Source of the DNA: Candidatus Saccharimonadota bacterium
GTDB taxonomy: Bacteria > Patescibacteriota > Saccharimonadia > Saccharimonadales > JAGQNK01
Length of the DNA stretch: 49,080 nt
Direction of reading: 5' to 3'
Assembly (NCBI GenBank): GCA_020428105.1
Contig: JAGQNK010000015.1
Location: 1,209 to 50,288 of the forward strand
Shown here: positions 1 to 49,080 of the stretch, piece after piece
Numbering within the stretch: the stretch's first letter is position 1
How the letters are laid out: every line of letters starts with the position of its first letter
The notes under the pieces: model-generated
Database searches by the model: none
The model's input: only the letters and a program-made list of their open reading frames with translations
What the model was told of the DNA's origin: nothing
Made by a program: the position numbers and the translations under genes

Positions 1-221
1 ATAACAGCTATCAGACTTGCTACTTTGGTCAACACGCCGTCTGGTCCATATATTGCGTTGCCAGATGTAGACTGGTTGGTATTATCCCTACACGCAGAAG
101 CATCGGCATTAGAGCCACGACACGCAGGAGCTAACACATCTACTGCAAAAACTACTTTTGGTGCTATGAACAACCCTAGCAAGCTAATAATTAATGCGAA
201 TCGAAGCAATATTCTTTTCAT
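1..221 (-). CDS. VirB2/TrbC-like pilin, partial (runs off the window start; missing from the ORF track)
   Basis: Manual translation from ATG at 221: MKRILLRFALIISLLGLFIAPKVVFAVDVLAPACRGSNADASACRDNTNQSTSGNAIYGPDGVLTKVASLIAV. It has a signal-like N-terminus, a Cys pair and the start of the pilin hydrophobic helix. ATGA overlap with the upstream pilin stop (218-221). Confidence 0.7.
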   Translation of the reverse strand, partial: MKRILLRFALIISLLGLFIAPKVVFAVDVLAPACRGSNADASACRDNTNQSTSGNAIYGPDGVLTKVASLIAV

Positions 222-526
222 GTCAATGCCGTTACCACAAACCCGATTATGCCACTTGCTGCAACTATGATACCTAGTCCGATTAAACCATCCAGTATTG
301 TGTTCTTAGCCTTTGTAATCTCCTGAGGATTGCCTTGAGAAAGAACAAATTTTAGCGCACCATATGCAATAATTATAAGTGCAATACCTCCTGCGATACC
401 TCCTGCAATAGCAAGACCTTTGGTAACATTTGCATTAGTAATGCCGTCTGGCAGATCCCTGACATTCTCTACATCTCCACGAGGAACTCTGACTTGTGCT
501 AAATAATAAGCAATTTTATACATCAT
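218..526 (-). CDS. VirB2/TrbC-like pilin (short)
   Basis: Two hydrophobic helices joined by YGALKFVLSQGNPQEITKAKNTILDGLIG, the CPR pilin motif. ATGA-coupled on both sides. Confidence 0.8.
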   Translation of the reverse strand: MMYKIAYYLAQVRVPRGDVENVRDLPDGITNANVTKGLAIAGGIAGGIALIIIAYGALKFVLSQGNPQEITKAKNTILDGLIGLGIIVAASGIIGFVVTALT

Positions 527-963
527 CCTATATTCCTACCTATGAGGTTTACTATTACTGTAGCAAACATCGCAATCATCATACCTACTAACGCATTTAT
601 TATAGTAGTTCTGGCATTTTTTGCTTTTTCGGGCTCCCCAGTACTAGTCAAGTATTGAAACCCTCCGACGACTACGAATATTACTGCCAGCATTCCAGCA
701 ACTCGTATTAGTATCTCGAAAATGGCCAACACTATATTTGGTATAGATTCTGGAATTGATACATCAAGCTTGCATTCGGTGCCATCAAAAGTTGGGTTTA
801 GGTACTTGTACCAGGTAGGGAAGTCGAGAAACTTGCCGGACTCCCTGGTGCAATATTCGGCACTTTGCGCAGCAGTAGTCTCGGTAGCAAACATAAATAC
901 CGTAAAAGCAGCTACTGCAAAGAAAAGAGTGATCATCAACATCGAAAATATACGCTTTAGCAT
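523..963 (-). CDS. VirB2/TrbC-like pilin with Cys-containing N-terminal domain
   Basis: Signal peptide, a Cys pair, then GGFQYLTSTGEPEKAKNARTTIINALVG between two TM helices. Confidence 0.85.
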   Translation of the reverse strand: MLKRIFSMLMITLFFAVAAFTVFMFATETTAAQSAEYCTRESGKFLDFPTWYKYLNPTFDGTECKLDVSIPESIPNIVLAIFEILIRVAGMLAVIFVVVGGFQYLTSTGEPEKAKNARTTIINALVGMMIAMFATVIVNLIGRNIG

Positions 964-964
964 A

Positions 965-1534
965 TCAGGTAAGAACTCCTCCCGGTATTAGCCAGTTTAA
1001 TATAGCAACAAAGAAGATATACATAACCAAAGCCATAACAGCATTAATGATGTGTTCTTTTGCGGCAGCAGTTTTCTGGGGATTGTCCCGAGAACTCGTA
1101 TACTGTATACCACCCCAAACTATCATTACAACCACCACTATACCCACTGCGCCGGATAATGCCTGAATTACCTTAACTATGATGTTAATAATTCCGCAGT
1201 TATTGGCATTCAGGGACTCACCACCGGATGAGTTGTATTTACAATCTGCCACCTCGTTTATACTATCAGTACTCTTGAGATCAGCATTCTCGCTTGAAGA
1301 GCCACCAAATTTAAAGTCGTTTATACACTTTTCTTTGTTCGCATCATTGGCACAAGCTTCTTCGGCTCCTGCATTGAGTTGCGCTAAGCATGTGTTCTTC
1401 TGATTCTCGTCTGGCATATCAGTACACTGACGAAACTTCGACCCTTCGTTAGCAAAGGCAACCGAAGGCACGAAAAGCAGTGTCGTCAATATAAAGAACG
1501 AAGAGACTAGCTTAAGTTTGTTGATTGCTAACAT
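965..1534 (-). CDS. VirB2/TrbC-like pilin with extended Cys-rich N-terminal domain
   Basis: Signal peptide ending AFA, six Cys, then GGIQYTSSRDNPQKTAAAKEHIINAV between two TM helices. Confidence 0.85.
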   Translation of the reverse strand: MLAINKLKLVSSFFILTTLLFVPSVAFANEGSKFRQCTDMPDENQKNTCLAQLNAGAEEACANDANKEKCINDFKFGGSSSENADLKSTDSINEVADCKYNSSGGESLNANNCGIINIIVKVIQALSGAVGIVVVVMIVWGGIQYTSSRDNPQKTAAAKEHIINAVMALVMYIFFVAILNWLIPGGVLT

Positions 1535-1543
1535 TTCAAAACG

Positions 1544-1573
1544 ATTATACTGTCATAGCACAGTTGCTTGCAA
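1544..1573 (-). promoter_or_regulatory. Sigma70-type promoter of the pilin operon
   Basis: On the minus strand: TTGCAA (1573-1568), 18 nt spacer, TATAAT (1549-1544), 9 nt before the ATG at 1534. Confidence 0.55.
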
Positions 1574-1596
1574 GGAAATAACCATGAATATTTTCG

Positions 1597-1624
1597 TTGA
1601 ATAGAAAGCAATTAATGCTATAGT
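1597..1624 (+). promoter_or_regulatory. Divergent promoter for the VirB6-like gene
   Basis: TTGAAT (1597-1602), 16 nt spacer, extended -10 TG-C-TATAGT (1616-1624). Confidence 0.45.
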
Positions 1625-1665
1625 TTTATGAGTAAGTACGGTTGCAATGACTAACGGAATACAAA

Positions 1666-3291
1666 ATGATAAATAACACCCCTAAAACAAGACGCGTAAT
1701 AATAAAACGTAGACTGCACTTTATTTCCATTGGACTAATTCTTTGTGTTTTCACTGTTCAGCTAATTACGGCTTGCGTAATAAATAGTGGTGTGGTTCAT
1801 GCCGCTGAAGAGCTAGAGCCTAAGAAATTAGCACAGATATGGAATGCCGGAATGGCACTAGCAAACTGCTCTAGGGACGCAGGATGGGACTCTCCTCAAA
1901 CCGCGAGTGATTTGAATAATGGAGGGCTGTTTACTACGAGCACTGACCTTTCTGATTGGAATGGTGACCCGAAAGAAGTAGGTATTGTAGTAGATCCTGA
2001 TGACGGTCAAATTAAATGTGATACCGACGAAGAGATAGTTGATTTATTCGAAATTTTGGATGTCAAGCCAATAGATTTTCTGCGTGATGCGAACATATAC
2101 AAAATCAATAGTGACCATACTGCATATGAAGTCACAGCAGATAATGATACTCTAGGGGCAAGGATAAAAAACTACATAGAGAATAAGTATGGGATTAACT
2201 ATAGTGGCGGGATGCCTAAGGCATCACAATACGCCGCCCTTCTTGATGCATTTAACAAGCAGTGTAAGCAGGATAAGGATGATAATGGTACTGCTGTAAA
2301 AATTGTGAATAAAGAGGGTGTGGTAGAGACCATTAAGTATTCGCTCAATGGTGGCGCTAACGATGTAATTAATATTGGGTATTCTATTGACGGACATGGA
2401 GGAGACCAGCAGGCCGCTTGTCCAAGAATTGTCGAATTGATGAGTGACACAGCTCAAGCATATGCGGATCGTATTATTGAGTTAGGTGGTATTTCTGGTG
2501 ACACAGATGAATCAGCAGGAGAAACCAAGCCCTCATGTGAAAGCGAAGGTGGTAGCATGAGCTGGATAATGTGTTCCATAATTGACCTAGGCGACAAGAC
2601 TATGCGAGTACTTGATGACGCACTTATTTCTCTATTGACTACACCGAACGAGTATTTGACAGACCCCGGGCTTCGAAAAGCATGGGCAAACTTAAGAAAC
2701 CTAGCGTACTTAATATTGGTTCCCGTGACACTCGTAATGCTCATTGGCACTGCTATGGGCTTTGATTTTGTAAGCGCGTATACCGTAAAACGCGCACTAC
2801 CTAGACTACTGGTCGCAACGATATTTATCGCTCTGTCGTTTGATATTGCCAAGTTTCTCATCTTACTTACCAACGGGGTGGGAACGGGTATTTACGGGAT
2901 GATAACCTCGGCAGTAACCGACCAGCCCATTACTTTAGCAAGTATATTTGCTCCATCTCAAGGCACTGGAGTGTTTGCTGTAGGTGGCTTTGTACTTGCT
3001 GCGGGTAGTGCCTTGGCTCTCGGAAGTATTGGCGTTATTCTAAGTTACCTTTTTGTAGCTCTTCTTGGTTTGGGCATCGGCTTCTTCCTGCTTGCCCTTC
3101 GTCAGTTCATAATAATTGCATTGATGATCCTAGCACCAGTCGCTATACTTTCATGGATTTTCCCAGGGAATGATAAGCTTTGGAAACTTTGGTGGCAATC
3201 ATTTAGCAAACTGCTTATGTTGTTTCCGCTTATCATGCTATTAATCGCAGTCGGAAGGGCTTTTGCTGTACTGGTAAGTAACGTACACTAA
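1666..3291 (+). CDS. VirB6/TrbL-like T4SS membrane protein, N-terminal part
   Basis: N-terminal TM, ~270 aa extracytoplasmic domain, C-x8-SWIMC motif, then a multi-TM core with WANLRNLAY and ILAPVAILSWIFPGNDKLWKLWW, typical of CPR VirB6-like proteins. It ends within the membrane domain. Confidence 0.75.
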   Translation: MINNTPKTRRVIIKRRLHFISIGLILCVFTVQLITACVINSGVVHAAEELEPKKLAQIWNAGMALANCSRDAGWDSPQTASDLNNGGLFTTSTDLSDWNGDPKEVGIVVDPDDGQIKCDTDEEIVDLFEILDVKPIDFLRDANIYKINSDHTAYEVTADNDTLGARIKNYIENKYGINYSGGMPKASQYAALLDAFNKQCKQDKDDNGTAVKIVNKEGVVETIKYSLNGGANDVINIGYSIDGHGGDQQAACPRIVELMSDTAQAYADRIIELGGISGDTDESAGETKPSCESEGGSMSWIMCSIIDLGDKTMRVLDDALISLLTTPNEYLTDPGLRKAWANLRNLAYLILVPVTLVMLIGTAMGFDFVSAYTVKRALPRLLVATIFIALSFDIAKFLILLTNGVGTGIYGMITSAVTDQPITLASIFAPSQGTGVFAVGGFVLAAGSALALGSIGVILSYLFVALLGLGIGFFLLALRQFIIIALMILAPVAILSWIFPGNDKLWKLWWQSFSKLLMLFPLIMLLIAVGRAFAVLVSNVH

Positions 3292-3303
3292 AGGATATAA
3301 GAT

Positions 3304-4683
3304 ATGCCAGAAGATTTAGTCATCACGCTTATTAAACTCATCGCTTATGTAGGTCCCTTCTTCTTAATACCGGCGATGTTCAAGTTTGCAGGTGGCGCCT
3401 TTGCAAACATAGCAGGTATGGCAAATAACAAAAGTCGTGGCCTCTTCGACCGTAGCAAGAAATATCGTGCCCAGAAGATGGGTGAAAACTGGACGGCCAC
3501 CAAAGCTGGTGAGAAAAAATTCCGCCCACAAGCCTTCAATAAGCTAGGAGAGCGCATGGGTGTTGGTGCCAGTGGAAGATTTGGCTTCGGCAGGCAGGGT
3601 AGAGCAGCCGTACAAACACAACGCCGCAACCTTGCAGCCGAAAGAGCTGCAAAAGATGAAGAACTAAAACAGCTTGGACTAGCGAGCGATGATGGTATCG
3701 CTGTTATGTTTGGGTCAGGAGGTACCGACGCAGGAGCTAGAGCTGCATCAGATGACTTATACAACTCCTGGCTAGCCGATGACGCAGAATACCGACATGC
3801 GCAAGACAATGGTGATCAAGCTGGCATGAGAGCCAGAGAAGCGCATTTCAGAGATCGTGCCGACCAAGCATACCGGGAAGCCAAGGCAGTTGGTTTTACA
3901 CGGTCTCGCGCACAAGCCGCTGGAAGTATTATGATGCAAAACAAGGCTCGTGCAATCGTTGGCGGTGCCGCAGGCAGAGAGTTTCTACAGCGTGGCCTAG
4001 AACGGCTGCATGGTGATGGCATGGATAATGCTGCGGCAACCGAAGAGACAAGACAAGCAATGGCATTCTTTGCTCGTGGCAGTGGTCGAGCAGATTTAGG
4101 CACACCAAGAGATGACCTAGACGACAGACAGGCGACCATCGACGGCTTTGACCGCGCTGGTGCCAGTGCAGTTGCCCATGGCCACACCACTGGTGTTGAG
4201 TCCACGTCAAGAGCGTTAGTCGCAGAATATCAAGAAGCTATGGATTTGGGAGATGAAACAAGAGCAGTCGAAGCGGCTTCGAAGCTCACCGCTTTACGTA
4301 ACGCGATGACCCAACAAACCCCAGAAGAAAATAAAGCTATTATTTTCGAAGCCCTACGCGACGCAGGTGTAACCCACATGGATTCTGTCGATTCAGAGTT
4401 TGGAACAATGATTGGTGGCCTACAGGGAGTGCCCGTACCACAGCCGCCAGCACCTCTAGGCCCAAGCTACACGGAAGCCGAAAAGCAACAACATGAATAT
4501 GATACAAGAGTTTATCAGGAGGCTCTGGCCGCACATCCTTCACAAACCATGACAAGAGTTATCCGTGGCCGAGCAGGTCTATTTGACCAAGGCACAGGTA
4601 GGCCAACTGATCCTGCTCTGTTGGCCGCACAGCAGCAAGGGCAGCAGCAAGGGCAGCAGCAAGGACCAGGCGCTGGACCATAA
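3304..4683 (+). CDS. VirB6-like protein, C-terminal part (last TM region plus long cytoplasmic tail)
   Basis: Same frame as 1666-3291 and 12 nt downstream. It starts with TLIKLIAYVGPFFLIPAMFKFAGG, then an Arg/Ala-rich helical tail. SD-like AAGGA at 3291-3295. Confidence 0.65.
   Translation: MPEDLVITLIKLIAYVGPFFLIPAMFKFAGGAFANIAGMANNKSRGLFDRSKKYRAQKMGENWTATKAGEKKFRPQAFNKLGERMGVGASGRFGFGRQGRAAVQTQRRNLAAERAAKDEELKQLGLASDDGIAVMFGSGGTDAGARAASDDLYNSWLADDAEYRHAQDNGDQAGMRAREAHFRDRADQAYREAKAVGFTRSRAQAAGSIMMQNKARAIVGGAAGREFLQRGLERLHGDGMDNAAATEETRQAMAFFARGSGRADLGTPRDDLDDRQATIDGFDRAGASAVAHGHTTGVESTSRALVAEYQEAMDLGDETRAVEAASKLTALRNAMTQQTPEENKAIIFEALRDAGVTHMDSVDSEFGTMIGGLQGVPVPQPPAPLGPSYTEAEKQQHEYDTRVYQEALAAHPSQTMTRVIRGRAGLFDQGTGRPTDPALLAAQQQGQQQGQQQGPGAGP
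4630..4665 (+). repeat. 3 x 12-nt tandem repeat (CAGCAGCAAGGG) encoding QQQG x3
   Basis: Read directly; the third copy ends in A instead of G. Confidence 0.9.
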
Positions 4684-4730
4684 ATCATCTGGAGCAACAC
4701 ATCCATGACAGATACATGTATACAGCATCA

Positions 4731-4759
4731 TTGACAGCTTGTATCTAATGTGTTAATAT
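4731..4759 (+). promoter_or_regulatory. Consensus promoter, probably leaderless, for the 4767 ORF
   Basis: TTGACA (4731-4736), 17 nt spacer, TAATAT (4754-4759) with TG extension; ATG 7 nt downstream. Confidence 0.65.
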
Positions 4760-4766
4760 AAATAAT

Positions 4767-5831
4767 ATGGAAGTTTTAAATCCTTCAAATCAAAATAACG
4801 AACCTTTATCCCACCATAATATAGATGATATTGAAAATCTTCAAAATCATGAAGTTACTTCAACCGTTATAGAGCAGATTCAATTAGCACACCATGGCGT
4901 TACTGCATGGGTAGCCCAAAAACGTATGGAGCGAGCTGGCAATCGTATGGAGCGCATGGACCATAAAAGCGCACTATATAATGACATGGCAAATAGTGTA
5001 AATGGCATTGAAGCTACGCCTACCGAAACGGCTCTTGGGCAACCCGCAAAACCTCGCACATTCATAGAACGTCACATGGATAAAAAATTAGAGGGTAAAT
5101 TATGGAAAGCAGAGCTCAAAAAAGCAGAAACAAAACGAGAAGTTTCTCAGTTTGGCAACAAGGGATTTACTCAAACCAGAAGACGTGACAGAAAGAGGGT
5201 TCAAGAAAACAGGGAAACAAGAGGTCGCAAAATAGCCGAGGCAGCCCAAAAACGTCAGATAGATTCCGACTTCATTCTTGGTAATATTAGCCGGGAGGAA
5301 AGACTATCCCGTCTATCAGATATAGAACCTATGTCAAGAAAGATCGAAAACAAACGAGTAAGGTCGCTTAAAAGGCAAGGAAGTCGCATAGACAAAAGTG
5401 TAGTAAGATCTGCGAATCAGCCGGTCTTGAGTCGTTGGCGAAACCGTAGGCGGGAAAATGCTATAGAATCCATCAAGAAACATCATCACCGTGCTGAACA
5501 TCACAAAGCAAAAGCTCAATCAATCCGTACCGGAGAAGATATAATATACAATATACCTCAATCAAAAACACAAAAACGCTTAGGCGGCTTTGCTAAAAAA
5601 GCAGGTCAAGCTGTCAGGAACAGGCTGAAGGAGAGAAACCAGAACGGTAGAGTCACAATTGATTTGCCTGGTGTTGCTGCACCAGATATAAACCAAGAAA
5701 GACAGTATCCACCGCGACCTAGTAGACAGGGTAAAGCACCGCAAAATAATAGACATAAACGTCCGGCTCGCACAGAACGAGGCCGAAGGTACCAAGAGCA
5801 ACAAGCAATCAACCGACGCGGTGTTGTTTAA
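4767..5831 (+). CDS. Highly basic Arg/Lys-rich hypothetical protein (354 aa)
   Basis: Long ORF with its own promoter and no TM or signal peptide. Acidic N-terminus, then R/K-rich sequence up to an Arg-rich C-terminus. Confidence 0.7.
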   Translation: MEVLNPSNQNNEPLSHHNIDDIENLQNHEVTSTVIEQIQLAHHGVTAWVAQKRMERAGNRMERMDHKSALYNDMANSVNGIEATPTETALGQPAKPRTFIERHMDKKLEGKLWKAELKKAETKREVSQFGNKGFTQTRRRDRKRVQENRETRGRKIAEAAQKRQIDSDFILGNISREERLSRLSDIEPMSRKIENKRVRSLKRQGSRIDKSVVRSANQPVLSRWRNRRRENAIESIKKHHHRAEHHKAKAQSIRTGEDIIYNIPQSKTQKRLGGFAKKAGQAVRNRLKERNQNGRVTIDLPGVAAPDINQERQYPPRPSRQGKAPQNNRHKRPARTERGRRYQEQQAINRRGVV

Positions 5832-5905
5832 CCTATACGTTACGGACAGAGGGGTAAATTCAAGTTGGGTTTCTGCAATTCATCTTTGTTGGTACTATAT
5901 ACACT

Positions 5906-6376
5906 ATGGCACTGAGCAAACAAGATATTGGACAAATACGACAGGTTTTTAACGATGGTATTGAGGCATTGGTTTTGCCGCGTTTGGATGGTATTGATGA
6001 ACGCCTAGATGGTATTGATGAACGCCTAGATGGTATTGATGAACGCCTAGATGGTATTGATGAACGCCTAGATGGTATTGATGATAGGCTCGACAAACTA
6101 ACTATTCGTGTAGCGCAAATCGAGAGTGAACAGCGCAACACCAATACAATACTGAGAGAACTAACAACCAGAGTAGATGTGCTGGAATCAAAACTTGAAG
6201 CACTGGAAAATGACATCAAGGATATTTACCTGATGCTACATGCCATGACAAAGAAAGAAAGATCAAGCAAACACGCTTTTGCCAACCTGGGCGTAGAAGA
6301 GAAATTGGTAATACTACATTCGGAATTACTAGAGACCGCAAAACAAGCTGGAGTAAAGCTACCTAACCATCCGTAA
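5906..6376 (+). CDS. Coiled-coil protein with heptad repeat (DGIDERL)n
   Basis: 156 aa; five tandem heptads continue into a coiled coil. Extended -10 TG-G-TACTAT at 5890-5898, 7 nt before the ATG. Confidence 0.75.
   Translation: MALSKQDIGQIRQVFNDGIEALVLPRLDGIDERLDGIDERLDGIDERLDGIDERLDGIDDRLDKLTIRVAQIESEQRNTNTILRELTTRVDVLESKLEALENDIKDIYLMLHAMTKKERSSKHAFANLGVEEKLVILHSELLETAKQAGVKLPNHP
5987..6084 (+). repeat. 21-nt coding tandem repeat GATGGTATTGATGAACGCCTA (4 perfect copies plus a partial fifth)
   Basis: Perfect units at 5987, 6008, 6029 and 6050; the fifth unit from 6071 matches for 14 nt. Confidence 0.95.
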
Positions 6377-6492
6377 GCTCTAACCTATATCTATCTGTCA
6401 GCGATATGCCGAAGCCTGTTACTTTTAATATGTTTGGTTCGTACGTATAAGTTAGTGGCAGCAATAGCTCTTTGCGGTATACTAGTACATAG

Positions 6493-7701
6493 ATGGCAAC
6501 ATACAAAGTAATCCAAGATATCGAGGCCGAAGATAAGCTAATCGGCCCCTTTGGCATACGCCAGTTTATCTATCTAATAATAGTTGTAGTGTCTGGGTTC
6601 ATTATGTTCAAACTGGCTACAGTAGCGTGGTTTTTGGCGATACCACTACTGCCGCACACTTTATTCTTTGCTCTTATCGCGATGCCATTTGGTGGAGATC
6701 AGCCAACCGAAACATGGCTACTGGCAAAGATTCGCTTCATGATGAAGCCTAGGCGCCGCATCTGGAATCAAACTGGCATGCTCAACCTCGTGACAATCAC
6801 CGCCCCAAAAAAAGAAGAGAAGGTGCTGGTCAATAATATGTCGGAAGGCGAAATACGATCCAGACTTCAGGCGTTGGCAAACACCATCGACAGCCGCGGA
6901 TGGGCAATCAAGAATGTAAATATTAATGTATTTAGCCAACCAGCATTCGCAGGAGCTGGTGGTGTAACCTCTGACAGACTGGTACAGATCGATCCAGTCC
7001 CGCAACAAGTCCCAGACTATGCTACATCACCGATAGACGATATGATGGATGCTCAGAACAACCCAACAGCTCAAAACCTAGACCGTATGATTGATGCATC
7101 GTCCAAAGCGCACCGCGACAAAGTGATTAACAGTATGAGAAACCCCGAACCCGACCAAAGTGCCATCCTTCCAACGCCGACTGCCCCGACAGCCACAGCC
7201 CCACAATACGTAGCTAACATTGCTCAGCCCGCCGCAAATACAGATTATTGGTTTATGAACCAGAGTTCACAAAACACAGTCAATACTACAGCCCCAACAA
7301 GATATGACAATCCTGCGTCAAGCGCATTAATCGCGCCTGATCCTGTGTTCAGTTCGCCAGCAATACCTGAGCTATCACTAAAGCCACTTGCGCCGTCAAG
7401 TGATCCTATTACCGAGGAAGAGTTATTAGACAGAATACATGCTAAACAGCAAAACAAACCGCAACACCACAGTAGCCTAAAGGTAATAAAAACCCTGGAA
7501 GAGCAACAAGCAGAAGCTGAAGAAGCTCAAAAATTAGCTGCCACAAAAATACCAGAACCGCCGGTGACACCAGACCCAGACCCTGATATAATCGAACTTG
7601 CTAGAAATGACGATTTGAGCGTGGAGACGGTAGCTCGTCAGGCAAAGAAGTCCAAAGAACAGGATTTGTCAGACGGAGAAGTTGTTATCAATCTTCACTA
7701 G
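6493..7701 (+). CDS. PrgI-family (VirB3-like) T4SS membrane protein with long Pro/Gln-rich tail
   Basis: MATYKVIQDIEAEDKLIGPFGIRQFIY followed by two TM helices is the PrgI signature; it lies upstream of VirB4. Confidence 0.85.
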   Translation: MATYKVIQDIEAEDKLIGPFGIRQFIYLIIVVVSGFIMFKLATVAWFLAIPLLPHTLFFALIAMPFGGDQPTETWLLAKIRFMMKPRRRIWNQTGMLNLVTITAPKKEEKVLVNNMSEGEIRSRLQALANTIDSRGWAIKNVNINVFSQPAFAGAGGVTSDRLVQIDPVPQQVPDYATSPIDDMMDAQNNPTAQNLDRMIDASSKAHRDKVINSMRNPEPDQSAILPTPTAPTATAPQYVANIAQPAANTDYWFMNQSSQNTVNTTAPTRYDNPASSALIAPDPVFSSPAIPELSLKPLAPSSDPITEEELLDRIHAKQQNKPQHHSSLKVIKTLEEQQAEAEEAQKLAATKIPEPPVTPDPDPDIIELARNDDLSVETVARQAKKSKEQDLSDGEVVINLH

Positions 7702-7750
7702 GTCAAATCGTAACCCTCGATTGGTAGGGGTGGGAATTATATAAACGTTC

Positions 7751-8632
7751 ATGGATCCAAATACATACAACCAACAAGCCGCGAACCCTGCTGCTATGCC
7801 AGGTGGTCCTTATGCCACACCTGGTCAACAACCTCAGAATATGGCTCCAGGACAGTATCCACAGCCCCAACCAAACCAACCTCACAAGCAACCAATCACT
7901 AAAAGTAATCCCAATAGCACCCAAAACTCCTTGCAGATTGCGGAAATTCGTGACGGAATAGTAATTATGAATGATGGGTCATTTCGTTCGGTAGTCATGA
8001 CCAAGTCTATCAACTTCGACCTCATGAGTGGCGAAGAACGGGAAGCAGTAGAGTATGGCTATCAGGGGTTTTTGAACTCGTTGTACTTTCCTATACAGAT
8101 CTTCATTCGCTCACAAAAGATTGATATCCGCCCTTATATGGAGAAGTTGGACAAAATCCGCCAAGAACACGACAACATGCTACTTGCATTACTGATGGAA
8201 GATTATTTGGGGTTCATCGACAACCTATCTATGCAAACAAATATTATGGATAAAAAGTTCTACGTTGTTATTCCATATTTTCCATCAGTAGATGTTCAAA
8301 AAGCTTTTACGCAGAGCAAGAACTTCTTCACCGGTCTAAAAGGCCTATTCAACAATACCGAGCAGCATGTGACAGTTAATGAACAAGACCTAAACGCAGC
8401 CAAAGACGAACTGCGCAACCGTGTTCAGGCTGTGCTAGGCGGCCTACAACAGACTGGAGTTCAGGGGTTGCCACTTGATACCCAAGAACTGATAGAGCTT
8501 TATTACGACACCTACAACCCAGACACCGCCACTCGCCAGCAATTAAAAAATTTCAATGACCTAAGTACTCCGGTGGTCACCAAAGGTGAAGGTATGGCGC
8601 CGCAACCAAATCTGGACAGGAGTTTACAATAA
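7751..8632 (+). CDS. Conserved CPR T4SS protein (VirB4-N-terminal/TraC-like)
   Basis: IRDGIVIMNDGSFRSVVMTKSINFDLMSGEERE...FLNSLYFPIQIFIRS motif; 1-nt stop/start overlap with VirB4. Confidence 0.7.
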   Translation: MDPNTYNQQAANPAAMPGGPYATPGQQPQNMAPGQYPQPQPNQPHKQPITKSNPNSTQNSLQIAEIRDGIVIMNDGSFRSVVMTKSINFDLMSGEEREAVEYGYQGFLNSLYFPIQIFIRSQKIDIRPYMEKLDKIRQEHDNMLLALLMEDYLGFIDNLSMQTNIMDKKFYVVIPYFPSVDVQKAFTQSKNFFTGLKGLFNNTEQHVTVNEQDLNAAKDELRNRVQAVLGGLQQTGVQGLPLDTQELIELYYDTYNPDTATRQQLKNFNDLSTPVVTKGEGMAPQPNLDRSLQ

Positions 8633-10536
8633 TGGCCAAAAATCCACCCCTTGACCCTGTTGCAATTGCCGAACAGCAAAGACTAGCCGAACAGCAAGAA
8701 GTACAGGCCGCTTTCCAAAAGGGAATTACCGCCCTCCGCGACTTCATCGCACCCGCTTCGCTTGAATATTCATCAACTCACTTCCAGTTAGGCACACGAT
8801 TGGCGCGCACATATTATGTCTACGGCTATCCTAGGCAGGTCTATACTGGCTGGCTGAGCTCTATGGTCAACCTAGATGAAGTTATGGATATGTCTTTGTA
8901 TGTGTATCCTGTTGAGAGTCAGGTAGTACTAGAAAACCTACGAAAAAAGGTTTCGCAACTCGAAGCCGGCATCCAAATAGACGCCGAAAAAGGCCGAGTT
9001 CGCGACCCAGGCAAGCAGGCAGCTATTATGGACGCCGAGGAGATGCGCGACAAACTCCAAGTTGGCGAAGAGAGGTTCTTCCGCTTTGGCTTCTATTTCA
9101 CACTTTATGCCGGTAGCCAGGATGAACTAGATTTTGTTACCCACAAAGTTGAATCTTTACTTGGGCAACAGTTACTATTCTCCAAGCCAGCGACATCTCA
9201 GCAAGAACAGGGCTTCAATAGCACCGTTCCACAGCTTAGCGATCAGCTACAAATACGACGCAACTTCAGTACTGGTGCATTGAGCACTAGTTTCCCATTC
9301 ACCTCTGCTGACCTAACCCAAGACAGTGGCATCTTGTACGGTATAAATATGCACAATTCTGGATTGGTTATCTTTGACCGCTTTAGCCTAGAAAACGGCA
9401 ATGCAGTGGTTTTCGCCAAGTCTGGTGCCGGAAAGTCGTTCACTGTCAAACTAGAAGCACTCAGGAGTATGATGTTTGGTACCGAGGTGTTCATTATCGA
9501 CCCAGAAAATGAATACCAACGCATGGCCGAAGCCGTGGGTGGTGCGTACGTTCGTCTAAGTTTAAACTCACCGACTCGTATCAATCCGTTTGACTTGCCG
9601 AAAGTTATTGATTCCGACGATGCCGACAACGCCCTAAGAAGCAACCTCATAACTCTACATGGTCTGTTGCGCCTAATGATGGGTGGGGCTCAGACACAAA
9701 TGATGGGTGGTCAGGCGGCGGCTATTCCAGCACTCAGCCCTGTAGAAGAAGCCGATCTAGACGCCGCACTGATTGAGACCTATGCCAAAGCAGGCATAAC
9801 CAACGACCCACTAACTCATAATGCGCAACCACCGACAATTTCGGATCTGTACGACACTTTACTGCATATGGGTGGCACCGGACCTCAGCTTGCGCAACGA
9901 TTGCGCAAATACACTACCGGAACATTTGCGGGAATATTCAGCCAACAAAGCAATATTGACATTAATAACCAGCTGGTGGTGTTTAATATTCGTGATCTAG
10001 AGGATGAACTTCGTCCTGTTGCCATGTATATTGTTCTAAACTTCATCTGGAACAAAACCAAGACCGACAAAAAGCGACGACTATTAGTGGTAGATGAAGC
10101 TTGGCAGCTCATGAAGTACGAAGACTCGGCCAATTTTATGTTTAGCTTGGCTAAAAGGGCCAGGAAGTACAATCTTGGTATTACGACCATCACTCAGGAT
10201 GTTGAAGACTTTATGGGCTCTCGTATGGGGCGCGCCATTGTCGCCAATGCCTCAATGCAGATACTACTCAAGCAATCGACATCGGCAGTAGATGTATTGG
10301 CTGACGTCTTCAAACTTACCAGCGAAGAACGTAAGCGTTTGGCCCAGTTCCCGGTCGGGCAAGGATTGTTCTTTGCTGGGCAAAACCATGTACACATTCA
10401 GATAGCTAGTAGCCCGACTGAAACAAGCCTAATTACTACCAACCCCGAACAAGTTGCTCAAATCGAACAACAAGGCGAAATGGCCGGCATGCAGGGAACC
10501 ATTGATTTAAATAATAGGTTGCATCCTGGGTTATAA
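8632..10536 (+). CDS. virB4: VirB4-family T4SS ATPase
   Basis: Walker A AKSGAGKS, IIDPENEY, Walker B LLVVDEAW, RARKYNLGITTITQD; PrgI context. Confidence 0.9.
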   Translation: MAKNPPLDPVAIAEQQRLAEQQEVQAAFQKGITALRDFIAPASLEYSSTHFQLGTRLARTYYVYGYPRQVYTGWLSSMVNLDEVMDMSLYVYPVESQVVLENLRKKVSQLEAGIQIDAEKGRVRDPGKQAAIMDAEEMRDKLQVGEERFFRFGFYFTLYAGSQDELDFVTHKVESLLGQQLLFSKPATSQQEQGFNSTVPQLSDQLQIRRNFSTGALSTSFPFTSADLTQDSGILYGINMHNSGLVIFDRFSLENGNAVVFAKSGAGKSFTVKLEALRSMMFGTEVFIIDPENEYQRMAEAVGGAYVRLSLNSPTRINPFDLPKVIDSDDADNALRSNLITLHGLLRLMMGGAQTQMMGGQAAAIPALSPVEEADLDAALIETYAKAGITNDPLTHNAQPPTISDLYDTLLHMGGTGPQLAQRLRKYTTGTFAGIFSQQSNIDINNQLVVFNIRDLEDELRPVAMYIVLNFIWNKTKTDKKRRLLVVDEAWQLMKYEDSANFMFSLAKRARKYNLGITTITQDVEDFMGSRMGRAIVANASMQILLKQSTSAVDVLADVFKLTSEERKRLAQFPVGQGLFFAGQNHVHIQIASSPTETSLITTNPEQVAQIEQQGEMAGMQGTIDLNNRLHPGL

Positions 10537-10563
10537 TAAACACCAAAGAGGGAATATAACATA

Positions 10564-13527
10564 GTGCCTGCTGTCTACGACGACGAAAAAACCAAAGAAG
10601 ACGAGCTCCGAAGCATTACCGGCATAGATAAAGCTGAAGAAAAGGCCATAGAAGCACGAGCTCACGATGGAATAGCCAGTGCAGAGGCGGATGGTGGAAC
10701 CCCAGAAAACGATAGAGCAGCGAGAAATGAGCAAGGAAAGCTAGACGATCAAGTAGGCGAAGGCTATACAGAAAGTGGTAATAATGGAAATTCTAGTAAT
10801 AACGCTAGAATCAGTGGGCGGCGCAAGCAAGGCATTATTGCTGGTTCGCTAGTCACACTTGCTGTAGGTGCTGGTGGCATGGGATTCATGGCAGCACCAA
10901 ATTTTATCGTCAACCATCTTAGAGAATTGATGTTAGGTAAGGTGTCTCAGCTACAAAATTTTCACACCAGACGATACCGAAGAAGCAAAATGCATAAGAT
11001 ACGTGACATGTTCACCGCTGATGGCAGAAGAAGTAGCAAAGTTATTACTGACATGGAAGCCAGGGGCTACAAATTCGACTGGGGAAAGCCGAGGGGCAAA
11101 ACCATACAAGGGATAAAACCTCCAGGGGCAGACGATTTTATTAGAGGTGATGACATGAGTACTCATATAGAAGAATATATGGAGGTAAGACATCCTTTGC
11201 GAACGTCCAGGTGGAAGACCAAGAGGACAGAGTCACTATATAGAACCAGCAAACTACCTCGTAAATCGCCTGTTGTAGATGGACAGGACTATGACGACCC
11301 AGAAAAACAGATGAACAAAACATTGGCCAAAGAAGCACTGGATGAAGCAGACATAAAGCTTAGTGCTGATGTTTCTGATCCGCCCGAAGATACGCCCGAA
11401 GATGTCGTTGCAAAAACGGATGAAGAAATAAAAGACATGATTCAAAGCGATGGTTCGCTCGATCCAATAAAGCAAAAGCTACGGGCAGGAACGTCACTAG
11501 ATGAACTCACAAGTACCGAGAGAAGGGTTGCTCGTATTGGTGTCGATTTTGATGATGAACTAGCAGAAATTATTGCCAATATTGCAAGCAGCGGCAGTGT
11601 CGCGTCAAAGGTGTCCAAGGGTATCAAAAGTGCAACTATGAGTACAGAAATTCTTGATCGAATTTGCACAGTAAAAAAACGATTACAGGCCGTGACATTG
11701 GCAGCAAGATTATTTAGAGCAAGGTCCTTGTTACGACTGGCGGCAAGCTTCGTAAAGGCCTCTGATGACACAAGACGAGGTAAAGTTGACCCGAAGCTCA
11801 TGAATGCGTTATTTAAGCGTGTTACTACCACCGATTCAAACGGCTATCCAATTGGTGCATCAGAAGGATTTGCCTATATCATGAAGAACAAATTTAGTAA
11901 GTCTAAAAATGATGAGTTCAAAGGTAGCTTTGGTGTTGATGGAAAACCTACTGGAGTAGTCAAACGAATACAGGACACAACAAACATTCCTGGATGCTCT
12001 GTTTTCCAAAATGTCGGGTTTCAGGTGGGTGTAGCAGTAGTGGAGGTTGCTGTAGCATTCTTCTCAGGAGGTTCGTCTGAAGCAGCTGCTGAACCGGTAA
12101 AACAAGGATTAAAGGTAACAATAAAAGAAGCTATTGAGAGAGGCATAACCAAGGCCATGATAAGAAAAGGTCTGATGGAAGTTGGTAAAACTATCGCTAT
12201 AGAAGTGACTTTTGATATGGCTATGACCTATGTTCAGTTGCTTGCCGAGAAGTCTATGTCATTAAACTTCACAGGACAAGAAAAGGGTGGTGAATTGGGA
12301 AATATACTTGCCGCTGGATCAGGTGTCCTAAATAAACAACGAAGTTTACGGGCAGGCCAGGTACCCTCCACGGTAGGCCAATATGTTCAAGCACAAACAG
12401 AATATATTGCATGGAAAAAAGAAGAAACCAAAAAACAAAGTCTGTACACAAGAATATTTGACTATAATAATTATGATTCTGTAGCATTTAATCTAGCTTC
12501 AACTGTTGCATTTATGCCAATGACTCCGGCAGCCATTGGAGCATCTGTCGGTAACTCTTTTAGCAGTATCGTGTCCATGGTACTAACCAACCCTGCACGT
12601 ATAGTTGCGAAAGTTGGCGCAGTTTATGGTGGAAGTACCTTTGCCCAAGATTCAGACGAAATTAGTTTTGAAACTCTTAAGATTGGAGACAAATCACTTG
12701 CGACCGATCCCGCCGGCAACCTGCTGCCTATCATGCCTAGTGGAATTGAAAATATAGACCCTGAAAAGAATATTGAAGAATTAATAGAAGCGGGTGAAAT
12801 AGAAAGCGAGTCCCTTGAGCCTGTAAAAGGTAGTAATTTCGAACAACACATTGCAAACTGTGTAGACGCATTAGATACAATTTCAGTCATAGAGCATGAG
12901 GACCAGTCCAAGCCGGAGTTCGACTGCCTCGCAACTCAATCAATGACAAAGAAGTTTAAAGCACATCTTGCTTATCTTGATATGGTTGACGGAGTAGATG
13001 CAGAGTTCTTCCCTGATGAAATTGGGGGTAAATCCGGGGCATCAGCGAATCCAACCAGTGGCAATCTGACAGAACCCAGCTACGCTAAAAATCCAAGTGT
13101 CAAGGTCGATGGAGCACCACCCGGAGCTCATAAAACGTCAAACTGTACTGGTACATTTACGACGGGTGCAGCTAGCTTGAGGACTGTTATACTTGAAAAA
13201 TGGCAGCCTCCAGTTAGCTCAATCGGTGGATACTCCTGTAGAAAAAACACGGCATCCCCAGGCACTAGTATCCATGGATTAGGAAGAGCTCTGGATGTAA
13301 TGATAGACTCTACTACTCCGGAAGGTCTCGAAAAAGGAAATGAAATCAGAAACTGGGTGATCAACAATGCAACTCAGCTCGGGGTGCAGCGAGTTATCTG
13401 GAACAAATACACTTGGGCGGCCAATAAAGATGGCTGGCGACCCTATGGTGGCCCCAACCCCCACACAGATCATCTCCATATAGAAATAAATCTAGATGCA
13501 TCTACGAAAGGAAACCTTGGTAGATGA
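10564..13527 (+). CDS. Large membrane-anchored T4SS-associated protein with C-terminal M15-like Zn peptidase domain
   Basis: 987 aa, GTG start, TM near aa 90-110 and an internal hydrophobic segment. The C-terminus has SIHGLGRALD...HTDHLHIE (SxHxxGxAxD and HxH Zn motifs). Confidence 0.7.
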   Translation: MPAVYDDEKTKEDELRSITGIDKAEEKAIEARAHDGIASAEADGGTPENDRAARNEQGKLDDQVGEGYTESGNNGNSSNNARISGRRKQGIIAGSLVTLAVGAGGMGFMAAPNFIVNHLRELMLGKVSQLQNFHTRRYRRSKMHKIRDMFTADGRRSSKVITDMEARGYKFDWGKPRGKTIQGIKPPGADDFIRGDDMSTHIEEYMEVRHPLRTSRWKTKRTESLYRTSKLPRKSPVVDGQDYDDPEKQMNKTLAKEALDEADIKLSADVSDPPEDTPEDVVAKTDEEIKDMIQSDGSLDPIKQKLRAGTSLDELTSTERRVARIGVDFDDELAEIIANIASSGSVASKVSKGIKSATMSTEILDRICTVKKRLQAVTLAARLFRARSLLRLAASFVKASDDTRRGKVDPKLMNALFKRVTTTDSNGYPIGASEGFAYIMKNKFSKSKNDEFKGSFGVDGKPTGVVKRIQDTTNIPGCSVFQNVGFQVGVAVVEVAVAFFSGGSSEAAAEPVKQGLKVTIKEAIERGITKAMIRKGLMEVGKTIAIEVTFDMAMTYVQLLAEKSMSLNFTGQEKGGELGNILAAGSGVLNKQRSLRAGQVPSTVGQYVQAQTEYIAWKKEETKKQSLYTRIFDYNNYDSVAFNLASTVAFMPMTPAAIGASVGNSFSSIVSMVLTNPARIVAKVGAVYGGSTFAQDSDEISFETLKIGDKSLATDPAGNLLPIMPSGIENIDPEKNIEELIEAGEIESESLEPVKGSNFEQHIANCVDALDTISVIEHEDQSKPEFDCLATQSMTKKFKAHLAYLDMVDGVDAEFFPDEIGGKSGASANPTSGNLTEPSYAKNPSVKVDGAPPGAHKTSNCTGTFTTGAASLRTVILEKWQPPVSSIGGYSCRKNTASPGTSIHGLGRALDVMIDSTTPEGLEKGNEIRNWVINNATQLGVQRVIWNKYTWAANKDGWRPYGGPNPHTDHLHIEINLDASTKGNLGR

Positions 13528-15461
13528 CAAAGAACAATACATTCAAAAGTGCAATAGATATGTCTAAAACTATCTTTGTTGTGTTGCTTTTACTAAGCAC
13601 ATGCTTCCCACTCGCTGCTTTTGCACAGAAGCAAGACTGTAACGAGGCTAGGTTACGAGATCTACAAATTGCCATCGTAAACTGTACTGGCGAAAACGAC
13701 TGTACGTTACCCACAGCTACACCCGGTTTTGGCTCTATGAAATCTGGTGACTCTATTTATATTCTCGGAGATTCAATAACAGTTGGAGCCACGCCTCTGT
13801 ATGGTGCGAAATTCTCAGAGAAAGGCATATCTACCCAAATAAATGCGTTCTTGGGCAGATCCTGGACTTCCGGTGGAGGTTTTTTTGGCGGCACTCCTGC
13901 TAGGGATGCAGTACAGACAGATGCTGCCAAGATACAGTCTTCGAAAGGTATTGTTATCGCCCTTGGCAGTAACAACGGCATAGCAGGTAATCCTATTGAC
14001 CAGGTTATAAACGGTATCCGAGAGAAAAACCCTAACGCTCCGATTTGGTGGGTCAACACGGCTAGCACGAGAGCCGACTTGGGTAATTTGGGTGAATTTA
14101 ATGCAGCTCTCGAGTCAGAGGCAGGGAATAGAAACTTTCGCATTATTGACTGGTTCAAAACTATAGACCCTAGCGGCAACCCCAAATCACCTCCAGTAAA
14201 AGACACTATCGGACTCCTTGGCGACGGACTGCATCCAAATCCAGAAGGACAAAAACGGCTCGTTGATCTAGTTGTAAGTTCGGTTACAAGCGAGTCGCCG
14301 AGTGGCACTCCTACCGGTGGATGTGAGTGTAGTGTTGGGTCAAATGGCCCCATATCAATGACGGCATCAAACAATATTCCTGAGCCTCACAAAGCGGTTT
14401 TCGAGAGAGCTGCTTCTAAGTTTGCCGTTAATCCTAATCTAATCGCGGCATTGTTCTTGAGTGAGCAAGGCAATGTATGGAAGCCTTTTGATAGCCCTTG
14501 GGCCTCCTCTCCCGCAGGCGCAAGCGGTCCGTTCCAGTTTATGCCCGGGACCTGGGGTGCGTATAAAGAGGACGGCAATGGAGATGGAGTTACTGATATC
14601 ATGAACTTTGAAGATGCAGCATATGCCGCCGCGAAACTTGCCGCTACAGGTACAAACCAATCTACGCCCCTTGGGGACCTCAATAAGCCCTTTGCACCCA
14701 ATACTATGATATTTTTCTCGGCAACCTACAACTGGGGCGGGGGAAATGTTCAAAACAAGACCAACCCTGACTCACCAATAACTGCTGCCCCTAAGGAAAC
14801 GCAAAACTATATGAATAATATCCATATGGTGATATCTTCTGATTTTACCAAGAGCGGACACTCGGCATACGGCCCTCCTCGTATGCCTGGACAGACAGTC
14901 AATCAAACACCAGCCGATGGTACCAATACTTCTAGTGGCAACTGTGTGAGTTCTGGGGGCGACACCGGCCTTGCGACCAGCAATCCTACCGAAGCCAGAC
15001 AGAAAATATTATCTAGCTCTAATGTCATGTGGGGAAACTATGGATCTGCTACTAGCCAAAAATCTGATATTGAAGGATGTATGACCGACACTGCCTTAAT
15101 ATCTATAGCTACTATCATACAAAACTCAGGTGTTCAAATACCCGTAAATGCTCTCGCCACCGATCACGGAGGCTGCTCAGCTTCTGGCGGTAGCCTACAT
15201 AACCATGGCCGTGCAATAGACATTGGTTATTATGGCAACGCTAGTGCTGGCGCTGATAGACACAAGCCGGAAGGAGACACATTGTACAAATTCCTGTTCG
15301 ATAATAGAAATGTCTTAAAAATAGATGAGCTCATATGGCAATATCCACCCTCTGGCTATAAGTGTATCGACGGTGGCAACGTGGGCGAATGTGACACAAT
15401 CTATAATGCCGCAACTATGAACCAACACTACCACCACATACATGTTGGATTCCTAAATTAA
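13524..15461 (+). CDS. Secreted three-domain cell-wall enzyme: SGNH esterase, SLT lytic transglycosylase and M15-like peptidase
   Basis: Signal peptide. SGNH blocks GDSIT / GSNN / DGLHP. SLT motifs LSEQG, AGASGPFQFMPGTW and TYNWG. Peptidase motifs SLHNHGRAID and HYHHIH. ATGA-coupled to the upstream gene. Confidence 0.8.
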   Translation: MTKNNTFKSAIDMSKTIFVVLLLLSTCFPLAAFAQKQDCNEARLRDLQIAIVNCTGENDCTLPTATPGFGSMKSGDSIYILGDSITVGATPLYGAKFSEKGISTQINAFLGRSWTSGGGFFGGTPARDAVQTDAAKIQSSKGIVIALGSNNGIAGNPIDQVINGIREKNPNAPIWWVNTASTRADLGNLGEFNAALESEAGNRNFRIIDWFKTIDPSGNPKSPPVKDTIGLLGDGLHPNPEGQKRLVDLVVSSVTSESPSGTPTGGCECSVGSNGPISMTASNNIPEPHKAVFERAASKFAVNPNLIAALFLSEQGNVWKPFDSPWASSPAGASGPFQFMPGTWGAYKEDGNGDGVTDIMNFEDAAYAAAKLAATGTNQSTPLGDLNKPFAPNTMIFFSATYNWGGGNVQNKTNPDSPITAAPKETQNYMNNIHMVISSDFTKSGHSAYGPPRMPGQTVNQTPADGTNTSSGNCVSSGGDTGLATSNPTEARQKILSSSNVMWGNYGSATSQKSDIEGCMTDTALISIATIIQNSGVQIPVNALATDHGGCSASGGSLHNHGRAIDIGYYGNASAGADRHKPEGDTLYKFLFDNRNVLKIDELIWQYPPSGYKCIDGGNVGECDTIYNAATMNQHYHHIHVGFLN

Positions 15462-15479
15462 TCAAGTATAGGAGAGAGT

Positions 15480-16292
15480 ATGATAAGGATTAATAGAAAA
15501 TACATCCCAGCTATGGGACTGTTTGTTGGCTTGGCTATAATAATTTTTCTCTATAACACTTTTTACACCAGTAAACAGCTACAATACTCCCCTAAAAACA
15601 ACAACACGATTGCTGGACCGATAGTGATTAAAGCACGTGAAAAAATAAATCCAAAAAGTGGATCCTATACCATCACACCGTCGGTGAACGGTAATCTCCA
15701 GGTTGTAGACAACTATGTAATTTTTTGGCCCGAGCAGGATGGTGGTTTTGTACTGGACAGAACTTACCAAGCAGTGTTCAAAGACTTCAAAACCGAATCT
15801 AACAAAACCCTAAAACCAGTTAACTTTAATATTACCGTCAACAAAAAGACCGATTATGACAAGCTGCAAAAGGAGGTGTTGGAAAAATATGGACGCTTCG
15901 AGACATCATTTAACCCTTTCTTGGAAAAGTTGCCTTACAAAAAAGACTATAGTTTTAGGATTAGTTATGCGATAAATGAAGATCCTGATCAAGAGGATAG
16001 CCACAGAGAATCCGGCATAGTTGCACTGCTGGGTAACAAGGACAACTGGAAAGAGAAGAAAGATAACTACATTGTCTATATAGAGACTCTTGTCATCCAA
16101 ACCCAGAACCAGAGCTATGCATCCTATGTAGAAGATGTAAAACAAGCCAGACAGGAAGCAAAGGACTGGATCGCGGAACAAGGAGTCAATGTAGAAAAGG
16201 ATATTAACTATGCCTTCATGCCCGATGATAAAACGTTATCTAATCCGAACACCAGCAGAGAAGAAGTACCTTTGCTGCTTGATGATTATTAA
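15480..16292 (+). CDS. Membrane-anchored hypothetical protein, probable Ig-like domain
   Basis: GGAG SD, one N-terminal TM, a beta-rich segment; last gene of the + strand run, overlapping the recF stop region by 4 nt. Confidence 0.65.
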   Translation: MIRINRKYIPAMGLFVGLAIIIFLYNTFYTSKQLQYSPKNNNTIAGPIVIKAREKINPKSGSYTITPSVNGNLQVVDNYVIFWPEQDGGFVLDRTYQAVFKDFKTESNKTLKPVNFNITVNKKTDYDKLQKEVLEKYGRFETSFNPFLEKLPYKKDYSFRISYAINEDPDQEDSHRESGIVALLGNKDNWKEKKDNYIVYIETLVIQTQNQSYASYVEDVKQARQEAKDWIAEQGVNVEKDINYAFMPDDKTLSNPNTSREEVPLLLDDY

Positions 16293-17347
16293 CCCAAAGG
16301 AATGATGTGGCAGTTGTTCATAAAATGCTGCACCACCACATCTGCGTCGGTAGTAGTAATAAAAGTCTGATAGCCACTGATTACTTCTGTAAGTGACTTG
16401 CGTCGTTTGCCGTCTAGTTCACTAAAAACGTCGTCGAGTAGTAGTATAGGCTTACTGCCACGCGTTTCTTCAAGCAGCTGAAGTTCGATAATCTTCAACC
16501 CTAGAAGTACTGTTCTTGTTTCACCACGCGATGCAACTTCTGTGGCATATCGATTATCTAGTGTTATCCTTATGTCTTCTCGATGTGGTCCGACTGTAGT
16601 AAAGCCACGTTCAATGTCTACCGCCTGACGCGCCTCAAGCGTGTGCAGCATGCTCGAGCTGTACTGACCAATATCAAAGTCACTCGTATACATTATTTGC
16701 AAATCTACGGCTTTAAAGGGCGCCAAATTCCTATACAAGTCGCCGATTTTGTTATTGATTTCTGCTACTAGAGTGTGTCGATGCTGGGCAATGACCGCAC
16801 CAGCTTCACATAGACGAATATTCCAAGCAAAAAGCTGACCCTGTGCTGCCTGACCTCGTTTCAGCAGAGCATTGCGCTGCATCAATATTCGTCGATAGTC
16901 ACGTCTTGCTTTACTATATCCCGGAGTGGTTTGCTCCAATAAATTATCGAGATAGTCACGGCGCAAGTCTGGTTTTCCGTGCAAGAGCAGTAGGTGGTTT
17001 GGCTCAAACAGCACTACAGGGATAGTTTTTTGTAGACTAAGTCGACTAAACTTCTGGTCGTTGATAACAAATTCTCTCTTAACCGTACCATTGTCTTGGA
17101 CTAAAAGCTTAACCACTCTAGTGAAATCCGTCCCAACAGCATCAATACGCGACCAGGGCGCGCCAAACGCCACCAATTCCGCGTCCTTAACTCTATACGA
17201 TCCACCCGTGGATGCAACAAAAATAGACTCCAATAGATTTGTTTTACCGCTAGCGTTTGGTCCGACTATTATATTGACCCCTGAATTAAACTCAAATGAC
17301 TCGTCTCTATACGACCTAAACCTCTGAAGCCTTACACTCGATAACAT
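16289..17347 (-). CDS. recF: DNA replication/repair protein RecF
   Basis: QRFRSY, Walker A GPNASGKTN, ASRGE, LLLDDVFSELD; downstream of dnaN. Confidence 0.95.
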   Translation of the reverse strand: MLSSVRLQRFRSYRDESFEFNSGVNIIVGPNASGKTNLLESIFVASTGGSYRVKDAELVAFGAPWSRIDAVGTDFTRVVKLLVQDNGTVKREFVINDQKFSRLSLQKTIPVVLFEPNHLLLLHGKPDLRRDYLDNLLEQTTPGYSKARRDYRRILMQRNALLKRGQAAQGQLFAWNIRLCEAGAVIAQHRHTLVAEINNKIGDLYRNLAPFKAVDLQIMYTSDFDIGQYSSSMLHTLEARQAVDIERGFTTVGPHREDIRITLDNRYATEVASRGETRTVLLGLKIIELQLLEETRGSKPILLLDDVFSELDGKRRKSLTEVISGYQTFITTTDADVVVQHFMNNCHIIPLG

Positions 17348-17356
17348 AGAGTTATT

Positions 17357-18448
17357 TTAACTCTTTAGTGGCATGATGACATGTAGGTAATCGTCTGTTT
17401 TTGGGTCTGACAAAACTGTTGGTTCAAGCTTTCCATTAAAAGCAAAGATTACATCTTCGCCACCTAATGCGTGCAGTGCATCTAAAATATACCGAGAATT
17501 GAGAGTAATTGTTCCTTCATTAGTTATCTTTGCTGTAGCGGCGGATGTATTTTCTCCTAACTGTGAAGCCACTGAACGGATGCTGACTTGTGAGTTTTCG
17601 GCATCTAGGTGAATTGTTACACTTCCAGCACTCTCGCGAGCAAATAAACTAGAAACTTTCGTAATGTTCGTAAGGTCAGACCTTTTTAAATCCGCAGATG
17701 ATGCAAAAGAAGAGGGAATTAACTTACGATAGTCCGGGTAGGCCCCTTCAATCAACCTAGTCACCAACTCTACATCACCAACTTTGAATAAAACTTGTTG
17801 ATCATCGTGAAAAACCCCTACGTCGCCTCCAAAATCGCCTAATATTCTCAGTAAATCATTTAGAGCTGTGGCAGGGACCAAAAGATTTATGTCTTCATTG
17901 GTTTTCATTAGTCTCTTTTCGGCCAACCTATAGCTGTCCGTGGCGACCATAAATAAACTTCCTTCAAAACTATGTATATATACACCGGTTAATACTGGGC
18001 GGGCCTCGTCATTGGATGCTGCAATAACGACTTGCTGAAGACTTGTTTTTAATACCTTGGCAGGAATATTCCAAGATTTCCCATCTGTAATTGCTGGCAT
18101 AACCGGATAATCCTCCGCCGAAACTCCATTGATAACTGATTTGTATTTATCTGTACTTATATTCAGCTTATAATCGTCAAGTTTTAAGTCAATTACACTA
18201 TTGGGTAAACTACCAACAAAGTCTTGCATAAGCTTGGCTGGAACGGTAATAGAACCTTCTTCTGAAACCTTCGACCCAATGTAGTGAGTGATTGCGATAT
18301 CTAAGTTCGTCGCTGCAATGCTCAATCGATTGTCTACGGTTTTGAGTAATACGTTGGCTAAGATTGGCAACGTCCCTCTGGTATTTGCTACTCGGCTAAC
18401 ATTCGTTAATGCTCTGGCTAAGTTTTCTTGAGTTACTTGGAGTTTCAT
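17357..18448 (-). CDS. dnaN: DNA polymerase III beta sliding clamp
   Basis: LPILANVLL, ATDSYRL, RLIEGAYPDY, C-terminal VIMPLK; downstream of dnaA. Confidence 0.97.
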   Translation of the reverse strand: MKLQVTQENLARALTNVSRVANTRGTLPILANVLLKTVDNRLSIAATNLDIAITHYIGSKVSEEGSITVPAKLMQDFVGSLPNSVIDLKLDDYKLNISTDKYKSVINGVSAEDYPVMPAITDGKSWNIPAKVLKTSLQQVVIAASNDEARPVLTGVYIHSFEGSLFMVATDSYRLAEKRLMKTNEDINLLVPATALNDLLRILGDFGGDVGVFHDDQQVLFKVGDVELVTRLIEGAYPDYRKLIPSSFASSADLKRSDLTNITKVSSLFARESAGSVTIHLDAENSQVSIRSVASQLGENTSAATAKITNEGTITLNSRYILDALHALGGEDVIFAFNGKLEPTVLSDPKTDDYLHVIMPLKS

Positions 18449-18733
18449 TCCTTATTCCTTATCTATTAATTTATAGTAGTAGTCATATTAGGCCCTGTGG
18501 AAGCAGTGGAAAAATGTCTCACTAACAGAGACAGGTATAGGTTGAAATTAGTGGGTAAGTGCTGAGTAAATAAGTAGTACAACCTGTGTCCAAATTTGTT
18601 TTTTATAAACAGACCAACAAAAATAAAGCCAATGGTGGGTATAAGTAGCTGGGTTTGTCCATGCTCCAAGCACAGGATTAACACAACTTCTAAACAAGCT
18701 TTCCACATATATACGGTACTTAAAAAAGCTTCT
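18449..18733. other. oriC (dnaA-dnaN intergenic region) with unwinding element at 18461-18513
   Basis: Minus strand reads TTTTCCACT-GCTTCCACA-GGGC-CTA ATA TGA CTA CTA CTA-TAAATTAATAGAT: two DnaA boxes, a GC motif, DnaA-trios and an AT-rich tract. Another box CTTTCCACA at 18699-18707. Confidence 0.85.
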
Positions 18734-20104
18734 TTAGGCATAGAGACGCTCTTTTATTTCTATAATTGCTGCTTTTAGGTTTGGGTCAAAACCAGATTCT
18801 TTTTGGATTTTTTCAACTGAATGGATTGCGGTGGTGTGATCTTTTCTACCAAGCTCTCTGGCAATCTTCGGAAAACTTAGGTGTAGTTCCGACCGGAGCA
18901 TGTACATAGCCACTTGTCTGGGTACCACAATGTCTTTGTCGCGTTTTGGACCAAGGATATCTTCTAAAGGAACCTGAAAGTGCTTGGCTGTTCTTTCGAT
19001 AATCTGCTTTGCGCTTAGGTGTTTTGGGCGGGATTTAGCCGAGCCGAGTAAGCTGGTTGCGATATTGACATCGGGTTCTAAGCCTCGCATTTCGCAAAAG
19101 GCTAAAAGCTGGTTTAGGGCACCTTCTAGCTCACGGATGTTCGTCTGTATTAAATTGGCTAAGAATTCAACTACTGGCGGGGTTAGGGTGGTGGCATGCT
19201 CACTGGCTTTGGTCTGAACAATAGCACAGCGAGTTTCGAAGTCTGGTATTTGCATATCAATACTCATCCCCCAAGCAAAGCGGGATCTGAGTCTTTCCTC
19301 TAAAGTGGGGATGTCTTTTGGCGGCTTATCACTACTGATGATAATCTGTTTATTTGCTTGGTGTAGAGCGTTGAATGTATGAAAGAATTCTTCTTGGGTT
19401 TTGTCGCGACCAGCAATGAACTGCATATCGTCCACGATCAAAACATCAGCATTTCGGTAATAACCTTGGAAATCGGTGTTTTTCTTGAAACGCACAGCAT
19501 CGATGAATTCCTGGACGAACTGCTCGATCGACACATATACTACATGAGAGCCTGGCTTGTTGGTCAAGACCGCATTGCCGACGGCCTGAATGAGGTGAGT
19601 TTTGCCAATGCCAACTCCGCCATACACAAACAACGGATTGTATTTACTGCCTGGATTTTGGGCGATTGCTTGGCAGGCTGCGTAGGCTAGCTCGTTACCC
19701 GATCCAACAATAAAACTGTCGAAGGTATATTTAGCGTTTAATCCTTGGCGATAAGAGTGGGTTAGGGTGCTTGTATTGCTTTTGGGTGTAGTTTGTATCG
19801 ATGGTTTCTTTTCAGGATTTTTTAGTATGACAGGCTCGTCGAGCTTCTTGTGCTGAGAGATGCCGGAGTCTGTTTTGTACTCAATACGTATCGGTGAAAC
19901 ACCGTTTTTAGCCAATATATCTACGATTAACTGGTTGAATCGTTTTTCCATCTGCTGTTTGACAAAGACGTTTTGGACGCCAATTGTAATAACATCATCT
20001 TGGCGGCGCAAAAGACGAGTGTTTTTAAACCATGTAACGTAGTGTGCACGAGAAATGGTAAGCTCTATCTCCCCTAGAACCGCTTGCCACAAGCTATCTT
20101 GCAT
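18734..20104 (-). CDS. dnaA: Chromosomal replication initiator DnaA
   Basis: NPLFVYGGVGIGKTHL, LIVDDMQF, ERLRSRF, KDHTTAIHS. Start moved to ATG 20104 (MQDSLW), which follows a GGAGAGG SD. Confidence 0.98.
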   Translation of the reverse strand: MQDSLWQAVLGEIELTISRAHYVTWFKNTRLLRRQDDVITIGVQNVFVKQQMEKRFNQLIVDILAKNGVSPIRIEYKTDSGISQHKKLDEPVILKNPEKKPSIQTTPKSNTSTLTHSYRQGLNAKYTFDSFIVGSGNELAYAACQAIAQNPGSKYNPLFVYGGVGIGKTHLIQAVGNAVLTNKPGSHVVYVSIEQFVQEFIDAVRFKKNTDFQGYYRNADVLIVDDMQFIAGRDKTQEEFFHTFNALHQANKQIIISSDKPPKDIPTLEERLRSRFAWGMSIDMQIPDFETRCAIVQTKASEHATTLTPPVVEFLANLIQTNIRELEGALNQLLAFCEMRGLEPDVNIATSLLGSAKSRPKHLSAKQIIERTAKHFQVPLEDILGPKRDKDIVVPRQVAMYMLRSELHLSFPKIARELGRKDHTTAIHSVEKIQKESGFDPNLKAAIIEIKERLYA

Positions 20105-20161
20105 ACCTCTCCCAATACTCCCTAATTCATTATTGAAAATGACTATACTAAAATATATCAC

Positions 20162-20307
20162 TTTTCCACAACCTGTGCATGAAGTAATAAAAAACCACAA
20201 TAATTCGACAAACAGATAGGTATTTATACACAGAATGAACCCACCCCTGTAGATTCTGTGGAAAATACTTGAGAAAATGGGTATAACTTGCTAAGATTAG
20301 TGGGTAA
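20162..20307. promoter_or_regulatory. DnaA-box cluster upstream of dnaA
   Basis: Perfect TTWTNCACA matches at 20162-20170 (TTTTCCACA), 20224-20232 (TTATACACA) and 20257-20265 (reverse, TTTTCCACA). Near-matches at 20174-20182 and within 20296-20307. Confidence 0.8.
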
Positions 20308-20416
20308 ATATTGTCAAAATCACTAGGTTTGATGATCCGGAAGATATGTGTTTGTATGTTCAATATTGACATACGACTACTCATCCGCTCATTAGATGTG
20401 GTAAAGTGGAGAGATT

Positions 20417-20554
20417 ATGCCAAAACGAACGCACCAACCAAAGACTCGTAAAAGAGCACGTCAACACGGTTTCATGAAACGCATGGCCAGCAAAGCAGGG
20501 CAGGCTGTTATGAAGCGCCGTCGTTTAAAAGGTCGCAAAAAGATAGCAGCGTAA
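20417..20554 (+). CDS. rpmH: 50S ribosomal protein L34 (missing from the ORF track)
   Basis: Manual translation: [45 protein letters not shown] (45 aa); divergent from dnaA. Confidence 0.97.
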
Positions 20555-20617
20555 AAACATACGAAGCTATCATTATTGCGACAAGTCAAATATTTGCAAG
20601 AGCAGGGGGCTGCAAGA

Positions 20618-20965
20618 ATGATCGCAAGGAAACACCGGTTCCACGGGCATGGTAGTCTGCGATATGTGTATAGAAACGGACATACAGTTCGTACAGCAAC
20701 GACTTCTTTGCGCTATATCGTTAACCAGCGTCGCTCCACCTACCGTCTAGCGGTAGTAGTTAGTAAAAAAGTTAGCAAATCAGCAGTTGTTAGGAACCGT
20801 ATCAGGCGCCGAGTGTACGAGATTGTCAGGACTAACCAGACTAAAATTCAAGAACCTTACGACATGGTTTTTACTGTTTTTAGCGAACAAATTGCAAATA
20901 TGCCTGCTGAGGAGCTACGGACGATAATTATCAATCAGCTACAACGAGCTACCATTATCAAATAG
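20618..20965 (+). CDS. rnpA: Ribonuclease P protein component
   Basis: RLAVVVSKKVSKSAVVRNRIRRR (RNR motif); after rpmH; start set at MIARKHRF. Confidence 0.93.
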   Translation: MIARKHRFHGHGSLRYVYRNGHTVRTATTSLRYIVNQRRSTYRLAVVVSKKVSKSAVVRNRIRRRVYEIVRTNQTKIQEPYDMVFTVFSEQIANMPAEELRTIIINQLQRATIIK

Positions 20966-21052
20966 AAATAGTGTTCGCTTTTTGTACGTATTTGTTCATA
21001 AGCCCTGCTCGTCTGTTATCATAGATAAGATATTCTTTGAATAGGAGAAGAA

Positions 21053-22012
21053 ATGTTCAACACCCTGATAGTTCAGCCAATATTTAACTTGCTTGTATTT
21101 ATTTACGCATTGCTCCCTGGCCATAACTTTGGGCTTGCTTTGATACTATTTACTATTCTCGTACGTTTTATGATGTGGCCATTGGTCAAGAAGCAGCTAC
21201 ACCATGCTAAAGCAATTCGTAAGCTACAACCAGAACTCAAACGCATCAAAAAGGAAGCAAAGGGCGATCGACAAAAAGAATCGGTCATGGTAATGGAGCT
21301 CTACAAAGAACGTGAGGTGAGCCCATTCGGCTCCATAGGTGTACTTGTCGTTCAGTTGATTATTCTAATCGGCCTATATTCTGGGCTTAGGAAAGTCATC
21401 GAGAACCCACAGGCAATTATCGATTATTCATATTCATTCCTTCGTGATACAAGTTGGCTGCGCTCCCTTTCGGAAAACATTAGTCAATTTGATGCAACCC
21501 TGCTTGGGTTTGTTGACCTAAAAAGAGCAGCAGTTGGCGAGGGAGGAATATATTGGCCGGCTATGGTTTTGGTAGCAGGTAGTGCCATTACCCAGTATTA
21601 CCAGAGTGCGCAACTGATGCCGAACGATAAAGATTCACGTTCACTTAAACAGATATTGAAAGAAGCTGGTGATGGCAAACAAGCCGATCAATCAGAGGTT
21701 AACGCAGCGGTAACTCGTAGCACTAAATATTTCATACCAGCCATGATTTTTGTGTTTACTATCAACCTGCCGTCGGCACTTGGTTTGTACTGGTTTGTGA
21801 GTGGTTTGGTGGCGTATCTACAGCAAGCAAAAATTCTTAGACAAGACGAGGATGAACTAGAGATTGTTGCCAGCAAACCGTTGCCAAAAAAGGCTGGCAA
21901 ACATCAGCCAAGTAAGATCACCATCGAGGGCGAAGTTGTATCGAATACCCCCAAAACTAAAACTACCAAAAAAACCTCCAACAAAAAACCAGCTAACAAA
22001 AGGAGGAAGTGA
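21053..22012 (+). CDS. yidC: Membrane protein insertase YidC (short, monoderm type)
   Basis: IILFTILVR-like segment, LQPELKRIKK, ELYKE...SPFG, LPSALGLYW; no large periplasmic P1 domain; AGGAG SD. Confidence 0.93.
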   Translation: MFNTLIVQPIFNLLVFIYALLPGHNFGLALILFTILVRFMMWPLVKKQLHHAKAIRKLQPELKRIKKEAKGDRQKESVMVMELYKEREVSPFGSIGVLVVQLIILIGLYSGLRKVIENPQAIIDYSYSFLRDTSWLRSLSENISQFDATLLGFVDLKRAAVGEGGIYWPAMVLVAGSAITQYYQSAQLMPNDKDSRSLKQILKEAGDGKQADQSEVNAAVTRSTKYFIPAMIFVFTINLPSALGLYWFVSGLVAYLQQAKILRQDEDELEIVASKPLPKKAGKHQPSKITIEGEVVSNTPKTKTTKKTSNKKPANKRRK

Positions 22013-22491
22013 TGAATACTAGCTCAGAAAAAGGTATCGAAGAAGCAATACAATATGCCAAGAAGTACCTAGAAGATTTGTTGTCATTCTTTGGACTAAA
22101 TACTGATATTTACGCTACTACAGAGGATAACGAGGTAATTGAACTGAGTGTTCCAAGTACTCATCTGAACGGCTTTTTGATAGGCCAACGAGGTGAAACT
22201 ATGCGTGCTCTACAGTTTGTGGTTAGTAATGCGTTAAAAAATCAAGGTTTTGAAACAACCAGAGTGAACGTCGACGTGGCGGATTACAAGAAACAGCGTG
22301 CTGATCGCTTGGCGCAACAAGTTGAAGAATGGGTTGAGATAGTCAAAGAGTCTGGCGAGCTGAAACACCTAAAGCCTATGAACGCGGCGGATAGACGTGT
22401 CGTTCATAAAGTAGCATCGGATAGCGGACTGTTGACCGAGTCCGAAGGCGAGGGTCGGGATCGTCATGTTGTGCTAAAGCCGGCAGTTTAG
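22012..22491 (+). CDS. jag: Jag/KhpB(EloR)-like RNA-binding protein (KH plus R3H, no N-terminal Jag domain)
   Basis: LIGQRGETMRALQ (KH), PMNAADRRVVH (R3H), SEGEGRDRHVV; AGGAGG SD at 22001-22006. Confidence 0.88.
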   Translation: MNTSSEKGIEEAIQYAKKYLEDLLSFFGLNTDIYATTEDNEVIELSVPSTHLNGFLIGQRGETMRALQFVVSNALKNQGFETTRVNVDVADYKKQRADRLAQQVEEWVEIVKESGELKHLKPMNAADRRVVHKVASDSGLLTESEGEGRDRHVVLKPAV

Positions 22492-23588
22492 TCACCCAAA
22501 ACTTGTTTGTAAACCGCCAGTGTTTGCTCGGCCATCCGTCGCCAAGAGAATTTCTTTAGTCGTTTATGCCCTTTTATTACTAAGTCTTTCTGAAGATCTT
22601 TGTTCGTAATCACCTCATCTACCTTGGTTGCAATGTCTTTGATATTTTCAGGGTCAAAGTAGCTTGCGGCGTCTCCGTAGACTTCTGGTAAGCACGTAGC
22701 GTTACTACTAACTAATGGGCAATCATGTGCCATGGCCTCCAGTCCAGGTAAGCCGAATCCTTCGCTCAAAGAAGGTAAAACATAGGCCTCGGCGTTTTGA
22801 TACAACCACTTTAATTCTTCGTCAGCCACAAAACCGGTAAATACGATACTGTCGGCAAACTTCTTGTCTTTTGTGTATTGTTCAAGTTTTTCGAAATACT
22901 GCTCTTTCTTCCCTGCTAAAACAAGCTGAAGATTCGGATGGTTTATTTTCAGTAACTCAAAGGCCTCGACTAGACGCTCAATATTTTTGTGCGGGAAGGG
23001 GCTTCCAACATGCAGGATAAATGGTCTACTGACTCCTTGAGGTTGGTGGGCTGGTACCGAAATCGGTGGCTCGCTGGCGCAATAAGTGACGGTAATACGG
23101 TCTTTGGCAAATGGATAATGTTTTGTTACGTCAGATTTAACATATTTGGAAATTGTTATTATGGCTTTAGACTTCCTGAGGCTATACCAAAACAAGAAGC
23201 GATAAGCAATCATCCGAATAGAATGATAAAGTGTGGAGTGCCTACCTGCTCTAGTAAAACGCAACATAGTCATATCCATGGTCGCTGTAACGACCGGCTT
23301 TAAGTACAAAAGTGGTTGCTGGTTCATTGGAAAATTCACCAAATCAGCCTTTAGGTTGTATAGCTGCCATGCAAACCCGATTTGGTGCAATGGATTGAAG
23401 GAGAATTGTGGATATGATGAATTCACCCTTGTAAAGTTTTCGGCTATGGGCTGCCAAGGATCATCTGGCTGAATCAGAATAGAGTATTTATTGACGTTGT
23501 CCACTGACTGTAGGTGCTCAACCAACCTATCAACATAGCGACCGGTACTGCTGCGACGAATTCGCGCATCAATAACTATATGGCTCAT
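22488..23588 (-). CDS. GT4-family glycosyltransferase
   Basis: HKNIERL, PSLSEGFGLPGLEAM, SNATCLPEV. Confidence 0.9.
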   Translation of the reverse strand: MSHIVIDARIRRSSTGRYVDRLVEHLQSVDNVNKYSILIQPDDPWQPIAENFTRVNSSYPQFSFNPLHQIGFAWQLYNLKADLVNFPMNQQPLLYLKPVVTATMDMTMLRFTRAGRHSTLYHSIRMIAYRFLFWYSLRKSKAIITISKYVKSDVTKHYPFAKDRITVTYCASEPPISVPAHQPQGVSRPFILHVGSPFPHKNIERLVEAFELLKINHPNLQLVLAGKKEQYFEKLEQYTKDKKFADSIVFTGFVADEELKWLYQNAEAYVLPSLSEGFGLPGLEAMAHDCPLVSSNATCLPEVYGDAASYFDPENIKDIATKVDEVITNKDLQKDLVIKGHKRLKKFSWRRMAEQTLAVYKQVLGD

Positions 23589-23601
23589 AGGTTACAATTA
23601 T

Positions 23602-24927
23602 ATGGTGCAAACGATAAAACAGCTACCCCGATGGGGTGTTTATGCCCTTCTGATATATATGCCTTTCCACGTGTTTTTGTCACAATGGATTGGTACGTCT
23701 ATGGGCGGACTATCTTTTTGGAAGGTTGCGAAAGATTTAGCGACCATTGTGTTGCTTGCTCTTACGGCTATTCTGGTTTTGTGGAAAGTGCCGCACAAAA
23801 CTTGGCGACCATATGCTTCCCTACTTGTTTTAGCTGGGGTATATGCAGCGCTACACATCATCCTGTACATCATCAACAAGAACACCACACTAGACATAGC
23901 CTTGCTGGCCAGTGGTTACAATAATCGTTTCATTTGGATATTGTTGATCGGGATTGGTTCTGGGTTGTTGTTGAACACCAGACCAAAACAGCAAACTATT
24001 GTTAGGCTTGTGCTTATAGTCAGTACCATAGTTTGCTTGATTGGTATTCTGCAATGGTTTTTGCCAAGTGATGTTCTGACTCATTTTGGCTACGCAAAAG
24101 AGCTTGGCGTAAAACCAAACTTTTTTATCAACGAAAACCCCAATTTCCCAAGAATTTTTGCGACTTTTCGAGACCCTAATTCGTTTGCAGCATATTTGAT
24201 TATCCCTTCATTGCTACTAATGGAGCTGATTCGTACAAACAAACGGCGAAAATTGTCTATTGCTTTGCTCGTCTTGCACTTGGTCGTGGTGTATCTTTCT
24301 TTCTCCCGGGCTGCTTGGCTGGGTTTGTTGCTAGGTGTTTCTGTTCTGCTATTTGTCCATCATAGACACTACATCCAGGCGATATCAAGGCGGTACTGGC
24401 CTTTATTACTCTCGGGTGCTCTAGTAATGATTTTTATCACATATGCCGTCCGGAATACATCTACGTTTCGCAGTATAGTGCTTAAAGCCGACGATACGAA
24501 CGCTTCAACAGAAATGGATTCTGACGAATACCATGTGTTTTTCATCAAAGAGGGCCTAAGAGATGTATCACGGCGCCCTACTGGCTATGGTCCAGGAACT
24601 GCCGGTATAGTTTCGATTCATAATGGTGCGCAAGGTCAGTTGACCGAAAACTACTATGTTCAGATCGCACACGAAGTCGGCATATTAGGTCTAGCTGTGT
24701 TCATAGCAATATGGGCTTTGGTTTGTAAGCTGCTTTATAGCCAAGAGCAATCGTCGCTCAGGACGGTTTTGCTGGTCTCTGCTGTTGTATATGCAGTAAT
24801 GGCAATGGTGATGCATTTGTGGACGAATGAAGCGATAGCCTTTGGTTGGTGGGGCTTAGCTGGTCTAGTGATATTCACGGGTAATAGTCACAACAAAACG
24901 TCAAAGAAACGGATGATATACTCTTAG
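23602..24927 (+). CDS. O-antigen ligase / O-oligosaccharyltransferase-like (Wzy_C) membrane protein
   Basis: About 12 TMs; RIFATFRDPNSFAAY, SFSRAAW, GYGPG, ENYYVQIAHEVGILG. Confidence 0.8.
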   Translation: MVQTIKQLPRWGVYALLIYMPFHVFLSQWIGTSMGGLSFWKVAKDLATIVLLALTAILVLWKVPHKTWRPYASLLVLAGVYAALHIILYIINKNTTLDIALLASGYNNRFIWILLIGIGSGLLLNTRPKQQTIVRLVLIVSTIVCLIGILQWFLPSDVLTHFGYAKELGVKPNFFINENPNFPRIFATFRDPNSFAAYLIIPSLLLMELIRTNKRRKLSIALLVLHLVVVYLSFSRAAWLGLLLGVSVLLFVHHRHYIQAISRRYWPLLLSGALVMIFITYAVRNTSTFRSIVLKADDTNASTEMDSDEYHVFFIKEGLRDVSRRPTGYGPGTAGIVSIHNGAQGQLTENYYVQIAHEVGILGLAVFIAIWALVCKLLYSQEQSSLRTVLLVSAVVYAVMAMVMHLWTNEAIAFGWWGLAGLVIFTGNSHNKTSKKRMIYS

Positions 24928-24945
24928 TAACCAAAAGGAGGTGAA

Positions 24946-25197
24946 ATGTTATCTGGTGGAAAATTTGAACAGGTAGAGATACCTATATTGCCTGGGTCAA
25001 TTAACTCAATTATGGCCATGAATCCAGAAATGACTTCAGCTGACGCGACAAAACTATTAAGTGAGCAGCTTGGGCGATACCAAGCTGCTGCGTCTGCAAT
25101 GCTTGGAGTAACGCAATCAGAACTGCATGAAATGAAATCTGAAGAGATCAGACACAAGTTAGATATAGGTAATGTAGGAGAGACGGAACGAGTATGA
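24946..25197 (+). CDS. Small hypothetical protein (83 aa) coupled to gmd
   Basis: Strong SD AAGGAGGTGA; ATGA overlap with gmd. Confidence 0.65.
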   Translation: MLSGGKFEQVEIPILPGSINSIMAMNPEMTSADATKLLSEQLGRYQAAASAMLGVTQSELHEMKSEEIRHKLDIGNVGETERV

Positions 25198-26240
25198 AAA
25201 AAGCGTTAATAACGGGTGTTGCTGGCCAAGACGGCGGACATCTAGCAAAATTGCTACACGAAAAAGGTTATGAAGTACATGGTGTGATTCGTGGACAGAT
25301 GGAGGCTAGTCATCCTAGATATAAGACGCTAAAACAAGAGATGCCCTTTGTAAATTTGGTCATGGCTGATCTGCTAGACCTAGCTGCTTTAACTCGTGCT
25401 TTGCAAGAAATACAACCAGATGAAGTTTACAACCTGGCTGCCATTAGTCATGTTGGATATTCTTTCCGTGACCCTATTTTGACCGCTGATGTGACTGGTA
25501 AGGGTGTGCTTAATGTTCTTGAGGCAATAAGACTAGCCGGACTAGAAAAAACTACCAGATTTTACCAGGCATCAACGTCAGAGATGTTTGGAGGTCTCGA
25601 CTACAACAGACCAGATACCGGATATACCGAAGAAGCATCTTTTCACCCACGCAGTCCATATGGCGTAGCAAAGCTGTACGGTCATTGGATTACTTGTAAC
25701 TACCGTGAGAGCTATGGCATGCATGCAAGCTGTGGCATACTCTTCAACCACGAAGGGGAACGCCGTGGGCCAGAGTTCGTCACTCGTAAAATTAGTAAAG
25801 CCGTCGCGCGAATCAAATTAGGGCTACAGGAAGACCTAGAGCTTGGAAACCTAGACGCAAAACGTGACTGGGGTTACGCCGGGGATTATGTTGAAGGTAT
25901 GTGGCGAATGTTGCAGCAAGAACAGCCGGCAGACTACGTTTTGGCCACTGGCGAGACTCATTCGATTCGTGAGTTTTGTGAACTTGCTTTTAAGGAAGCA
26001 GGAATTAATATAAATTGGCAGGGTAACGGTGTGGATGAGACTGGTGTAGACGCTACAACCGGCAAGGTACTGATTAAAATTAATCCAGACTTCTTTAGAC
26101 CAGCAGAAGTGGACTTGCTACTAGGTAACCCCGCAAAGGCCGAGAAGACACTTGGGTGGAAGCGAGCAATTGACTTCCCTGGTTTAGTTAAGCTGATGGT
26201 GCAACACGATCTTGGACTAGAAGAAGCGAAACTAGGCTAG
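25194..26240 (+). CDS. gmd: GDP-mannose 4,6-dehydratase
   Basis: ALITGVAGQDG, YNLAAISHV, FYQASTSE, PRSPYGVAK, GILFNHE, RDWGYAGDYV. Confidence 0.96.
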   Translation: MKKALITGVAGQDGGHLAKLLHEKGYEVHGVIRGQMEASHPRYKTLKQEMPFVNLVMADLLDLAALTRALQEIQPDEVYNLAAISHVGYSFRDPILTADVTGKGVLNVLEAIRLAGLEKTTRFYQASTSEMFGGLDYNRPDTGYTEEASFHPRSPYGVAKLYGHWITCNYRESYGMHASCGILFNHEGERRGPEFVTRKISKAVARIKLGLQEDLELGNLDAKRDWGYAGDYVEGMWRMLQQEQPADYVLATGETHSIREFCELAFKEAGININWQGNGVDETGVDATTGKVLIKINPDFFRPAEVDLLLGNPAKAEKTLGWKRAIDFPGLVKLMVQHDLGLEEAKLG

Positions 26241-26272
26241 GCTTTGCCGACTTATACTAAGAGCCGGAGCCT

Positions 26273-27202
26273 TTATTGGTTGTAGCGAACAAAGTCGTTT
26301 ATCGTTTGACTGAGTGAGATAACTGGCTCCCAACCGGTGTCTTCTCGTAGTCTATCGCTACTGCCATATAAATCCGCGGGATCATTTGGTCGAATTAATG
26401 ATTGGTCAGTTGTTGTTTTGATGTCGATCAGACCCATTGATTTTGTCATCAAGTCTAATATATCTTGCCCAGAATGGCTTTTTCCACTGCATATATTGTA
26501 TGTGTCATGCTCTAGAGTTTCTGCAACAGCTAGGTCAGTGTAGCCACGCACAATATCACGTACATCCGTGTAGTCCCGTTTGGTTGAGAGATTGCCAACT
26601 AACACCGGCAAACCAGACGATTGGTATTGTACTAGCTTATTGAATAAGTCCGGTATCAAGAAGCCCGGAGCTTGTCCCGGGCCGGTGTGATTAAACGGTC
26701 TGACAATAATACAATCGAGCCCCTGTAGCCTTAGATCACGAGCTGCTTCTTCCATAGAGACTTTACTCAGTGCATAAGGAGACCCGGTCCGGATAATCCT
26801 AGACTCTTCGTTAAGTGGCATTGGCTGGTCTGGGTCATAAACTGCACCAGTGCTTATCGCTAACAGTCTAGCCTTTGAATTAACTGATAACAACCGTCTT
26901 CCTAGTATAGTAAGAACTTCGACATTGACCTTTTTGTAAAGTTCTTCTGCATTAAAGGATGCACCAACGTTTGCTAGACCCGCTAGGTTAATGATTGCAT
27001 CAATGTTGTCCAAGTCCAATTTTTCAACCTGACTTTCGTCTATGAGATCACAGGCTGTATAGACATCGGCCAGTTCGCTAACCGCGCTGGTTGGCGATTT
27101 TTCTCTTCCAATACCAATGACCCTATGGCCGCGTGACTTAAGATCGCGAACTAAGTTTATTCCAACAAAACCATTAACACCTGTAACAACAATATCCAGC
27201 AT
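26273..27202 (-). CDS. rmd: GDP-4-keto-6-deoxy-D-mannose reductase (Rmd-like; GDP-D-rhamnose synthesis)
   Basis: Extended SDR with GVNGFVG, SPYALSK, RPFNHTGPGQ and VGNLSTKRDYTDVRD. The RPFNH-GPGQ motif is typical of Rmd; adjacent to gmd. Confidence 0.75.
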   Translation of the reverse strand: MLDIVVTGVNGFVGINLVRDLKSRGHRVIGIGREKSPTSAVSELADVYTACDLIDESQVEKLDLDNIDAIINLAGLANVGASFNAEELYKKVNVEVLTILGRRLLSVNSKARLLAISTGAVYDPDQPMPLNEESRIIRTGSPYALSKVSMEEAARDLRLQGLDCIIVRPFNHTGPGQAPGFLIPDLFNKLVQYQSSGLPVLVGNLSTKRDYTDVRDIVRGYTDLAVAETLEHDTYNICSGKSHSGQDILDLMTKSMGLIDIKTTTDQSLIRPNDPADLYGSSDRLREDTGWEPVISLSQTINDFVRYNQ

Positions 27203-27282
27203 ACTTATAAGGTTACAGTAAATTTACATAAAATCGAAACTGTCTTGTAGCACAGGGGTAAAACGGGTAAAATAGTATAGAC

Positions 27283-28086
27283 GTGAAGAAACTCCAACAG
27301 CGGTATCGCTACTCTCTCATTTTACTCAAACAGCTCGTAAAAACCGATTTCAAGCTGCGCTATCAAGGTTCAGTGCTTGGGTATCTGTGGTCTTTGCTAC
27401 GACCACTGGCACTGTTTGTTATTCTCTACGTTGTCTTTACAAAATTCCTTAAAATTGGCGAAGGCGTCCCACACTACCCAATATATTTATTGCTCGGTAT
27501 CATACTCTGGAACTACTTCATTGAGGTAACATCTGGCAGTATCACCGCAATCGTAGGCAAGGGCGACCTCATCCGAAAAATCAATTTCCCTAAGTATGTA
27601 ATTGTGGTCGCTGGCTCATTCTCCGCCCTCATAAACCTGACCATTAACTTTGTGGTGGTAGGAGTTTTCATGATTTTTAGCCAGGTGGATATCAGACAGA
27701 TAGTCGTCCTGTTACCGTTGATCGTTCTGGAGCTTTTCATATTCTCTCTAGCTATGGCGTTTTTCCTGAGCGCAGCTTTTGTGCGCTTCCGCGACATCAA
27801 CTATATATGGGAGGTTCTCATGCAGGGCGCATTTTATGCCACACCAATACTCTACCCGCTCAGCTTGCTACCGATTGCTGCCGCTAAGTGGCTCATGCTT
27901 AACCCAATGGCGCAAATCATCCAAGACATACGCTATGTGCTGATCACGCCTCAAACACAGACTATAGATCAACTGTATGGTACGCAGCTCATACGACTGG
28001 TACCGTTTGGTATCGTGCTAGGCACAGCCATTGTCGCTACCTGGTATTTTAGAAGTCGCCAGCGGTTCTTTGCGGAGGAGGTGTAG
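27283..28086 (+). CDS. wzm: Polysaccharide ABC exporter permease Wzm
   Basis: DFKLRYQGSVLGYLWSLLRPL, FYATPILYP, LNPMAQII. Confidence 0.93.
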   Translation: MKKLQQRYRYSLILLKQLVKTDFKLRYQGSVLGYLWSLLRPLALFVILYVVFTKFLKIGEGVPHYPIYLLLGIILWNYFIEVTSGSITAIVGKGDLIRKINFPKYVIVVAGSFSALINLTINFVVVGVFMIFSQVDIRQIVVLLPLIVLELFIFSLAMAFFLSAAFVRFRDINYIWEVLMQGAFYATPILYPLSLLPIAAAKWLMLNPMAQIIQDIRYVLITPQTQTIDQLYGTQLIRLVPFGIVLGTAIVATWYFRSRQRFFAEEV

Positions 28087-28087
28087 T

Positions 28088-29266
28088 ATGGCTGATGATA
28101 TTGCAATCAAAGTAGAAAACGTCTCAAAGGATTTTAGCTATACCCGTCGAAAAGCAGTGACGGTAAAAAGTGCATTCACCAGTGTCTTTAAACGAAAAGC
28201 AAAAGATGAGAAGACCGTTCAGCATGCGTTAAAAGACATTAGTTTTGATATCAAAAAAGGAGAGTTTTTTGGTATTGTTGGACGTAATGGTAGCGGTAAG
28301 AGTACGTTGCTTAAAATGCTTGCAGGCATTTATCAGCCAACAAAAGGCAACATAACGGTCAATGGTAAGCTAGTGCCATTCATTGAGCTTGGTGTTGGCT
28401 TTAATCCTGAACTGACAGGCCGCGAGAATGTCTACATGAACGGCGCTCTTCTTGGCTTCAGTGAAAAGGAAGTATCTAGATTCTATGATGAGGTTGTTGA
28501 GTTTGCGGAGCTCGAACAGTACATGGACAAAAAGCTTAAAAACTATTCATCAGGGATGCAAGTCCGCTTAGCATTCTCGATGGCAATCCGTGCCAAGGCT
28601 GACATCTTACTAATTGACGAAGTCCTAGCCGTAGGCGACGCCGACTTCCAACGCAAATGCTTCAATTATTTCAAGCAACTTAAGGGCTTAGACACCACGG
28701 TTATCTTTGTGTCACACGATATGACCGCAGTACGACAATTTTGTAATAGAGCTATGCTTATAAATAACGGAATAATTCAGAATATCGGTGATGCTGATGA
28801 AGTGGCATTTTATTATTCCAAGCTTTTTGCGGACGATCATGATAAACGGCTACTACAGAGCAATAAATATTCTGGCAAATCTGATTACATTAAAAAACTA
28901 ACAATTGACATAGGAGAATATATTGCTTTGAGCGGATTGATATGTCCGATTAAAGATTTACAGTCACCAATATTTGGTTTTGTTGTAAAAGACTCCTCAG
29001 GAACAGCAATACTAGGATCTAACACAAAAATGTTAAGTCAAAGAACAGGAACGTTGAAAAAAAATAGTAAACATACCTTTTCTTGGCGGTTTCCAAATAT
29101 TTTGTCTGACGGCGAGTACACGATCGACCTTGCCCTAGTAGGGGAAGATGGCACATCAATTATTGAATGGCTGGAAGAGATTGGTCGATTTGTGATAAAG
29201 AAGACAATCACAAGTCCTTATTCGGTTATGCCAGAAATAACTTTAAAACTTACGGAGAAAAAATGA
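28088..29266 (+). CDS. wzt: Polysaccharide ABC exporter ATPase Wzt with C-terminal carbohydrate-binding-type domain
   Basis: GRNGSGKST, YSSGMQVRLAFS, DEVLAVGDADFQRKC, plus ~150 aa beta-rich extension; start set at 28088. Confidence 0.93.
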   Translation: MADDIAIKVENVSKDFSYTRRKAVTVKSAFTSVFKRKAKDEKTVQHALKDISFDIKKGEFFGIVGRNGSGKSTLLKMLAGIYQPTKGNITVNGKLVPFIELGVGFNPELTGRENVYMNGALLGFSEKEVSRFYDEVVEFAELEQYMDKKLKNYSSGMQVRLAFSMAIRAKADILLIDEVLAVGDADFQRKCFNYFKQLKGLDTTVIFVSHDMTAVRQFCNRAMLINNGIIQNIGDADEVAFYYSKLFADDHDKRLLQSNKYSGKSDYIKKLTIDIGEYIALSGLICPIKDLQSPIFGFVVKDSSGTAILGSNTKMLSQRTGTLKKNSKHTFSWRFPNILSDGEYTIDLALVGEDGTSIIEWLEEIGRFVIKKTITSPYSVMPEITLKLTEKK

Positions 29267-30267
29267 TTAAAAGATTTTTAAAGAAGACCACGAAACCTCG
29301 ACAACCTACCATAAAAGATCCAATAGATATCCTTAAATCCTACAATGTGTGGAGAAAAGATGAATGGCAGCGATACGCGATGACAGTATCATGTCGCGAT
29401 ACTGACTATATTCCAAAAGTGAAAGAAGCCGGTAAACTAAATATTGTTGATGGCCAAGAGGTTCAGATTATGCACAATGGAGTCAAGGTCATAAATGGGG
29501 GTTATCATGGGGAGTGGATGTCAAAAATTATCAATGACTTAAAGGGCCATCATGAGCCACAAGAGGAAAAGCTTTTTTACGAAATAACCAAACGACTTGA
29601 TAAATCACCTATAATTATAGAACTCGGTAGCTTCTGGTCGTATTACAGTATCTGGATAGTAACTGAATTTGAGCAAGCTAGAGCCATTGCGTGCGAACCA
29701 GATCCGACAAATATGAAAATTGGTCAAAACAACGCCCATATCAATAAAGTAGAAGATATGATTTCGTTTATAGATGCTGCAGCTGGTAGTGTAAATAACA
29801 AAAAAATTAGATTTACTCTTGACTCTGATCAGTCGCAAAAGATAACTACAAAAATACGCACCGTAGATTCATTAACTAATCAATACGGACTTAACAAGGT
29901 CGATATTTTGCATATGGATGTTCAAGGCGTAGAGCTAGATGCTTTAGAGGGTGCATTAAATACAATTAAGGCAGGTAAAGTTCGGTTTGTATTTGTCTCT
30001 ACGCACCATTATTTTTTTTCTGGCGATCCAATGACACACCAAAAGTGCAAGAATTTTTTGATAGACAACGGAGCAACAATAATTGCTTCGCATAATGTTT
30101 TAGAGTCGTTCAGTGGTGATGGGTTGATAGTAGCATCTTTTGACGAGCGTGATAGATCTTTGAAAATTGACGTATCATTAAACCATAGCGACGACTCATT
30201 GTTTAGGGCATACGAAGAGGATCTAAGTATATTGATAGATGAAATAAGGCAGAAAGCAAAGCTATGA
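29263..30267 (+). CDS. FkbM-family methyltransferase
   Basis: IELGSFWSYYS, CEPDP, DILHMDVQGVE; ATGA overlap with wzt. Confidence 0.85.
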   Translation: MIKRFLKKTTKPRQPTIKDPIDILKSYNVWRKDEWQRYAMTVSCRDTDYIPKVKEAGKLNIVDGQEVQIMHNGVKVINGGYHGEWMSKIINDLKGHHEPQEEKLFYEITKRLDKSPIIIELGSFWSYYSIWIVTEFEQARAIACEPDPTNMKIGQNNAHINKVEDMISFIDAAAGSVNNKKIRFTLDSDQSQKITTKIRTVDSLTNQYGLNKVDILHMDVQGVELDALEGALNTIKAGKVRFVFVSTHHYFFSGDPMTHQKCKNFLIDNGATIIASHNVLESFSGDGLIVASFDERDRSLKIDVSLNHSDDSLFRAYEEDLSILIDEIRQKAKL

Positions 30268-31130
30268 TTCCTCCAGATGTGTTTCCGAGTTATGCCCAGT
30301 ACCATGAAGATATAATCCTGGCCGCACTTTTTAAAGGGAAAAAAGATGGTTTTTATGTTGATGTTGGTGCCAACTACGAAGAGTATCACTCGGTTACAAA
30401 ATATTTCTATGAACGTGGTTGGCGGGGTATAAATATTGAGCCCATACCTCGTCTTATAAAGACATTTAATAAGAAGCGCCCAAGAGACATAAATCTCAAC
30501 TATGCTGTGGCAGCCAAAAAAGGTACTCTAAGTTTCCGCGAATATCCTAATCACGACGGTTATTCAACTTTTAGTGAAGAAACAAAAAAAGAGAATGAGA
30601 AACTAGGCTTACCACACATAGACTATGATGTAAAAGTCGATAGCCTCAAGAATATATTTACAAGGTATAAATTGACCGAAATCGATTTTCTAAAAATAGA
30701 TGTTGAGGGCTTTGAAAATGAGGTATTACATAGCAATGACTGGAAGATCTTTCGGCCAAAAGTAATATGTATTGAGGCAAATCATCGTGATGAAGACTGG
30801 TCAAAGTTTATCATAAGTCAGAAATACACATGCATTATATTTGATGGTCTCAATGAGTACTATATTGACAATGAGTCCATGGTTATATTCGACAATTTCG
30901 CTGAACGTGCTACTATTCTTGCTCATAATGGTATAAGAAATCATCTTCTCAATCAATGGAGAGAAGATATTAATCATATAGTTGAGCTAACGAATATGAT
31001 AGAACAAAAAGATAAGACTATAAGAACCCTTCAACATACACAACAAACCCTAGATATGAACATGCAGAATATCAAATTTTTGCTAAAACAACTAAAAAAG
31101 CAGATTATATTACGACTGAGGGTCAAATAA
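30264..31130 (+). CDS. FkbM-family methyltransferase with C-terminal coiled coil
   Basis: YVDVGAN, GWRGINIEP, DFLKIDVEGFE, RPKVICIE. Confidence 0.88.
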   Translation: MIPPDVFPSYAQYHEDIILAALFKGKKDGFYVDVGANYEEYHSVTKYFYERGWRGINIEPIPRLIKTFNKKRPRDINLNYAVAAKKGTLSFREYPNHDGYSTFSEETKKENEKLGLPHIDYDVKVDSLKNIFTRYKLTEIDFLKIDVEGFENEVLHSNDWKIFRPKVICIEANHRDEDWSKFIISQKYTCIIFDGLNEYYIDNESMVIFDNFAERATILAHNGIRNHLLNQWREDINHIVELTNMIEQKDKTIRTLQHTQQTLDMNMQNIKFLLKQLKKQIILRLRVK

Positions 31131-31204
31131 GTTTCATATAAATCACTGTGTTAGCGTTATGGGGTATCGAAGTAAGAAAATACAATAAATCGGTTTGAAC
31201 TATA

Positions 31205-32440
31205 TTATCTACCTTTTTGAGAAGTTATTGTCTTGTAGGTATCCTGTGCGCAGCGATCCCAGCTAAATGACCTTGCATTCTTTCTGCCATATGCTATAAG
31301 TTTTTTTCGCCATTCAATATCTTTTTGTAACGCCAAAACTGCATCTTGGATCGCGATACCCCCTTGTTCTTTTAGTAGTATTGCGGAATTACCTGCAATC
31401 TCAGGAATAGAAGAATTATCATATGTGATAACAGGGCAGCCTTCAAGCATAGCTTCTAGAATCGGCAAGCCAAACCCTTCATAGATGGTTGGGTACACAA
31501 AAACAAAGGCATGCTCCATAAGCCAGGTTTTTTCTTCCTGCGTGGTAAAACCTAGAAGATATATCTGGTCTCTGTAGGAACTATCCATTATTGCTTCACG
31601 TACTTCAATGTTTGGAACTTTATCTGCTTCAGCTAATTCCTTGCCACCCAAGACCAAGTCAAAGTTATGGCCACGCCCATTCAATAGGTTGAATGCATGT
31701 ATAAGATCCGCAATTTTGCGTCTTTCGTCAACGCCACCCGTATAGTAAAGCAAAGGATTGACACTTTTGTTGAGCTGTTTGGGCTTGTGGCTGTTTCGGG
31801 ATTCTTCATCTGGCATAGAAGGTGCCAAGTGTATTGTGGCTATCTTTTCCCTAGGGATCCCTACATAATCATGAAGGTCATTTGTTGTAGCTTGAGAAAT
31901 GCTGAGAATACGGGTAGCTCTACGCAAAGAGCGCAGTGAGCGCAAGTAGTGGTTTTCTCTCAACCAAGCCGAGAGAATCATTCTGAGTCTACGTATCTTG
32001 CCAAGCCCAGGCTTCGATAATAAATGTTTCCACGAAGGTAAATAAATATCTCTTAGAACCAGTGGAATTATGTCATACATAACTACATATTTTTTCATAC
32101 GTCTGCCACGCGGTAACCCCAACTGAAAGTCAGGCTGGAAGAACACGTCAGGGTTGTGAGTGTAAAGGTCTCCGAAACGCCGATGAAATCGTCTTTTTAC
32201 AACCTCCTTTAATATGTCTAATCCGTGTGGTTCTCCTGGTTTCTTCATGACGATTTCTTCGTATTCCTTGAACGGCAGATCAAAGTCATCGACTGGATTA
32301 CTATTGTCGTAACGAATGATTATGAATATGTGTTCAGTGTCTTCGGCCGGAAATCTACCAATAACATTGATTATGTAGGCACCAATACCACGATATTGGT
32401 GCCCTATTTGTAGAGGGCGCAGATCAATAGCAATTTTCAT
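31205..32440 (-). CDS. GT4-family glycosyltransferase
   Basis: YPTIYEGFGLPILEAM, DNSSIPEIAG. Confidence 0.9.
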   Translation of the reverse strand: MKIAIDLRPLQIGHQYRGIGAYIINVIGRFPAEDTEHIFIIIRYDNSNPVDDFDLPFKEYEEIVMKKPGEPHGLDILKEVVKRRFHRRFGDLYTHNPDVFFQPDFQLGLPRGRRMKKYVVMYDIIPLVLRDIYLPSWKHLLSKPGLGKIRRLRMILSAWLRENHYLRSLRSLRRATRILSISQATTNDLHDYVGIPREKIATIHLAPSMPDEESRNSHKPKQLNKSVNPLLYYTGGVDERRKIADLIHAFNLLNGRGHNFDLVLGGKELAEADKVPNIEVREAIMDSSYRDQIYLLGFTTQEEKTWLMEHAFVFVYPTIYEGFGLPILEAMLEGCPVITYDNSSIPEIAGNSAILLKEQGGIAIQDAVLALQKDIEWRKKLIAYGRKNARSFSWDRCAQDTYKTITSQKGR

Positions 32441-33594
32441 TTTATACTCCTGATCTGTTCTAATAATACTTTTGCACTTTTTTTGTAAGTAAATTTCTCG
32501 GATTGTTCATAACCCTTTTCTATGAGCTCTTTGGCCAGCTCTGTATTTGTCAGGACTTTTGCGATGCCTTTTGCAATGTCATTGCTGTCATCAGCCTTTA
32601 CCATGATTGCAGCATCTCCAACCGCCTCCGGAAGAGAGGAATTATCTGCGGAAACGACAGGCGTACCACACGCCATAGCTTCTATAGGCGGTATACCAAA
32701 GCCCTCGTAGTGGCTCACGTAGGCAAAAACTGACGCGCCACTATAGAGAGCCGGACGATCTTTGTCAATCACATAGTCAACTGGTTGAATTACCCTATCA
32801 CCTTTAATGCGCATGTCGAGAATCATTTCGTGGATCTCGTTATCATTCCATCCTTTTGCGCCGATTAGCAGTAAAGCATATTTACTTTTTATAGGTTCAG
32901 GAAGTTGGCGGTATGCTTCCAGTAATCCCTTCAGGTTTTTGCGGGGCTCTAGATTGCTTAGAAACATTATATAATTGTCATCAAAAATCCCGTACTTGGC
33001 TTTTACACGAGTAATCTCGTTTGTCGAGCGTGGATAAAAGCTGCGCGTATCAACACCGGGATAGCATATGAATACGTTTTTTGGGCTAATCTTATAATGT
33101 TCGATTATTTCACGTTTGCTATTCTCTGAGATCGTTAGGATTTTTGTTGCACGTTTTACGGATTTGCCCACCTGTTCCTCTAGAAATCTTTGGTTAGGTC
33201 CTGCAACAAATTCCGGATGAAATATAAATGACAGATCATAAATGAAGGGTATGGATTTTGAAAATAACATTGGCCACGAGCTGTAATTTGGGTAAAGATA
33301 TAATCTTTTCCCAAACATAAGGTCTATGGGGGGTTGGAGCCCTCTCTGCTTGAGACCGTTGCTGGTTCGTAGTGAAAAAGGGAAACGCTTGTAGTAGAAG
33401 TTTCTAAACCCAAATCGCCCTAATCGCCCTATATGCTTGTAATATGCTCCAAGAGAAATCTTGGTATCGCTTTCTGCTATGAGTAAATCATCGAGTGCTT
33501 TCAATAAGTCTGCTGTATAATGTCCGATTCCACTAAAGTGGTCAATGACCAAATTCTCGACATCAACATATACAGAGATTTTCTTTTTCCTCAC
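32437..33594 (-). CDS. GT4-family glycosyltransferase (mannosyl/rhamnosyltransferase-like)
   Basis: LEPRKNL, SHYEGFGIPPIEAMACG, NSSLPEAVG; GTG start. Confidence 0.9.
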   Translation of the reverse strand: MRKKKISVYVDVENLVIDHFSGIGHYTADLLKALDDLLIAESDTKISLGAYYKHIGRLGRFGFRNFYYKRFPFSLRTSNGLKQRGLQPPIDLMFGKRLYLYPNYSSWPMLFSKSIPFIYDLSFIFHPEFVAGPNQRFLEEQVGKSVKRATKILTISENSKREIIEHYKISPKNVFICYPGVDTRSFYPRSTNEITRVKAKYGIFDDNYIMFLSNLEPRKNLKGLLEAYRQLPEPIKSKYALLLIGAKGWNDNEIHEMILDMRIKGDRVIQPVDYVIDKDRPALYSGASVFAYVSHYEGFGIPPIEAMACGTPVVSADNSSLPEAVGDAAIMVKADDSNDIAKGIAKVLTNTELAKELIEKGYEQSEKFTYKKSAKVLLEQIRSIK

Positions 33595-33636
33595 CCCTAT
33601 ATAGTAACAAACTTCATACCTATTATTAAACGGAAT

Positions 33637-35625
33637 CTATTTGATACCATTTGTACGCGTATGCCACACCGGCTTACCGTCATTTGTGTATAGCACTAGA
33701 TTCCCGTCACTCTGCATAGTGAGTCTAGATTCCCCACGTCCATTTGTACGCGTATGCCACACCGGCTTACCGTCATTTGTGTATAGCACTAGATTCCCGT
33801 CACTCTGCATAGTGAGCCTAGACGCATTCTTTCCCTGAGTGTAGCTAGCCCAGAGCACACGATCTCGCGAGTATAGCACTAGATTCCCGTCAGATTGGAG
33901 TACAAGTTGGTATGCTCGATCTATTGTCTCAATCTTTTGTCCAATATACAGCGTGCCACTTCTAAGGGTAGAGTTTATAATTTGCAAATTGTTCGGTCTT
34001 TGTACCGTTCCGTTATTCCATAAAGCTACACCAGACTTATAGATGACCATATTGCCGTCAATCTGTAAGCTAAGGTATGCTCCTGAGTTTCCGTTCGTCC
34101 TGCTATGCCATAGAGCGTTTCCAGATATACCGTACAATACTAGATTCCCGTCAGTTTGCATAATCAGTCTTTTTGCCTGTTTGCCGTGAGTGTTTGAACT
34201 CCAAGTGTTACTGAAGTTGGTTGATAGCACTAGATTCCCGTCATTCTGAAGTGCTAGTACTGTTTGTTTCTCTGGAGACATTAGGATTTGCCCCTTTTGG
34301 ATAGATGCTCCCGGGGCCAAGATAGTAGATGAAGAGCTAACTGATGCTGGTACGACACTATATACTGTGAAGCTTAGGCCCGGGTCATTAAACCATGCTA
34401 TTCCTTCGGCGACGAGACTAAGCTTTTCCACATACCTACCGGGAGAATTACCGGGTGTTTTGAGTATGAACTCGAAGGTTCCTACTGAACCAGGGGGAAC
34501 GCTATCTTCTAAAAGGGTAGCGGGTCGAGTGGTATAGGGCCAACTATCATCGTGTAATATACCGGCATGATCCCTAGGCCCAGAGGTTCCTAGCCTCACT
34601 TGATTTTTAGTCCAAGTTTCGTTACCTATATTGCGAGCCTTTACCCTTATGTATGCACTAGAACCAGGAGAGACGCTTATGATGCTAGTAAACGGCATAG
34701 TGCGGGAAGGGTCTATGTATGCTTCAGCTGATTCCAGAGTCCATGCATACGCAGTATTGGTTTGGGTGCTACCAAACCAGTCTGTAAACAGACGCCAAAA
34801 ATTACGATTGCCATAGGCGCTGCAAGAATCGCCTGTGCCGTAGAGATTTGCTAATGCAGCTGTATTAGGCTGATATGGCGTGTAATTATACAGGGCGGCT
34901 GTTGCTCCATTCTGCATAGTTATGTTTGTACCGCCACAGCTTGGTGCATTTGCTTGGTAGGGCACGAAACTTGTTCGACCTTTAGCGTAATTAAAGTAAT
35001 CAGGCTGAGCAATATAACGTTGATATTGCCTTGCGGCGCTATACACTTGGTTAAAGAATCCATAATACTGAGAGTCGCATGCTGCAGTGTCGGGGCAGCC
35101 AAATCCTGTAGCGCTTCGGTATTGAATACTCCACGGCCAGTCATCGGTAATCAGCGACTGCTCCTTTTGTAGCAGCACAATTAATACCTTTGGGCTGACT
35201 CCACAAGCTTGCGCTACGTCATAAATAATCTGAGCAGCCGACTTATTGCCACTATTTATAGAGCCCTTGCAATAACTATCGGCTGATTTACTTGGAATCG
35301 TCTGTTTGTAATCTTTCAAACAGGTGTATGGAGCAGGATAGCCCTTCGAGGCGCCGTAGGTGGCACGGGTAGTGCCAGCATATGGTTTCGTGCCATTTGT
35401 GTCACAAGTGGGTACCTTTGCATTGAGAAAAGTTTGTATCTGGCTTGCTGACATACTCGATTTGTTAAAAAATACACCATCAGCAATAATGTTTGATTTA
35501 TTAAACTGACTCCCAGTCAGAGCGTGGGTTGACACAACTCCTAACAAACCTAACAGGAAGCCAAGACTTATTATGGATATAGGTATTACCGCAAGTATTA
35601 TGTTCCAAGGCCTATGGGTACGCAT
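33637..35625 (-). CDS. Secreted surface protein: putative lysozyme-like domain, Ig-like domain and tandem bulb-type (GNA/B) lectin domains
   Basis: Signal/TM N-terminus; SPKVLIVLLQKEQS...GFGCPD domain; VKARNIGNETW Ig-like module; six QxDGN(L/M)V(L/I) motifs. Confidence 0.8.
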   Translation of the reverse strand: MRTHRPWNIILAVIPISIISLGFLLGLLGVVSTHALTGSQFNKSNIIADGVFFNKSSMSASQIQTFLNAKVPTCDTNGTKPYAGTTRATYGASKGYPAPYTCLKDYKQTIPSKSADSYCKGSINSGNKSAAQIIYDVAQACGVSPKVLIVLLQKEQSLITDDWPWSIQYRSATGFGCPDTAACDSQYYGFFNQVYSAARQYQRYIAQPDYFNYAKGRTSFVPYQANAPSCGGTNITMQNGATAALYNYTPYQPNTAALANLYGTGDSCSAYGNRNFWRLFTDWFGSTQTNTAYAWTLESAEAYIDPSRTMPFTSIISVSPGSSAYIRVKARNIGNETWTKNQVRLGTSGPRDHAGILHDDSWPYTTRPATLLEDSVPPGSVGTFEFILKTPGNSPGRYVEKLSLVAEGIAWFNDPGLSFTVYSVVPASVSSSSTILAPGASIQKGQILMSPEKQTVLALQNDGNLVLSTNFSNTWSSNTHGKQAKRLIMQTDGNLVLYGISGNALWHSRTNGNSGAYLSLQIDGNMVIYKSGVALWNNGTVQRPNNLQIINSTLRSGTLYIGQKIETIDRAYQLVLQSDGNLVLYSRDRVLWASYTQGKNASRLTMQSDGNLVLYTNDGKPVWHTRTNGRGESRLTMQSDGNLVLYTNDGKPVWHTRTNGIK
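33647..33822. repeat. 93-nt-period internal duplication in the lectin domain
   Basis: 33647-33723 is identical to 33740-33816 (77 bp), followed by one mismatch and 5 more matches. Confidence 0.92.
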
Positions 35626-35629
35626 GCAT

Positions 35630-36196
35630 CTATTCCACCTTAATTTGCTTAGATACGCCCTGAGCGCTATTAGATTTATACGATACAGTTGCAGTCCAGC
35701 CTTGGCCAGTCAATTTGGGGGTAGCCATCCTACCGCATTGTGTGTATGAAACATTTGCGACGCTAGTTGATGTAGTACTCAGAGTCTGTGTGCCGTTTGA
35801 AAAAACAGCTGTACACGTACCCCCATCTTCGACCACTCCTGTTACATTTGCAAAAACTGAATATATGTCTGCTGAAGTAATGGTAACAGTTACAGATTTT
35901 AAGGTGGTTATGCCAGGGTCACTATTGTCTTGCTGCTTTTGTTCCTCGACAATCTTTTCTTTGTTTGCATCATTCTGCCTATTATCTTCTCTGCTCGCAG
36001 GATCATAATTGATAGTATCCTGTCCCGTTTGTTGTGCAGACGTAGGCTTGCTCATCTGAGCTGGGGTAGTATTTTGTCGACTTCGCGCGTAGATACCTCC
36101 GCCTATAAGGGCAATAAGTACGATAGCCCCAGCTACAGGTGCTGGACTAAGTATTCTTTTTTTTGACAGGCTTTGTTTTGTAGTGTACTTTTTCAT
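35630..36196 (-). CDS. Membrane-anchored hypothetical protein with small C-terminal beta domain
   Basis: Basic N-terminus, one TM, Q/T-rich linker, GGTCTAVF...TQC Cys pair; 4 nt upstream of the lectin gene. Start set at MKKYTT. Confidence 0.7.
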   Translation of the reverse strand: MKKYTTKQSLSKKRILSPAPVAGAIVLIALIGGGIYARSRQNTTPAQMSKPTSAQQTGQDTINYDPASREDNRQNDANKEKIVEEQKQQDNSDPGITTLKSVTVTITSADIYSVFANVTGVVEDGGTCTAVFSNGTQTLSTTSTSVANVSYTQCGRMATPKLTGQGWTATVSYKSNSAQGVSKQIKVE

Positions 36197-36492
36197 ATTC
36201 TTTGTTTTATCGAATGTTATACCTGTACTTATTCTAGTATAAGCAAGGGTATTTCTCAATAGCGGAGCTATATTTCCCAGGTGTAGGCAGTGGAATGAAT
36301 GTCCCAGCCAGATGAGTTGGCTGAGGATGGGTGTCAGCTTGGAGCAGCTAACAACTCGAGACCGTTAGGTCGTGGGAAATTTACTACCTTCCTGAATGGT
36401 ATCGTTAAGGGCAAGACCGTATGTAGAGTGTATGGAGCAATGTTTACGTTTACGCGAAATTCCCACTAAAAATGATGCTATAATATATTCTA

Positions 36493-37986
36493 ATGTTAAA
36501 AATACGAGCCTCTCAGTTAGCTGGGCTTACAGATGTCATAACGGTTGCTATTGCTAGCCGTGTATTCTTTGGGTTCATCCTCCTAATGTCGGTGGTGCAA
36601 GGTATGTGGTACGCCCTAAGCTTCCGCCCCTTTATATTTGATGAGCCGCGACACATACAGTTTATAGATATGTATACTCATACGTTAAATCCACTTATTA
36701 GTGTGCAGACTCAAAACTTGGATGTTTTAGGACAGGTTGCCCGTGAGCCGTCTTATCTCTACTACTATGCTATGAGTTTTCCTTTACGTTTTTTTCATCT
36801 AATAACGGACAGTCAGCAGGCACATATTATTTTACTTAGATTTGTAAGTATAGGAATATTTGTGGTTTCGCTACTCTTACTTAAAAAGTTGTTTGATGAA
36901 ATTGGTCTGTCAAAAGCCATTTCTAATCTAGTATTATTTATATTTATCATGCTGCCCGTAACAGGGACAATTATTGGTTCAGTGACGTATGATACGGCAG
37001 TTCTACCCCTAATATTTCTGATGCTTCTGTGTACGACTAGAGTTTTGAGATCAAAGCAAATCAATGTAAGGCTTGTACTGTTTTTTTATGTAATCGCTTG
37101 TGTTGCGTCTGTTATAAAGTACACATCATTACCTATAGCAGTCACGTGTACATTTATAATTTTTCATCACTATGGCAGATACTATAAGACAGACTTTAAA
37201 AAGTTATTTAAGCACTGTCAGAACCAGCTGACTACACAGAGGCCGATTATTAATATAATACTTGGTTTGATTCTTGTTGCTGCCACATTCGTTGCTATAG
37301 AAAGGCCCATCAAAAACATGGTCTCTTATCACAATATATCCCCTAGTTGTGCGAGGACTTTACCCCCGGTTGAGGCAGAGTCACGTTGTATCAAGAACTA
37401 TACGTATAAACGAGATGTAGAATTTAAAAAAGATAAGCCAGCAGACTTTGCTGCTGTCGATCAGACTAGGTATTTCTTGACGACCTGGGTGCCGGGTATG
37501 CTGTATACATCTGAGCAACAGTATCCTGGAGCATCCGCGGTAAGGTTTAGCCGTCATTTTCATAATATGCTATTTCTTGCCGGGCTAGCACTAATATTGC
37601 TGGCATTGAGAGAGGCCCTGCGGAGGAATAAACTGCTACATGTATTATTATGGACAACTATTGCCTATAGTTTCTCAGTTTTCCTGTCAAACTACGACGG
37701 ATACGCTAGGCTAGGTAAACCGGTCGCCATTAATGCACGGTATCTATTGCCAGTACTGCCCTTGTTTATAGGAATCCTGCTTTTTAGCTGTTCCATACTG
37801 TTTAAACGAAATGGCCATAAACTAGTACTAGTTTCGCTACTCATATATATACTTACCTTAACGCAGGGCGGGGGAATTATTTCATACATAATGAACGGTA
37901 ACAACAATATCTATTGGCCACACAATGTTGTGATAAGGGCTAATGATACTGCAAAGTTAGTTTTGTCGAAGATAGTACTACAATGA
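36493..37986 (+). CDS. GT-C-fold (ArnT/PMT-like) multi-TM glycosyltransferase
   Basis: TM1 followed by PFIFDEPRH (acidic DE loop), REPSYLYY, ~11 TMs, INARYLLP; paralog of 46172-47680. Confidence 0.65.
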   Translation: MLKIRASQLAGLTDVITVAIASRVFFGFILLMSVVQGMWYALSFRPFIFDEPRHIQFIDMYTHTLNPLISVQTQNLDVLGQVAREPSYLYYYAMSFPLRFFHLITDSQQAHIILLRFVSIGIFVVSLLLLKKLFDEIGLSKAISNLVLFIFIMLPVTGTIIGSVTYDTAVLPLIFLMLLCTTRVLRSKQINVRLVLFFYVIACVASVIKYTSLPIAVTCTFIIFHHYGRYYKTDFKKLFKHCQNQLTTQRPIINIILGLILVAATFVAIERPIKNMVSYHNISPSCARTLPPVEAESRCIKNYTYKRDVEFKKDKPADFAAVDQTRYFLTTWVPGMLYTSEQQYPGASAVRFSRHFHNMLFLAGLALILLALREALRRNKLLHVLLWTTIAYSFSVFLSNYDGYARLGKPVAINARYLLPVLPLFIGILLFSCSILFKRNGHKLVLVSLLIYILTLTQGGGIISYIMNGNNNIYWPHNVVIRANDTAKLVLSKIVLQ

Positions 37987-38011
37987 TAGATGTACTATCT
38001 TGTCGGTATAG

Positions 38012-38542
38012 TTACTTCCTGGCTTCGATGTAGTAGGTGTAGGGATACTGACGGATGCCCTTGTACTCTAGCTTAACCTTCCGAAAATCTCCTAGTATTT
38101 TGCGTAATGCGTGTTCGGTAAATCTCCAATAATCACCAGGCTCGTCGTGGAGAGGGTAGAAAGTGGGGACGGCAATGACCGCTATACCATTCTTCTTGAG
38201 GGATTTATATATGTTGTCAACAGCCTTCTGAAAGTCATATACATGCTCTAGAACGTTTAGGCACAGAATTATATCAAACTCATCTCTATACTTCATCTTC
38301 GTGACATCAAGAACTGTATGGCCAAAATCCTTGTTTACATCTGTCTGCAGGAAAGTATTTGACTCATCAAAGAATCGCTTCATTGAGTAATAATAGTATC
38401 CGTTTCTTTTTATGCCACTTCCTACTTCTAGAATTTTCTTCTTCCGTTTATCGGTGGCAAAATCTCTAACTTTGTTATTATGATAACGGCGTATGCCGCT
38501 TATTGTGTTTGCCGCCCTTCTTCCTATTTCCTTTCGTATCAT
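38012..38542 (-). CDS. Class I SAM-dependent methyltransferase
   Basis: ILEVGSG, FDIILCLNVLEHV, LHDEPGDYWRFT. Confidence 0.85.
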   Translation of the reverse strand: MIRKEIGRRAANTISGIRRYHNNKVRDFATDKRKKKILEVGSGIKRNGYYYYSMKRFFDESNTFLQTDVNKDFGHTVLDVTKMKYRDEFDIILCLNVLEHVYDFQKAVDNIYKSLKKNGIAVIAVPTFYPLHDEPGDYWRFTEHALRKILGDFRKVKLEYKGIRQYPYTYYIEARK

Positions 38543-38549
38543 GGCAGTA

Positions 38550-39824
38550 TTATATAACTCGTCCTTTCGAGTTTTTATCCCGGGCGTCTAACTCTAATGA
38601 ATCAAACAAGTCCAAGTGTTTTCTTGCAACAGCTTTCCATTCAAATTGTTTTGACATTGTTCGTACATTACGATAAAAAGCACGGCTATCCCCATTTAGG
38701 ATTTCTGTGGCTTTAGTTAGCTTGGAGAGCAAGTCGTTTTTGGATTCTGATTGAAACACAAAGCCATCAATACCATCGGTAATAACCTCCTGTGCACCAG
38801 TTACATTGCTGACTATTGTAATTTTTTCGTTTAGTACTGCTTCCATGAAGACAACCGGCAGCCCCTCGGAGTAGCCATTACTTATCCTAGAAGGGATAAT
38901 AACAATATCTGCTAATCCCAGAGCATTGTCCTTTATTTTTCCAGAAACAAAACCCATGAATCTAATATACTTAGAAATACCTAACAGGGTTGCTTGTGCT
39001 TCAAGCTTGGCACGCTCTGGACCATCACCGCAAATCAGTACTCGATAACGTTCTTTTTCCTTTATTTTTGCAAATGCATCTAGTACGATATCGAAGCCTT
39101 TTATGTCTACAAGGCGTCCCATGAGTAGAATAATTGTTTTGCCCGTAAGATCATAGGACTTCCTGGTGGATTTTAACGTTTTTATCGATACAGGGTGTTT
39201 TTCTGTGCCCATTGGTATGATGTGGAGTTTGTCGGTGATTATTTGTCTATTGTCTGCATTGGCAAAGTATAGTAGTTTTTTGGCGGTTTGCTGAGATACT
39301 GCCGTATAACAAGCAGCTTGCTTGCAAGCCCATGTCACCAGTTTTCTACTAAACGGCAAACGTTTCAATACGATAACATCAGAGGCGTGGGTAGTAAAAA
39401 CAAAAGGGGTCCTAGTAAGCTTAGCGACCAGTGCGGTAGTGATACCTTGAGGGGTAAACCAGTGGGCGTAAAGTAGGTCTGGTTGTATTTTTCGAGTGAG
39501 TCTATATGTAGCAAGAAACTCACATAAAAATAAAAATGGTATTTGTAAAAATAGTAACTTGTTTTGTTGTAGTGCAGGCTGTATCCCGCGGCCTGTAAGG
39601 AGTTCCCATCGAGATGGCCAGAAGTAATGAAATCGATGCTCTGTGTATCCAGGGTGCTTGGTATGATTTTTGGTTTTACTGTATATGTTGTGTGGTGCAA
39701 GTATGTCAATTTCTATGGTAGGCGCTAGCTTTTTTAGCCAAATCGCCTGATCACTTACAAAGCCCGGAACTGGGTCAGAGTCTGATGTTGGGAGTGTTGA
39801 TGTTACAATTAGGATCTTTTTCAC
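38550..39824 (-). CDS. GT4-family glycosyltransferase
   Basis: YAHWFTPQG, GRLVDIKGF, GDGPER, EGLPVVFMEA. Confidence 0.88.
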   Translation of the reverse strand: MKKILIVTSTLPTSDSDPVPGFVSDQAIWLKKLAPTIEIDILAPHNIYSKTKNHTKHPGYTEHRFHYFWPSRWELLTGRGIQPALQQNKLLFLQIPFLFLCEFLATYRLTRKIQPDLLYAHWFTPQGITTALVAKLTRTPFVFTTHASDVIVLKRLPFSRKLVTWACKQAACYTAVSQQTAKKLLYFANADNRQIITDKLHIIPMGTEKHPVSIKTLKSTRKSYDLTGKTIILLMGRLVDIKGFDIVLDAFAKIKEKERYRVLICGDGPERAKLEAQATLLGISKYIRFMGFVSGKIKDNALGLADIVIIPSRISNGYSEGLPVVFMEAVLNEKITIVSNVTGAQEVITDGIDGFVFQSESKNDLLSKLTKATEILNGDSRAFYRNVRTMSKQFEWKAVARKHLDLFDSLELDARDKNSKGRVI

Positions 39825-40780
39825 TATAATATGTCTCCTTTGCCAATATATTTATCAGCTCCTATAGAGAATACAAACAAAATAAACAAGGTAATAAAGT
39901 ATACAACTCTGTCTATTGTTGAAGCCACAATAATATCGCTTGTAGTAAGCATCATTTGGCTTTGAGCAATGAGTAGTATACCCTCCCTGATTCCGAGCCC
40001 GCCTGGTGTGAGTGCAATAAGGATTGTGAATTGTGTAAGCCCTGTGTATACAAGCAAGCTACCCATACTTATATGAGCTCCAACTACTGACAGCTCGACC
40101 CCAAATGCAAGAAGACCACCAATGAGGTACACGAGTGTTGCTATAACCAGAGCACTAATAGGCTTAAGTTGAATGAACTTTGTATAAGTCAACATCAGTT
40201 TCTGTAAAGCCTTGGCAATCTTCGGGAGAAGTTTGATAAATAAGAATAGTGTTACTACCCCCAAAGCTAGTACTAGCAAAACAAAAAGTGGCCAAATAAA
40301 TCCTAGTAGCACAAACCCGACCATAATAAAAGAGCCGGCGAGCCCAAACAATATGATGTATTGAATGACACTTGCACTAAGGTAGTTTTTTATTGATATA
40401 TTGTACTGGGTTTTTAAATATACGCCACGAACGCCAAAGCCACCCTGCAGGAACCCAAAGAAATTAACGACAGATGAATACGCACCAATTTTAGTAGCGT
40501 TTATAAGAGGTATTTTTTTATTAAAAAACATACCAAGAGCGATAATTACCAGGACGTTACCAAACACTGCTATCATCTGACCTATTAATACAAGAGCCAA
40601 TTCGATTATAGAAAGGGAACGGATTTTTGCAAACTCACCGTGATTATCCAGGAAGTACCATGTAAATAGCACAAGCGTAGCTATAAGAAGTACGATTTGG
40701 ATAGCAGGCCTAATTTTAGGATGCTTAATTATTCGTATAACATTATTGTATCGCTGTGTAGTTTGCGAAGACACTACCAT
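39824..40780 (-). CDS. Lysylphosphatidylglycerol-synthase-TM / flippase-like membrane protein
   Basis: About 8 TMs with the TPGGLGIREG motif of the UPF0104/AglD2-like family. Confidence 0.75.
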   Translation of the reverse strand: MVVSSQTTQRYNNVIRIIKHPKIRPAIQIVLLIATLVLFTWYFLDNHGEFAKIRSLSIIELALVLIGQMIAVFGNVLVIIALGMFFNKKIPLINATKIGAYSSVVNFFGFLQGGFGVRGVYLKTQYNISIKNYLSASVIQYIILFGLAGSFIMVGFVLLGFIWPLFVLLVLALGVVTLFLFIKLLPKIAKALQKLMLTYTKFIQLKPISALVIATLVYLIGGLLAFGVELSVVGAHISMGSLLVYTGLTQFTILIALTPGGLGIREGILLIAQSQMMLTTSDIIVASTIDRVVYFITLFILFVFSIGADKYIGKGDIL

Positions 40781-42054
40781 TAAGTCCCTATGCCTAGGTA
40801 GACCACACCCTTATTCAGGAATGTGCCTTTGTATTTAGTAAGAAATCCTCGCCCGTCAAGTATAACAGCTGCAGAAAGCGAATCATTTTTCGGAATGTTA
40901 ACAAACTCATTATGTGAGGTTACTACTATGATACCTTCTTGACTAGTGATAGCCTCCTCAAGTGTTTTTACATCTGATTTTCCTAGAATGTATGGGTCGT
41001 AGGCGGTGACTATAGCACCACGCTCTTTAAGCGTGTCTATGACTCGGTATGAAGGGCTTTCGCGGTCATCTGCCACATTTGCTTTGTACGACAAGCCAAG
41101 AACAGCCACACATGCGCCTTTAAGTGTTTTTCCTGTTTTCTGTATAAGGGCTTGTTCGAGCTTGTCGACAGAATAAATCGGCATAGACTCATTGATATTG
41201 CGAGCAAGCGACAAGAACTTGTGTTCAAAGCCATTTGTACGTGCGTATTCAATGAGATAATACGGATCAACTGGAATACAATGTCCACCCACGCCAATAC
41301 CGGGGTAGTGTGCCATAAACGCGAATGGTTTGGTGGCTGCACCATCAATGACGTTAAACACATTTATGCCAAGCTTATCAAAAGACATGGCCAGCTCGTT
41401 GACGAATGCAATATTGATATCTCGGAAAGAATTTTCGACAACTTTACAGGCTTCGGCTTCCTTGAGTGACTCCATTTTTTTGATTTTGGCATCAATAAGC
41501 TTATCGTAGAATGAGTATGCTAGTTCAAGTCCTTTGTCGGTATGTGCGCCAACAACACGGTTTATGTTACCAACATGCCATTTTGGGTCGCCGGGGTTAA
41601 TACGCTCAGGACAGTGAGCAAGATAGAGTGTCTTACCTACAATGTGGTTAGTTTCTGCCTCAATGAGCGGAATTATTACTTCATCACAAACACCTGGGTT
41701 GATGGTTGATTCAACAATAAGCAGACTACCGGGCTTCAGGTTTTTTGCAGCACTTACGGCTGCTGATTTGACTAGACTTAGATCTGGGTTTTTGGCTTTG
41801 TCTACGGGTGTTGGAACGCACACAATCGCTATATCGATGCTTTCTAGCAATCCAAAATCATCAGAAAATATAACCTTTGATTCTTTTATCTGCCTTTTTG
41901 CAATCTCATCGTCTATTACCGACTCATGGTTTTTTAGCTTGGAGAGTTTTTTCTTGTCCAGATCAATACCTGTGACGTGAAAGCCCTTTTCGTCTGCTAG
42001 TAGTGCTAGAGGCAACCCTACATAGCCTAGTCCTATAACCCCAACTCTTTGCAT
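40780..42054 (-). CDS. UDP-N-acetylhexosamine 6-dehydrogenase (WbpA/TviB/WecC family)
   Basis: GLGYVGLP, CVPTP, ESTINPG, PERINPG, GVGGHCIPVDP, GLSYKANVADDRES. Confidence 0.88.
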   Translation of the reverse strand: MQRVGVIGLGYVGLPLALLADEKGFHVTGIDLDKKKLSKLKNHESVIDDEIAKRQIKESKVIFSDDFGLLESIDIAIVCVPTPVDKAKNPDLSLVKSAAVSAAKNLKPGSLLIVESTINPGVCDEVIIPLIEAETNHIVGKTLYLAHCPERINPGDPKWHVGNINRVVGAHTDKGLELAYSFYDKLIDAKIKKMESLKEAEACKVVENSFRDINIAFVNELAMSFDKLGINVFNVIDGAATKPFAFMAHYPGIGVGGHCIPVDPYYLIEYARTNGFEHKFLSLARNINESMPIYSVDKLEQALIQKTGKTLKGACVAVLGLSYKANVADDRESPSYRVIDTLKERGAIVTAYDPYILGKSDVKTLEEAITSQEGIIVVTSHNEFVNIPKNDSLSAAVILDGRGFLTKYKGTFLNKGVVYLGIGT

Positions 42055-42116
42055 AGACTAGATTATAAACTAGAATGACAGTAAAATGGTATCAAAGGGA
42101 GAAATAACAACATCTT

Positions 42117-43088
42117 ATGGCAGTAAAACTCATAGTATTTTCTATCTGTAAAGACGAAGCTGAGACAATTGCAGAAGTTTTGAATCGTATACCTAAAAAA
42201 ATTAAGGGCATTGATACTATTGAAAGTCTGGTGATCAGTGATGGTAGCACAGACGGCACGGCACAGATTGCAAAAAAATCTGGAGCGACAAAAGTGATCG
42301 AGGGTAACCATCAGAAACGTCTCGCTTATCGATTTGAACAAGCAATCGATACCGTATTGAGTATGGGGGCAGATGTTGCGGTAAATATTGATGGTGATCT
42401 CCAGTTTGCCCCAGAAGATATTCCAAAGCTATTAAACCCAATTTTACATGATGGGGCTGATTTTGTTGCTGCCGATAGATTTACGGATAGCGTTACAGGT
42501 AAAAAGCGTCGCCCCAAAGGTATGCCAGGCGGTAAGTATTGGGCTAATCGTTTGGGTGCATGGATTGTAGGGAGCTTATCGCAACAACAGTTTCATGATG
42601 TTACTTGTGGCTTTAGGGCATACACCAGGAAGGCCATGTTAGCCATTAATATCAATAGTAATTATACCTATACACAAGAATCATTTCAGGTGCTTGCCGT
42701 CAAAAAAATGAACATTGTGGCTGTGCCAATTGATGTAAAATATTATGCTGGCCGTAAGTCACGCGTGGTCCGGAGTTTTTGGCAATTTCTATTTGGTAGC
42801 GCTGTTAATATCCTGAGGGCGTTTCGTGACTATGCGCCGCTTCGGTTTTTTGGTGGTCTCGGTATTTTATTAATTATTCCGGGCGTTCTAATGGCCGGGT
42901 TTACGGTAGTTCATTGGCTACAAACAGGTCGGCTTAGTCCGTATATCTCAATAGGGGCTATTGGTCTATATCTTATAACTATGGCATTTATTGTGTGGGC
43001 GCTTGGCTTAGTAGCGGACATGCTAGATAGGCTTCTAAATAACCAAGAAAAGATACTAGAAGAGACCAAACGCCTCAAGTATAAATAA
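42117..43088 (+). CDS. GT2 polyprenyl-phosphate glycosyltransferase (ArnC/DPM1-like) with two C-terminal TMs
   Basis: ISDGSTDGT, NIDGDLQF, DVTCGFRAY, two TMs. Confidence 0.85.
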   Translation: MAVKLIVFSICKDEAETIAEVLNRIPKKIKGIDTIESLVISDGSTDGTAQIAKKSGATKVIEGNHQKRLAYRFEQAIDTVLSMGADVAVNIDGDLQFAPEDIPKLLNPILHDGADFVAADRFTDSVTGKKRRPKGMPGGKYWANRLGAWIVGSLSQQQFHDVTCGFRAYTRKAMLAININSNYTYTQESFQVLAVKKMNIVAVPIDVKYYAGRKSRVVRSFWQFLFGSAVNILRAFRDYAPLRFFGGLGILLIIPGVLMAGFTVVHWLQTGRLSPYISIGAIGLYLITMAFIVWALGLVADMLDRLLNNQEKILEETKRLKYK

Positions 43089-43323
43089 TTAGAAGTTGTA
43101 GTTATTCGCTAAGAATATTTACTCAACACTTTTCCGTAGAGATAAACTGACATACATTCCGATAACGACTATAGTGATTGGAACAATTCGAAATTCTTGT
43201 CTTTACTACGAAACTCCATACCCATGCTCGAATTCATCGATCCGCAATCGTTTGATAGAGTTTAGCCAAAACTACAACGAAACTCTGGCACTGTGATATC
43301 CATGAATTTGCTATCATATAGCC

Positions 43324-44376
43324 ATGATTACCGTAATTATTGCCGGAGGGTCCGGTACGCGACTGTGGCCACTATCAACTCCCAGCTATCCAAAGCACCT
43401 TCTAAAAATTAATGGCGACGAACGAACATTGATTCAAAACACGTATGAAAGAGCCAAACGCATCAGCGACACCGTATACGTGATTACCGAGACAGGGCAT
43501 GCTCACCTTGTAAAGGAGCAGCTGCCTGAGCTGGGCAACGATGCATTTGTTATCGAACCGGCCAGACGGGGCACTGCTAGCTGTATAGTTGCTGCCCTGG
43601 TGCATGTTTCTGCTAAGCATCCATCTGATGAGCCAATAGCAGTATTGTCGGCCGATCATTACATTCGTGATGCAGATGGTTTTGCGCATAGCTTCAAAAT
43701 CGCGGGCGAGGCATCAAAAGAATCTGGCAGAATTGTTCTCGTAGGCGTAGAACCTGACTATCCAGCTACGGGCTTTGGTTACATACAGAAAGATGGCATA
43801 TACGACGAAGAATCATTTGTATTCGACGTGCACTCATTCAAAGAAAAGCCAGAGTACAATGTGGCACAGGACTATGTCCGAAGCGGCAATTACCTCTGGA
43901 ACTGTGGTTATTTTGTAGGGTCTGTCGATACATTTAGGCGCAGTATGCAGCAACACGCACCAGAGTTACATGAAAATATTCAAAAATTACTTGATTCTAA
44001 AGATGAAGATTCATATCGTGAAACATACTTATCATTCGAAAACAACACGATTGACTATGGCTTGATAGAGAAGGTGGATGACCTGCTGGTTATTCCTGCG
44101 GCCTTTGACTGGATGGATATGGGCTCGTTTGGTGATCTGCACAAAGCGGCGGAAAGTGATGAGCAGGGCAATCATACGCACGGCGACGTGGAGCTCGATG
44201 ATGTCGAAAACTCTTTCGTGCAGAATTACGAAGGTAAACCACTAGCAGTCATAGGTCTCGATAATGTGGCTGTCATAAATACGCCCGACGGCGTGCTCGT
44301 GACCAGGAAGGACCTAGCACAAAAAGTTGGCGAAGTGAGTAAGCGAATCAATGCAAAAAAAGAGGGGAAGAAATGA
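43324..44376 (+). CDS. manC: Mannose-1-phosphate guanylyltransferase (monofunctional)
   Basis: IAGGSGTRLWPLS, PKHLL, EPARRGTA, ADHYI, TGFGYI, FKEKP, WNCGYF; no cupin PMI domain. Confidence 0.92.
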   Translation: MITVIIAGGSGTRLWPLSTPSYPKHLLKINGDERTLIQNTYERAKRISDTVYVITETGHAHLVKEQLPELGNDAFVIEPARRGTASCIVAALVHVSAKHPSDEPIAVLSADHYIRDADGFAHSFKIAGEASKESGRIVLVGVEPDYPATGFGYIQKDGIYDEESFVFDVHSFKEKPEYNVAQDYVRSGNYLWNCGYFVGSVDTFRRSMQQHAPELHENIQKLLDSKDEDSYRETYLSFENNTIDYGLIEKVDDLLVIPAAFDWMDMGSFGDLHKAAESDEQGNHTHGDVELDDVENSFVQNYEGKPLAVIGLDNVAVINTPDGVLVTRKDLAQKVGEVSKRINAKKEGKK

Positions 44377-45134
44377 AGAAGGTTATTGCATTTGATTTGG
44401 ATGACACGCTCGCGGTTACAAAGTCACCAATAAGTGACCGAATGAGCGAGCTATTGATTGATTTACTGGAAAAATATGAGGTTTGTATCATATCCGGTGG
44501 AAAGTTTGAGCAGTTCAAAAAACAAGTTGTAGATAGGCTAGAGGCTTCCCCGCTTCAGCTACGCAAGCTGCATCTAATGCCTACCTGCGGTACGCGTTAT
44601 TACAGATATGACGAGATAGAAAAGGACTGGAAGCTTCGCTATGCAGAGGATTTGACGGCTAAAGAACGCAAGATGATTATTGATATTACCGAGAAATCTG
44701 CCAAAGAAATGAATATGTGGGAAGCTAACCCGTACGGTGATATTATCGAAGACCGTGGTAGTCAGATATCTATTTCTTTCCTTGGTCAATTGGCCCCAGC
44801 TGAGGAGAAATACGCGTGGGCAGAGAAAAATTCCGAGCGGCGTTTGGCTCTGCGCTCGGTTTTGGCGGAGAAACTACCAGATTTTGAAGTACGTGCTGGT
44901 GGTTCCACGACCATTGATATCACCCGTATTGGTATTGACAAGGCTTATGGCATGGAGAAGCTCATAGACACATTGGATGTTAGTAAAGAGGACGTATTGT
45001 TCATTGGCGACAAGCTAGAGGAGGGCGGAAATGATTTTCCGGTAAAGGCTATGGGGATCGATACTATTGCCGTCGAGCGCTGGGAAGACACAGCACTTGT
45101 TATAGAGACTCTTGTACGGGTCGCTGGTCGTTAA
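44373..45134 (+). CDS. HAD-IIB phosphomannomutase (eukaryotic PMM-like)
   Basis: FDLDDTL, ISGG, EDRGSQIS, IDKAYG, GDKLEEGGND; overlaps manC. Confidence 0.82.
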   Translation: MKKVIAFDLDDTLAVTKSPISDRMSELLIDLLEKYEVCIISGGKFEQFKKQVVDRLEASPLQLRKLHLMPTCGTRYYRYDEIEKDWKLRYAEDLTAKERKMIIDITEKSAKEMNMWEANPYGDIIEDRGSQISISFLGQLAPAEEKYAWAEKNSERRLALRSVLAEKLPDFEVRAGGSTTIDITRIGIDKAYGMEKLIDTLDVSKEDVLFIGDKLEEGGNDFPVKAMGIDTIAVERWEDTALVIETLVRVAGR

Positions 45135-45229
45135 TTGCGTAGTTGACACAATGACAACAAAATAGTGTTGATTATTTAATATTCATACTATTAAATAACT
45201 TACACGAAGCTTAAGTAGGGGTTGTTGTT

Positions 45230-46126
45230 ATGGTTAGGGTAGTCTATCGACATAATCAGGGTTCGTTCAGGATTACGCACAAAGCTTTGGTGCTGTTTGT
45301 GTTCCTGGCAGGAGTATTAATTTCGAGCGCTGGATTGATTTTGAGGTCACATTATTTTGCGGGTGCGGCAATTTCGCCGAGATCAACGGATGATCTTTGG
45401 TACACTGCCAACGCTATAGATACTGGGTATAACAAGGATGTGGGATGCAACCTTGATCAGTATGGATACTGTTTGAGGAATTGTACTAGCTACACGGCTC
45501 AAAGGTTAGGCGCCGCTGGGGTTAAGGCAGACATCCTGAGTGGGTTAGGCAATGGTGGGTCGTGGTATAGTTCGGCTTTTGCCAAGGGTGTTTCCGTAGG
45601 GTCTGTTCCCAAGATTGGTGCCGCCGCAGTAATTACAGGATCGCCAGGTCACGTTGGTTTCGTAACGGCTGTGCATTCAAACGGTTCTATAGATGTTGCT
45701 AGCTATAATGGTGGTATAGAGCAACCGCAGTTTGAAAACAACGTAACACGCTATAGTCATTTTGTATATTTTTCCAACGTAGGATCATCATCTGATGCAG
45801 AAATGCATAGTAAAGAAGACATACTAAGCGTTGAGCTGGATAGCGAGGGTTTGGCTCGCTACATGCTCGGTAAATCTAACGGTAACGGCACATTCAGCTG
45901 GGGTTATACGAATCTCAAGAGTATGGGTAAGCCAAGCTTTATGCAGTTAGGTGATGTAACGGGAGACGGCAAAGCAGATATTGTTGCCGTAGAAGTGCCG
46001 GCTGGTCAACCGGCTCGCTACATGCTCGGTAAATCTAACGGTAACGGCACATTCAGCTGGGGTTATACGAATCTCAAGAGTATGACTGTACCCTTTCTTG
46101 TTGGGATAGGGCCGATAGGAGAGTAG
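45230..46126 (+). CDS. Secreted CHAP-domain protein with two FG-GAP/VCBS-like repeats
   Basis: N-terminal TM; RNCTSY, GNGGSW, GHVGFV; LGDVTGDGKADIV repeat motif. Confidence 0.8.
   Translation: MVRVVYRHNQGSFRITHKALVLFVFLAGVLISSAGLILRSHYFAGAAISPRSTDDLWYTANAIDTGYNKDVGCNLDQYGYCLRNCTSYTAQRLGAAGVKADILSGLGNGGSWYSSAFAKGVSVGSVPKIGAAAVITGSPGHVGFVTAVHSNGSIDVASYNGGIEQPQFENNVTRYSHFVYFSNVGSSSDAEMHSKEDILSVELDSEGLARYMLGKSNGNGTFSWGYTNLKSMGKPSFMQLGDVTGDGKADIVAVEVPAGQPARYMLGKSNGNGTFSWGYTNLKSMTVPFLVGIGPIGE
45853..46084 (+). repeat. Exact 73-bp internal duplication (159-nt offset)
   Basis: 45853-45925 is identical to 46012-46084 and encodes ARYMLGKSNGNGTFSWGYTNLKSM twice. Confidence 0.93.
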
Positions 46127-46171
46127 GCATGGTGTATCTTGATAACTTACTCAGTTTGCTATAGTTAATGG

Positions 46172-47680
46172 TTGATGCGACGAAAAATTAGAGCTTTGGC
46201 AAGCTATACCTATGACAAGATAGGTACGACAAAGTTTTTTGTAGTTACATTGGTAGCTTTTTTGATCAATGCTATTTGGTTGTCATTTACTGCGATTTAT
46301 CCGCTACCTTTCGACGAGTTCGCCCACGTTGGTGCCATCCAGCTTTATGCAAAGCAATGGTCTTGGATGGTGAATTATCAACCAATTGACACCGGGATCA
46401 TTGGTGACCTAACCCGGGAGCCATCGTTTTTGTACAGATGGCTGATGAGTTTTCCGTATAGAGTTCTAGACGTATTTCTGAGTACAAATCAGACCATTAT
46501 TGCGATGCGCTTGATGAATGTTGTGATGGTAGCCGTAGGCATCTATCTTTTCTGGAAGCTGTTGTCCGGGTGGGGGGTTTCGCTTCGTTTGTCAAATATA
46601 ATAATTTTAGCATTTGTCATGACTCCAATGGTTCCGTTTTTGGCAGCCCATGTAAATTATGACAATCTGATGTTTATGCTGACGCCCATAGTACTAGGGT
46701 ATGCAACAAAGCTAATAAAAGATAATCATAATTTGGTTCGAAATATTGCACTGTCGGTGCTTTGGGGTGGTGTCACGGTATTGGCTAAACAGACGTTTTT
46801 GCCCATAATGGCCATAGTTTTGATGTATGTGACCACTGTTGTAGTGCGTAGGAATCGTGGTAATAACCTTCAGGTAATTCGGGATGATTGGCGGGTGGTT
46901 CCTAAGAATCGCTATTTCTGGTTGGTTGCTGTGGGTCTACTAATTATTACAGCGATGAGTATAGAGCGTTACGGCGTCAATATCGTAAAGTTTGGTACCC
47001 AGAGTCCGCCTTGTGAACAGGTACAGCCCGTTGAGCTTTGTAGGCAATTTGGGCCATGGTATCGCAACAATGTAATAAATGTTGAAAATCGACCAATTAC
47101 ACCACCCTATGGTAACGCCTTTAGCTTCAGTCAATATTGGACAACGCGTATGATGCGAGGATATTTTGCTATTTTTCAACATACACCAACTCGAGTAGTT
47201 CATGAGCGCGAGCCTTTTGGGCCTATTGTAGTACGACCATTACTACCATTGCCCGTTTCTTTTGCCTGGATTGTGGCCATAGCGGGTCTTGTTGCAGTTA
47301 TCTGGCAACGTCGAAAAATTGGGAGTGATGCAAATCTTCGTTTTGCGTTAGTTGTGGTGGTTGGATTTGTGTTGGTGCAATGGCTATACAACTATAGTGG
47401 TTATCTAACGATGTGGAAGGCCGAGGCTGTTCAGGCTCGCTATACATATCCAATTATGATTTTGCTCTTTACTCTGATTGCTGCCGCAGTTAACCAAATG
47501 ATTGCCAACAAGAGAGTAAAAGTTTGGCTAGTCGTCTCTATGTTTGTCTGCTATGTATGGGGTGGTGGCATAGCCGGTTGGTTAATACGAGCAGATGATA
47601 CATGGCGTTGGCAAGATCCAGTTGTTCAGCAGGTGAATCGTAGCGTCCAGATTGTCTTGCGCCGTACGGTGTTTAATTAG
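46172..47680 (+). CDS. GT-C-fold (ArnT/PMT-like) multi-TM glycosyltransferase
   Basis: PLPFDEFAH, REPSFLY, VNYDNL, VQARYTYP; paralog of 36493-37986. Start is TTG 46172 or ATG 46175. Confidence 0.65.
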   Translation: MMRRKIRALASYTYDKIGTTKFFVVTLVAFLINAIWLSFTAIYPLPFDEFAHVGAIQLYAKQWSWMVNYQPIDTGIIGDLTREPSFLYRWLMSFPYRVLDVFLSTNQTIIAMRLMNVVMVAVGIYLFWKLLSGWGVSLRLSNIIILAFVMTPMVPFLAAHVNYDNLMFMLTPIVLGYATKLIKDNHNLVRNIALSVLWGGVTVLAKQTFLPIMAIVLMYVTTVVVRRNRGNNLQVIRDDWRVVPKNRYFWLVAVGLLIITAMSIERYGVNIVKFGTQSPPCEQVQPVELCRQFGPWYRNNVINVENRPITPPYGNAFSFSQYWTTRMMRGYFAIFQHTPTRVVHEREPFGPIVVRPLLPLPVSFAWIVAIAGLVAVIWQRRKIGSDANLRFALVVVVGFVLVQWLYNYSGYLTMWKAEAVQARYTYPIMILLFTLIAAAVNQMIANKRVKVWLVVSMFVCYVWGGGIAGWLIRADDTWRWQDPVVQQVNRSVQIVLRRTVFN

Positions 47681-47687
47681 TGATATA

Positions 47688-47726
47688 TTGACAAAATGCA
47701 TGCATGCATGCTAAGATGTATGCATG
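47688..47726 (+). promoter_or_regulatory. Leaderless TA promoter with palindromic (ATGC)4 operator
   Basis: TTGACA 47688-47693; ATGC x4 at 47696-47711; TG-C-TAAGAT 47709-47717; ATG at 47724. Confidence 0.7.
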
Positions 47727-47990
47727 ACAGTAAAGCAATACACTATTCGCAACATTCCTGAGCCAGTTGATCGGTATCTGCGTAAGCGTGCCAAGCTGAG
47801 CGGACAGAGTTTGAACACGGTGATTATCGAAGAACTTTCCGAACGAGCCGGCACCGGCAAACAAACTCTACTAGAAGCGCTAGACTGGTTTATCGGCAGC
47901 GGAATCGACGACGAAACGCTTCGTGCTATAGAGGAAGAGGATAAAATCCAGAAAGAACTAGCCCGAAAAGAGCTTAATGATGCTGCTTGA
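47724..47990 (+). CDS. FitA-like ribbon-helix-helix antitoxin
   Basis: QYTIRNIPEPVDRYLRKRAKLSGQSLN; overlaps the downstream PIN gene. Confidence 0.8.
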   Translation: MTVKQYTIRNIPEPVDRYLRKRAKLSGQSLNTVIIEELSERAGTGKQTLLEALDWFIGSGIDDETLRAIEEEDKIQKELARKELNDAA

Positions 47991-48378
47991 TACTAATGCT
48001 TATACAGCCATTATGCTGAATAAGCCGCAAGTTGTTGAGTTGATCAAATCTGCTCATGAAATCATGCTTCCTATCCCGGTTATTGCTGAGCTAAAGCAAG
48101 GGTTTATACTTGGTTCACAGTTGCAAAGAAACGAGCAATACTTTGCTGATTTTTTGTCTCAACAGCACGTAATTATAGCAAATCCTGTACTTGAAACAGC
48201 GAGGATATCCGCTGACATTTCAAGCTATTGTAGAAAGAGGGGCAGAGTGTTGTCGCACAATGATCTGTGGATAGCGGCGCTGGCCATCGAGCATGACACG
48301 CGGCTGGTTACATATGACCGTGATTTTATGGCGCTTAGTGATCGGTTGGGGGATAAGCTAGTATTGCTTGATGATTGA
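47977..48378 (+). CDS. vapC: VapC/FitB-family PIN-domain toxin
   Basis: LLDTNAY, VIAEL, NDLWIAALA, LVTYDRDF; the acidic PIN residues are present. Confidence 0.9.
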   Translation: MMLLDTNAYTAIMLNKPQVVELIKSAHEIMLPIPVIAELKQGFILGSQLQRNEQYFADFLSQQHVIIANPVLETARISADISSYCRKRGRVLSHNDLWIAALAIEHDTRLVTYDRDFMALSDRLGDKLVLLDD

Positions 48379-49080
48379 TTAGTGGCCCTTTTGGGTACTG
48401 ACAAATTGCTGCCAGCGCCAGGCGTCAGCGCAGGCCTGGTCAAGCGATAGGCTAGTTTGCCAGTCAAGTTCATCTTTGGCCTTTGTTGGGTTGGCATAGC
48501 ATGTGGCGATATCACCCGGTCGACGAGCTACGATTTCGTACTCAATTTTTTGTCCGCTGGCTTTTGTGAAAGCTTCGATAACCTCGATTACGGAATAACC
48601 CTTGCCAGTGCCGAGGTTGTAGGCTTCGCATGCACCAGGCTCTGGCATGTGCCGTAGTGCGGCAACGTGGCCTTTGGCCAGATCCACAACGTGGATGTAG
48701 TCGCGTACGCCAGTACCGTCGAGTGTATCGTAGTCGTCACCAAATACGCGTAGTTTTTCTAATTTTCCGACTGCTACTTGGGCAACATACGGTAGCAGAT
48801 TATTCGGAATATCATTTGGGTCTTCACCAATCAGGCCACTACTGTGAGCGCCAATGGGGTTAAAATAGCGTAGCATTGATATAGAAAGACCGGGCGTGGC
48901 AGACGAAAGATCATTTAGTATTTCTTCAATCATAAGTTTGGTACGGCCATAAGGGTTGGTGGCACGCAGAGGCATGTCTTCGGTGATGGGTACTTTTGCT
49001 GGATCACCATACACGGTTGCCGAAGAGCTAAAGATGAACTGATTTATTCCGTGTTCTGTCATAAGTTCACATAAATTTAG
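48379..49080 (-). CDS. galE: UDP-glucose 4-epimerase, partial (5' end beyond the window)
   Basis: FSSSATVYG, NPYGRTK, LRYFNPIGAH, PNNLLPY, DGTGVRDYIHV. The frame stays open to 49080 (LNLCELMTEH). Confidence 0.93.
   Translation of the reverse strand, partial: LNLCELMTEHGINQFIFSSSATVYGDPAKVPITEDMPLRATNPYGRTKLMIEEILNDLSSATPGLSISMLRYFNPIGAHSSGLIGEDPNDIPNNLLPYVAQVAVGKLEKLRVFGDDYDTLDGTGVRDYIHVVDLAKGHVAALRHMPEPGACEAYNLGTGKGYSVIEVIEAFTKASGQKIEYEIVARRPGDIATCYANPTKAKDELDWQTSLSLDQACADAWRWQQFVSTQKGH

Follow-up and report, generated by a model that had tools for sequence, protein, structure and literature searches.

The window, a 49,080-nt stretch of Candidatus Saccharimonadota DNA from a genome of 0.91 Mb that is 99.6% complete, holds a gene for a three-module cell-wall hydrolase that sits inside a Gram-positive-type T4SS operon (Table 1). 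Genes for pilins, PrgI and VirB4 lie upstream, in keeping with the T4SS context given in the preliminary description of this DNA, and synteny is retained across loci L001–L014. The closest loci are in Saccharimonadales MAGs and gene order follows that of Ca. Southlakia epibionticum, which fits the earlier assignment to Saccharibacteria. The reading frame has exactly the limits, strand and length first proposed for it. Its ATG overlaps the TGA of the preceding gene (ATGA at 13524–13527), and the hydrolase gene is predicted to be translationally coupled to that upstream T4SS gene.

Table 1 Features of the T4SS operon and of the hydrolase gene (positions within the window)
Feature	Position	Strand	Basis
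Two VirB2-like T4SS pilin genes	523..1534	-	Domain match
PrgI (VirB3-like) T4SS protein	6493..7701	+	Domain match
VirB4-type ATPase of the T4SS	8632..10536	+	TraG P-loop and AAA_10 matches
T4SS protein of 987 aa with a second LAS-type peptidase module at its end	10564..13527	+	Weak profile matches, motif alignment
Gene for the secreted cell-wall hydrolase, 645 aa, three modules	13524..15461	+	ORF, Pfam, AF2
N-terminal signal peptide, aa 1–34	13524..13625	+	Read from sequence
SGNH esterase module (predicted), aa 70–257	13731..14294	+	Pfam, invariant columns, PDB profile and fold matches
Linker 1, aa 258–277	14295..14354	+	Low pLDDT; C-x-C motif
SLT/GH23 glycan-cleaving module (predicted), aa 278–464	14355..14915	+	Pfam, NCBIfam, SltB3 alignment, fold
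Linker 2, aa 465–475	14916..14948	+	Low pLDDT; C474
LAS/clan MD zinc peptidase module (predicted), VldE-like, aa 476–645	14949..15458	+	Profile, AF2, fold
Last operon gene, 270-aa protein with N-terminal hydrophobic segment	15480..16292	+	ORF

The second LAS-type module, at the end of the preceding 987-aa protein (about aa 824–987, nt 13033–13524), gave weak VanY, Peptidase_M15_4 and Extensin-like_C matches and could be aligned by its SxHxxGxAxD and HxxHxH motifs, both of them invariant. This protein is the positional equivalent of SEML1_0007, which, like SEML1_0006, is essential for epibiotic growth of Ca. Southlakia epibionticum (PMC10633639). The last gene of the operon, whose product had no family match in Pfam, keeps its position before a convergent recF. 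The hydrolase locus adjoins oriC, and within the window no phage genes flank the hydrolase gene. A surface-glycan locus also lies within the window.

The signal peptide, as read from the sequence, consists of a Lys-rich n-region and the hydrophobic core TIFVVLLLLSTCFPLAAFA, with a likely cleavage site between AFA and QK; a short spacer with three cysteines (aa 35–69; C39, C54 and C60) follows. A lipoprotein reading via L-S-T-C27 was ruled out because C27 is not conserved in homologues. In the AlphaFold2 model (mean pLDDT 86.6) the N-terminus forms a helix (residues 5–27) followed by a low-pLDDT stretch, and the remainder folds into three confident domains separated by low-pLDDT residues 258–277 and 465–475, the two linkers. 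The first reading of the sequence had proposed three catalytic modules with intact active sites and Cys-containing linkers. Pfam and the model confirmed the identity of all three modules, every quoted motif was found with its catalytic residues intact, and GCECSVG (266–272) and GNCVSSG (472–478) both fall in the low-confidence linkers. The C-x-C motif of the first linker (GGCECSVG; C267, C269) is retained in relatives, even in the otherwise unrelated allele of genome G077 (STCACSVQ), and C474 of the second is nearly invariant (at least 90% of 65 sequences).

The first module is a predicted esterase of the SGNH/GDSL superfamily. Lipase_GDSL_2 matched aa 80–245 over its full profile (1–178) with E = 2e-11 and 45.1 bits, against a curated cut-off of 32.9, and the superfamily residues are all in place: the Ser of block I (G82-D83-S84, the catalytic GDS at 82–84), the Gly of block II (G111, followed by an invariant R112; GRSW at 111–114), the Asn of block III (G148/N150; GSNN at 148–151) and the Asp-x-x-His of block V (D234-x-x-H237; DGLH at 234–237). 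Another GDS at 75–77 is a decoy and not the catalytic block I. Alignments of 18–68 relatives show no variation at S84, N150 and H237 and almost none at D234. The block II position, Gly in the window protein, is Ser or Ala in some homologues; the canonical Gly is the hydrolase-type state, and Ser/Ala has been tied to transferases (PMC12148441).

This module is related to enzymes of peptidoglycan O-acetylation, nearest to the OatA C-terminal domain by sequence and to PatB by predicted fold. Its top PDB sequence-profile match was S. aureus OatA-C (6wn9/6vjp, E = 7e-10; entry confirmed from PMC9487903), and its best natural fold matches were PatB (~5e-6), OatA-C (4e-4) and Ape1 (4k3u, rank 23, 2.8e-3). 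CE3 esterases were also among the fold matches, and by E-value the peptidoglycan-specific enzymes stood barely ahead of generic carbohydrate esterases. The kinship to OatA-C/Ape1-type enzymes suggested in the preliminary description is thus upheld by the fold matches and by fusions to peptidoglycan hydrolases. Ape1 itself was not among the sequence-profile matches in the PDB profile search, and Pfam found no CBM in the hydrolase, whereas Ape1 has a CBM35 inserted in its SGNH domain. Among the 67 closest SGNH representatives, Phage_lysozyme2 is fused to the module in 53 and SLT_2 in 3; further partners are M23, CHAP, NlpC/P60, Amidase_3, VanY, C39-like, glucosaminidase (2/67) and GH3 domains of the N-acetylhexosaminidase type (5/67), and some family members bear extra lipase-like alpha/beta-hydrolase modules. 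AT3 is fused to none of the 67 and is also missing from the two closest three-domain relatives. Pfam found neither Acyl_transf_3 nor MBOAT in the hydrolase itself, and a domain scan of the source genome, in which this protein holds the sole GDSL domain, found no AT3 or MBOAT of the kind that serves OatA and PatB as donor. The missing acetyl donor argues for a predicted esterase rather than a transferase.

The second module is predicted to cleave glycan. SLT_2 (aa 306–371, E = 2e-9, 37.6 bits against a cut-off of 24.3), SLT (aa 293–413, E = 5e-6, 26.4 bits against 21.3) and NCBIfam MltB models all matched it, and it has the features of the lytic transglycosylase/GH23 fold: the catalytic Glu, E314 in LSEQGN (SEQG at 313–316), which is nearly invariant in 65 sequences; G-x-x-Q (GPFQ at 335–338); and A/T-Y-N-x-G (TYNWG at 401–405, with Y402-N403-W-G). 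It also bears GASGPFQFMPGTW. An MltB-type EF-hand-like loop (Ca-loop; D350-GNGDGVT-D358) aligns with the DFDGDGKRD loop of SltB3. Fold matches were T7 gp16, Slt70, Slt35 and SltB3, and PHROG matches were to virion and tail lysins ('internal virion protein with endolysin domain', 'lytic tail protein'). SLT-fold domains can be muramidases instead of lytic transglycosylases, a claim made in the title of the PrgK study.

For the third module, we modelled the domain on its own and ran a separate fold search, because the SGNH module had dominated the full-length search. VldE was the leading match (probability ~1.0), followed by the Zn DD-peptidase 1lbu, hedgehogs and MepA, and also the RB49 peptidase. 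The profile search agreed: the VldE C-terminal domain (9flh, identified from the fold-search descriptions and then PMC11667670) matched with E = 2.5e-6, ahead of weaker VanY-like, hedgehog and Ply500 chains. Profile and model thus both place the module nearest to VldE, which is an L,D-endopeptidase of the pneumococcus (PMC11667670). Mapping onto VldE H301/D308/H375/H373/H370 (PMC11667670) gives predicted Zn ligands H559, D566 and H640, a predicted catalytic H638 and H635 as an extra conserved His. H559-x6-D566 (in SLHNHGRAID, 557–566) and H638-x-H640 (in HYHHIH, 635–640) lie on a Hedgehog/DD-peptidase fold, and S-x-H-x-x-G-x-A-x-D and H-x-x-H-x-H are invariant across 18 aligned sequences. The module had first been called M15-like. 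This stands at the level of the LAS/clan MD superfamily and fails for Pfam M15, which did not match the C-terminal 176 aa even at E ≤ 10, the sole match being HH_signal (E 0.06). An NCBIfam scan of the module alone gave nothing useful, and the precomputed label PF26571 co-occurs with the SxHxxGxAxD module in homologues.

Across Saccharimonadales, the SGNH module was found in 46 of 201 genomes, about a quarter. Wherever it shares a contig with virB4 (25/25 genomes), it lies 3–5 kb downstream on the same strand. VirB4 identity across the order is 76–97%. In G077, VirB4 is 90% identical, yet the hydrolase consists of SGNH (31% identity), Phage_lysozyme2 and M23; at locus L003, SGNH and M23 are on the upstream gene and SLT and LAS on the next. 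The triad of esterase, glycan cleaver and peptidase thus appears, from these sequences, to persist through non-homologous replacement. Similarity of the hydrolase does not follow genome relatedness (RecF 46% but hydrolase 62% at L002; RecF 66% but 31% for the SGNH module alone in G077), which indicates cassette exchange. Two genomes of the same genus, G153 and G204, have no SGNH module; they give no evidence of loss, because virB4 is at a contig end in the former and was not found in the latter.

PrgK (pCF10) and TraG (pIP501) are anchored in the membrane and work on the wall of the donor itself, whereas the signal peptide of the window protein looks cleavable and its T4SS is thought to serve host contact. 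According to the literature, both enzymes resemble the window protein in being encoded in Gram-positive-type T4SS operons and in combining SLT with one or more peptidase domains, and they are needed for the conjugative T4SS to cross peptidoglycan. PrgK is LytM, SLT and CHAP, and TraG is SLT and CHAP; neither has an SGNH module or a LAS/VldE-type peptidase. SEML1_0006 of Candidatus Southlakia epibionticum ML1 (643 aa, essential in Tn-seq; Wang et al. 2023, PMC10633639) occupies the same operon slot, in the order virB4, a ~1000-aa protein ending in a Hedgehog/DD-peptidase domain, a ~640-aa three-domain hydrolase, small exported proteins and recF. Its modules are a glucosaminidase, a phage-tail lysozyme and a cysteine peptidase, without SGNH, as against SGNH, SLT and LAS here; because the modules differ, the two are positional analogues and not sequence orthologues. 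The three-module enzyme belongs to a known class of T4SS wall hydrolases as an exchangeable variant, with an esterase module added. The architecture had been put forward as possibly new. As a whole it is not, since multi-domain T4SS hydrolases are known (PrgK, TraG, SEML1_0006) and the triad is common in the order; for the SGNH module, our literature search found no paper that describes one in this kind of T4SS hydrolase.

Single modules have closer relatives elsewhere. OatA-C and PatB, the closest solved SGNH relatives, have the Ser-His-Asp triad in common with the window module, as well as the block III Asn and the G-R context of block II, but they are transferases fed by a membrane partner (AT3 or MBOAT), which the window protein lacks. 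VldE (Spr1875, S. pneumoniae) has the same H-x6-D and H-x-x-H-x-H motifs, extra His included; it differs in having LysM alongside its LAS domain and in acting in its own cell's septal remodelling, and its identity to the window module is ~17–20%. The pairing of activities has a counterpart in Ape1 with LtgA (Neisseria) and in PatA/PatB/Ape1, where, according to published work that includes PMC7083599, an SGNH esterase has to clear MurNAc C6 before a lytic transglycosylase acts and the enzymes cooperate. Ape1 and LtgA, however, are separate periplasmic proteins working on self peptidoglycan, and Ape1 carries a CBM35 that the window protein does not have; here esterase and cleaver are fused, or lie in neighbouring genes at L003. 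Phage lysins and tail spikes (T7 gp16, SGNH tail fibres) offer a further likeness, as modular enzymes that breach another cell's envelope and swap modules in a similar way; unlike them, the window protein is a cellular gene product of a T4SS operon and not part of a virion.

Taken together, our preferred reading, to which we give a probability of roughly 55%, is that the hydrolase is the peptidoglycan-opening enzyme of the T4SS (the equivalent of VirB1, PrgK and TraG) and that its esterase strips MurNAc 6-O-acetyl groups so that the glycan cleaver can act. Exported by Sec, the protein would carry three catalytic modules that are independent of each other and joined by flexible linkers with Cys residues. 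The SGNH module, kin of OatA-C and CE3 esterases, would hydrolyse the 6-O-acetyl groups on MurNAc; the SLT module would then cut the MurNAc-GlcNAc bond; and the VldE-like zinc peptidase would cut within the stem peptide, L-Ala-D-iGlx or a cross-link being the likeliest site. The outcome would be a local opening through which the T4SS channel or pilus could pass. 6-O-acetyl groups on MurNAc otherwise stand in the way of GH23 enzymes and lysozymes; the literature describes the block on lysozymes and the need for de-O-acetylation before lytic transglycosylases act. What the esterase acts on, in which order the modules work and whose wall they attack are inferences; we lean towards the host's wall rather than the cell's own, since the modules are replaced much more rapidly than the core of the T4SS and since O-acetylation machinery of any known kind is absent from the genome. 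Several points count against this reading: the closest structurally characterised SGNH relatives are transferases and not esterases, block II is Ser or Ala in some homologues, the peptidoglycan-specific fold scores barely beat those of generic esterases, and canonical VirB1/PrgK enzymes work on the producer's own wall.

This last point leads to the possibility that the enzyme, as PrgK and TraG do, only opens the producer's peptidoglycan for assembly of the T4SS and pilus, its SGNH module trimming acetyls from the own wall or from wall-linked glycan. The operon position and predicted translational coupling with T4SS structural genes favour this, as do the surface-glycan locus within the window and the precedent of VirB1-type enzymes, whose local action on the donor wall is described in the literature. 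We nevertheless consider it rather unlikely: acetyltransferases of the AT3 and MBOAT types are absent from the genome, the signal peptide looks cleavable and not like a retained membrane anchor, and both the extreme module turnover beside a VirB4 at 76–97% identity and a cassette exchange independent of genome relatedness are hard to square with a conserved self wall. The fold search against viral proteins brought up a different substrate. Many SGNH esterases came up in phage tail fibres, spikes and minor tail proteins, some of them from actinophages of Gordonia, Microbacterium, Mycobacterium and Clavibacter, so that the module might deacylate wall teichoic acid, capsule/EPS, arabinogalactan or lipid and expose the peptidoglycan as phage tail SGNH domains do. 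The CE3, sialate and xylan esterases that score near PatB and the lipase-like modules of some family members are consistent with this, but the top sequence-profile match is specifically a peptidoglycan O-acetyltransferase domain and the fusion partners are nearly all peptidoglycan hydrolases, which makes such a substrate improbable.

The kinship with OatA-C and PatB, together with the Ser/Ala state of block II in some homologues (PMC12148441), would also suit a transferase that O-acetylates own or host peptidoglycan near the breach, limiting autolysis or shielding the contact site. We give this very little credence: with no AT3/MBOAT partner in the protein, its 67 closest relatives or the genome, nothing known could donate acetyl groups on the outside of the cell, the window protein has Gly, the canonical residue, at block II, and an acetylated substrate would block the fused glycan cleaver. 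It is equally improbable that the hydrolase set digests the host wall for amino sugars and amino acids and is merely co-located with the T4SS. Saccharibacteria have been published as lacking many biosynthetic pathways, and GH3 and glucosaminidase domains do occur among the relatives; the strict linkage to virB4, however, argues for a role in the machine. Feeding on anhydromuropeptides in particular found no support: AnmK was not found in the source genome, and anhydro-MurNAc released by a lytic transglycosylase therefore could not enter the known salvage route.

If the hydrolase is indeed the peptidoglycan-opening enzyme of the T4SS, it bears on how ultrasmall epibiotic Patescibacteria, whose T4SS is essential for epibiotic growth, engage thick Gram-positive host walls. 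Their T4SS locus carries a fast-evolving, predicted modular wall-cutting enzyme, with an esterase module akin to the enzymes of peptidoglycan O-acetylation in about a quarter of the order's genomes, and a concrete biochemical step can be offered, de-O-acetylation that licenses glycan cleavage. O-acetylation is the main lysozyme-resistance modification of Gram-positive walls, and a single polypeptide that defeats it would, if active, interest enzyme-based antibacterial work. The hydrolase is also a candidate marker of host specificity. We tentatively extend this to the two hydrolase genes downstream of virB4, which might form an exchangeable host-wall-breaching cassette. Its modules (an esterase or none; SLT, a phage-type lysozyme or a glucosaminidase; and LAS, M23, CHAP, NlpC/P60 or an amidase) would be reshuffled and passed from one Saccharibacterium to another so as to suit the host's peptidoglycan chemotype; SGNH would then mark lineages whose hosts are O-acetylating, and the cassette would predict and determine host range, like phage tail lysins.

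The hydrolase gene named in the preliminary description is a real open reading frame encoding 645 aa, and the motifs quoted from its product all occur where that description placed them. It is the second-to-last gene of a plus-strand operon, listed in order in the table. The operon also encodes PrgI and VirB4 and is flanked by two divergently transcribed VirB2-like pilin genes, which agrees with the proposed link to a type IV secretion system (T4SS). The genes recF-dnaN-dnaA lie directly after the operon in convergent orientation. Related loci, from Saccharibacteria/Saccharimonadales MAGs, share this synteny. The ATG of the hydrolase shares ATGA with the TGA stop of the upstream gene, and a Shine-Dalgarno-like AAAGGA lies ~12 nt 5' of the start, so the hydrolase and the 987-aa protein are probably translationally coupled.

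Features of the T4SS operon (window coordinates) and of two relatives' loci (coordinates of each locus)
Feature	Position	Strand	Remark
PrgI (VirB3-like) gene		+	T4SS protein
293-aa protein gene		+	unannotated
VirB4 gene	8632-10536	+	
987-aa protein gene	10564-13527	+	
ATGA overlap	13524-13527		stop of 987-aa gene, start of hydrolase
Hydrolase gene	13524-15461	+	SGNH, SLT and LAS modules
C-x-C motif	14319-14339		just after SGNH
Second linker, C474	14937-14957		
270-aa protein gene	15480-16292	+	last of operon
Locus L003, upstream gene	5199-8891		1230 aa
Locus L003, next gene	8875-10200		441 aa
Locus L015, SLT-domain homologue	3300-4703		467 aa

This layout is that of the published essential T4SS locus of Candidatus Southlakia epibionticum ML1 (PMC10633639). 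At the position of the 987-aa protein that organism has SEML1_0007 (1113 aa, with a Hedgehog/DD-peptidase domain at its end), and at the position of the hydrolase SEML1_0006 (643 aa; glucosaminidase, phage-tail lysozyme and cysteine peptidase); both are essential by Tn-seq (PMC10633639). Two later papers place 'peptidase and lysozyme homologues' after virB4 and refer to VirB1-like components (PMC12102498, PMC12857230). The C-terminal end of the 987-aa protein carries a second LAS-type peptidase module with invariant SxHxxGxAxD and HxxHxH motifs. The 270-aa protein has an N-terminal hydrophobic segment and no family match was found for it; its position before recF is kept in relatives (40-76% identity), whereas Ca. 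S. epibionticum has two small exported proteins there, one PEGA and one prealbumin-like.

Pfam matched Lipase_GDSL_2 to the hydrolase over the whole profile (aa 80-245, E 2e-11), SLT_2 to aa 306-371 (E 2e-9) and SLT to aa 293-413 (E 5e-6), each above its curated cut-off; NCBIfam gave partial MltB-type matches only. An AlphaFold2 model built from 65 homologues (mean pLDDT 86.6) contained three separate domains at approximately aa 70-257, 278-464 and 476-645, joined by low-confidence linkers (258-277 and 465-475) that hold the Cys motifs. Three modules with Cys-containing linkers, as first described, are thus borne out by Pfam for SGNH and SLT and by the model. The C-x-C is retained also where the modules after it are unrelated (GGCECSVG in the window, STCACSVQ in G077, a genome of the same family), and at least 90% of the 65 homologues keep C474. 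These cysteines may form a disulfide tether or mark a processing or attachment site. Judged from the sequence, the N-terminus resembles a cleavable Sec signal peptide, with a Lys-rich start and a hydrophobic helix ahead of an A-F-A|Q site. A lipoprotein is unlikely because the Cys within the hydrophobic core varies among homologues.

In the SGNH module, the GDS at 82-84 is the catalytic one and that at 75-77 a decoy. Alignments of 18 and 68 relatives showed G82, D83, S84, G148, N150 and H237 to be invariant, R112 invariant or nearly so and D234 nearly invariant. S84, D234 and H237 thus complete a Ser-His-Asp triad, with N150 as the block III Asn; block II has Gly (G111) here and Ser or Ala in some homologues. 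The best solved relative by profile was a 159-aa 'Acetyltransferase' (6wn9/6vjp, E 7e-10), which is OatA-C from S. aureus (PMC9487903). By fold, Neisseria and Campylobacter PatB headed the natural matches (about 5e-6), followed by generic carbohydrate esterases and then by pneumococcal OatA-C (4e-4) and Ape1 (3e-3), the two types to which the module had originally been likened. These matches place it close to the O-acetyl enzymes of peptidoglycan and to CE3 esterases, with a small margin over generic esterases.

The partners of such a module bear on whether it would add or remove acetyl groups. No Acyl_transf_3 or MBOAT domain was found in the window's genome (0.91 Mb, 99.6% complete), whose only GDSL-type domain is that of the hydrolase. 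AT3 was also missing from the two closest genomes that encode this three-domain protein, and it was fused to SGNH in 0/67 of the closest relatives among 473 matches. An OatA- or PatB-like transferase would have no known substrate supply without a membrane acetyl donor, whereas an esterase would need none. G003, the genome of locus L003, does encode two stand-alone AT3 acyltransferases of ~355 aa (contigs C73 and C33) that the window's genome does not have, so O-acetylation capacity differs among SGNH-carrying Saccharibacteria.

In the SLT module E314 lies within LSEQGN, and GASGPFQFMPGTW and TYNWG come next to complete the GH23 series of motifs; E314 is nearly invariant among 65 sequences. The D350-GNGDGVT-D358 loop of the module corresponds in an alignment to DFDGDGKRD of P. 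aeruginosa SltB3, a loop that serves enzymes of the MltB type as an EF-hand-like calcium site. Matches by fold and in PHROG included the T7 gp16 transglycosylase domain, Slt70 and Slt35, as well as 'internal virion protein with endolysin domain' and 'lytic tail protein'. We regard the module as a glycan cleaver and putative transglycosylase; the alternative is muramidase chemistry, as in PrgK, a muramidase according to the title of its study.

The C-terminal module, a predicted zinc peptidase, had been called M15-like. No Pfam M15 model matched it, and the label is right at the level of the LAS/clan MD superfamily. A profile of 18 sequences had its best match in the C-terminal domain of VldE from S. 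pneumoniae (9flh, E 2.5e-6), then VanY-like, hedgehog and Ply500 chains with weak E-values. A separate AlphaFold2 model (pLDDT 87.8, pTM 0.84) retrieved VldE with a probability of about 1.0, then 1lbu (a Zn DD-peptidase from Streptomyces), hedgehog domains, MepA and a phage peptidase specific for L-Ala-D-Glu. VldE, an L,D-endopeptidase, binds zinc through H301, D308 and H375 and has, besides its H373-x-H375 motif, an additional H370 (PMC11667670); the equivalent residues here (H559, D566, H640, H638 and H635) are all invariant in the 18 aligned sequences. Homologues with this module carry the precomputed Pfam label PF26571. The module looks unannotated in our direct scan because the Pfam copy used did not include that family.

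The SGNH module alone, searched against 1.84 billion representatives, gave 473 matches at E <= 1e-3, and nearly all of the best 150 were proteins of 400-1200 aa. Among the 67 closest, partners were Phage_lysozyme2 (53), M23 (9), CHAP (8), NlpC/P60, Amidase_3, C39-like and GH3 (5 each), VanY (4), SLT_2 (3) and glucosaminidase (2), indicating a subfamily almost always attached to peptidoglycan-cutting enzymes. It occurred, as a single match each, in 46 of 201 sampled genomes of the order (~23%) and 42 of 152 genera. We located virB4 in 30 of the 46; SGNH lay 3-5 kb downstream on the same strand in 25/25 genomes with both on one contig, and the other five had them on different contigs.

Partners and alleles change while the machine is kept. 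G077 has a VirB4 90% identical and a RecF 66% identical to those of the window, and its hydrolase (SGNH, Phage_lysozyme2 and M23) shares only SGNH, at 31% identity; its neighbour of ~1000 aa aligns with the 987-aa protein over the first 70 residues only. In L003 the upstream protein ends in SGNH (aa 862-1045) and M23 and the next gene encodes SLT and LAS only, so the esterase module has moved between neighbouring genes. Other loci pair SLT with NlpC/P60, Amidase_3, M23 or C39-like peptidases. The predicted triad of esterase, glycan cleaver and peptidase thus survives non-homologous replacement. Nor does hydrolase similarity follow genome relatedness, as G077 and locus L002 show: in L002, RecF is 46% and DnaN 52% identical, yet the hydrolase is 62% identical across all three modules. 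In L001, the closest relative, VirB4 is 97% identical. The 987-aa protein, there 56% identical against 78% for the hydrolase, evolves faster still. Such a pattern fits a cassette that evolves fast and can be exchanged while the machine around it is conserved.

By analogy, then, the hydrolase is a predicted VirB1-equivalent multi-domain enzyme of a Gram-positive-type T4SS. Lysozymes are known to be blocked when MurNAc is 6-O-acetylated, and de-O-acetylation must come first for lytic transglycosylases to act. The SGNH esterase would clear C6 of MurNAc, the GH23 or lysozyme module would cut the glycan, and the peptidase would cut stems or cross-links, leaving a local hole for the T4SS channel or pilus. 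With flexible linkers between them, the three active sites could reach adjacent positions on one patch of substrate. Sequential action is the simplest reading of a recurrent T4SS-tied triad; action 'in one pass' is speculation. Which wall is cut is a matter of weighing. In the classical VirB1/PrgK role the hydrolase would act on the producer's own wall, a serious rival by precedent. We lean towards the host wall on three indirect grounds: the genome has no known O-acetylation machinery, the hydrolase looks released rather than anchored, and its modules turn over much as those of phage tail lysins do; each of these points also counts against the producer's wall as target.

PrgK, TraG and SEML1_0006 are multi-domain T4SS hydrolases of the same kind. 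New relative to them are the SGNH module with its predicted esterase activity, its strict linkage to virB4 across about 23% of sampled genomes, a VldE-like peptidase as a T4SS hydrolase module, and the evidence of cassette exchange. In the subset of journals searched, no Saccharibacterial T4SS hydrolase was found described as having an SGNH module. The exact predicted SGNH-SLT-LAS combination is rare (seven clusters had all three motif sets, among 65 matches obtained in a search of 5.8 billion clustered proteins); the general triad is common.

Among homologues P0066-P0129, four had alpha/beta-hydrolase matches (Chlorophyllase, BD-FAE, PAF-AH) and could be lipase- or cutinase-like, and one had a beta-lactamase-type domain. 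The contig with the L015 homologue, which is 36% identical across about 130 residues, belongs to a MAG with the label Candidatus Aenigmatarchaeota archaeon, reflecting either misbinning or gene transfer into an archaeon. In several genomes of the order (G162, G025, G014, G013 and G188), a different contig encodes a second and divergent paralogue of VirB4 (36-39% identical), so a second T4SS, or else a mobile element, may be present in them.

Follow-up and report, generated by a model that had tools for sequence, protein, structure and literature searches.

A probable DnaA-trio unwinding element, lying within a long open frame, between dnaA and dnaN of a Saccharibacterium

Where does a Saccharibacterium open its chromosome for replication, and why is the stretch of DNA in which it may do so also an open reading frame? 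These questions are raised by the 285-bp spacer between dnaA and dnaN (18449-18733, minus strand) of the window, by which we mean the whole stretch of 49,080 nucleotides analysed here. The original prediction held that a DnaA-trio unwinding element directly upstream of dnaN pinpoints oriC. From the evidence given below we consider it likely, with a probability of about 0.8, that a 53-base element in this spacer is the unwinding element (BUS) of the chromosome origin of this organism.

Anatomy of the box-trio module and its published counterparts

The spacer separates dnaA (18734-20104), which encodes a protein of 456 residues with all four domains, from dnaN, the gene for the beta sliding clamp (17357-18448, with its ATG at 18446-18448), and beyond dnaN lies recF (16289-17347); all three genes were assigned by Pfam and are found on the minus strand. 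The start of dnaA was placed at the ATG at 20104, which stands after GGGAGAGG; the alignment with relatives begins at residue 1, and a product of 456 residues is likewise given by public gene calls. Upstream of dnaA lies rpmH (20417-20551), with rnpA and yidC (Pfam) next to it, and this group is divergent from dnaA-dnaN-recF. The search for known RNA families gave two sub-threshold matches and none above threshold. A weak Rfam match to AsdA, an antisense RNA of dnaA mRNA, at 19546-19624 on the plus strand (23.3 bits against a gathering score of 52, E = 0.073) is probably due to chance.

The string on which the original prediction was built is present verbatim on the minus strand from 18513 to 18461 (53 bases), and it ends 12 nt before the start of dnaN. 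Read on that strand, the order of the parts is TTTTCCACT GCTTCCACA GGGC CTA ATA TGA CTA CTA CTA TAAATTAATAGAT, followed by AAGGAATAAGGA and the dnaN ATG. The first DnaA box (TTTTCCACT, 18505-18513) has two mismatches to TTATCCACA, the E. coli motif, and one to the clade motif TTWTNCACA. The second (GCTTCCACA, 18496-18504) has three mismatches and abuts the first without a gap, giving a 9-bp register. As judged by the E. coli motif, box 1 is the only one with two mismatches or fewer, and box 2 reaches that level only against the clade motif. A GC-rich spacer of 4 bp (GGGC, 18492-18495; clade consensus GGCC) leads to the DnaA-trio array, six triplets reading CTA ATA TGA CTA CTA CTA (18474-18491) and, on the lower strand, 3'-GAT TAT ACT GAT GAT GAT-5'. 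The first CTA trio lies 13 bp from box 1. It should be underlined that the third trio, TGA (3'-ACT-5' on the lower strand), departs from the NAN trio rule, and for this reason the array is best described as two good trios, one bad one and three perfect ones; the uninterrupted run of three begins at a distance of 13 bp from box 2 and 22 bp from box 1. The AT-rich tract TAAATTAATAGAT (18461-18473) then runs into the Shine-Dalgarno sequence of dnaN, AAGGAATAAGGA, and this whole segment (18449-18473) presumably continues the unwound region. Among the 30-mers between 18300 and 20500, the one with the lowest duplex stability is made up of the trios and the AT tract (18461-18490), where 25 of 30 bases are A or T.

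A BUS has been defined as a DnaA box with at most two mismatches, an optional tandem second box with at most four mismatches 0-3 bp away, a spacer of up to 16 bp (mode 13) between box and first trio, and at least three NAN trios, and such elements were predicted in 85% of 2070 origins (PMC8287927). The module of the window has a box with no more than two mismatches, a tandem second box, a 13-bp spacer, an AT-rich tract and a location at the origin. A layout like that of B. subtilis had been predicted, and the layout does match the published element of B. subtilis, although the match to that of D. radiodurans proved to be closer. In B. subtilis, the BUS in incC comprises DnaA boxes 6 and 7, a GC cluster, six DnaA-trios and an AT-rich 27-mer (PMC6669920, PMC8287927, PMC10721633, PDB 8BTG), and its top strand reads TTATCCACA AATCCACA GGCC CTACTATTACTTCTACTA TTTTTTATA (PMC8287927 supplement). 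Common to both are the order and orientation of the parts, six trios spanning 18 bp, a position directly before dnaN and an origin that extends on either side of dnaA; in both, too, CTA is the trio favoured on the strand that is sense for dnaN, and the trios in the middle of the array are degenerate. In contrast, the boxes of B. subtilis follow an 8-bp register instead of the 9 bp of the window, and the window differs further in its one off-rule trio, its shorter AT tract, the glutamines that replace both N187 and R202 of DnaA, the DnaD/DnaB and DnaI partners that were not found, and a spacer that is an open frame in its entirety.

The closest geometry is that of D. radiodurans, whose top strand reads TTTTCCACA GTATCCACA GGCC CTACTACTGCTACTACTG (PMC8287927 supplement); it has tandem boxes in a 9-bp register, a box 1 of the TTTTCCACA type, a 4-bp GC spacer and the same 13-bp distance, and unwinding at this element was shown in vitro (PMC8287927). 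A precedent for an imperfect array is provided by oriC of Thermotoga maritima, where the trios are interrupted, although that origin, unlike the window, has a 12-bp box motif and a different layout (PMC10316083, PMC8287927 supplement). The mechanism had also been predicted to be Firmicute-like. The reading as a BUS stands, but the Firmicute label has to be dropped: the element is pan-bacterial, DnaD/DnaB and DnaI are absent here, and the BUS is common to Firmicutes because it is widespread, not because a Firmicute pathway has been retained. Saccharibacteria and Patescibacteria are not named in the available part of the supplement of the BUS survey (PMC8287927), and a literature search returned no description of oriC or a BUS for either group.

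By analogy with these systems, we infer that DnaA-dependent melting takes place at the module. Domain IV of DnaA would bind the two abutting boxes, as in B. subtilis and D. radiodurans, and the bound boxes would position an oligomer of ATP-DnaA that advances three nucleotides at a time onto the lower strand of the six trios, 13 bp from box 1. The oligomer would stretch and open the adjoining AT-rich duplex, the least stable of the region, just before dnaN.

Two further features were seen upstream of box 1. A CTGTT(A) motif (18524-18528, minus strand) lies 15 nt from the box; in 35 of 77 loci it recurs at 14-15 nt, often after TTT(T/C)AYNY, compared with about 5% of shuffled sequences that contain it anywhere in 45 nt. 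The motif may be a third, weaker box, in the same orientation and some 22 bp upstream, or it may be bound by another factor. In the window it forms the loop of a terminator-like hairpin, TGTCTC-TGTTAGT-GAGACA (18515-18533, minus strand), and after the hairpin comes the run of T with which box 1 opens. Conservation of the hairpin stem in relatives was not apparent on inspection, and translation across the hairpin would block its folding.

Conservation of the module and placement of the origin

To compare the module among relatives we used 80 related loci, all from MAGs of Saccharibacteria/Saccharimonadales whose DnaA is 71-92% identical to that of the window; 79 of them reach dnaN, and their dnaA-dnaN spacers measure 234-437 bp. 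That the trio tract would be conserved in relatives, as the original prediction implied, was borne out by the aligned spacers, in which both box and trio tract are kept. The module was found in about 75 of the 79 close loci, at 37-71 nt before dnaN. Five loci with long spacers of 400-437 bp (L004, L063, L066, L073 and L079; see also G209 and G212) have it 116-180 nt upstream of dnaN instead of about 50, and in these genomes an additional segment is inserted between module and dnaN.

The clade consensus reads TT[AT]T[AC]C[AC]CA, YT[AT]TCCACA, GGCC, YTA YTA NWA NWA CTA CTA, and then A/T-rich sequence. Columns 1, 2, 4, 6 and 8 of box 1 are 96-100% conserved, with position 5 free (A 50%, C 41%), while the core TCCACA of box 2 is 80-100% conserved, and the tandem pair is kept in the clade. 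The trio profile displays a 3-nt periodicity, with conserved trios towards either end (1, 2, 5 and 6) and degenerate ones in the middle (3-4) throughout the clade. The relaxed box formula proposed earlier, (T/C/G)(T/C)TTCCAC(A/T), did not survive this comparison; the clade consensus is instead TT[A/T]T[A/C/G]CACA, in which position 5 is free, as is usual.

A 40-column weight matrix was then derived from 76 relatives, not including the window, and both strands of the 910-kb genome were scanned. The module scored 41.1 bits, compared with 11.3 bits for the runner-up among 1,815,972 genome positions. Of 40 additional Saccharimonadales genomes, 37 reached at least 15 bits on the sense strand and none did so on the antisense strand; these 40 genomes represent about 30 other families, with DnaA identity down to 46%, and took no part in the training. 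Outside Saccharimonadales, dnaA is followed by dnaN in 52 of 60 sampled Patescibacteria genomes. A box with at most two mismatches together with at least four of six NTA triplets within 16 bp occurs in 31 of these 52 loci but in only 8% of shuffled spacers, and when at least five NTA triplets are demanded the figures are 17 of 52 and 0.4%, respectively. Many of the Patescibacteria modules look like textbook examples, such as TAATCCACA GTTTCCACA ACCC CTA TTA CTA CTA CTG.

These results also bear on the possibility that the module is a chance resemblance in AT-rich intergenic DNA. The published trio rule (NAN at least three times) is indeed permissive, and shuffled spacers fairly often present three of six NTA trios beside a loose box. 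Against this, the module stands 30 bits above the next best site in the genome, and it is kept across about 120 genomes with DnaA identity down to 46%, and beyond the order. A chance match was rejected on the strength of the 30-bit gap and the 37 of 40 independent Saccharimonadales genomes, and we regard it as extremely improbable.

With regard to the origin as a whole, DnaA boxes (TTWTNCACA with at most one mismatch, counted over the clade) reach a density of 17 per kb over the 300 bp that precede dnaA and of 23 per kb between dnaA and dnaN, while within the dnaA and dnaN coding sequences the density is 2.1 and 1.6 per kb, respectively; this amounts to an enrichment of about 10-fold on both sides of dnaA. 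Two of the 14 exact TTWTCCACA boxes of the genome lie upstream of dnaA. Besides the tandem pair, the dnaA-dnaN spacer of the window carries CTTTCCACA (18699-18707, plus strand) and TTATACCCA (18636-18644). The rpmH-dnaA spacer (20105-20416) carries TTTTCCACA (20162-20170, plus strand), TCATGCACA (20174-20182, minus strand), TTATACACA (20224-20232, plus strand), TTTTCCACA (20257-20265, minus strand), TTATACCCA (20278-20286, minus strand) and TTTACCACA (20397-20405, minus strand). The origin is bipartite: box clusters flank dnaA, and the BUS is located solely on the dnaN side. The left half, which also holds the dnaA promoter region, is the rpmH-dnaA spacer, and the right half is the dnaA-dnaN spacer. 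Elsewhere in the genome, two contigs (C56 near 13.4 kb and C9 near 11 kb) have 4-5 DnaA-box-like 9-mers within 600 bp, equal to the region upstream of dnaA; the matrix scan gave no BUS-like site at either cluster.

The GC skew of the window and of its 50-kb contig is noise at that scale, and since the genome is a draft of 63 contigs, we read the skew in two long relatives. In an 840-kb relative, the cumulative skew is V-shaped with an amplitude of about 11,000, and dnaA, at 670.7 kb, falls in a flat minimum between 630 and 702 kb. The other relative, read on a contig of 774 kb, has a weak skew; on a circular reading its minimum lies at about 65-75 kb and dnaA at 93 kb. In both relatives dnaA is thus in or near the minimum, in agreement with the predicted placement of oriC, although the skew supports this placement to about ±30 kb only and the position at the level of bases rests on the motif model.

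A different view of the tandem boxes is that they form an operator through which DnaA controls transcription of dnaN or of the dnaA operon, and that unwinding occurs elsewhere, for example in an AT-rich stretch upstream of dnaA. DnaA is known as a transcription factor, and the second least stable 30-mer (20129-20158) adjoins the perfect box upstream of dnaA. This box (20162-20170) is overlapped by a promoter-like site, TGCACA-16 nt-TATATT with an upstream TG (20152-20179, minus strand), about 50 nt before the dnaA ATG; a promoter that overlaps a DnaA box before dnaA is the usual layout for autoregulation of dnaA. An operator, however, has no need of a GC spacer with a constant length of 4 bp, of an array that repeats every 3 nt over 18 bp or of a set distance of 13 bp. 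Moreover, the upstream box has no trio-like sequence next to it, and the genome contains no second BUS-like site. No sigma-70-like promoter was found over the module, and a dnaN promoter was rejected on this ground as the cause of the conservation. We therefore consider the operator view improbable, and unwinding at the module itself remains the preferred reading.

The initiator and the search for helicase-loading partners

The best match to the DnaA of the window in the PDB is the B. subtilis BUS complex 8BTG (E = 5.7e-117). The residues by which B. subtilis DnaA captures trio bases or splits the duplex have been named (PMC10721633). At these positions the protein is identical at I190 (aligned with I201), E228 (with E239) and the arginine finger R264 (with R275), shows the conservative changes I193V, K222R and E223D, and has glutamine in place of N187 and R202, both of which contact trio bases in B. 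subtilis. Domain IV keeps the DHTT..H motif. The protein has the initiator-specific motif and most of the residues that contact the single strand. A second, divergent DnaA-like gene, 33% identical, was seen on another contig of one of the Saccharimonadales genomes (G013, C3:1260-2633).

As for the partners that load the helicase, the 99.6%-complete genome gave no match to DnaD/DnaB (DnaB_2, PF07261), with B. subtilis and L. lactis positive as controls. For a loader of the DnaI/DnaC/IstB type (PF01695), only DnaA itself came above the cut-off in this genome. DciA was not found in it either, the D. radiodurans control being positive, and in this respect the window's genome differs from D. radiodurans, which has DciA. 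A genome that is 99.6% complete and shows none of the known helicase loaders poses a question of its own.

The open frame across the spacer

The whole spacer, boxes and trios included, is spanned by an open frame of 91 codons (18466-18741, minus strand) that ends with a TAA in the AT tract. Its ATG overlaps the stop codon of dnaA (ATGCCTAA), and the frame is reported by gene callers. The same holds among the relatives: a single sense-strand frame takes up nearly the whole spacer in each of the 80 loci. When these loci (L001-L080) are taken together with 45 further genomes, the spacer is at least 85% open in 117 of 125 Saccharimonadales (about 94%) compared with 2 of 43 other Patescibacteria (Fisher p = 1.4e-28), and spacers of 549 and 622 bp are among the open ones.

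If the frame encoded a real small protein between dnaA and dnaN, the motif could be no more than its C-terminal peptide (…S-T-x-S-T-G-P-x-x-T-T-T…). The 91-residue frame that spans the site would fit such a protein, as would the relatives found by tblastn at 2.5e-11 to 5e-5. The pattern of substitutions does not: in 28 close pairs, the spacer frame showed 0.445, 0.405 and 0.489 differences per site at codon positions 1, 2 and 3, respectively, compared with 0.079, 0.026 and 0.47 for dnaA and 0.17, 0.071 and 0.552 for dnaN in the same pairs. The peptide contains only 3.1% Asp and Glu, has no conserved hydrophobic segment and gave no Pfam match, and those motifs that seem conserved in the protein alignment are DnaA boxes read as codons. 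A small membrane protein was likewise rejected, as hydrophobic windows occur in 16 of 80 loci compared with 26% of shuffled peptides.

It is also evident that the module is indifferent to the frame in which it is read, as the open frame crosses it in frames 0, 2 and 1 in 47, 19 and 11 loci, respectively. In the commonest of these frames, third codon positions that would be fourfold-degenerate are near-invariant (the C of TCC, b2.6, at 98% and the A of ACA, b2.9, at 100%), whereas box position 5, where the change would be a radical one between Ser and Tyr, flips freely between A and C. Other Patescibacteria keep the module without any ORF. The peptide motif was rejected because of the three-frame reading and the invariant third positions, and we consider a small protein of this kind very improbable. 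A module that is read in all three frames argues for a constraint on the DNA and not on the peptide; as judged by these alignments, the conservation of the module acts at the DNA level.

The frame itself calls for a separate explanation. It may be an untranslated by-product of base composition, of sense-oriented boxes or of trio-like periodicity, and some observations agree with this: sense-oriented boxes and CTA repeats are free of stops in every frame, the amino-acid sequence is unconstrained, and in the segment that leads from the sixth trio up to dnaN, 25 of 72 ORF frames are open, compared with 48 of 144 for the other two frames. Over the spacer as a whole, however, the other two sense frames contain 5.3 and 5.7 stops per locus. 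An openness of 85% was reached in only 5-6% of shuffled spacers (mononucleotide or first-order Markov) and on the antisense strand in 9 of 80 loci. Periodicity of the trio type throughout the spacer was rejected as the cause of the open frame, since T occupies codon position 3 in only 36% of cases. In all of 77 loci, the ATG of the frame precedes the end of the dnaA stop by 8 nt (TATGCNTAA), and the Lys and Glu codons of dnaA in front of it are AAG in 69 and GAG in 63 of 80 loci, against the preference of dnaA overall for AAA (61%) and GAA (57%). It is this biased choice of the synonymous codons AAG GAG that places an AAGGAG 7 nt before the frame ATG. Finally, the frame survives frame-changing indels and spacers of up to 622 bp. 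A by-product therefore appears unlikely to us as an account of the open frame, though clearly less so than the alternatives considered above for the module.

At its other end, the frame always extends past the sixth trio, with the stop 5-53 nt later in most loci, and it overlaps the dnaN ATG in 24 of 80 loci. A selected stop/start overlap with dnaN (ATGA) was considered and rejected, and we claim no selection for such an overlap, because over the short stretch downstream of the sixth trio and before the start codon of dnaN, openness is no higher in the ORF frame than in its two alternatives. Other candidate reasons for the frame were considered as well. Protection against Rho-dependent polarity is unlikely since Rho is absent, no RNA-binding domain of Rho being detectable in the 99.6%-complete genome. 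A special vulnerability to R-loops was also rejected, the genome having both an RNase HI-like gene and a gene for RNase HII. The Southlakia Tn-seq paper does not mention dnaA, dnaN or the origin.

The frame is thus kept open with no constraint on its amino acids, and this combination suggests that the dnaA-dnaN transcript is probably translated without interruption across the origin. The broader proposal is that in Saccharibacteria ribosomes read through the origin along a frame of 75 to about 200 codons that is kept open with translating itself as the selected trait. We put this forward tentatively, at slightly less than even odds, on the basis of the comparisons of frames and codons given above. 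Translation of the origin might escort RNA polymerase and ribosomes through DnaA-bound DNA to dnaN, or it might tie origin firing to the translational state of the cell; another idea is that translation of the spacer protects the mRNA or delivers ribosomes close to dnaN. Phage lambda has its ori within gene O, so that initiator sites and the unwound region lie inside a translated frame. The frame of a lambda-type ori, however, encodes a functional and conserved protein, whereas the peptide of the window seems unconstrained and the origin is that of a cellular chromosome.

The module adds a new member to the BUS elements, arguably a whole phylum, and the BUS has been proposed as the ancestral bacterial way of opening origins. 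For genomes in which the skew is often weak, the module also provides a marker of the origin at the level of bases. The open frame is the more surprising part: if the reading given here is true, Saccharibacteria would have a cellular origin in which the initiator sites and the melting site lie inside a translated frame that is free in its sequence, a pattern that is nearly absent from their sister lineages.

Follow-up and report, generated by a model that had tools for sequence, protein, structure and literature searches.

The open reading frame under study was confirmed exactly at positions 33637-35625 on the minus strand of the window (the whole stretch of 49,080 nucleotides that was analysed), and its product is a 662-aa protein of a wastewater Saccharibacterium. 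From the N- to the C-terminus, this protein is composed of a signal peptide, a 260-aa head, an NBR1-type Ig-like module and two B-lectin domains. An initial annotation, made from the DNA alone, had already described a fusion of lectin, Ig-like and QKEQ-containing domains, and this parse is borne out by motif, Pfam and PDB matches. The gene, its domains and its neighbours are arranged as follows:

25194-26240, plus strand: gmd (TIGR01472, 441 bits against a cut-off of 415).
26273-27202, minus strand: rmd-like reductase (best PDB matches Rmd 2pk3 at 2.9e-38 and 6x3b at 1.9e-25; next SDRs at about 1e-14).
27283-33594, strand unassigned: wzm, wzt (with a Wzt_C domain), two FkbM methyltransferases and two GT4 glycosyltransferases, for ABC-transporter-dependent glycan assembly.
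33640-33990, minus strand: B-lectin domain 2, with three intact QSDGNLVLY motifs (aa 577, 607 and 638).
33647-33729 and 33740-33822, minus strand: pair of 83-nt repeats, 82/83 identical, each encoding an identical 27-aa lectin sub-domain.
33991-34326, minus strand: B-lectin (β-prism II) domain 1, with motifs at aa 460 (QNDGNLVLS), 490 and 521.
34336-34740, minus strand: NBR1-type Ig-like (FW) spacer module, aa ~296-430 (N_BRCA1_IG, E=0.005).
34741-35520, minus strand: head domain, a putative lysozyme-like glycosidase, aa 36-295, with no library model (LLQKEQSL, 8 conserved Cys).
35161-35163, minus strand: codon of Glu155, the candidate catalytic Glu (from alignments A1 and A2 and the secondary structure of the model).
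35521-35625, minus strand: predicted Sec signal peptide, aa 1-35, with a hydrophobic N-terminus and cleavage after ...STHA.
35630-36259, minus strand: partner gene, 209 aa, with an N-terminal membrane anchor, a charged linker and an Ig/FN3-like β-sandwich.

The gmd product scores above its equivalog cut-off and an Rmd-type reductase is found nearby (no match to the Fcl model, 31 bits against 500), in agreement with the proposal that this is a D-rhamnose locus. By homology, these two enzymes would constitute a GDP-D-rhamnose pathway 6.5-8.5 kb from the lectin gene. This gene had been placed between glycosyltransferases, which holds for the downstream side, where a GT4 gene (32437-33594) is the immediate neighbour, but on the other flank the 209-aa membrane protein comes first and only then a DUF2142 GT-C-like gene. 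The order gmd-rmd-wzm-wzt-fkbM-GT4-GT4-(head-Ig-lectin)-partner is syntenic across families.

The predicted cleavage site of the signal peptide agrees with the start of the mature chain, which lies at an identical A-L-S/T-G-S-x-F position in about 120 homologues. The protein contains neither an LPXTG motif nor a C-terminal anchor, so its retention in the wall must be non-covalent. The match to N_BRCA1_IG is weak in the 662-aa protein and under the cut-off, but the module is clear in homologues (5e-17 in P0083; PF16158 is precomputed in most of them), and its copy number in relatives varies from 1 to 4.

The lectin tail (aa 431-662) contains six QxDGNxV motifs, at aa 460, 490, 521, 577, 607 and 638. 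Five of them conserve the full QxDxNxVxY site, whereas the motif at aa 460 has a final S in place of Y; domain 2 carries all three QxDxNxVxY motifs of the B_lectin/GNA-type fold. The Pfam B_lectin model (PF01453) matches in four stretches (E=1.2e-15, 58.3 bits against a gathering cut-off of 32.4). In sequence searches of the PDB, the best match of domain 2 is the LysM-lectin 4oit from M. smegmatis (2e-25, aligned over aa 553-655), and pyocin L1 and putidacin L1 align at about 1e-23 over aa 430-655 (about 215 residues), indicating two tandem lectin domains. The six motifs and roughly two GNA-type domains first noticed in the DNA are therefore both upheld by motif scan, Pfam and PDB. In pyocin L1, binding to D-rhamnan takes place through QxDxNxVxY sites, which prefer D-rhamnose over D-mannose (PMC3916391). 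Judging from these homologies, the tandem B-lectin with its five intact sites would be a retention module for a polymer of the D-rhamnose/D-mannose type. Two other kinds of protein share parts of this design. MSMEG_3662-type proteins of M. smegmatis (4oit) also join an actinobacterial B-lectin to a peptidoglycan-binding module, although they have a single lectin domain, LysM in place of the enzyme head and another gene context. In related Saccharimonadales, CHAP hydrolases are fused to the same C-terminal lectin pair (33-42% identity; G030:C6, 425 aa, and G014:C2, 446 aa), here on a recognised peptidoglycan hydrolase domain, but this is a CHAP amidase/endopeptidase and both the Ig spacer and the partner gene are lacking.

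The likeness to LlpA, putidacin L1 and pyocin L1 of Pseudomonas, which also contain tandem MMBL domains with QxDxNxVxY sites, raises the question of whether the protein is a lectin bacteriocin of the LlpA type that carries a lytic warhead and is directed against competing Saccharibacteria that bear D-rhamnan, with the small membrane protein encoded upstream as immunity factor. The NCBIfam LLB_putidacin model matches at 2.3e-55, a lysin paired with a small-membrane-protein gene resembles toxin/immunity logic, and the 83-nt repeats point to recent rearrangement in the lectin DNA. Nevertheless, the LLB_putidacin score (187.9 bits) is under the family cut-off of 275, and LlpA-type proteins are stand-alone proteins of about 28 kDa, whereas here the lectin pair ends an enzyme-like protein of 662 aa. 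The C-terminal peptide with which LlpA-type proteins inhibit BamA of Gram-negative targets has no counterpart, since the chain terminates 16 aa past the last lectin motif and the pyocin L1 alignment ends about 40 residues short of the end of the pyocin L1 chain. This extension is the one that L-type pyocins use on BamA (PMC13463100). The head and the partner are near-core, single-copy, syntenic and conserved, being found in about 75% of the genomes of the order, and tblastn with the head as query gave zero matches in 50,697 phage and 72,556 plasmid records, so that no link of the head to endolysins or mobile elements was found. Saccharibacteria are expected to lack both an outer membrane and BamA. 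A bacteriocin function is highly improbable, and the specific identity as an LlpA bacteriocin (NCBIfam NF033557) was ruled out by cut-off, architecture and conservation pattern.

The head has at least 7898 homologues (at least 3985 representatives at 50% identity), yet sequence methods do not relate it to any known family. Pfam, NCBIfam and PHROG models gave no match to it, either on the whole protein or on the excised head; a 14-sequence head profile run against all PDB sequences returned only chance PP2A matches; HHalign of the head with the GH73 domain of E. coli FlgJ gave a probability of 0.08; Pfam scans of distant homologues from Patescibacteria yielded no bridge to any known family, and Pfam Glucosaminidase (PF01832) has no match in the protein's own genome. 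The AF2 model of the head is of high confidence (pLDDT 94.9, pTM 0.92). Foldseek matches in the PDB are individually weak (best E 0.37-3, TM ~0.3) and the best in BFVD reaches E 0.035 (probability 0.9), but the top matches in both libraries are nearly all GH73 enzymes, lytic transglycosylases and goose-type lysozyme, none of them at E<=0.001. The lysozyme-like head of the initial annotation is consequently supported by the kind of fold that is retrieved, nearly always a peptidoglycan glycosidase, and not by the strength of single matches (E>0.001, TM ~0.3) or by sequence profiles, which are blank. On the strength of the model, the head probably has a lysozyme-like fold and belongs to a large family absent from domain libraries. 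The QKEQ motif corresponds to aa 153-156, and Glu155, within LLQKEQSL, lies at the C-terminal end of a model helix (aa 145-156). This residue is nearly invariant in alignments A1 and A2 (one aligned homologue has Q) and is a candidate acid catalyst. The head also contains invariant Asp and Tyr residues and four conserved pairs of disulfide-forming Cys.

The weak fold scores, together with the lack of a sequence link to any glycoside hydrolase family, would fit a non-catalytic surface or structural glycan-binding protein, in which the head is a binding or scaffold domain and its resemblance to lysozyme is fortuitous. We consider this very unlikely, because the nearly invariant Glu, the invariant Asp and Tyr and the four Cys pairs are features that secreted enzymes typically show, and because the head occupies the position of the catalytic domain in modular wall hydrolases, whose layout (signal peptide, putative catalytic domain, swappable wall-binding modules) is that of this protein. 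The best fold matches of the head are GH73 autolysins, namely LytB of S. pneumoniae (7pj3/7pj4), AtlE (4pi7) and SagB-SpdC (6u0o) of S. aureus and Acp of C. perfringens (8yxn), which share the design of a catalytic domain plus a retention module; SagB, too, has a membrane-protein partner. They differ in having no detectable sequence similarity to the head (TM ~0.3), which adds a Cys-rich N-terminal extension, and in being retained by choline-binding, SH3b or LysM repeats instead of a β-prism II lectin.

The head is single-copy and near-core in Saccharimonadales, with 65-80% identity between families, and it is also present in Actinomycetota (45-58% identity). On this same head different tails are found: B-lectin, NBR1-Ig, FG-GAP, DUF5648, DUF346, LGFP, ChW, EccB-like repeats and Peptidase_S11. 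LGFP and ChW tails belong to heads of Actinomycetota, and the fusion to Peptidase_S11 (a DD-carboxypeptidase) occurs in another class of Patescibacteria. On a tree of about 117 database homologues of the head, at least 7 changes of lectin state are counted.

The distribution of the lectin tail was compared with that of gmd and rmd in 251 genomes of the order, a sample containing 13 head+lectin fusions from 11 families and 128 heads with other tails. Both gmd and rmd are present in all 13 genomes with lectin fusions, whereas among the heads with other tails gmd accompanies 37/128 and rmd 27/128 (Fisher p=4e-7 and 1.5e-8, respectively). The difference persists within families, where only 5/27 non-lectin heads are accompanied by rmd (within-family permutation p≈1e-4). 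The prediction that B-lectin genes co-occur with gmd plus rmd was therefore strongly borne out (13/13 against 27/128), and the confinement of head+lectin fusions to genomes that make D-rhamnose, a rare sugar, suggests that the lectin most likely keeps the enzyme attached to the sugar coat of the producing cell. As for the S-layer-like self-anchor on D-rhamnan suggested initially, self-anchoring is favoured by this co-occurrence, but the S-layer comparison does not apply to what is an enzyme plus an anchor and not a lattice protein. The distance from the lectin gene to gmd is usually 7-16 kb, and the association of lectin with rmd could partly reflect physical linkage within a mobile cassette rather than binding. 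Across the sample, gmd and rmd are found in only about a quarter of the genomes, and 27 rmd-positive genomes have heads with other, non-lectin tails.

The stop of the partner gene is separated by 4 nt from the start codon of the head-Ig-lectin gene, and the partner occupies this place immediately before the head gene in most loci of Saccharimonadales and, as a weak match, in several of Actinomycetota. Its AF2 model (pLDDT 89.8) is a generic β-sandwich whose best fold match is a CBM (8wae, E 7.5e-3), and E, G, C, C and W residues are invariant. A role as lysozyme inhibitor of the MliC/PliC/Ivy type was considered and is unsupported, the model being a generic Ig/FN3 sandwich that best matches a carbohydrate-binding module.

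Among the closest known systems is the pair SEML1_0890/SEML1_0891 of Southlakia epibionticum ML1, both genes being classed as essential by Tn-seq (Wang et al. 2023, Cell, PMC10633639). In the supplement of that work, a DPAM parse assigns residues 21-265 of SEML1_0891 as 'Lysozyme-like' (p=0.93, via SagB 6fxp). As in the locus described here, a small Ig/FN3 protein is encoded immediately upstream of a secreted protein with a 'Lysozyme-like' N-terminus of about 245 aa and a glycan-binding tail, and the pair is flanked by a GT-C gene, a glycosyltransferase and an ABC ATPase. From this architecture and synteny, and not from sequence, the two genes are probably orthologous to the partner and the head gene. 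They differ in that the tail of SEML1_0891 is a 7-bladed FG-GAP/VCBS propeller and not a B-lectin, and in the published interpretation, which is targeting of host glycans; no mention of gmd or rmd was found for the SEML1 locus in its published description.

Taken together, architecture, homology, synteny and co-occurrence point to a glycosidase that acts on the wall and is tethered to the D-rhamnan of its own cell, a proposal to which we would give roughly even chances and in which catalysis, substrate, sugar specificity and interaction with the partner are what we infer. The enzyme would be exported by Sec and held in the wall non-covalently. Its head, with Glu155 of LLQKEQSL as acid catalyst, would most likely cleave a glycosidic bond in the cell's own wall, be it in the glycan strand of peptidoglycan or in a conserved glycopolymer linkage. 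The Ig-like module would act as spacer, and the tandem B-lectin would bind the polymer made and exported by the adjacent gmd-rmd-wzm-wzt-GT4 genes, in a manner comparable to the choline-binding or LGFP/ChW repeats by which autolysins stay on wall polymers. The Ig-like partner, anchored in the membrane and translationally coupled, would probably position or regulate the enzyme at the membrane-wall interface. In free-living Actinomycetota the head gene is found beside their own wzm/wzt, in several loci immediately preceded by an ORF that weakly resembles the partner, and this speaks for a function in the envelope of the producing cell. A wall role is also favoured by the fusions of other heads to classic wall-binding or wall-active modules (LGFP, ChW, FG-GAP, DUF5648, Ig, Peptidase_S11) and by the CHAP hydrolases of relatives that carry this lectin pair.

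The same domains could instead form a device directed at the host, in which the lectin reads D-rhamnose/mannose wall glycans (rhamnomannan, lipomannan) of an actinobacterial host while the head breaches the peptidoglycan of this host where the epibiont attaches. The obligate epibiotic life of Saccharibacteria on Actinomycetota fits this idea, and SEML1_0890/0891 were speculated to target host glycans (PMC10633639). It has also been described that the wall polysaccharide of the host S. odontolytica is rich in rhamnose and mannose and that binding of TM7x is blocked by exogenous rhamnose or mannose, for which 'a yet undiscovered adhesin' was invoked (10.64898/2026.10.06.756255), although the sugar in these blocking experiments was L-rhamnose. 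The head, being common to Actinomycetota at 45-58% identity, should fit actinobacterial walls. However, presence of the lectin follows the gmd/rmd of the symbiont itself, also within families, and a single-copy head with 65-80% identity across families does not resemble an arms-race effector. These data, and the position of the head beside wzm/wzt in free-living Actinomycetota, disfavour the other initial proposal, in which a muralytic domain is delivered to mannosylated surfaces of the host, and we regard it as unlikely. The essentiality of the pair in an obligate epibiont cannot separate self-maintenance from host exploitation.

Lysozyme-like folds are known in non-peptidoglycan glycanases too, and such a fold is compatible with a factor for assembly or processing of the glycopolymer, whose head would trim, release or transfer the Wzm/Wzt-exported polymer or its linkage unit while the tail keeps it on this substrate. 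The linkage to wzm/wzt is conserved in two phyla and the gene lies inside the biosynthetic block, beside Wzy_C ligase-like and GT-C genes. Against this, the head stays strongly conserved although the glycan genes around it change (gmd/rmd being limited to that quarter of the genomes), so its substrate should be invariant, and the fusions to DD-carboxypeptidase, LGFP, ChW and EccB-like repeats point to peptidoglycan; we find this reading distinctly unlikely.

A broader proposal can be put forward only tentatively: the head and its membrane-anchored Ig-like partner might be an unrecognised two-gene module, a new glycoside-hydrolase-like family obligatory in the ABC-transporter-dependent assembly of wall glycopolymers in Patescibacteria and Actinomycetota, with the tail matched to the glycan of the neighbouring genes (B-lectin with GDP-D-rhamnose, other lectins or propellers elsewhere). 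If so, the type of tail would predict the type of surface glycan in uncultured cells. The strict link between B-lectin tail and GDP-D-rhamnose pathway gives a concrete, testable hypothesis on the ligand of the lectin and a rule for reading the type of surface glycan from the tail module. The envelope biology of Saccharibacteria and other Patescibacteria, all ultrasmall epibionts, is scarcely charted, and the head-partner pair is near-universal in the order, probably essential in one relative tested by Tn-seq and common to the host phylum, with no library model. A new family of hydrolases of peptidoglycan or wall glycan would fill a gap in wall remodelling around exported glycopolymers in Saccharibacteria and many Actinomycetota; were it host-acting, the protein would be a candidate for the sugar-dependent adhesin or lysin that is still missing.

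Three genomes of the same genus are without the gene, a point against the tethered-glycosidase proposal. In one of them (G003) the contig stops about 1 kb past fkbM and the GT genes, and the assembly may therefore have broken at the lectin repeats, yet no fragment of the head was detected in the rest of it. The identical gene, with zero differences, is present on contigs from three independent activated-sludge/wastewater studies. The 83-nt repeat was recovered in three sequencing runs, with a repeat unitig at about 2x depth and the junction unitig present, and the related protein P0002 (631 aa) corresponds to the 662-aa protein minus one 31-aa unit.

The ORF at 33637-35625 (minus strand) encodes a 662-aa protein composed of an N-terminal hydrophobic signal peptide, a 260-aa domain (the head, aa 36-295), an Ig-like module and two B-lectin domains. 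The start of the mature chain, A-L-S/T-G-S-x-F, is found at the same position in about 120 homologues. QxDGNxV motifs are located at aa 460, 490, 521, 577, 607 and 638, and the full QxDxNxVxY is complete in five of the six, the motif at aa 460 having a final Ser. The protein scores above the gathering score of Pfam B_lectin, and PDB sequence searches align the bacteriocins pyocin L1 and putidacin L1, themselves tandem lectins, to aa 430-655 (~1e-23) and 4oit, a LysM-lectin of M. smegmatis, to aa 553-655 (2e-25). The middle module matches N_BRCA1_IG weakly, and the match is clear in the module of relatives. The QKEQ motif lies in the head, and the domain parse of the initial annotation (tandem lectin, Ig-like module and a QKEQ-containing domain) was therefore correct. 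Pyocin L1 and putidacin L1 bind D-rhamnan through QxDxNxVxY sites, preferring D-rhamnose over D-mannose (PMC3916391), and L-type pyocins kill by means of a C-terminal peptide acting on BamA (PMC13463100). In contrast, the target does not have this peptide and, despite the lectin alignment, it is very improbable that it is an LlpA-like bacteriocin. Neither an LPXTG motif nor a C-terminal membrane anchor was found in the target, so that the B-lectin alone could plausibly retain it.

Two 83-nt blocks, identical at 82 of 83 positions, encode the final two lectin sub-domains (window 33647-33822), each as the same 27-aa peptide. Assemblies break at this repeat, which is present at ~2x depth with a junction unitig in the Logan unitigs of three runs. 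A 631-aa database version, P0002, differs from the target in lacking a single 31-aa unit, probably through assembly collapse. The target gene, from a Saccharibacterium of activated sludge or wastewater, is present without differences in contigs of three independent studies.

The head matches no Pfam, NCBIfam or PHROG model, and sequence-profile methods connect it to no known family. The head family is very large, with at least 7898 matching proteins and 3985 representatives at 50% identity (E<=0.001). It is found in 188 of the 251 genomes of the order, mostly as a single copy (one in the window's own genome), and its core (profile positions ~90-250) in about a third of the Patescibacteria genomes outside the class. 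Actinomycetota also carry it with 45-58% identity (Leifsonia, Agromyces, Cryobacterium, Cellulomonas, Microbacterium, Xylanimonas, Sanguibacter, Geodermatophilus and Bifidobacterium psychraerophilum). Three database homologues, P0123, P0124 and P0125 (824-1116 aa), contain three or four tandem head copies. An AlphaFold2 model built from a 60-sequence alignment (pLDDT 94.9, pTM 0.92) had no Foldseek match at E<=0.001; its top PDB matches (E 0.4-7, TM ~0.3) come almost entirely from lysozyme-like peptidoglycan glycosidases (AtlE, Atl-GL, SagB, LytB, Acp, Auto, Slt35, gp144, SltB1, MltC/F, EtgA and goose lysozyme), and a viral structure library returned the same classes (best E 0.035, probability 0.9). 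Glu155 of LLQKEQSL, located where a helix ends on its C-terminal side, is nearly invariant, and conservation extends to Asp161, Asp179, several Tyr and eight Cys. The head is predicted, from its modelled fold, to be probably lysozyme-like, and a non-catalytic surface protein, with which the marginal E values would agree, appears improbable for a domain with such a conserved Glu.

The signal peptide always precedes the head, and the tails behind it are interchangeable: B-lectin, NBR1-Ig repeats, FG-GAP, DUF5648 and DUF346 in Saccharibacteria; LGFP and ChW repeats (classic wall-binding modules), among others, in Actinomycetota; and EccB-like repeats, FG-GAP and, in one class, a Peptidase_S11 DD-carboxypeptidase in other Patescibacteria. 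This is the pattern expected of a catalytic, wall-active domain whose retention modules can be swapped. In relatives, CHAP peptidoglycan hydrolases are fused to the same tandem lectin (G030:C6, G014:C2). In a locus from another Patescibacteria class (L124, G267:C4:229400-234900), ORF 2268-4511 codes for a two-enzyme wall protein in which the head core is fused both to EccB-like repeats and to a D-Ala-D-Ala carboxypeptidase of the Peptidase_S11 type (E=8e-23).

The target lies in a glycan locus organized as follows:

Window start: recF-dnaN-dnaA, rnpA-yidC, then the glycan locus
22488-24927: GT4 and Wzy_C (O-antigen-ligase-like) membrane protein, directly after yidC/jag and adjoining gmd
Next, in order: gmd, rmd-like reductase, wzm, wzt (with Wzt_C domain), two FkbM methyltransferases, two GT4
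33637-35625 (-): target
35630-36259 (-): partner, 209-aa membrane protein
36493-37986: DUF2142 (GT-C-like) gene
Next, in order: methyltransferase, GT4, LPG_synthase_TM-like, UDP-sugar dehydrogenase, GT2, manC, PMM-like HAD
45230-46126 (+): second secreted wall hydrolase, CHAP + FG-GAP-like repeats
46172-47680: second DUF2142 gene, bracketing with its paralogue a second glycosylation block (methyltransferase to PMM-like)
47977-48378: PIN-domain gene
48379-49080 (-): ORF running past the window end, matching the C-terminal two-thirds of GDP_Man_Dehyd/Epimerase; a further sugar-nucleotide SDR

The score of gmd exceeds the NCBIfam equivalog cut-off, and the best solved relatives of the rmd-like reductase are Rmd structures 2pk3 (2.9e-38) and 6x3b (1.9e-25), with other SDRs far behind and no match to Fcl; thus a GDP-D-rhamnose pathway is well supported at the sequence level. 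GT4/Wzy_C, Wzt_C and the two FkbM genes resemble an S-layer-glycan or capped O-antigen-type assembly, with no LPS genes in view.

Four features were compared across the same 251 genomes: B_lectin (28 genomes), strong gmd matches (80), the rmd-like gene (59, beside gmd in those genomes that were compared) and a strong head match (141). Thirteen genomes, belonging to 11 families, encode head and lectin in a single ORF, and the co-occurrence of B-lectin with gmd plus rmd, suggested as a check in the initial annotation, was borne out, as all 13 carry both genes, versus 37/128 (gmd) and 27/128 (rmd) for heads with other tails (Fisher p=4.5e-7 and 1.5e-8). Within the fusion families, 5 of 27 non-lectin heads are rmd-positive, and the lectin-rmd association has p≈1e-4 when labels are permuted within families. 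In at least 10 of the 13, a distance of 7-16 kb separates the lectin gene from gmd within one contig. The association could be inflated by physical linkage. The head tree (FastTree, ~117 database homologues) shows at least seven changes of lectin state, and therefore the association is not one inherited event. It is what would be expected of a lectin that binds the polymer of the neighbouring genes, whereas host-glycan binding does not predict it, and a host-directed lysin or adhesin is accordingly an unlikely reading. We give about even credence to a secreted enzyme whose lysozyme-like head would act as a glycosidase on the cell's own wall, whose tandem B-lectin would tether it to the D-rhamnose-type polymer of the adjoining genes, and with which the membrane-anchored Ig-like partner may work.

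The partner gene, upstream of the target, ends 4 nt before its start codon, and in most of the Saccharimonadales loci that were compared a homologue is directly 5' of the head gene, with a weaker match at the same place in Leifsonia, Bifidobacterium, Geodermatophilus and Cellulomonas. The partner combines a membrane anchor and a charged linker with a β-sandwich in which E, G, C, C and W are invariant; the fold is a generic Ig/FN3 one, its best match being a carbohydrate-binding module. wzm/wzt lie within a few kb of the head gene in both Saccharibacteria and Actinomycetota, and the block gmd-rmd-wzm-wzt-fkbM-GT4-GT4-[head-Ig-lectin]-partner is found in at least six families; this proximity would also suit a glycopolymer-processing factor, which the fusions of the head to a DD-carboxypeptidase and to LGFP, ChW and EccB-like repeats make rather unlikely.

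In Southlakia epibionticum ML1, SEML1_0890 (195 aa, Ig/FN3) and SEML1_0891 (565 aa), both classed as essential by Tn-seq, are flanked by a GT-C gene, a GT2 gene and an ABC ATPase, and host-glycan targeting was suggested by the authors (PMC10633639). Residues 21-265 of SEML1_0891 were annotated as 'Lysozyme-like' on the basis of SagB 6fxp, and the region behind them as an FG-GAP propeller with seven blades (PMC10633639 supplement). By architecture and gene order, rather than sequence, this pair matches the head and partner module. Attachment of Nanosynbacter was reported in a 2026 preprint to be modulated by rhamnose-/mannose-rich host wall polysaccharides and exogenous sugars, and an undiscovered adhesin was invoked (10.64898/2026.10.06.756255). 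Our literature search found no paper linking B-lectin or MMBL domains with Saccharibacteria.

No head-domain match was found in three same-genus genomes (G001-G003). In G003 the syntenic dnaA...gmd-rmd-wzm-wzt-fkbM block is retained (L110, G003:C40; 73-92% identity) and the contig stops ~1 kb past it, so that head loss or an assembly gap are both possible. Two other loci, L114 (G233:C1:544000-563999) and L115 (G056:C1:9000-28999), code for divergent heads (28-31% identity) that keep the Ig and B-lectin modules and also lie within a wzm/wzt/gmd block. In G233 the neighbouring SDR shares only 29% identity with the rmd-like gene, and the gmd of this genome scores well above rmd-paired gmd genes (E ~1e-161 vs ~1e-115 to 1e-135).
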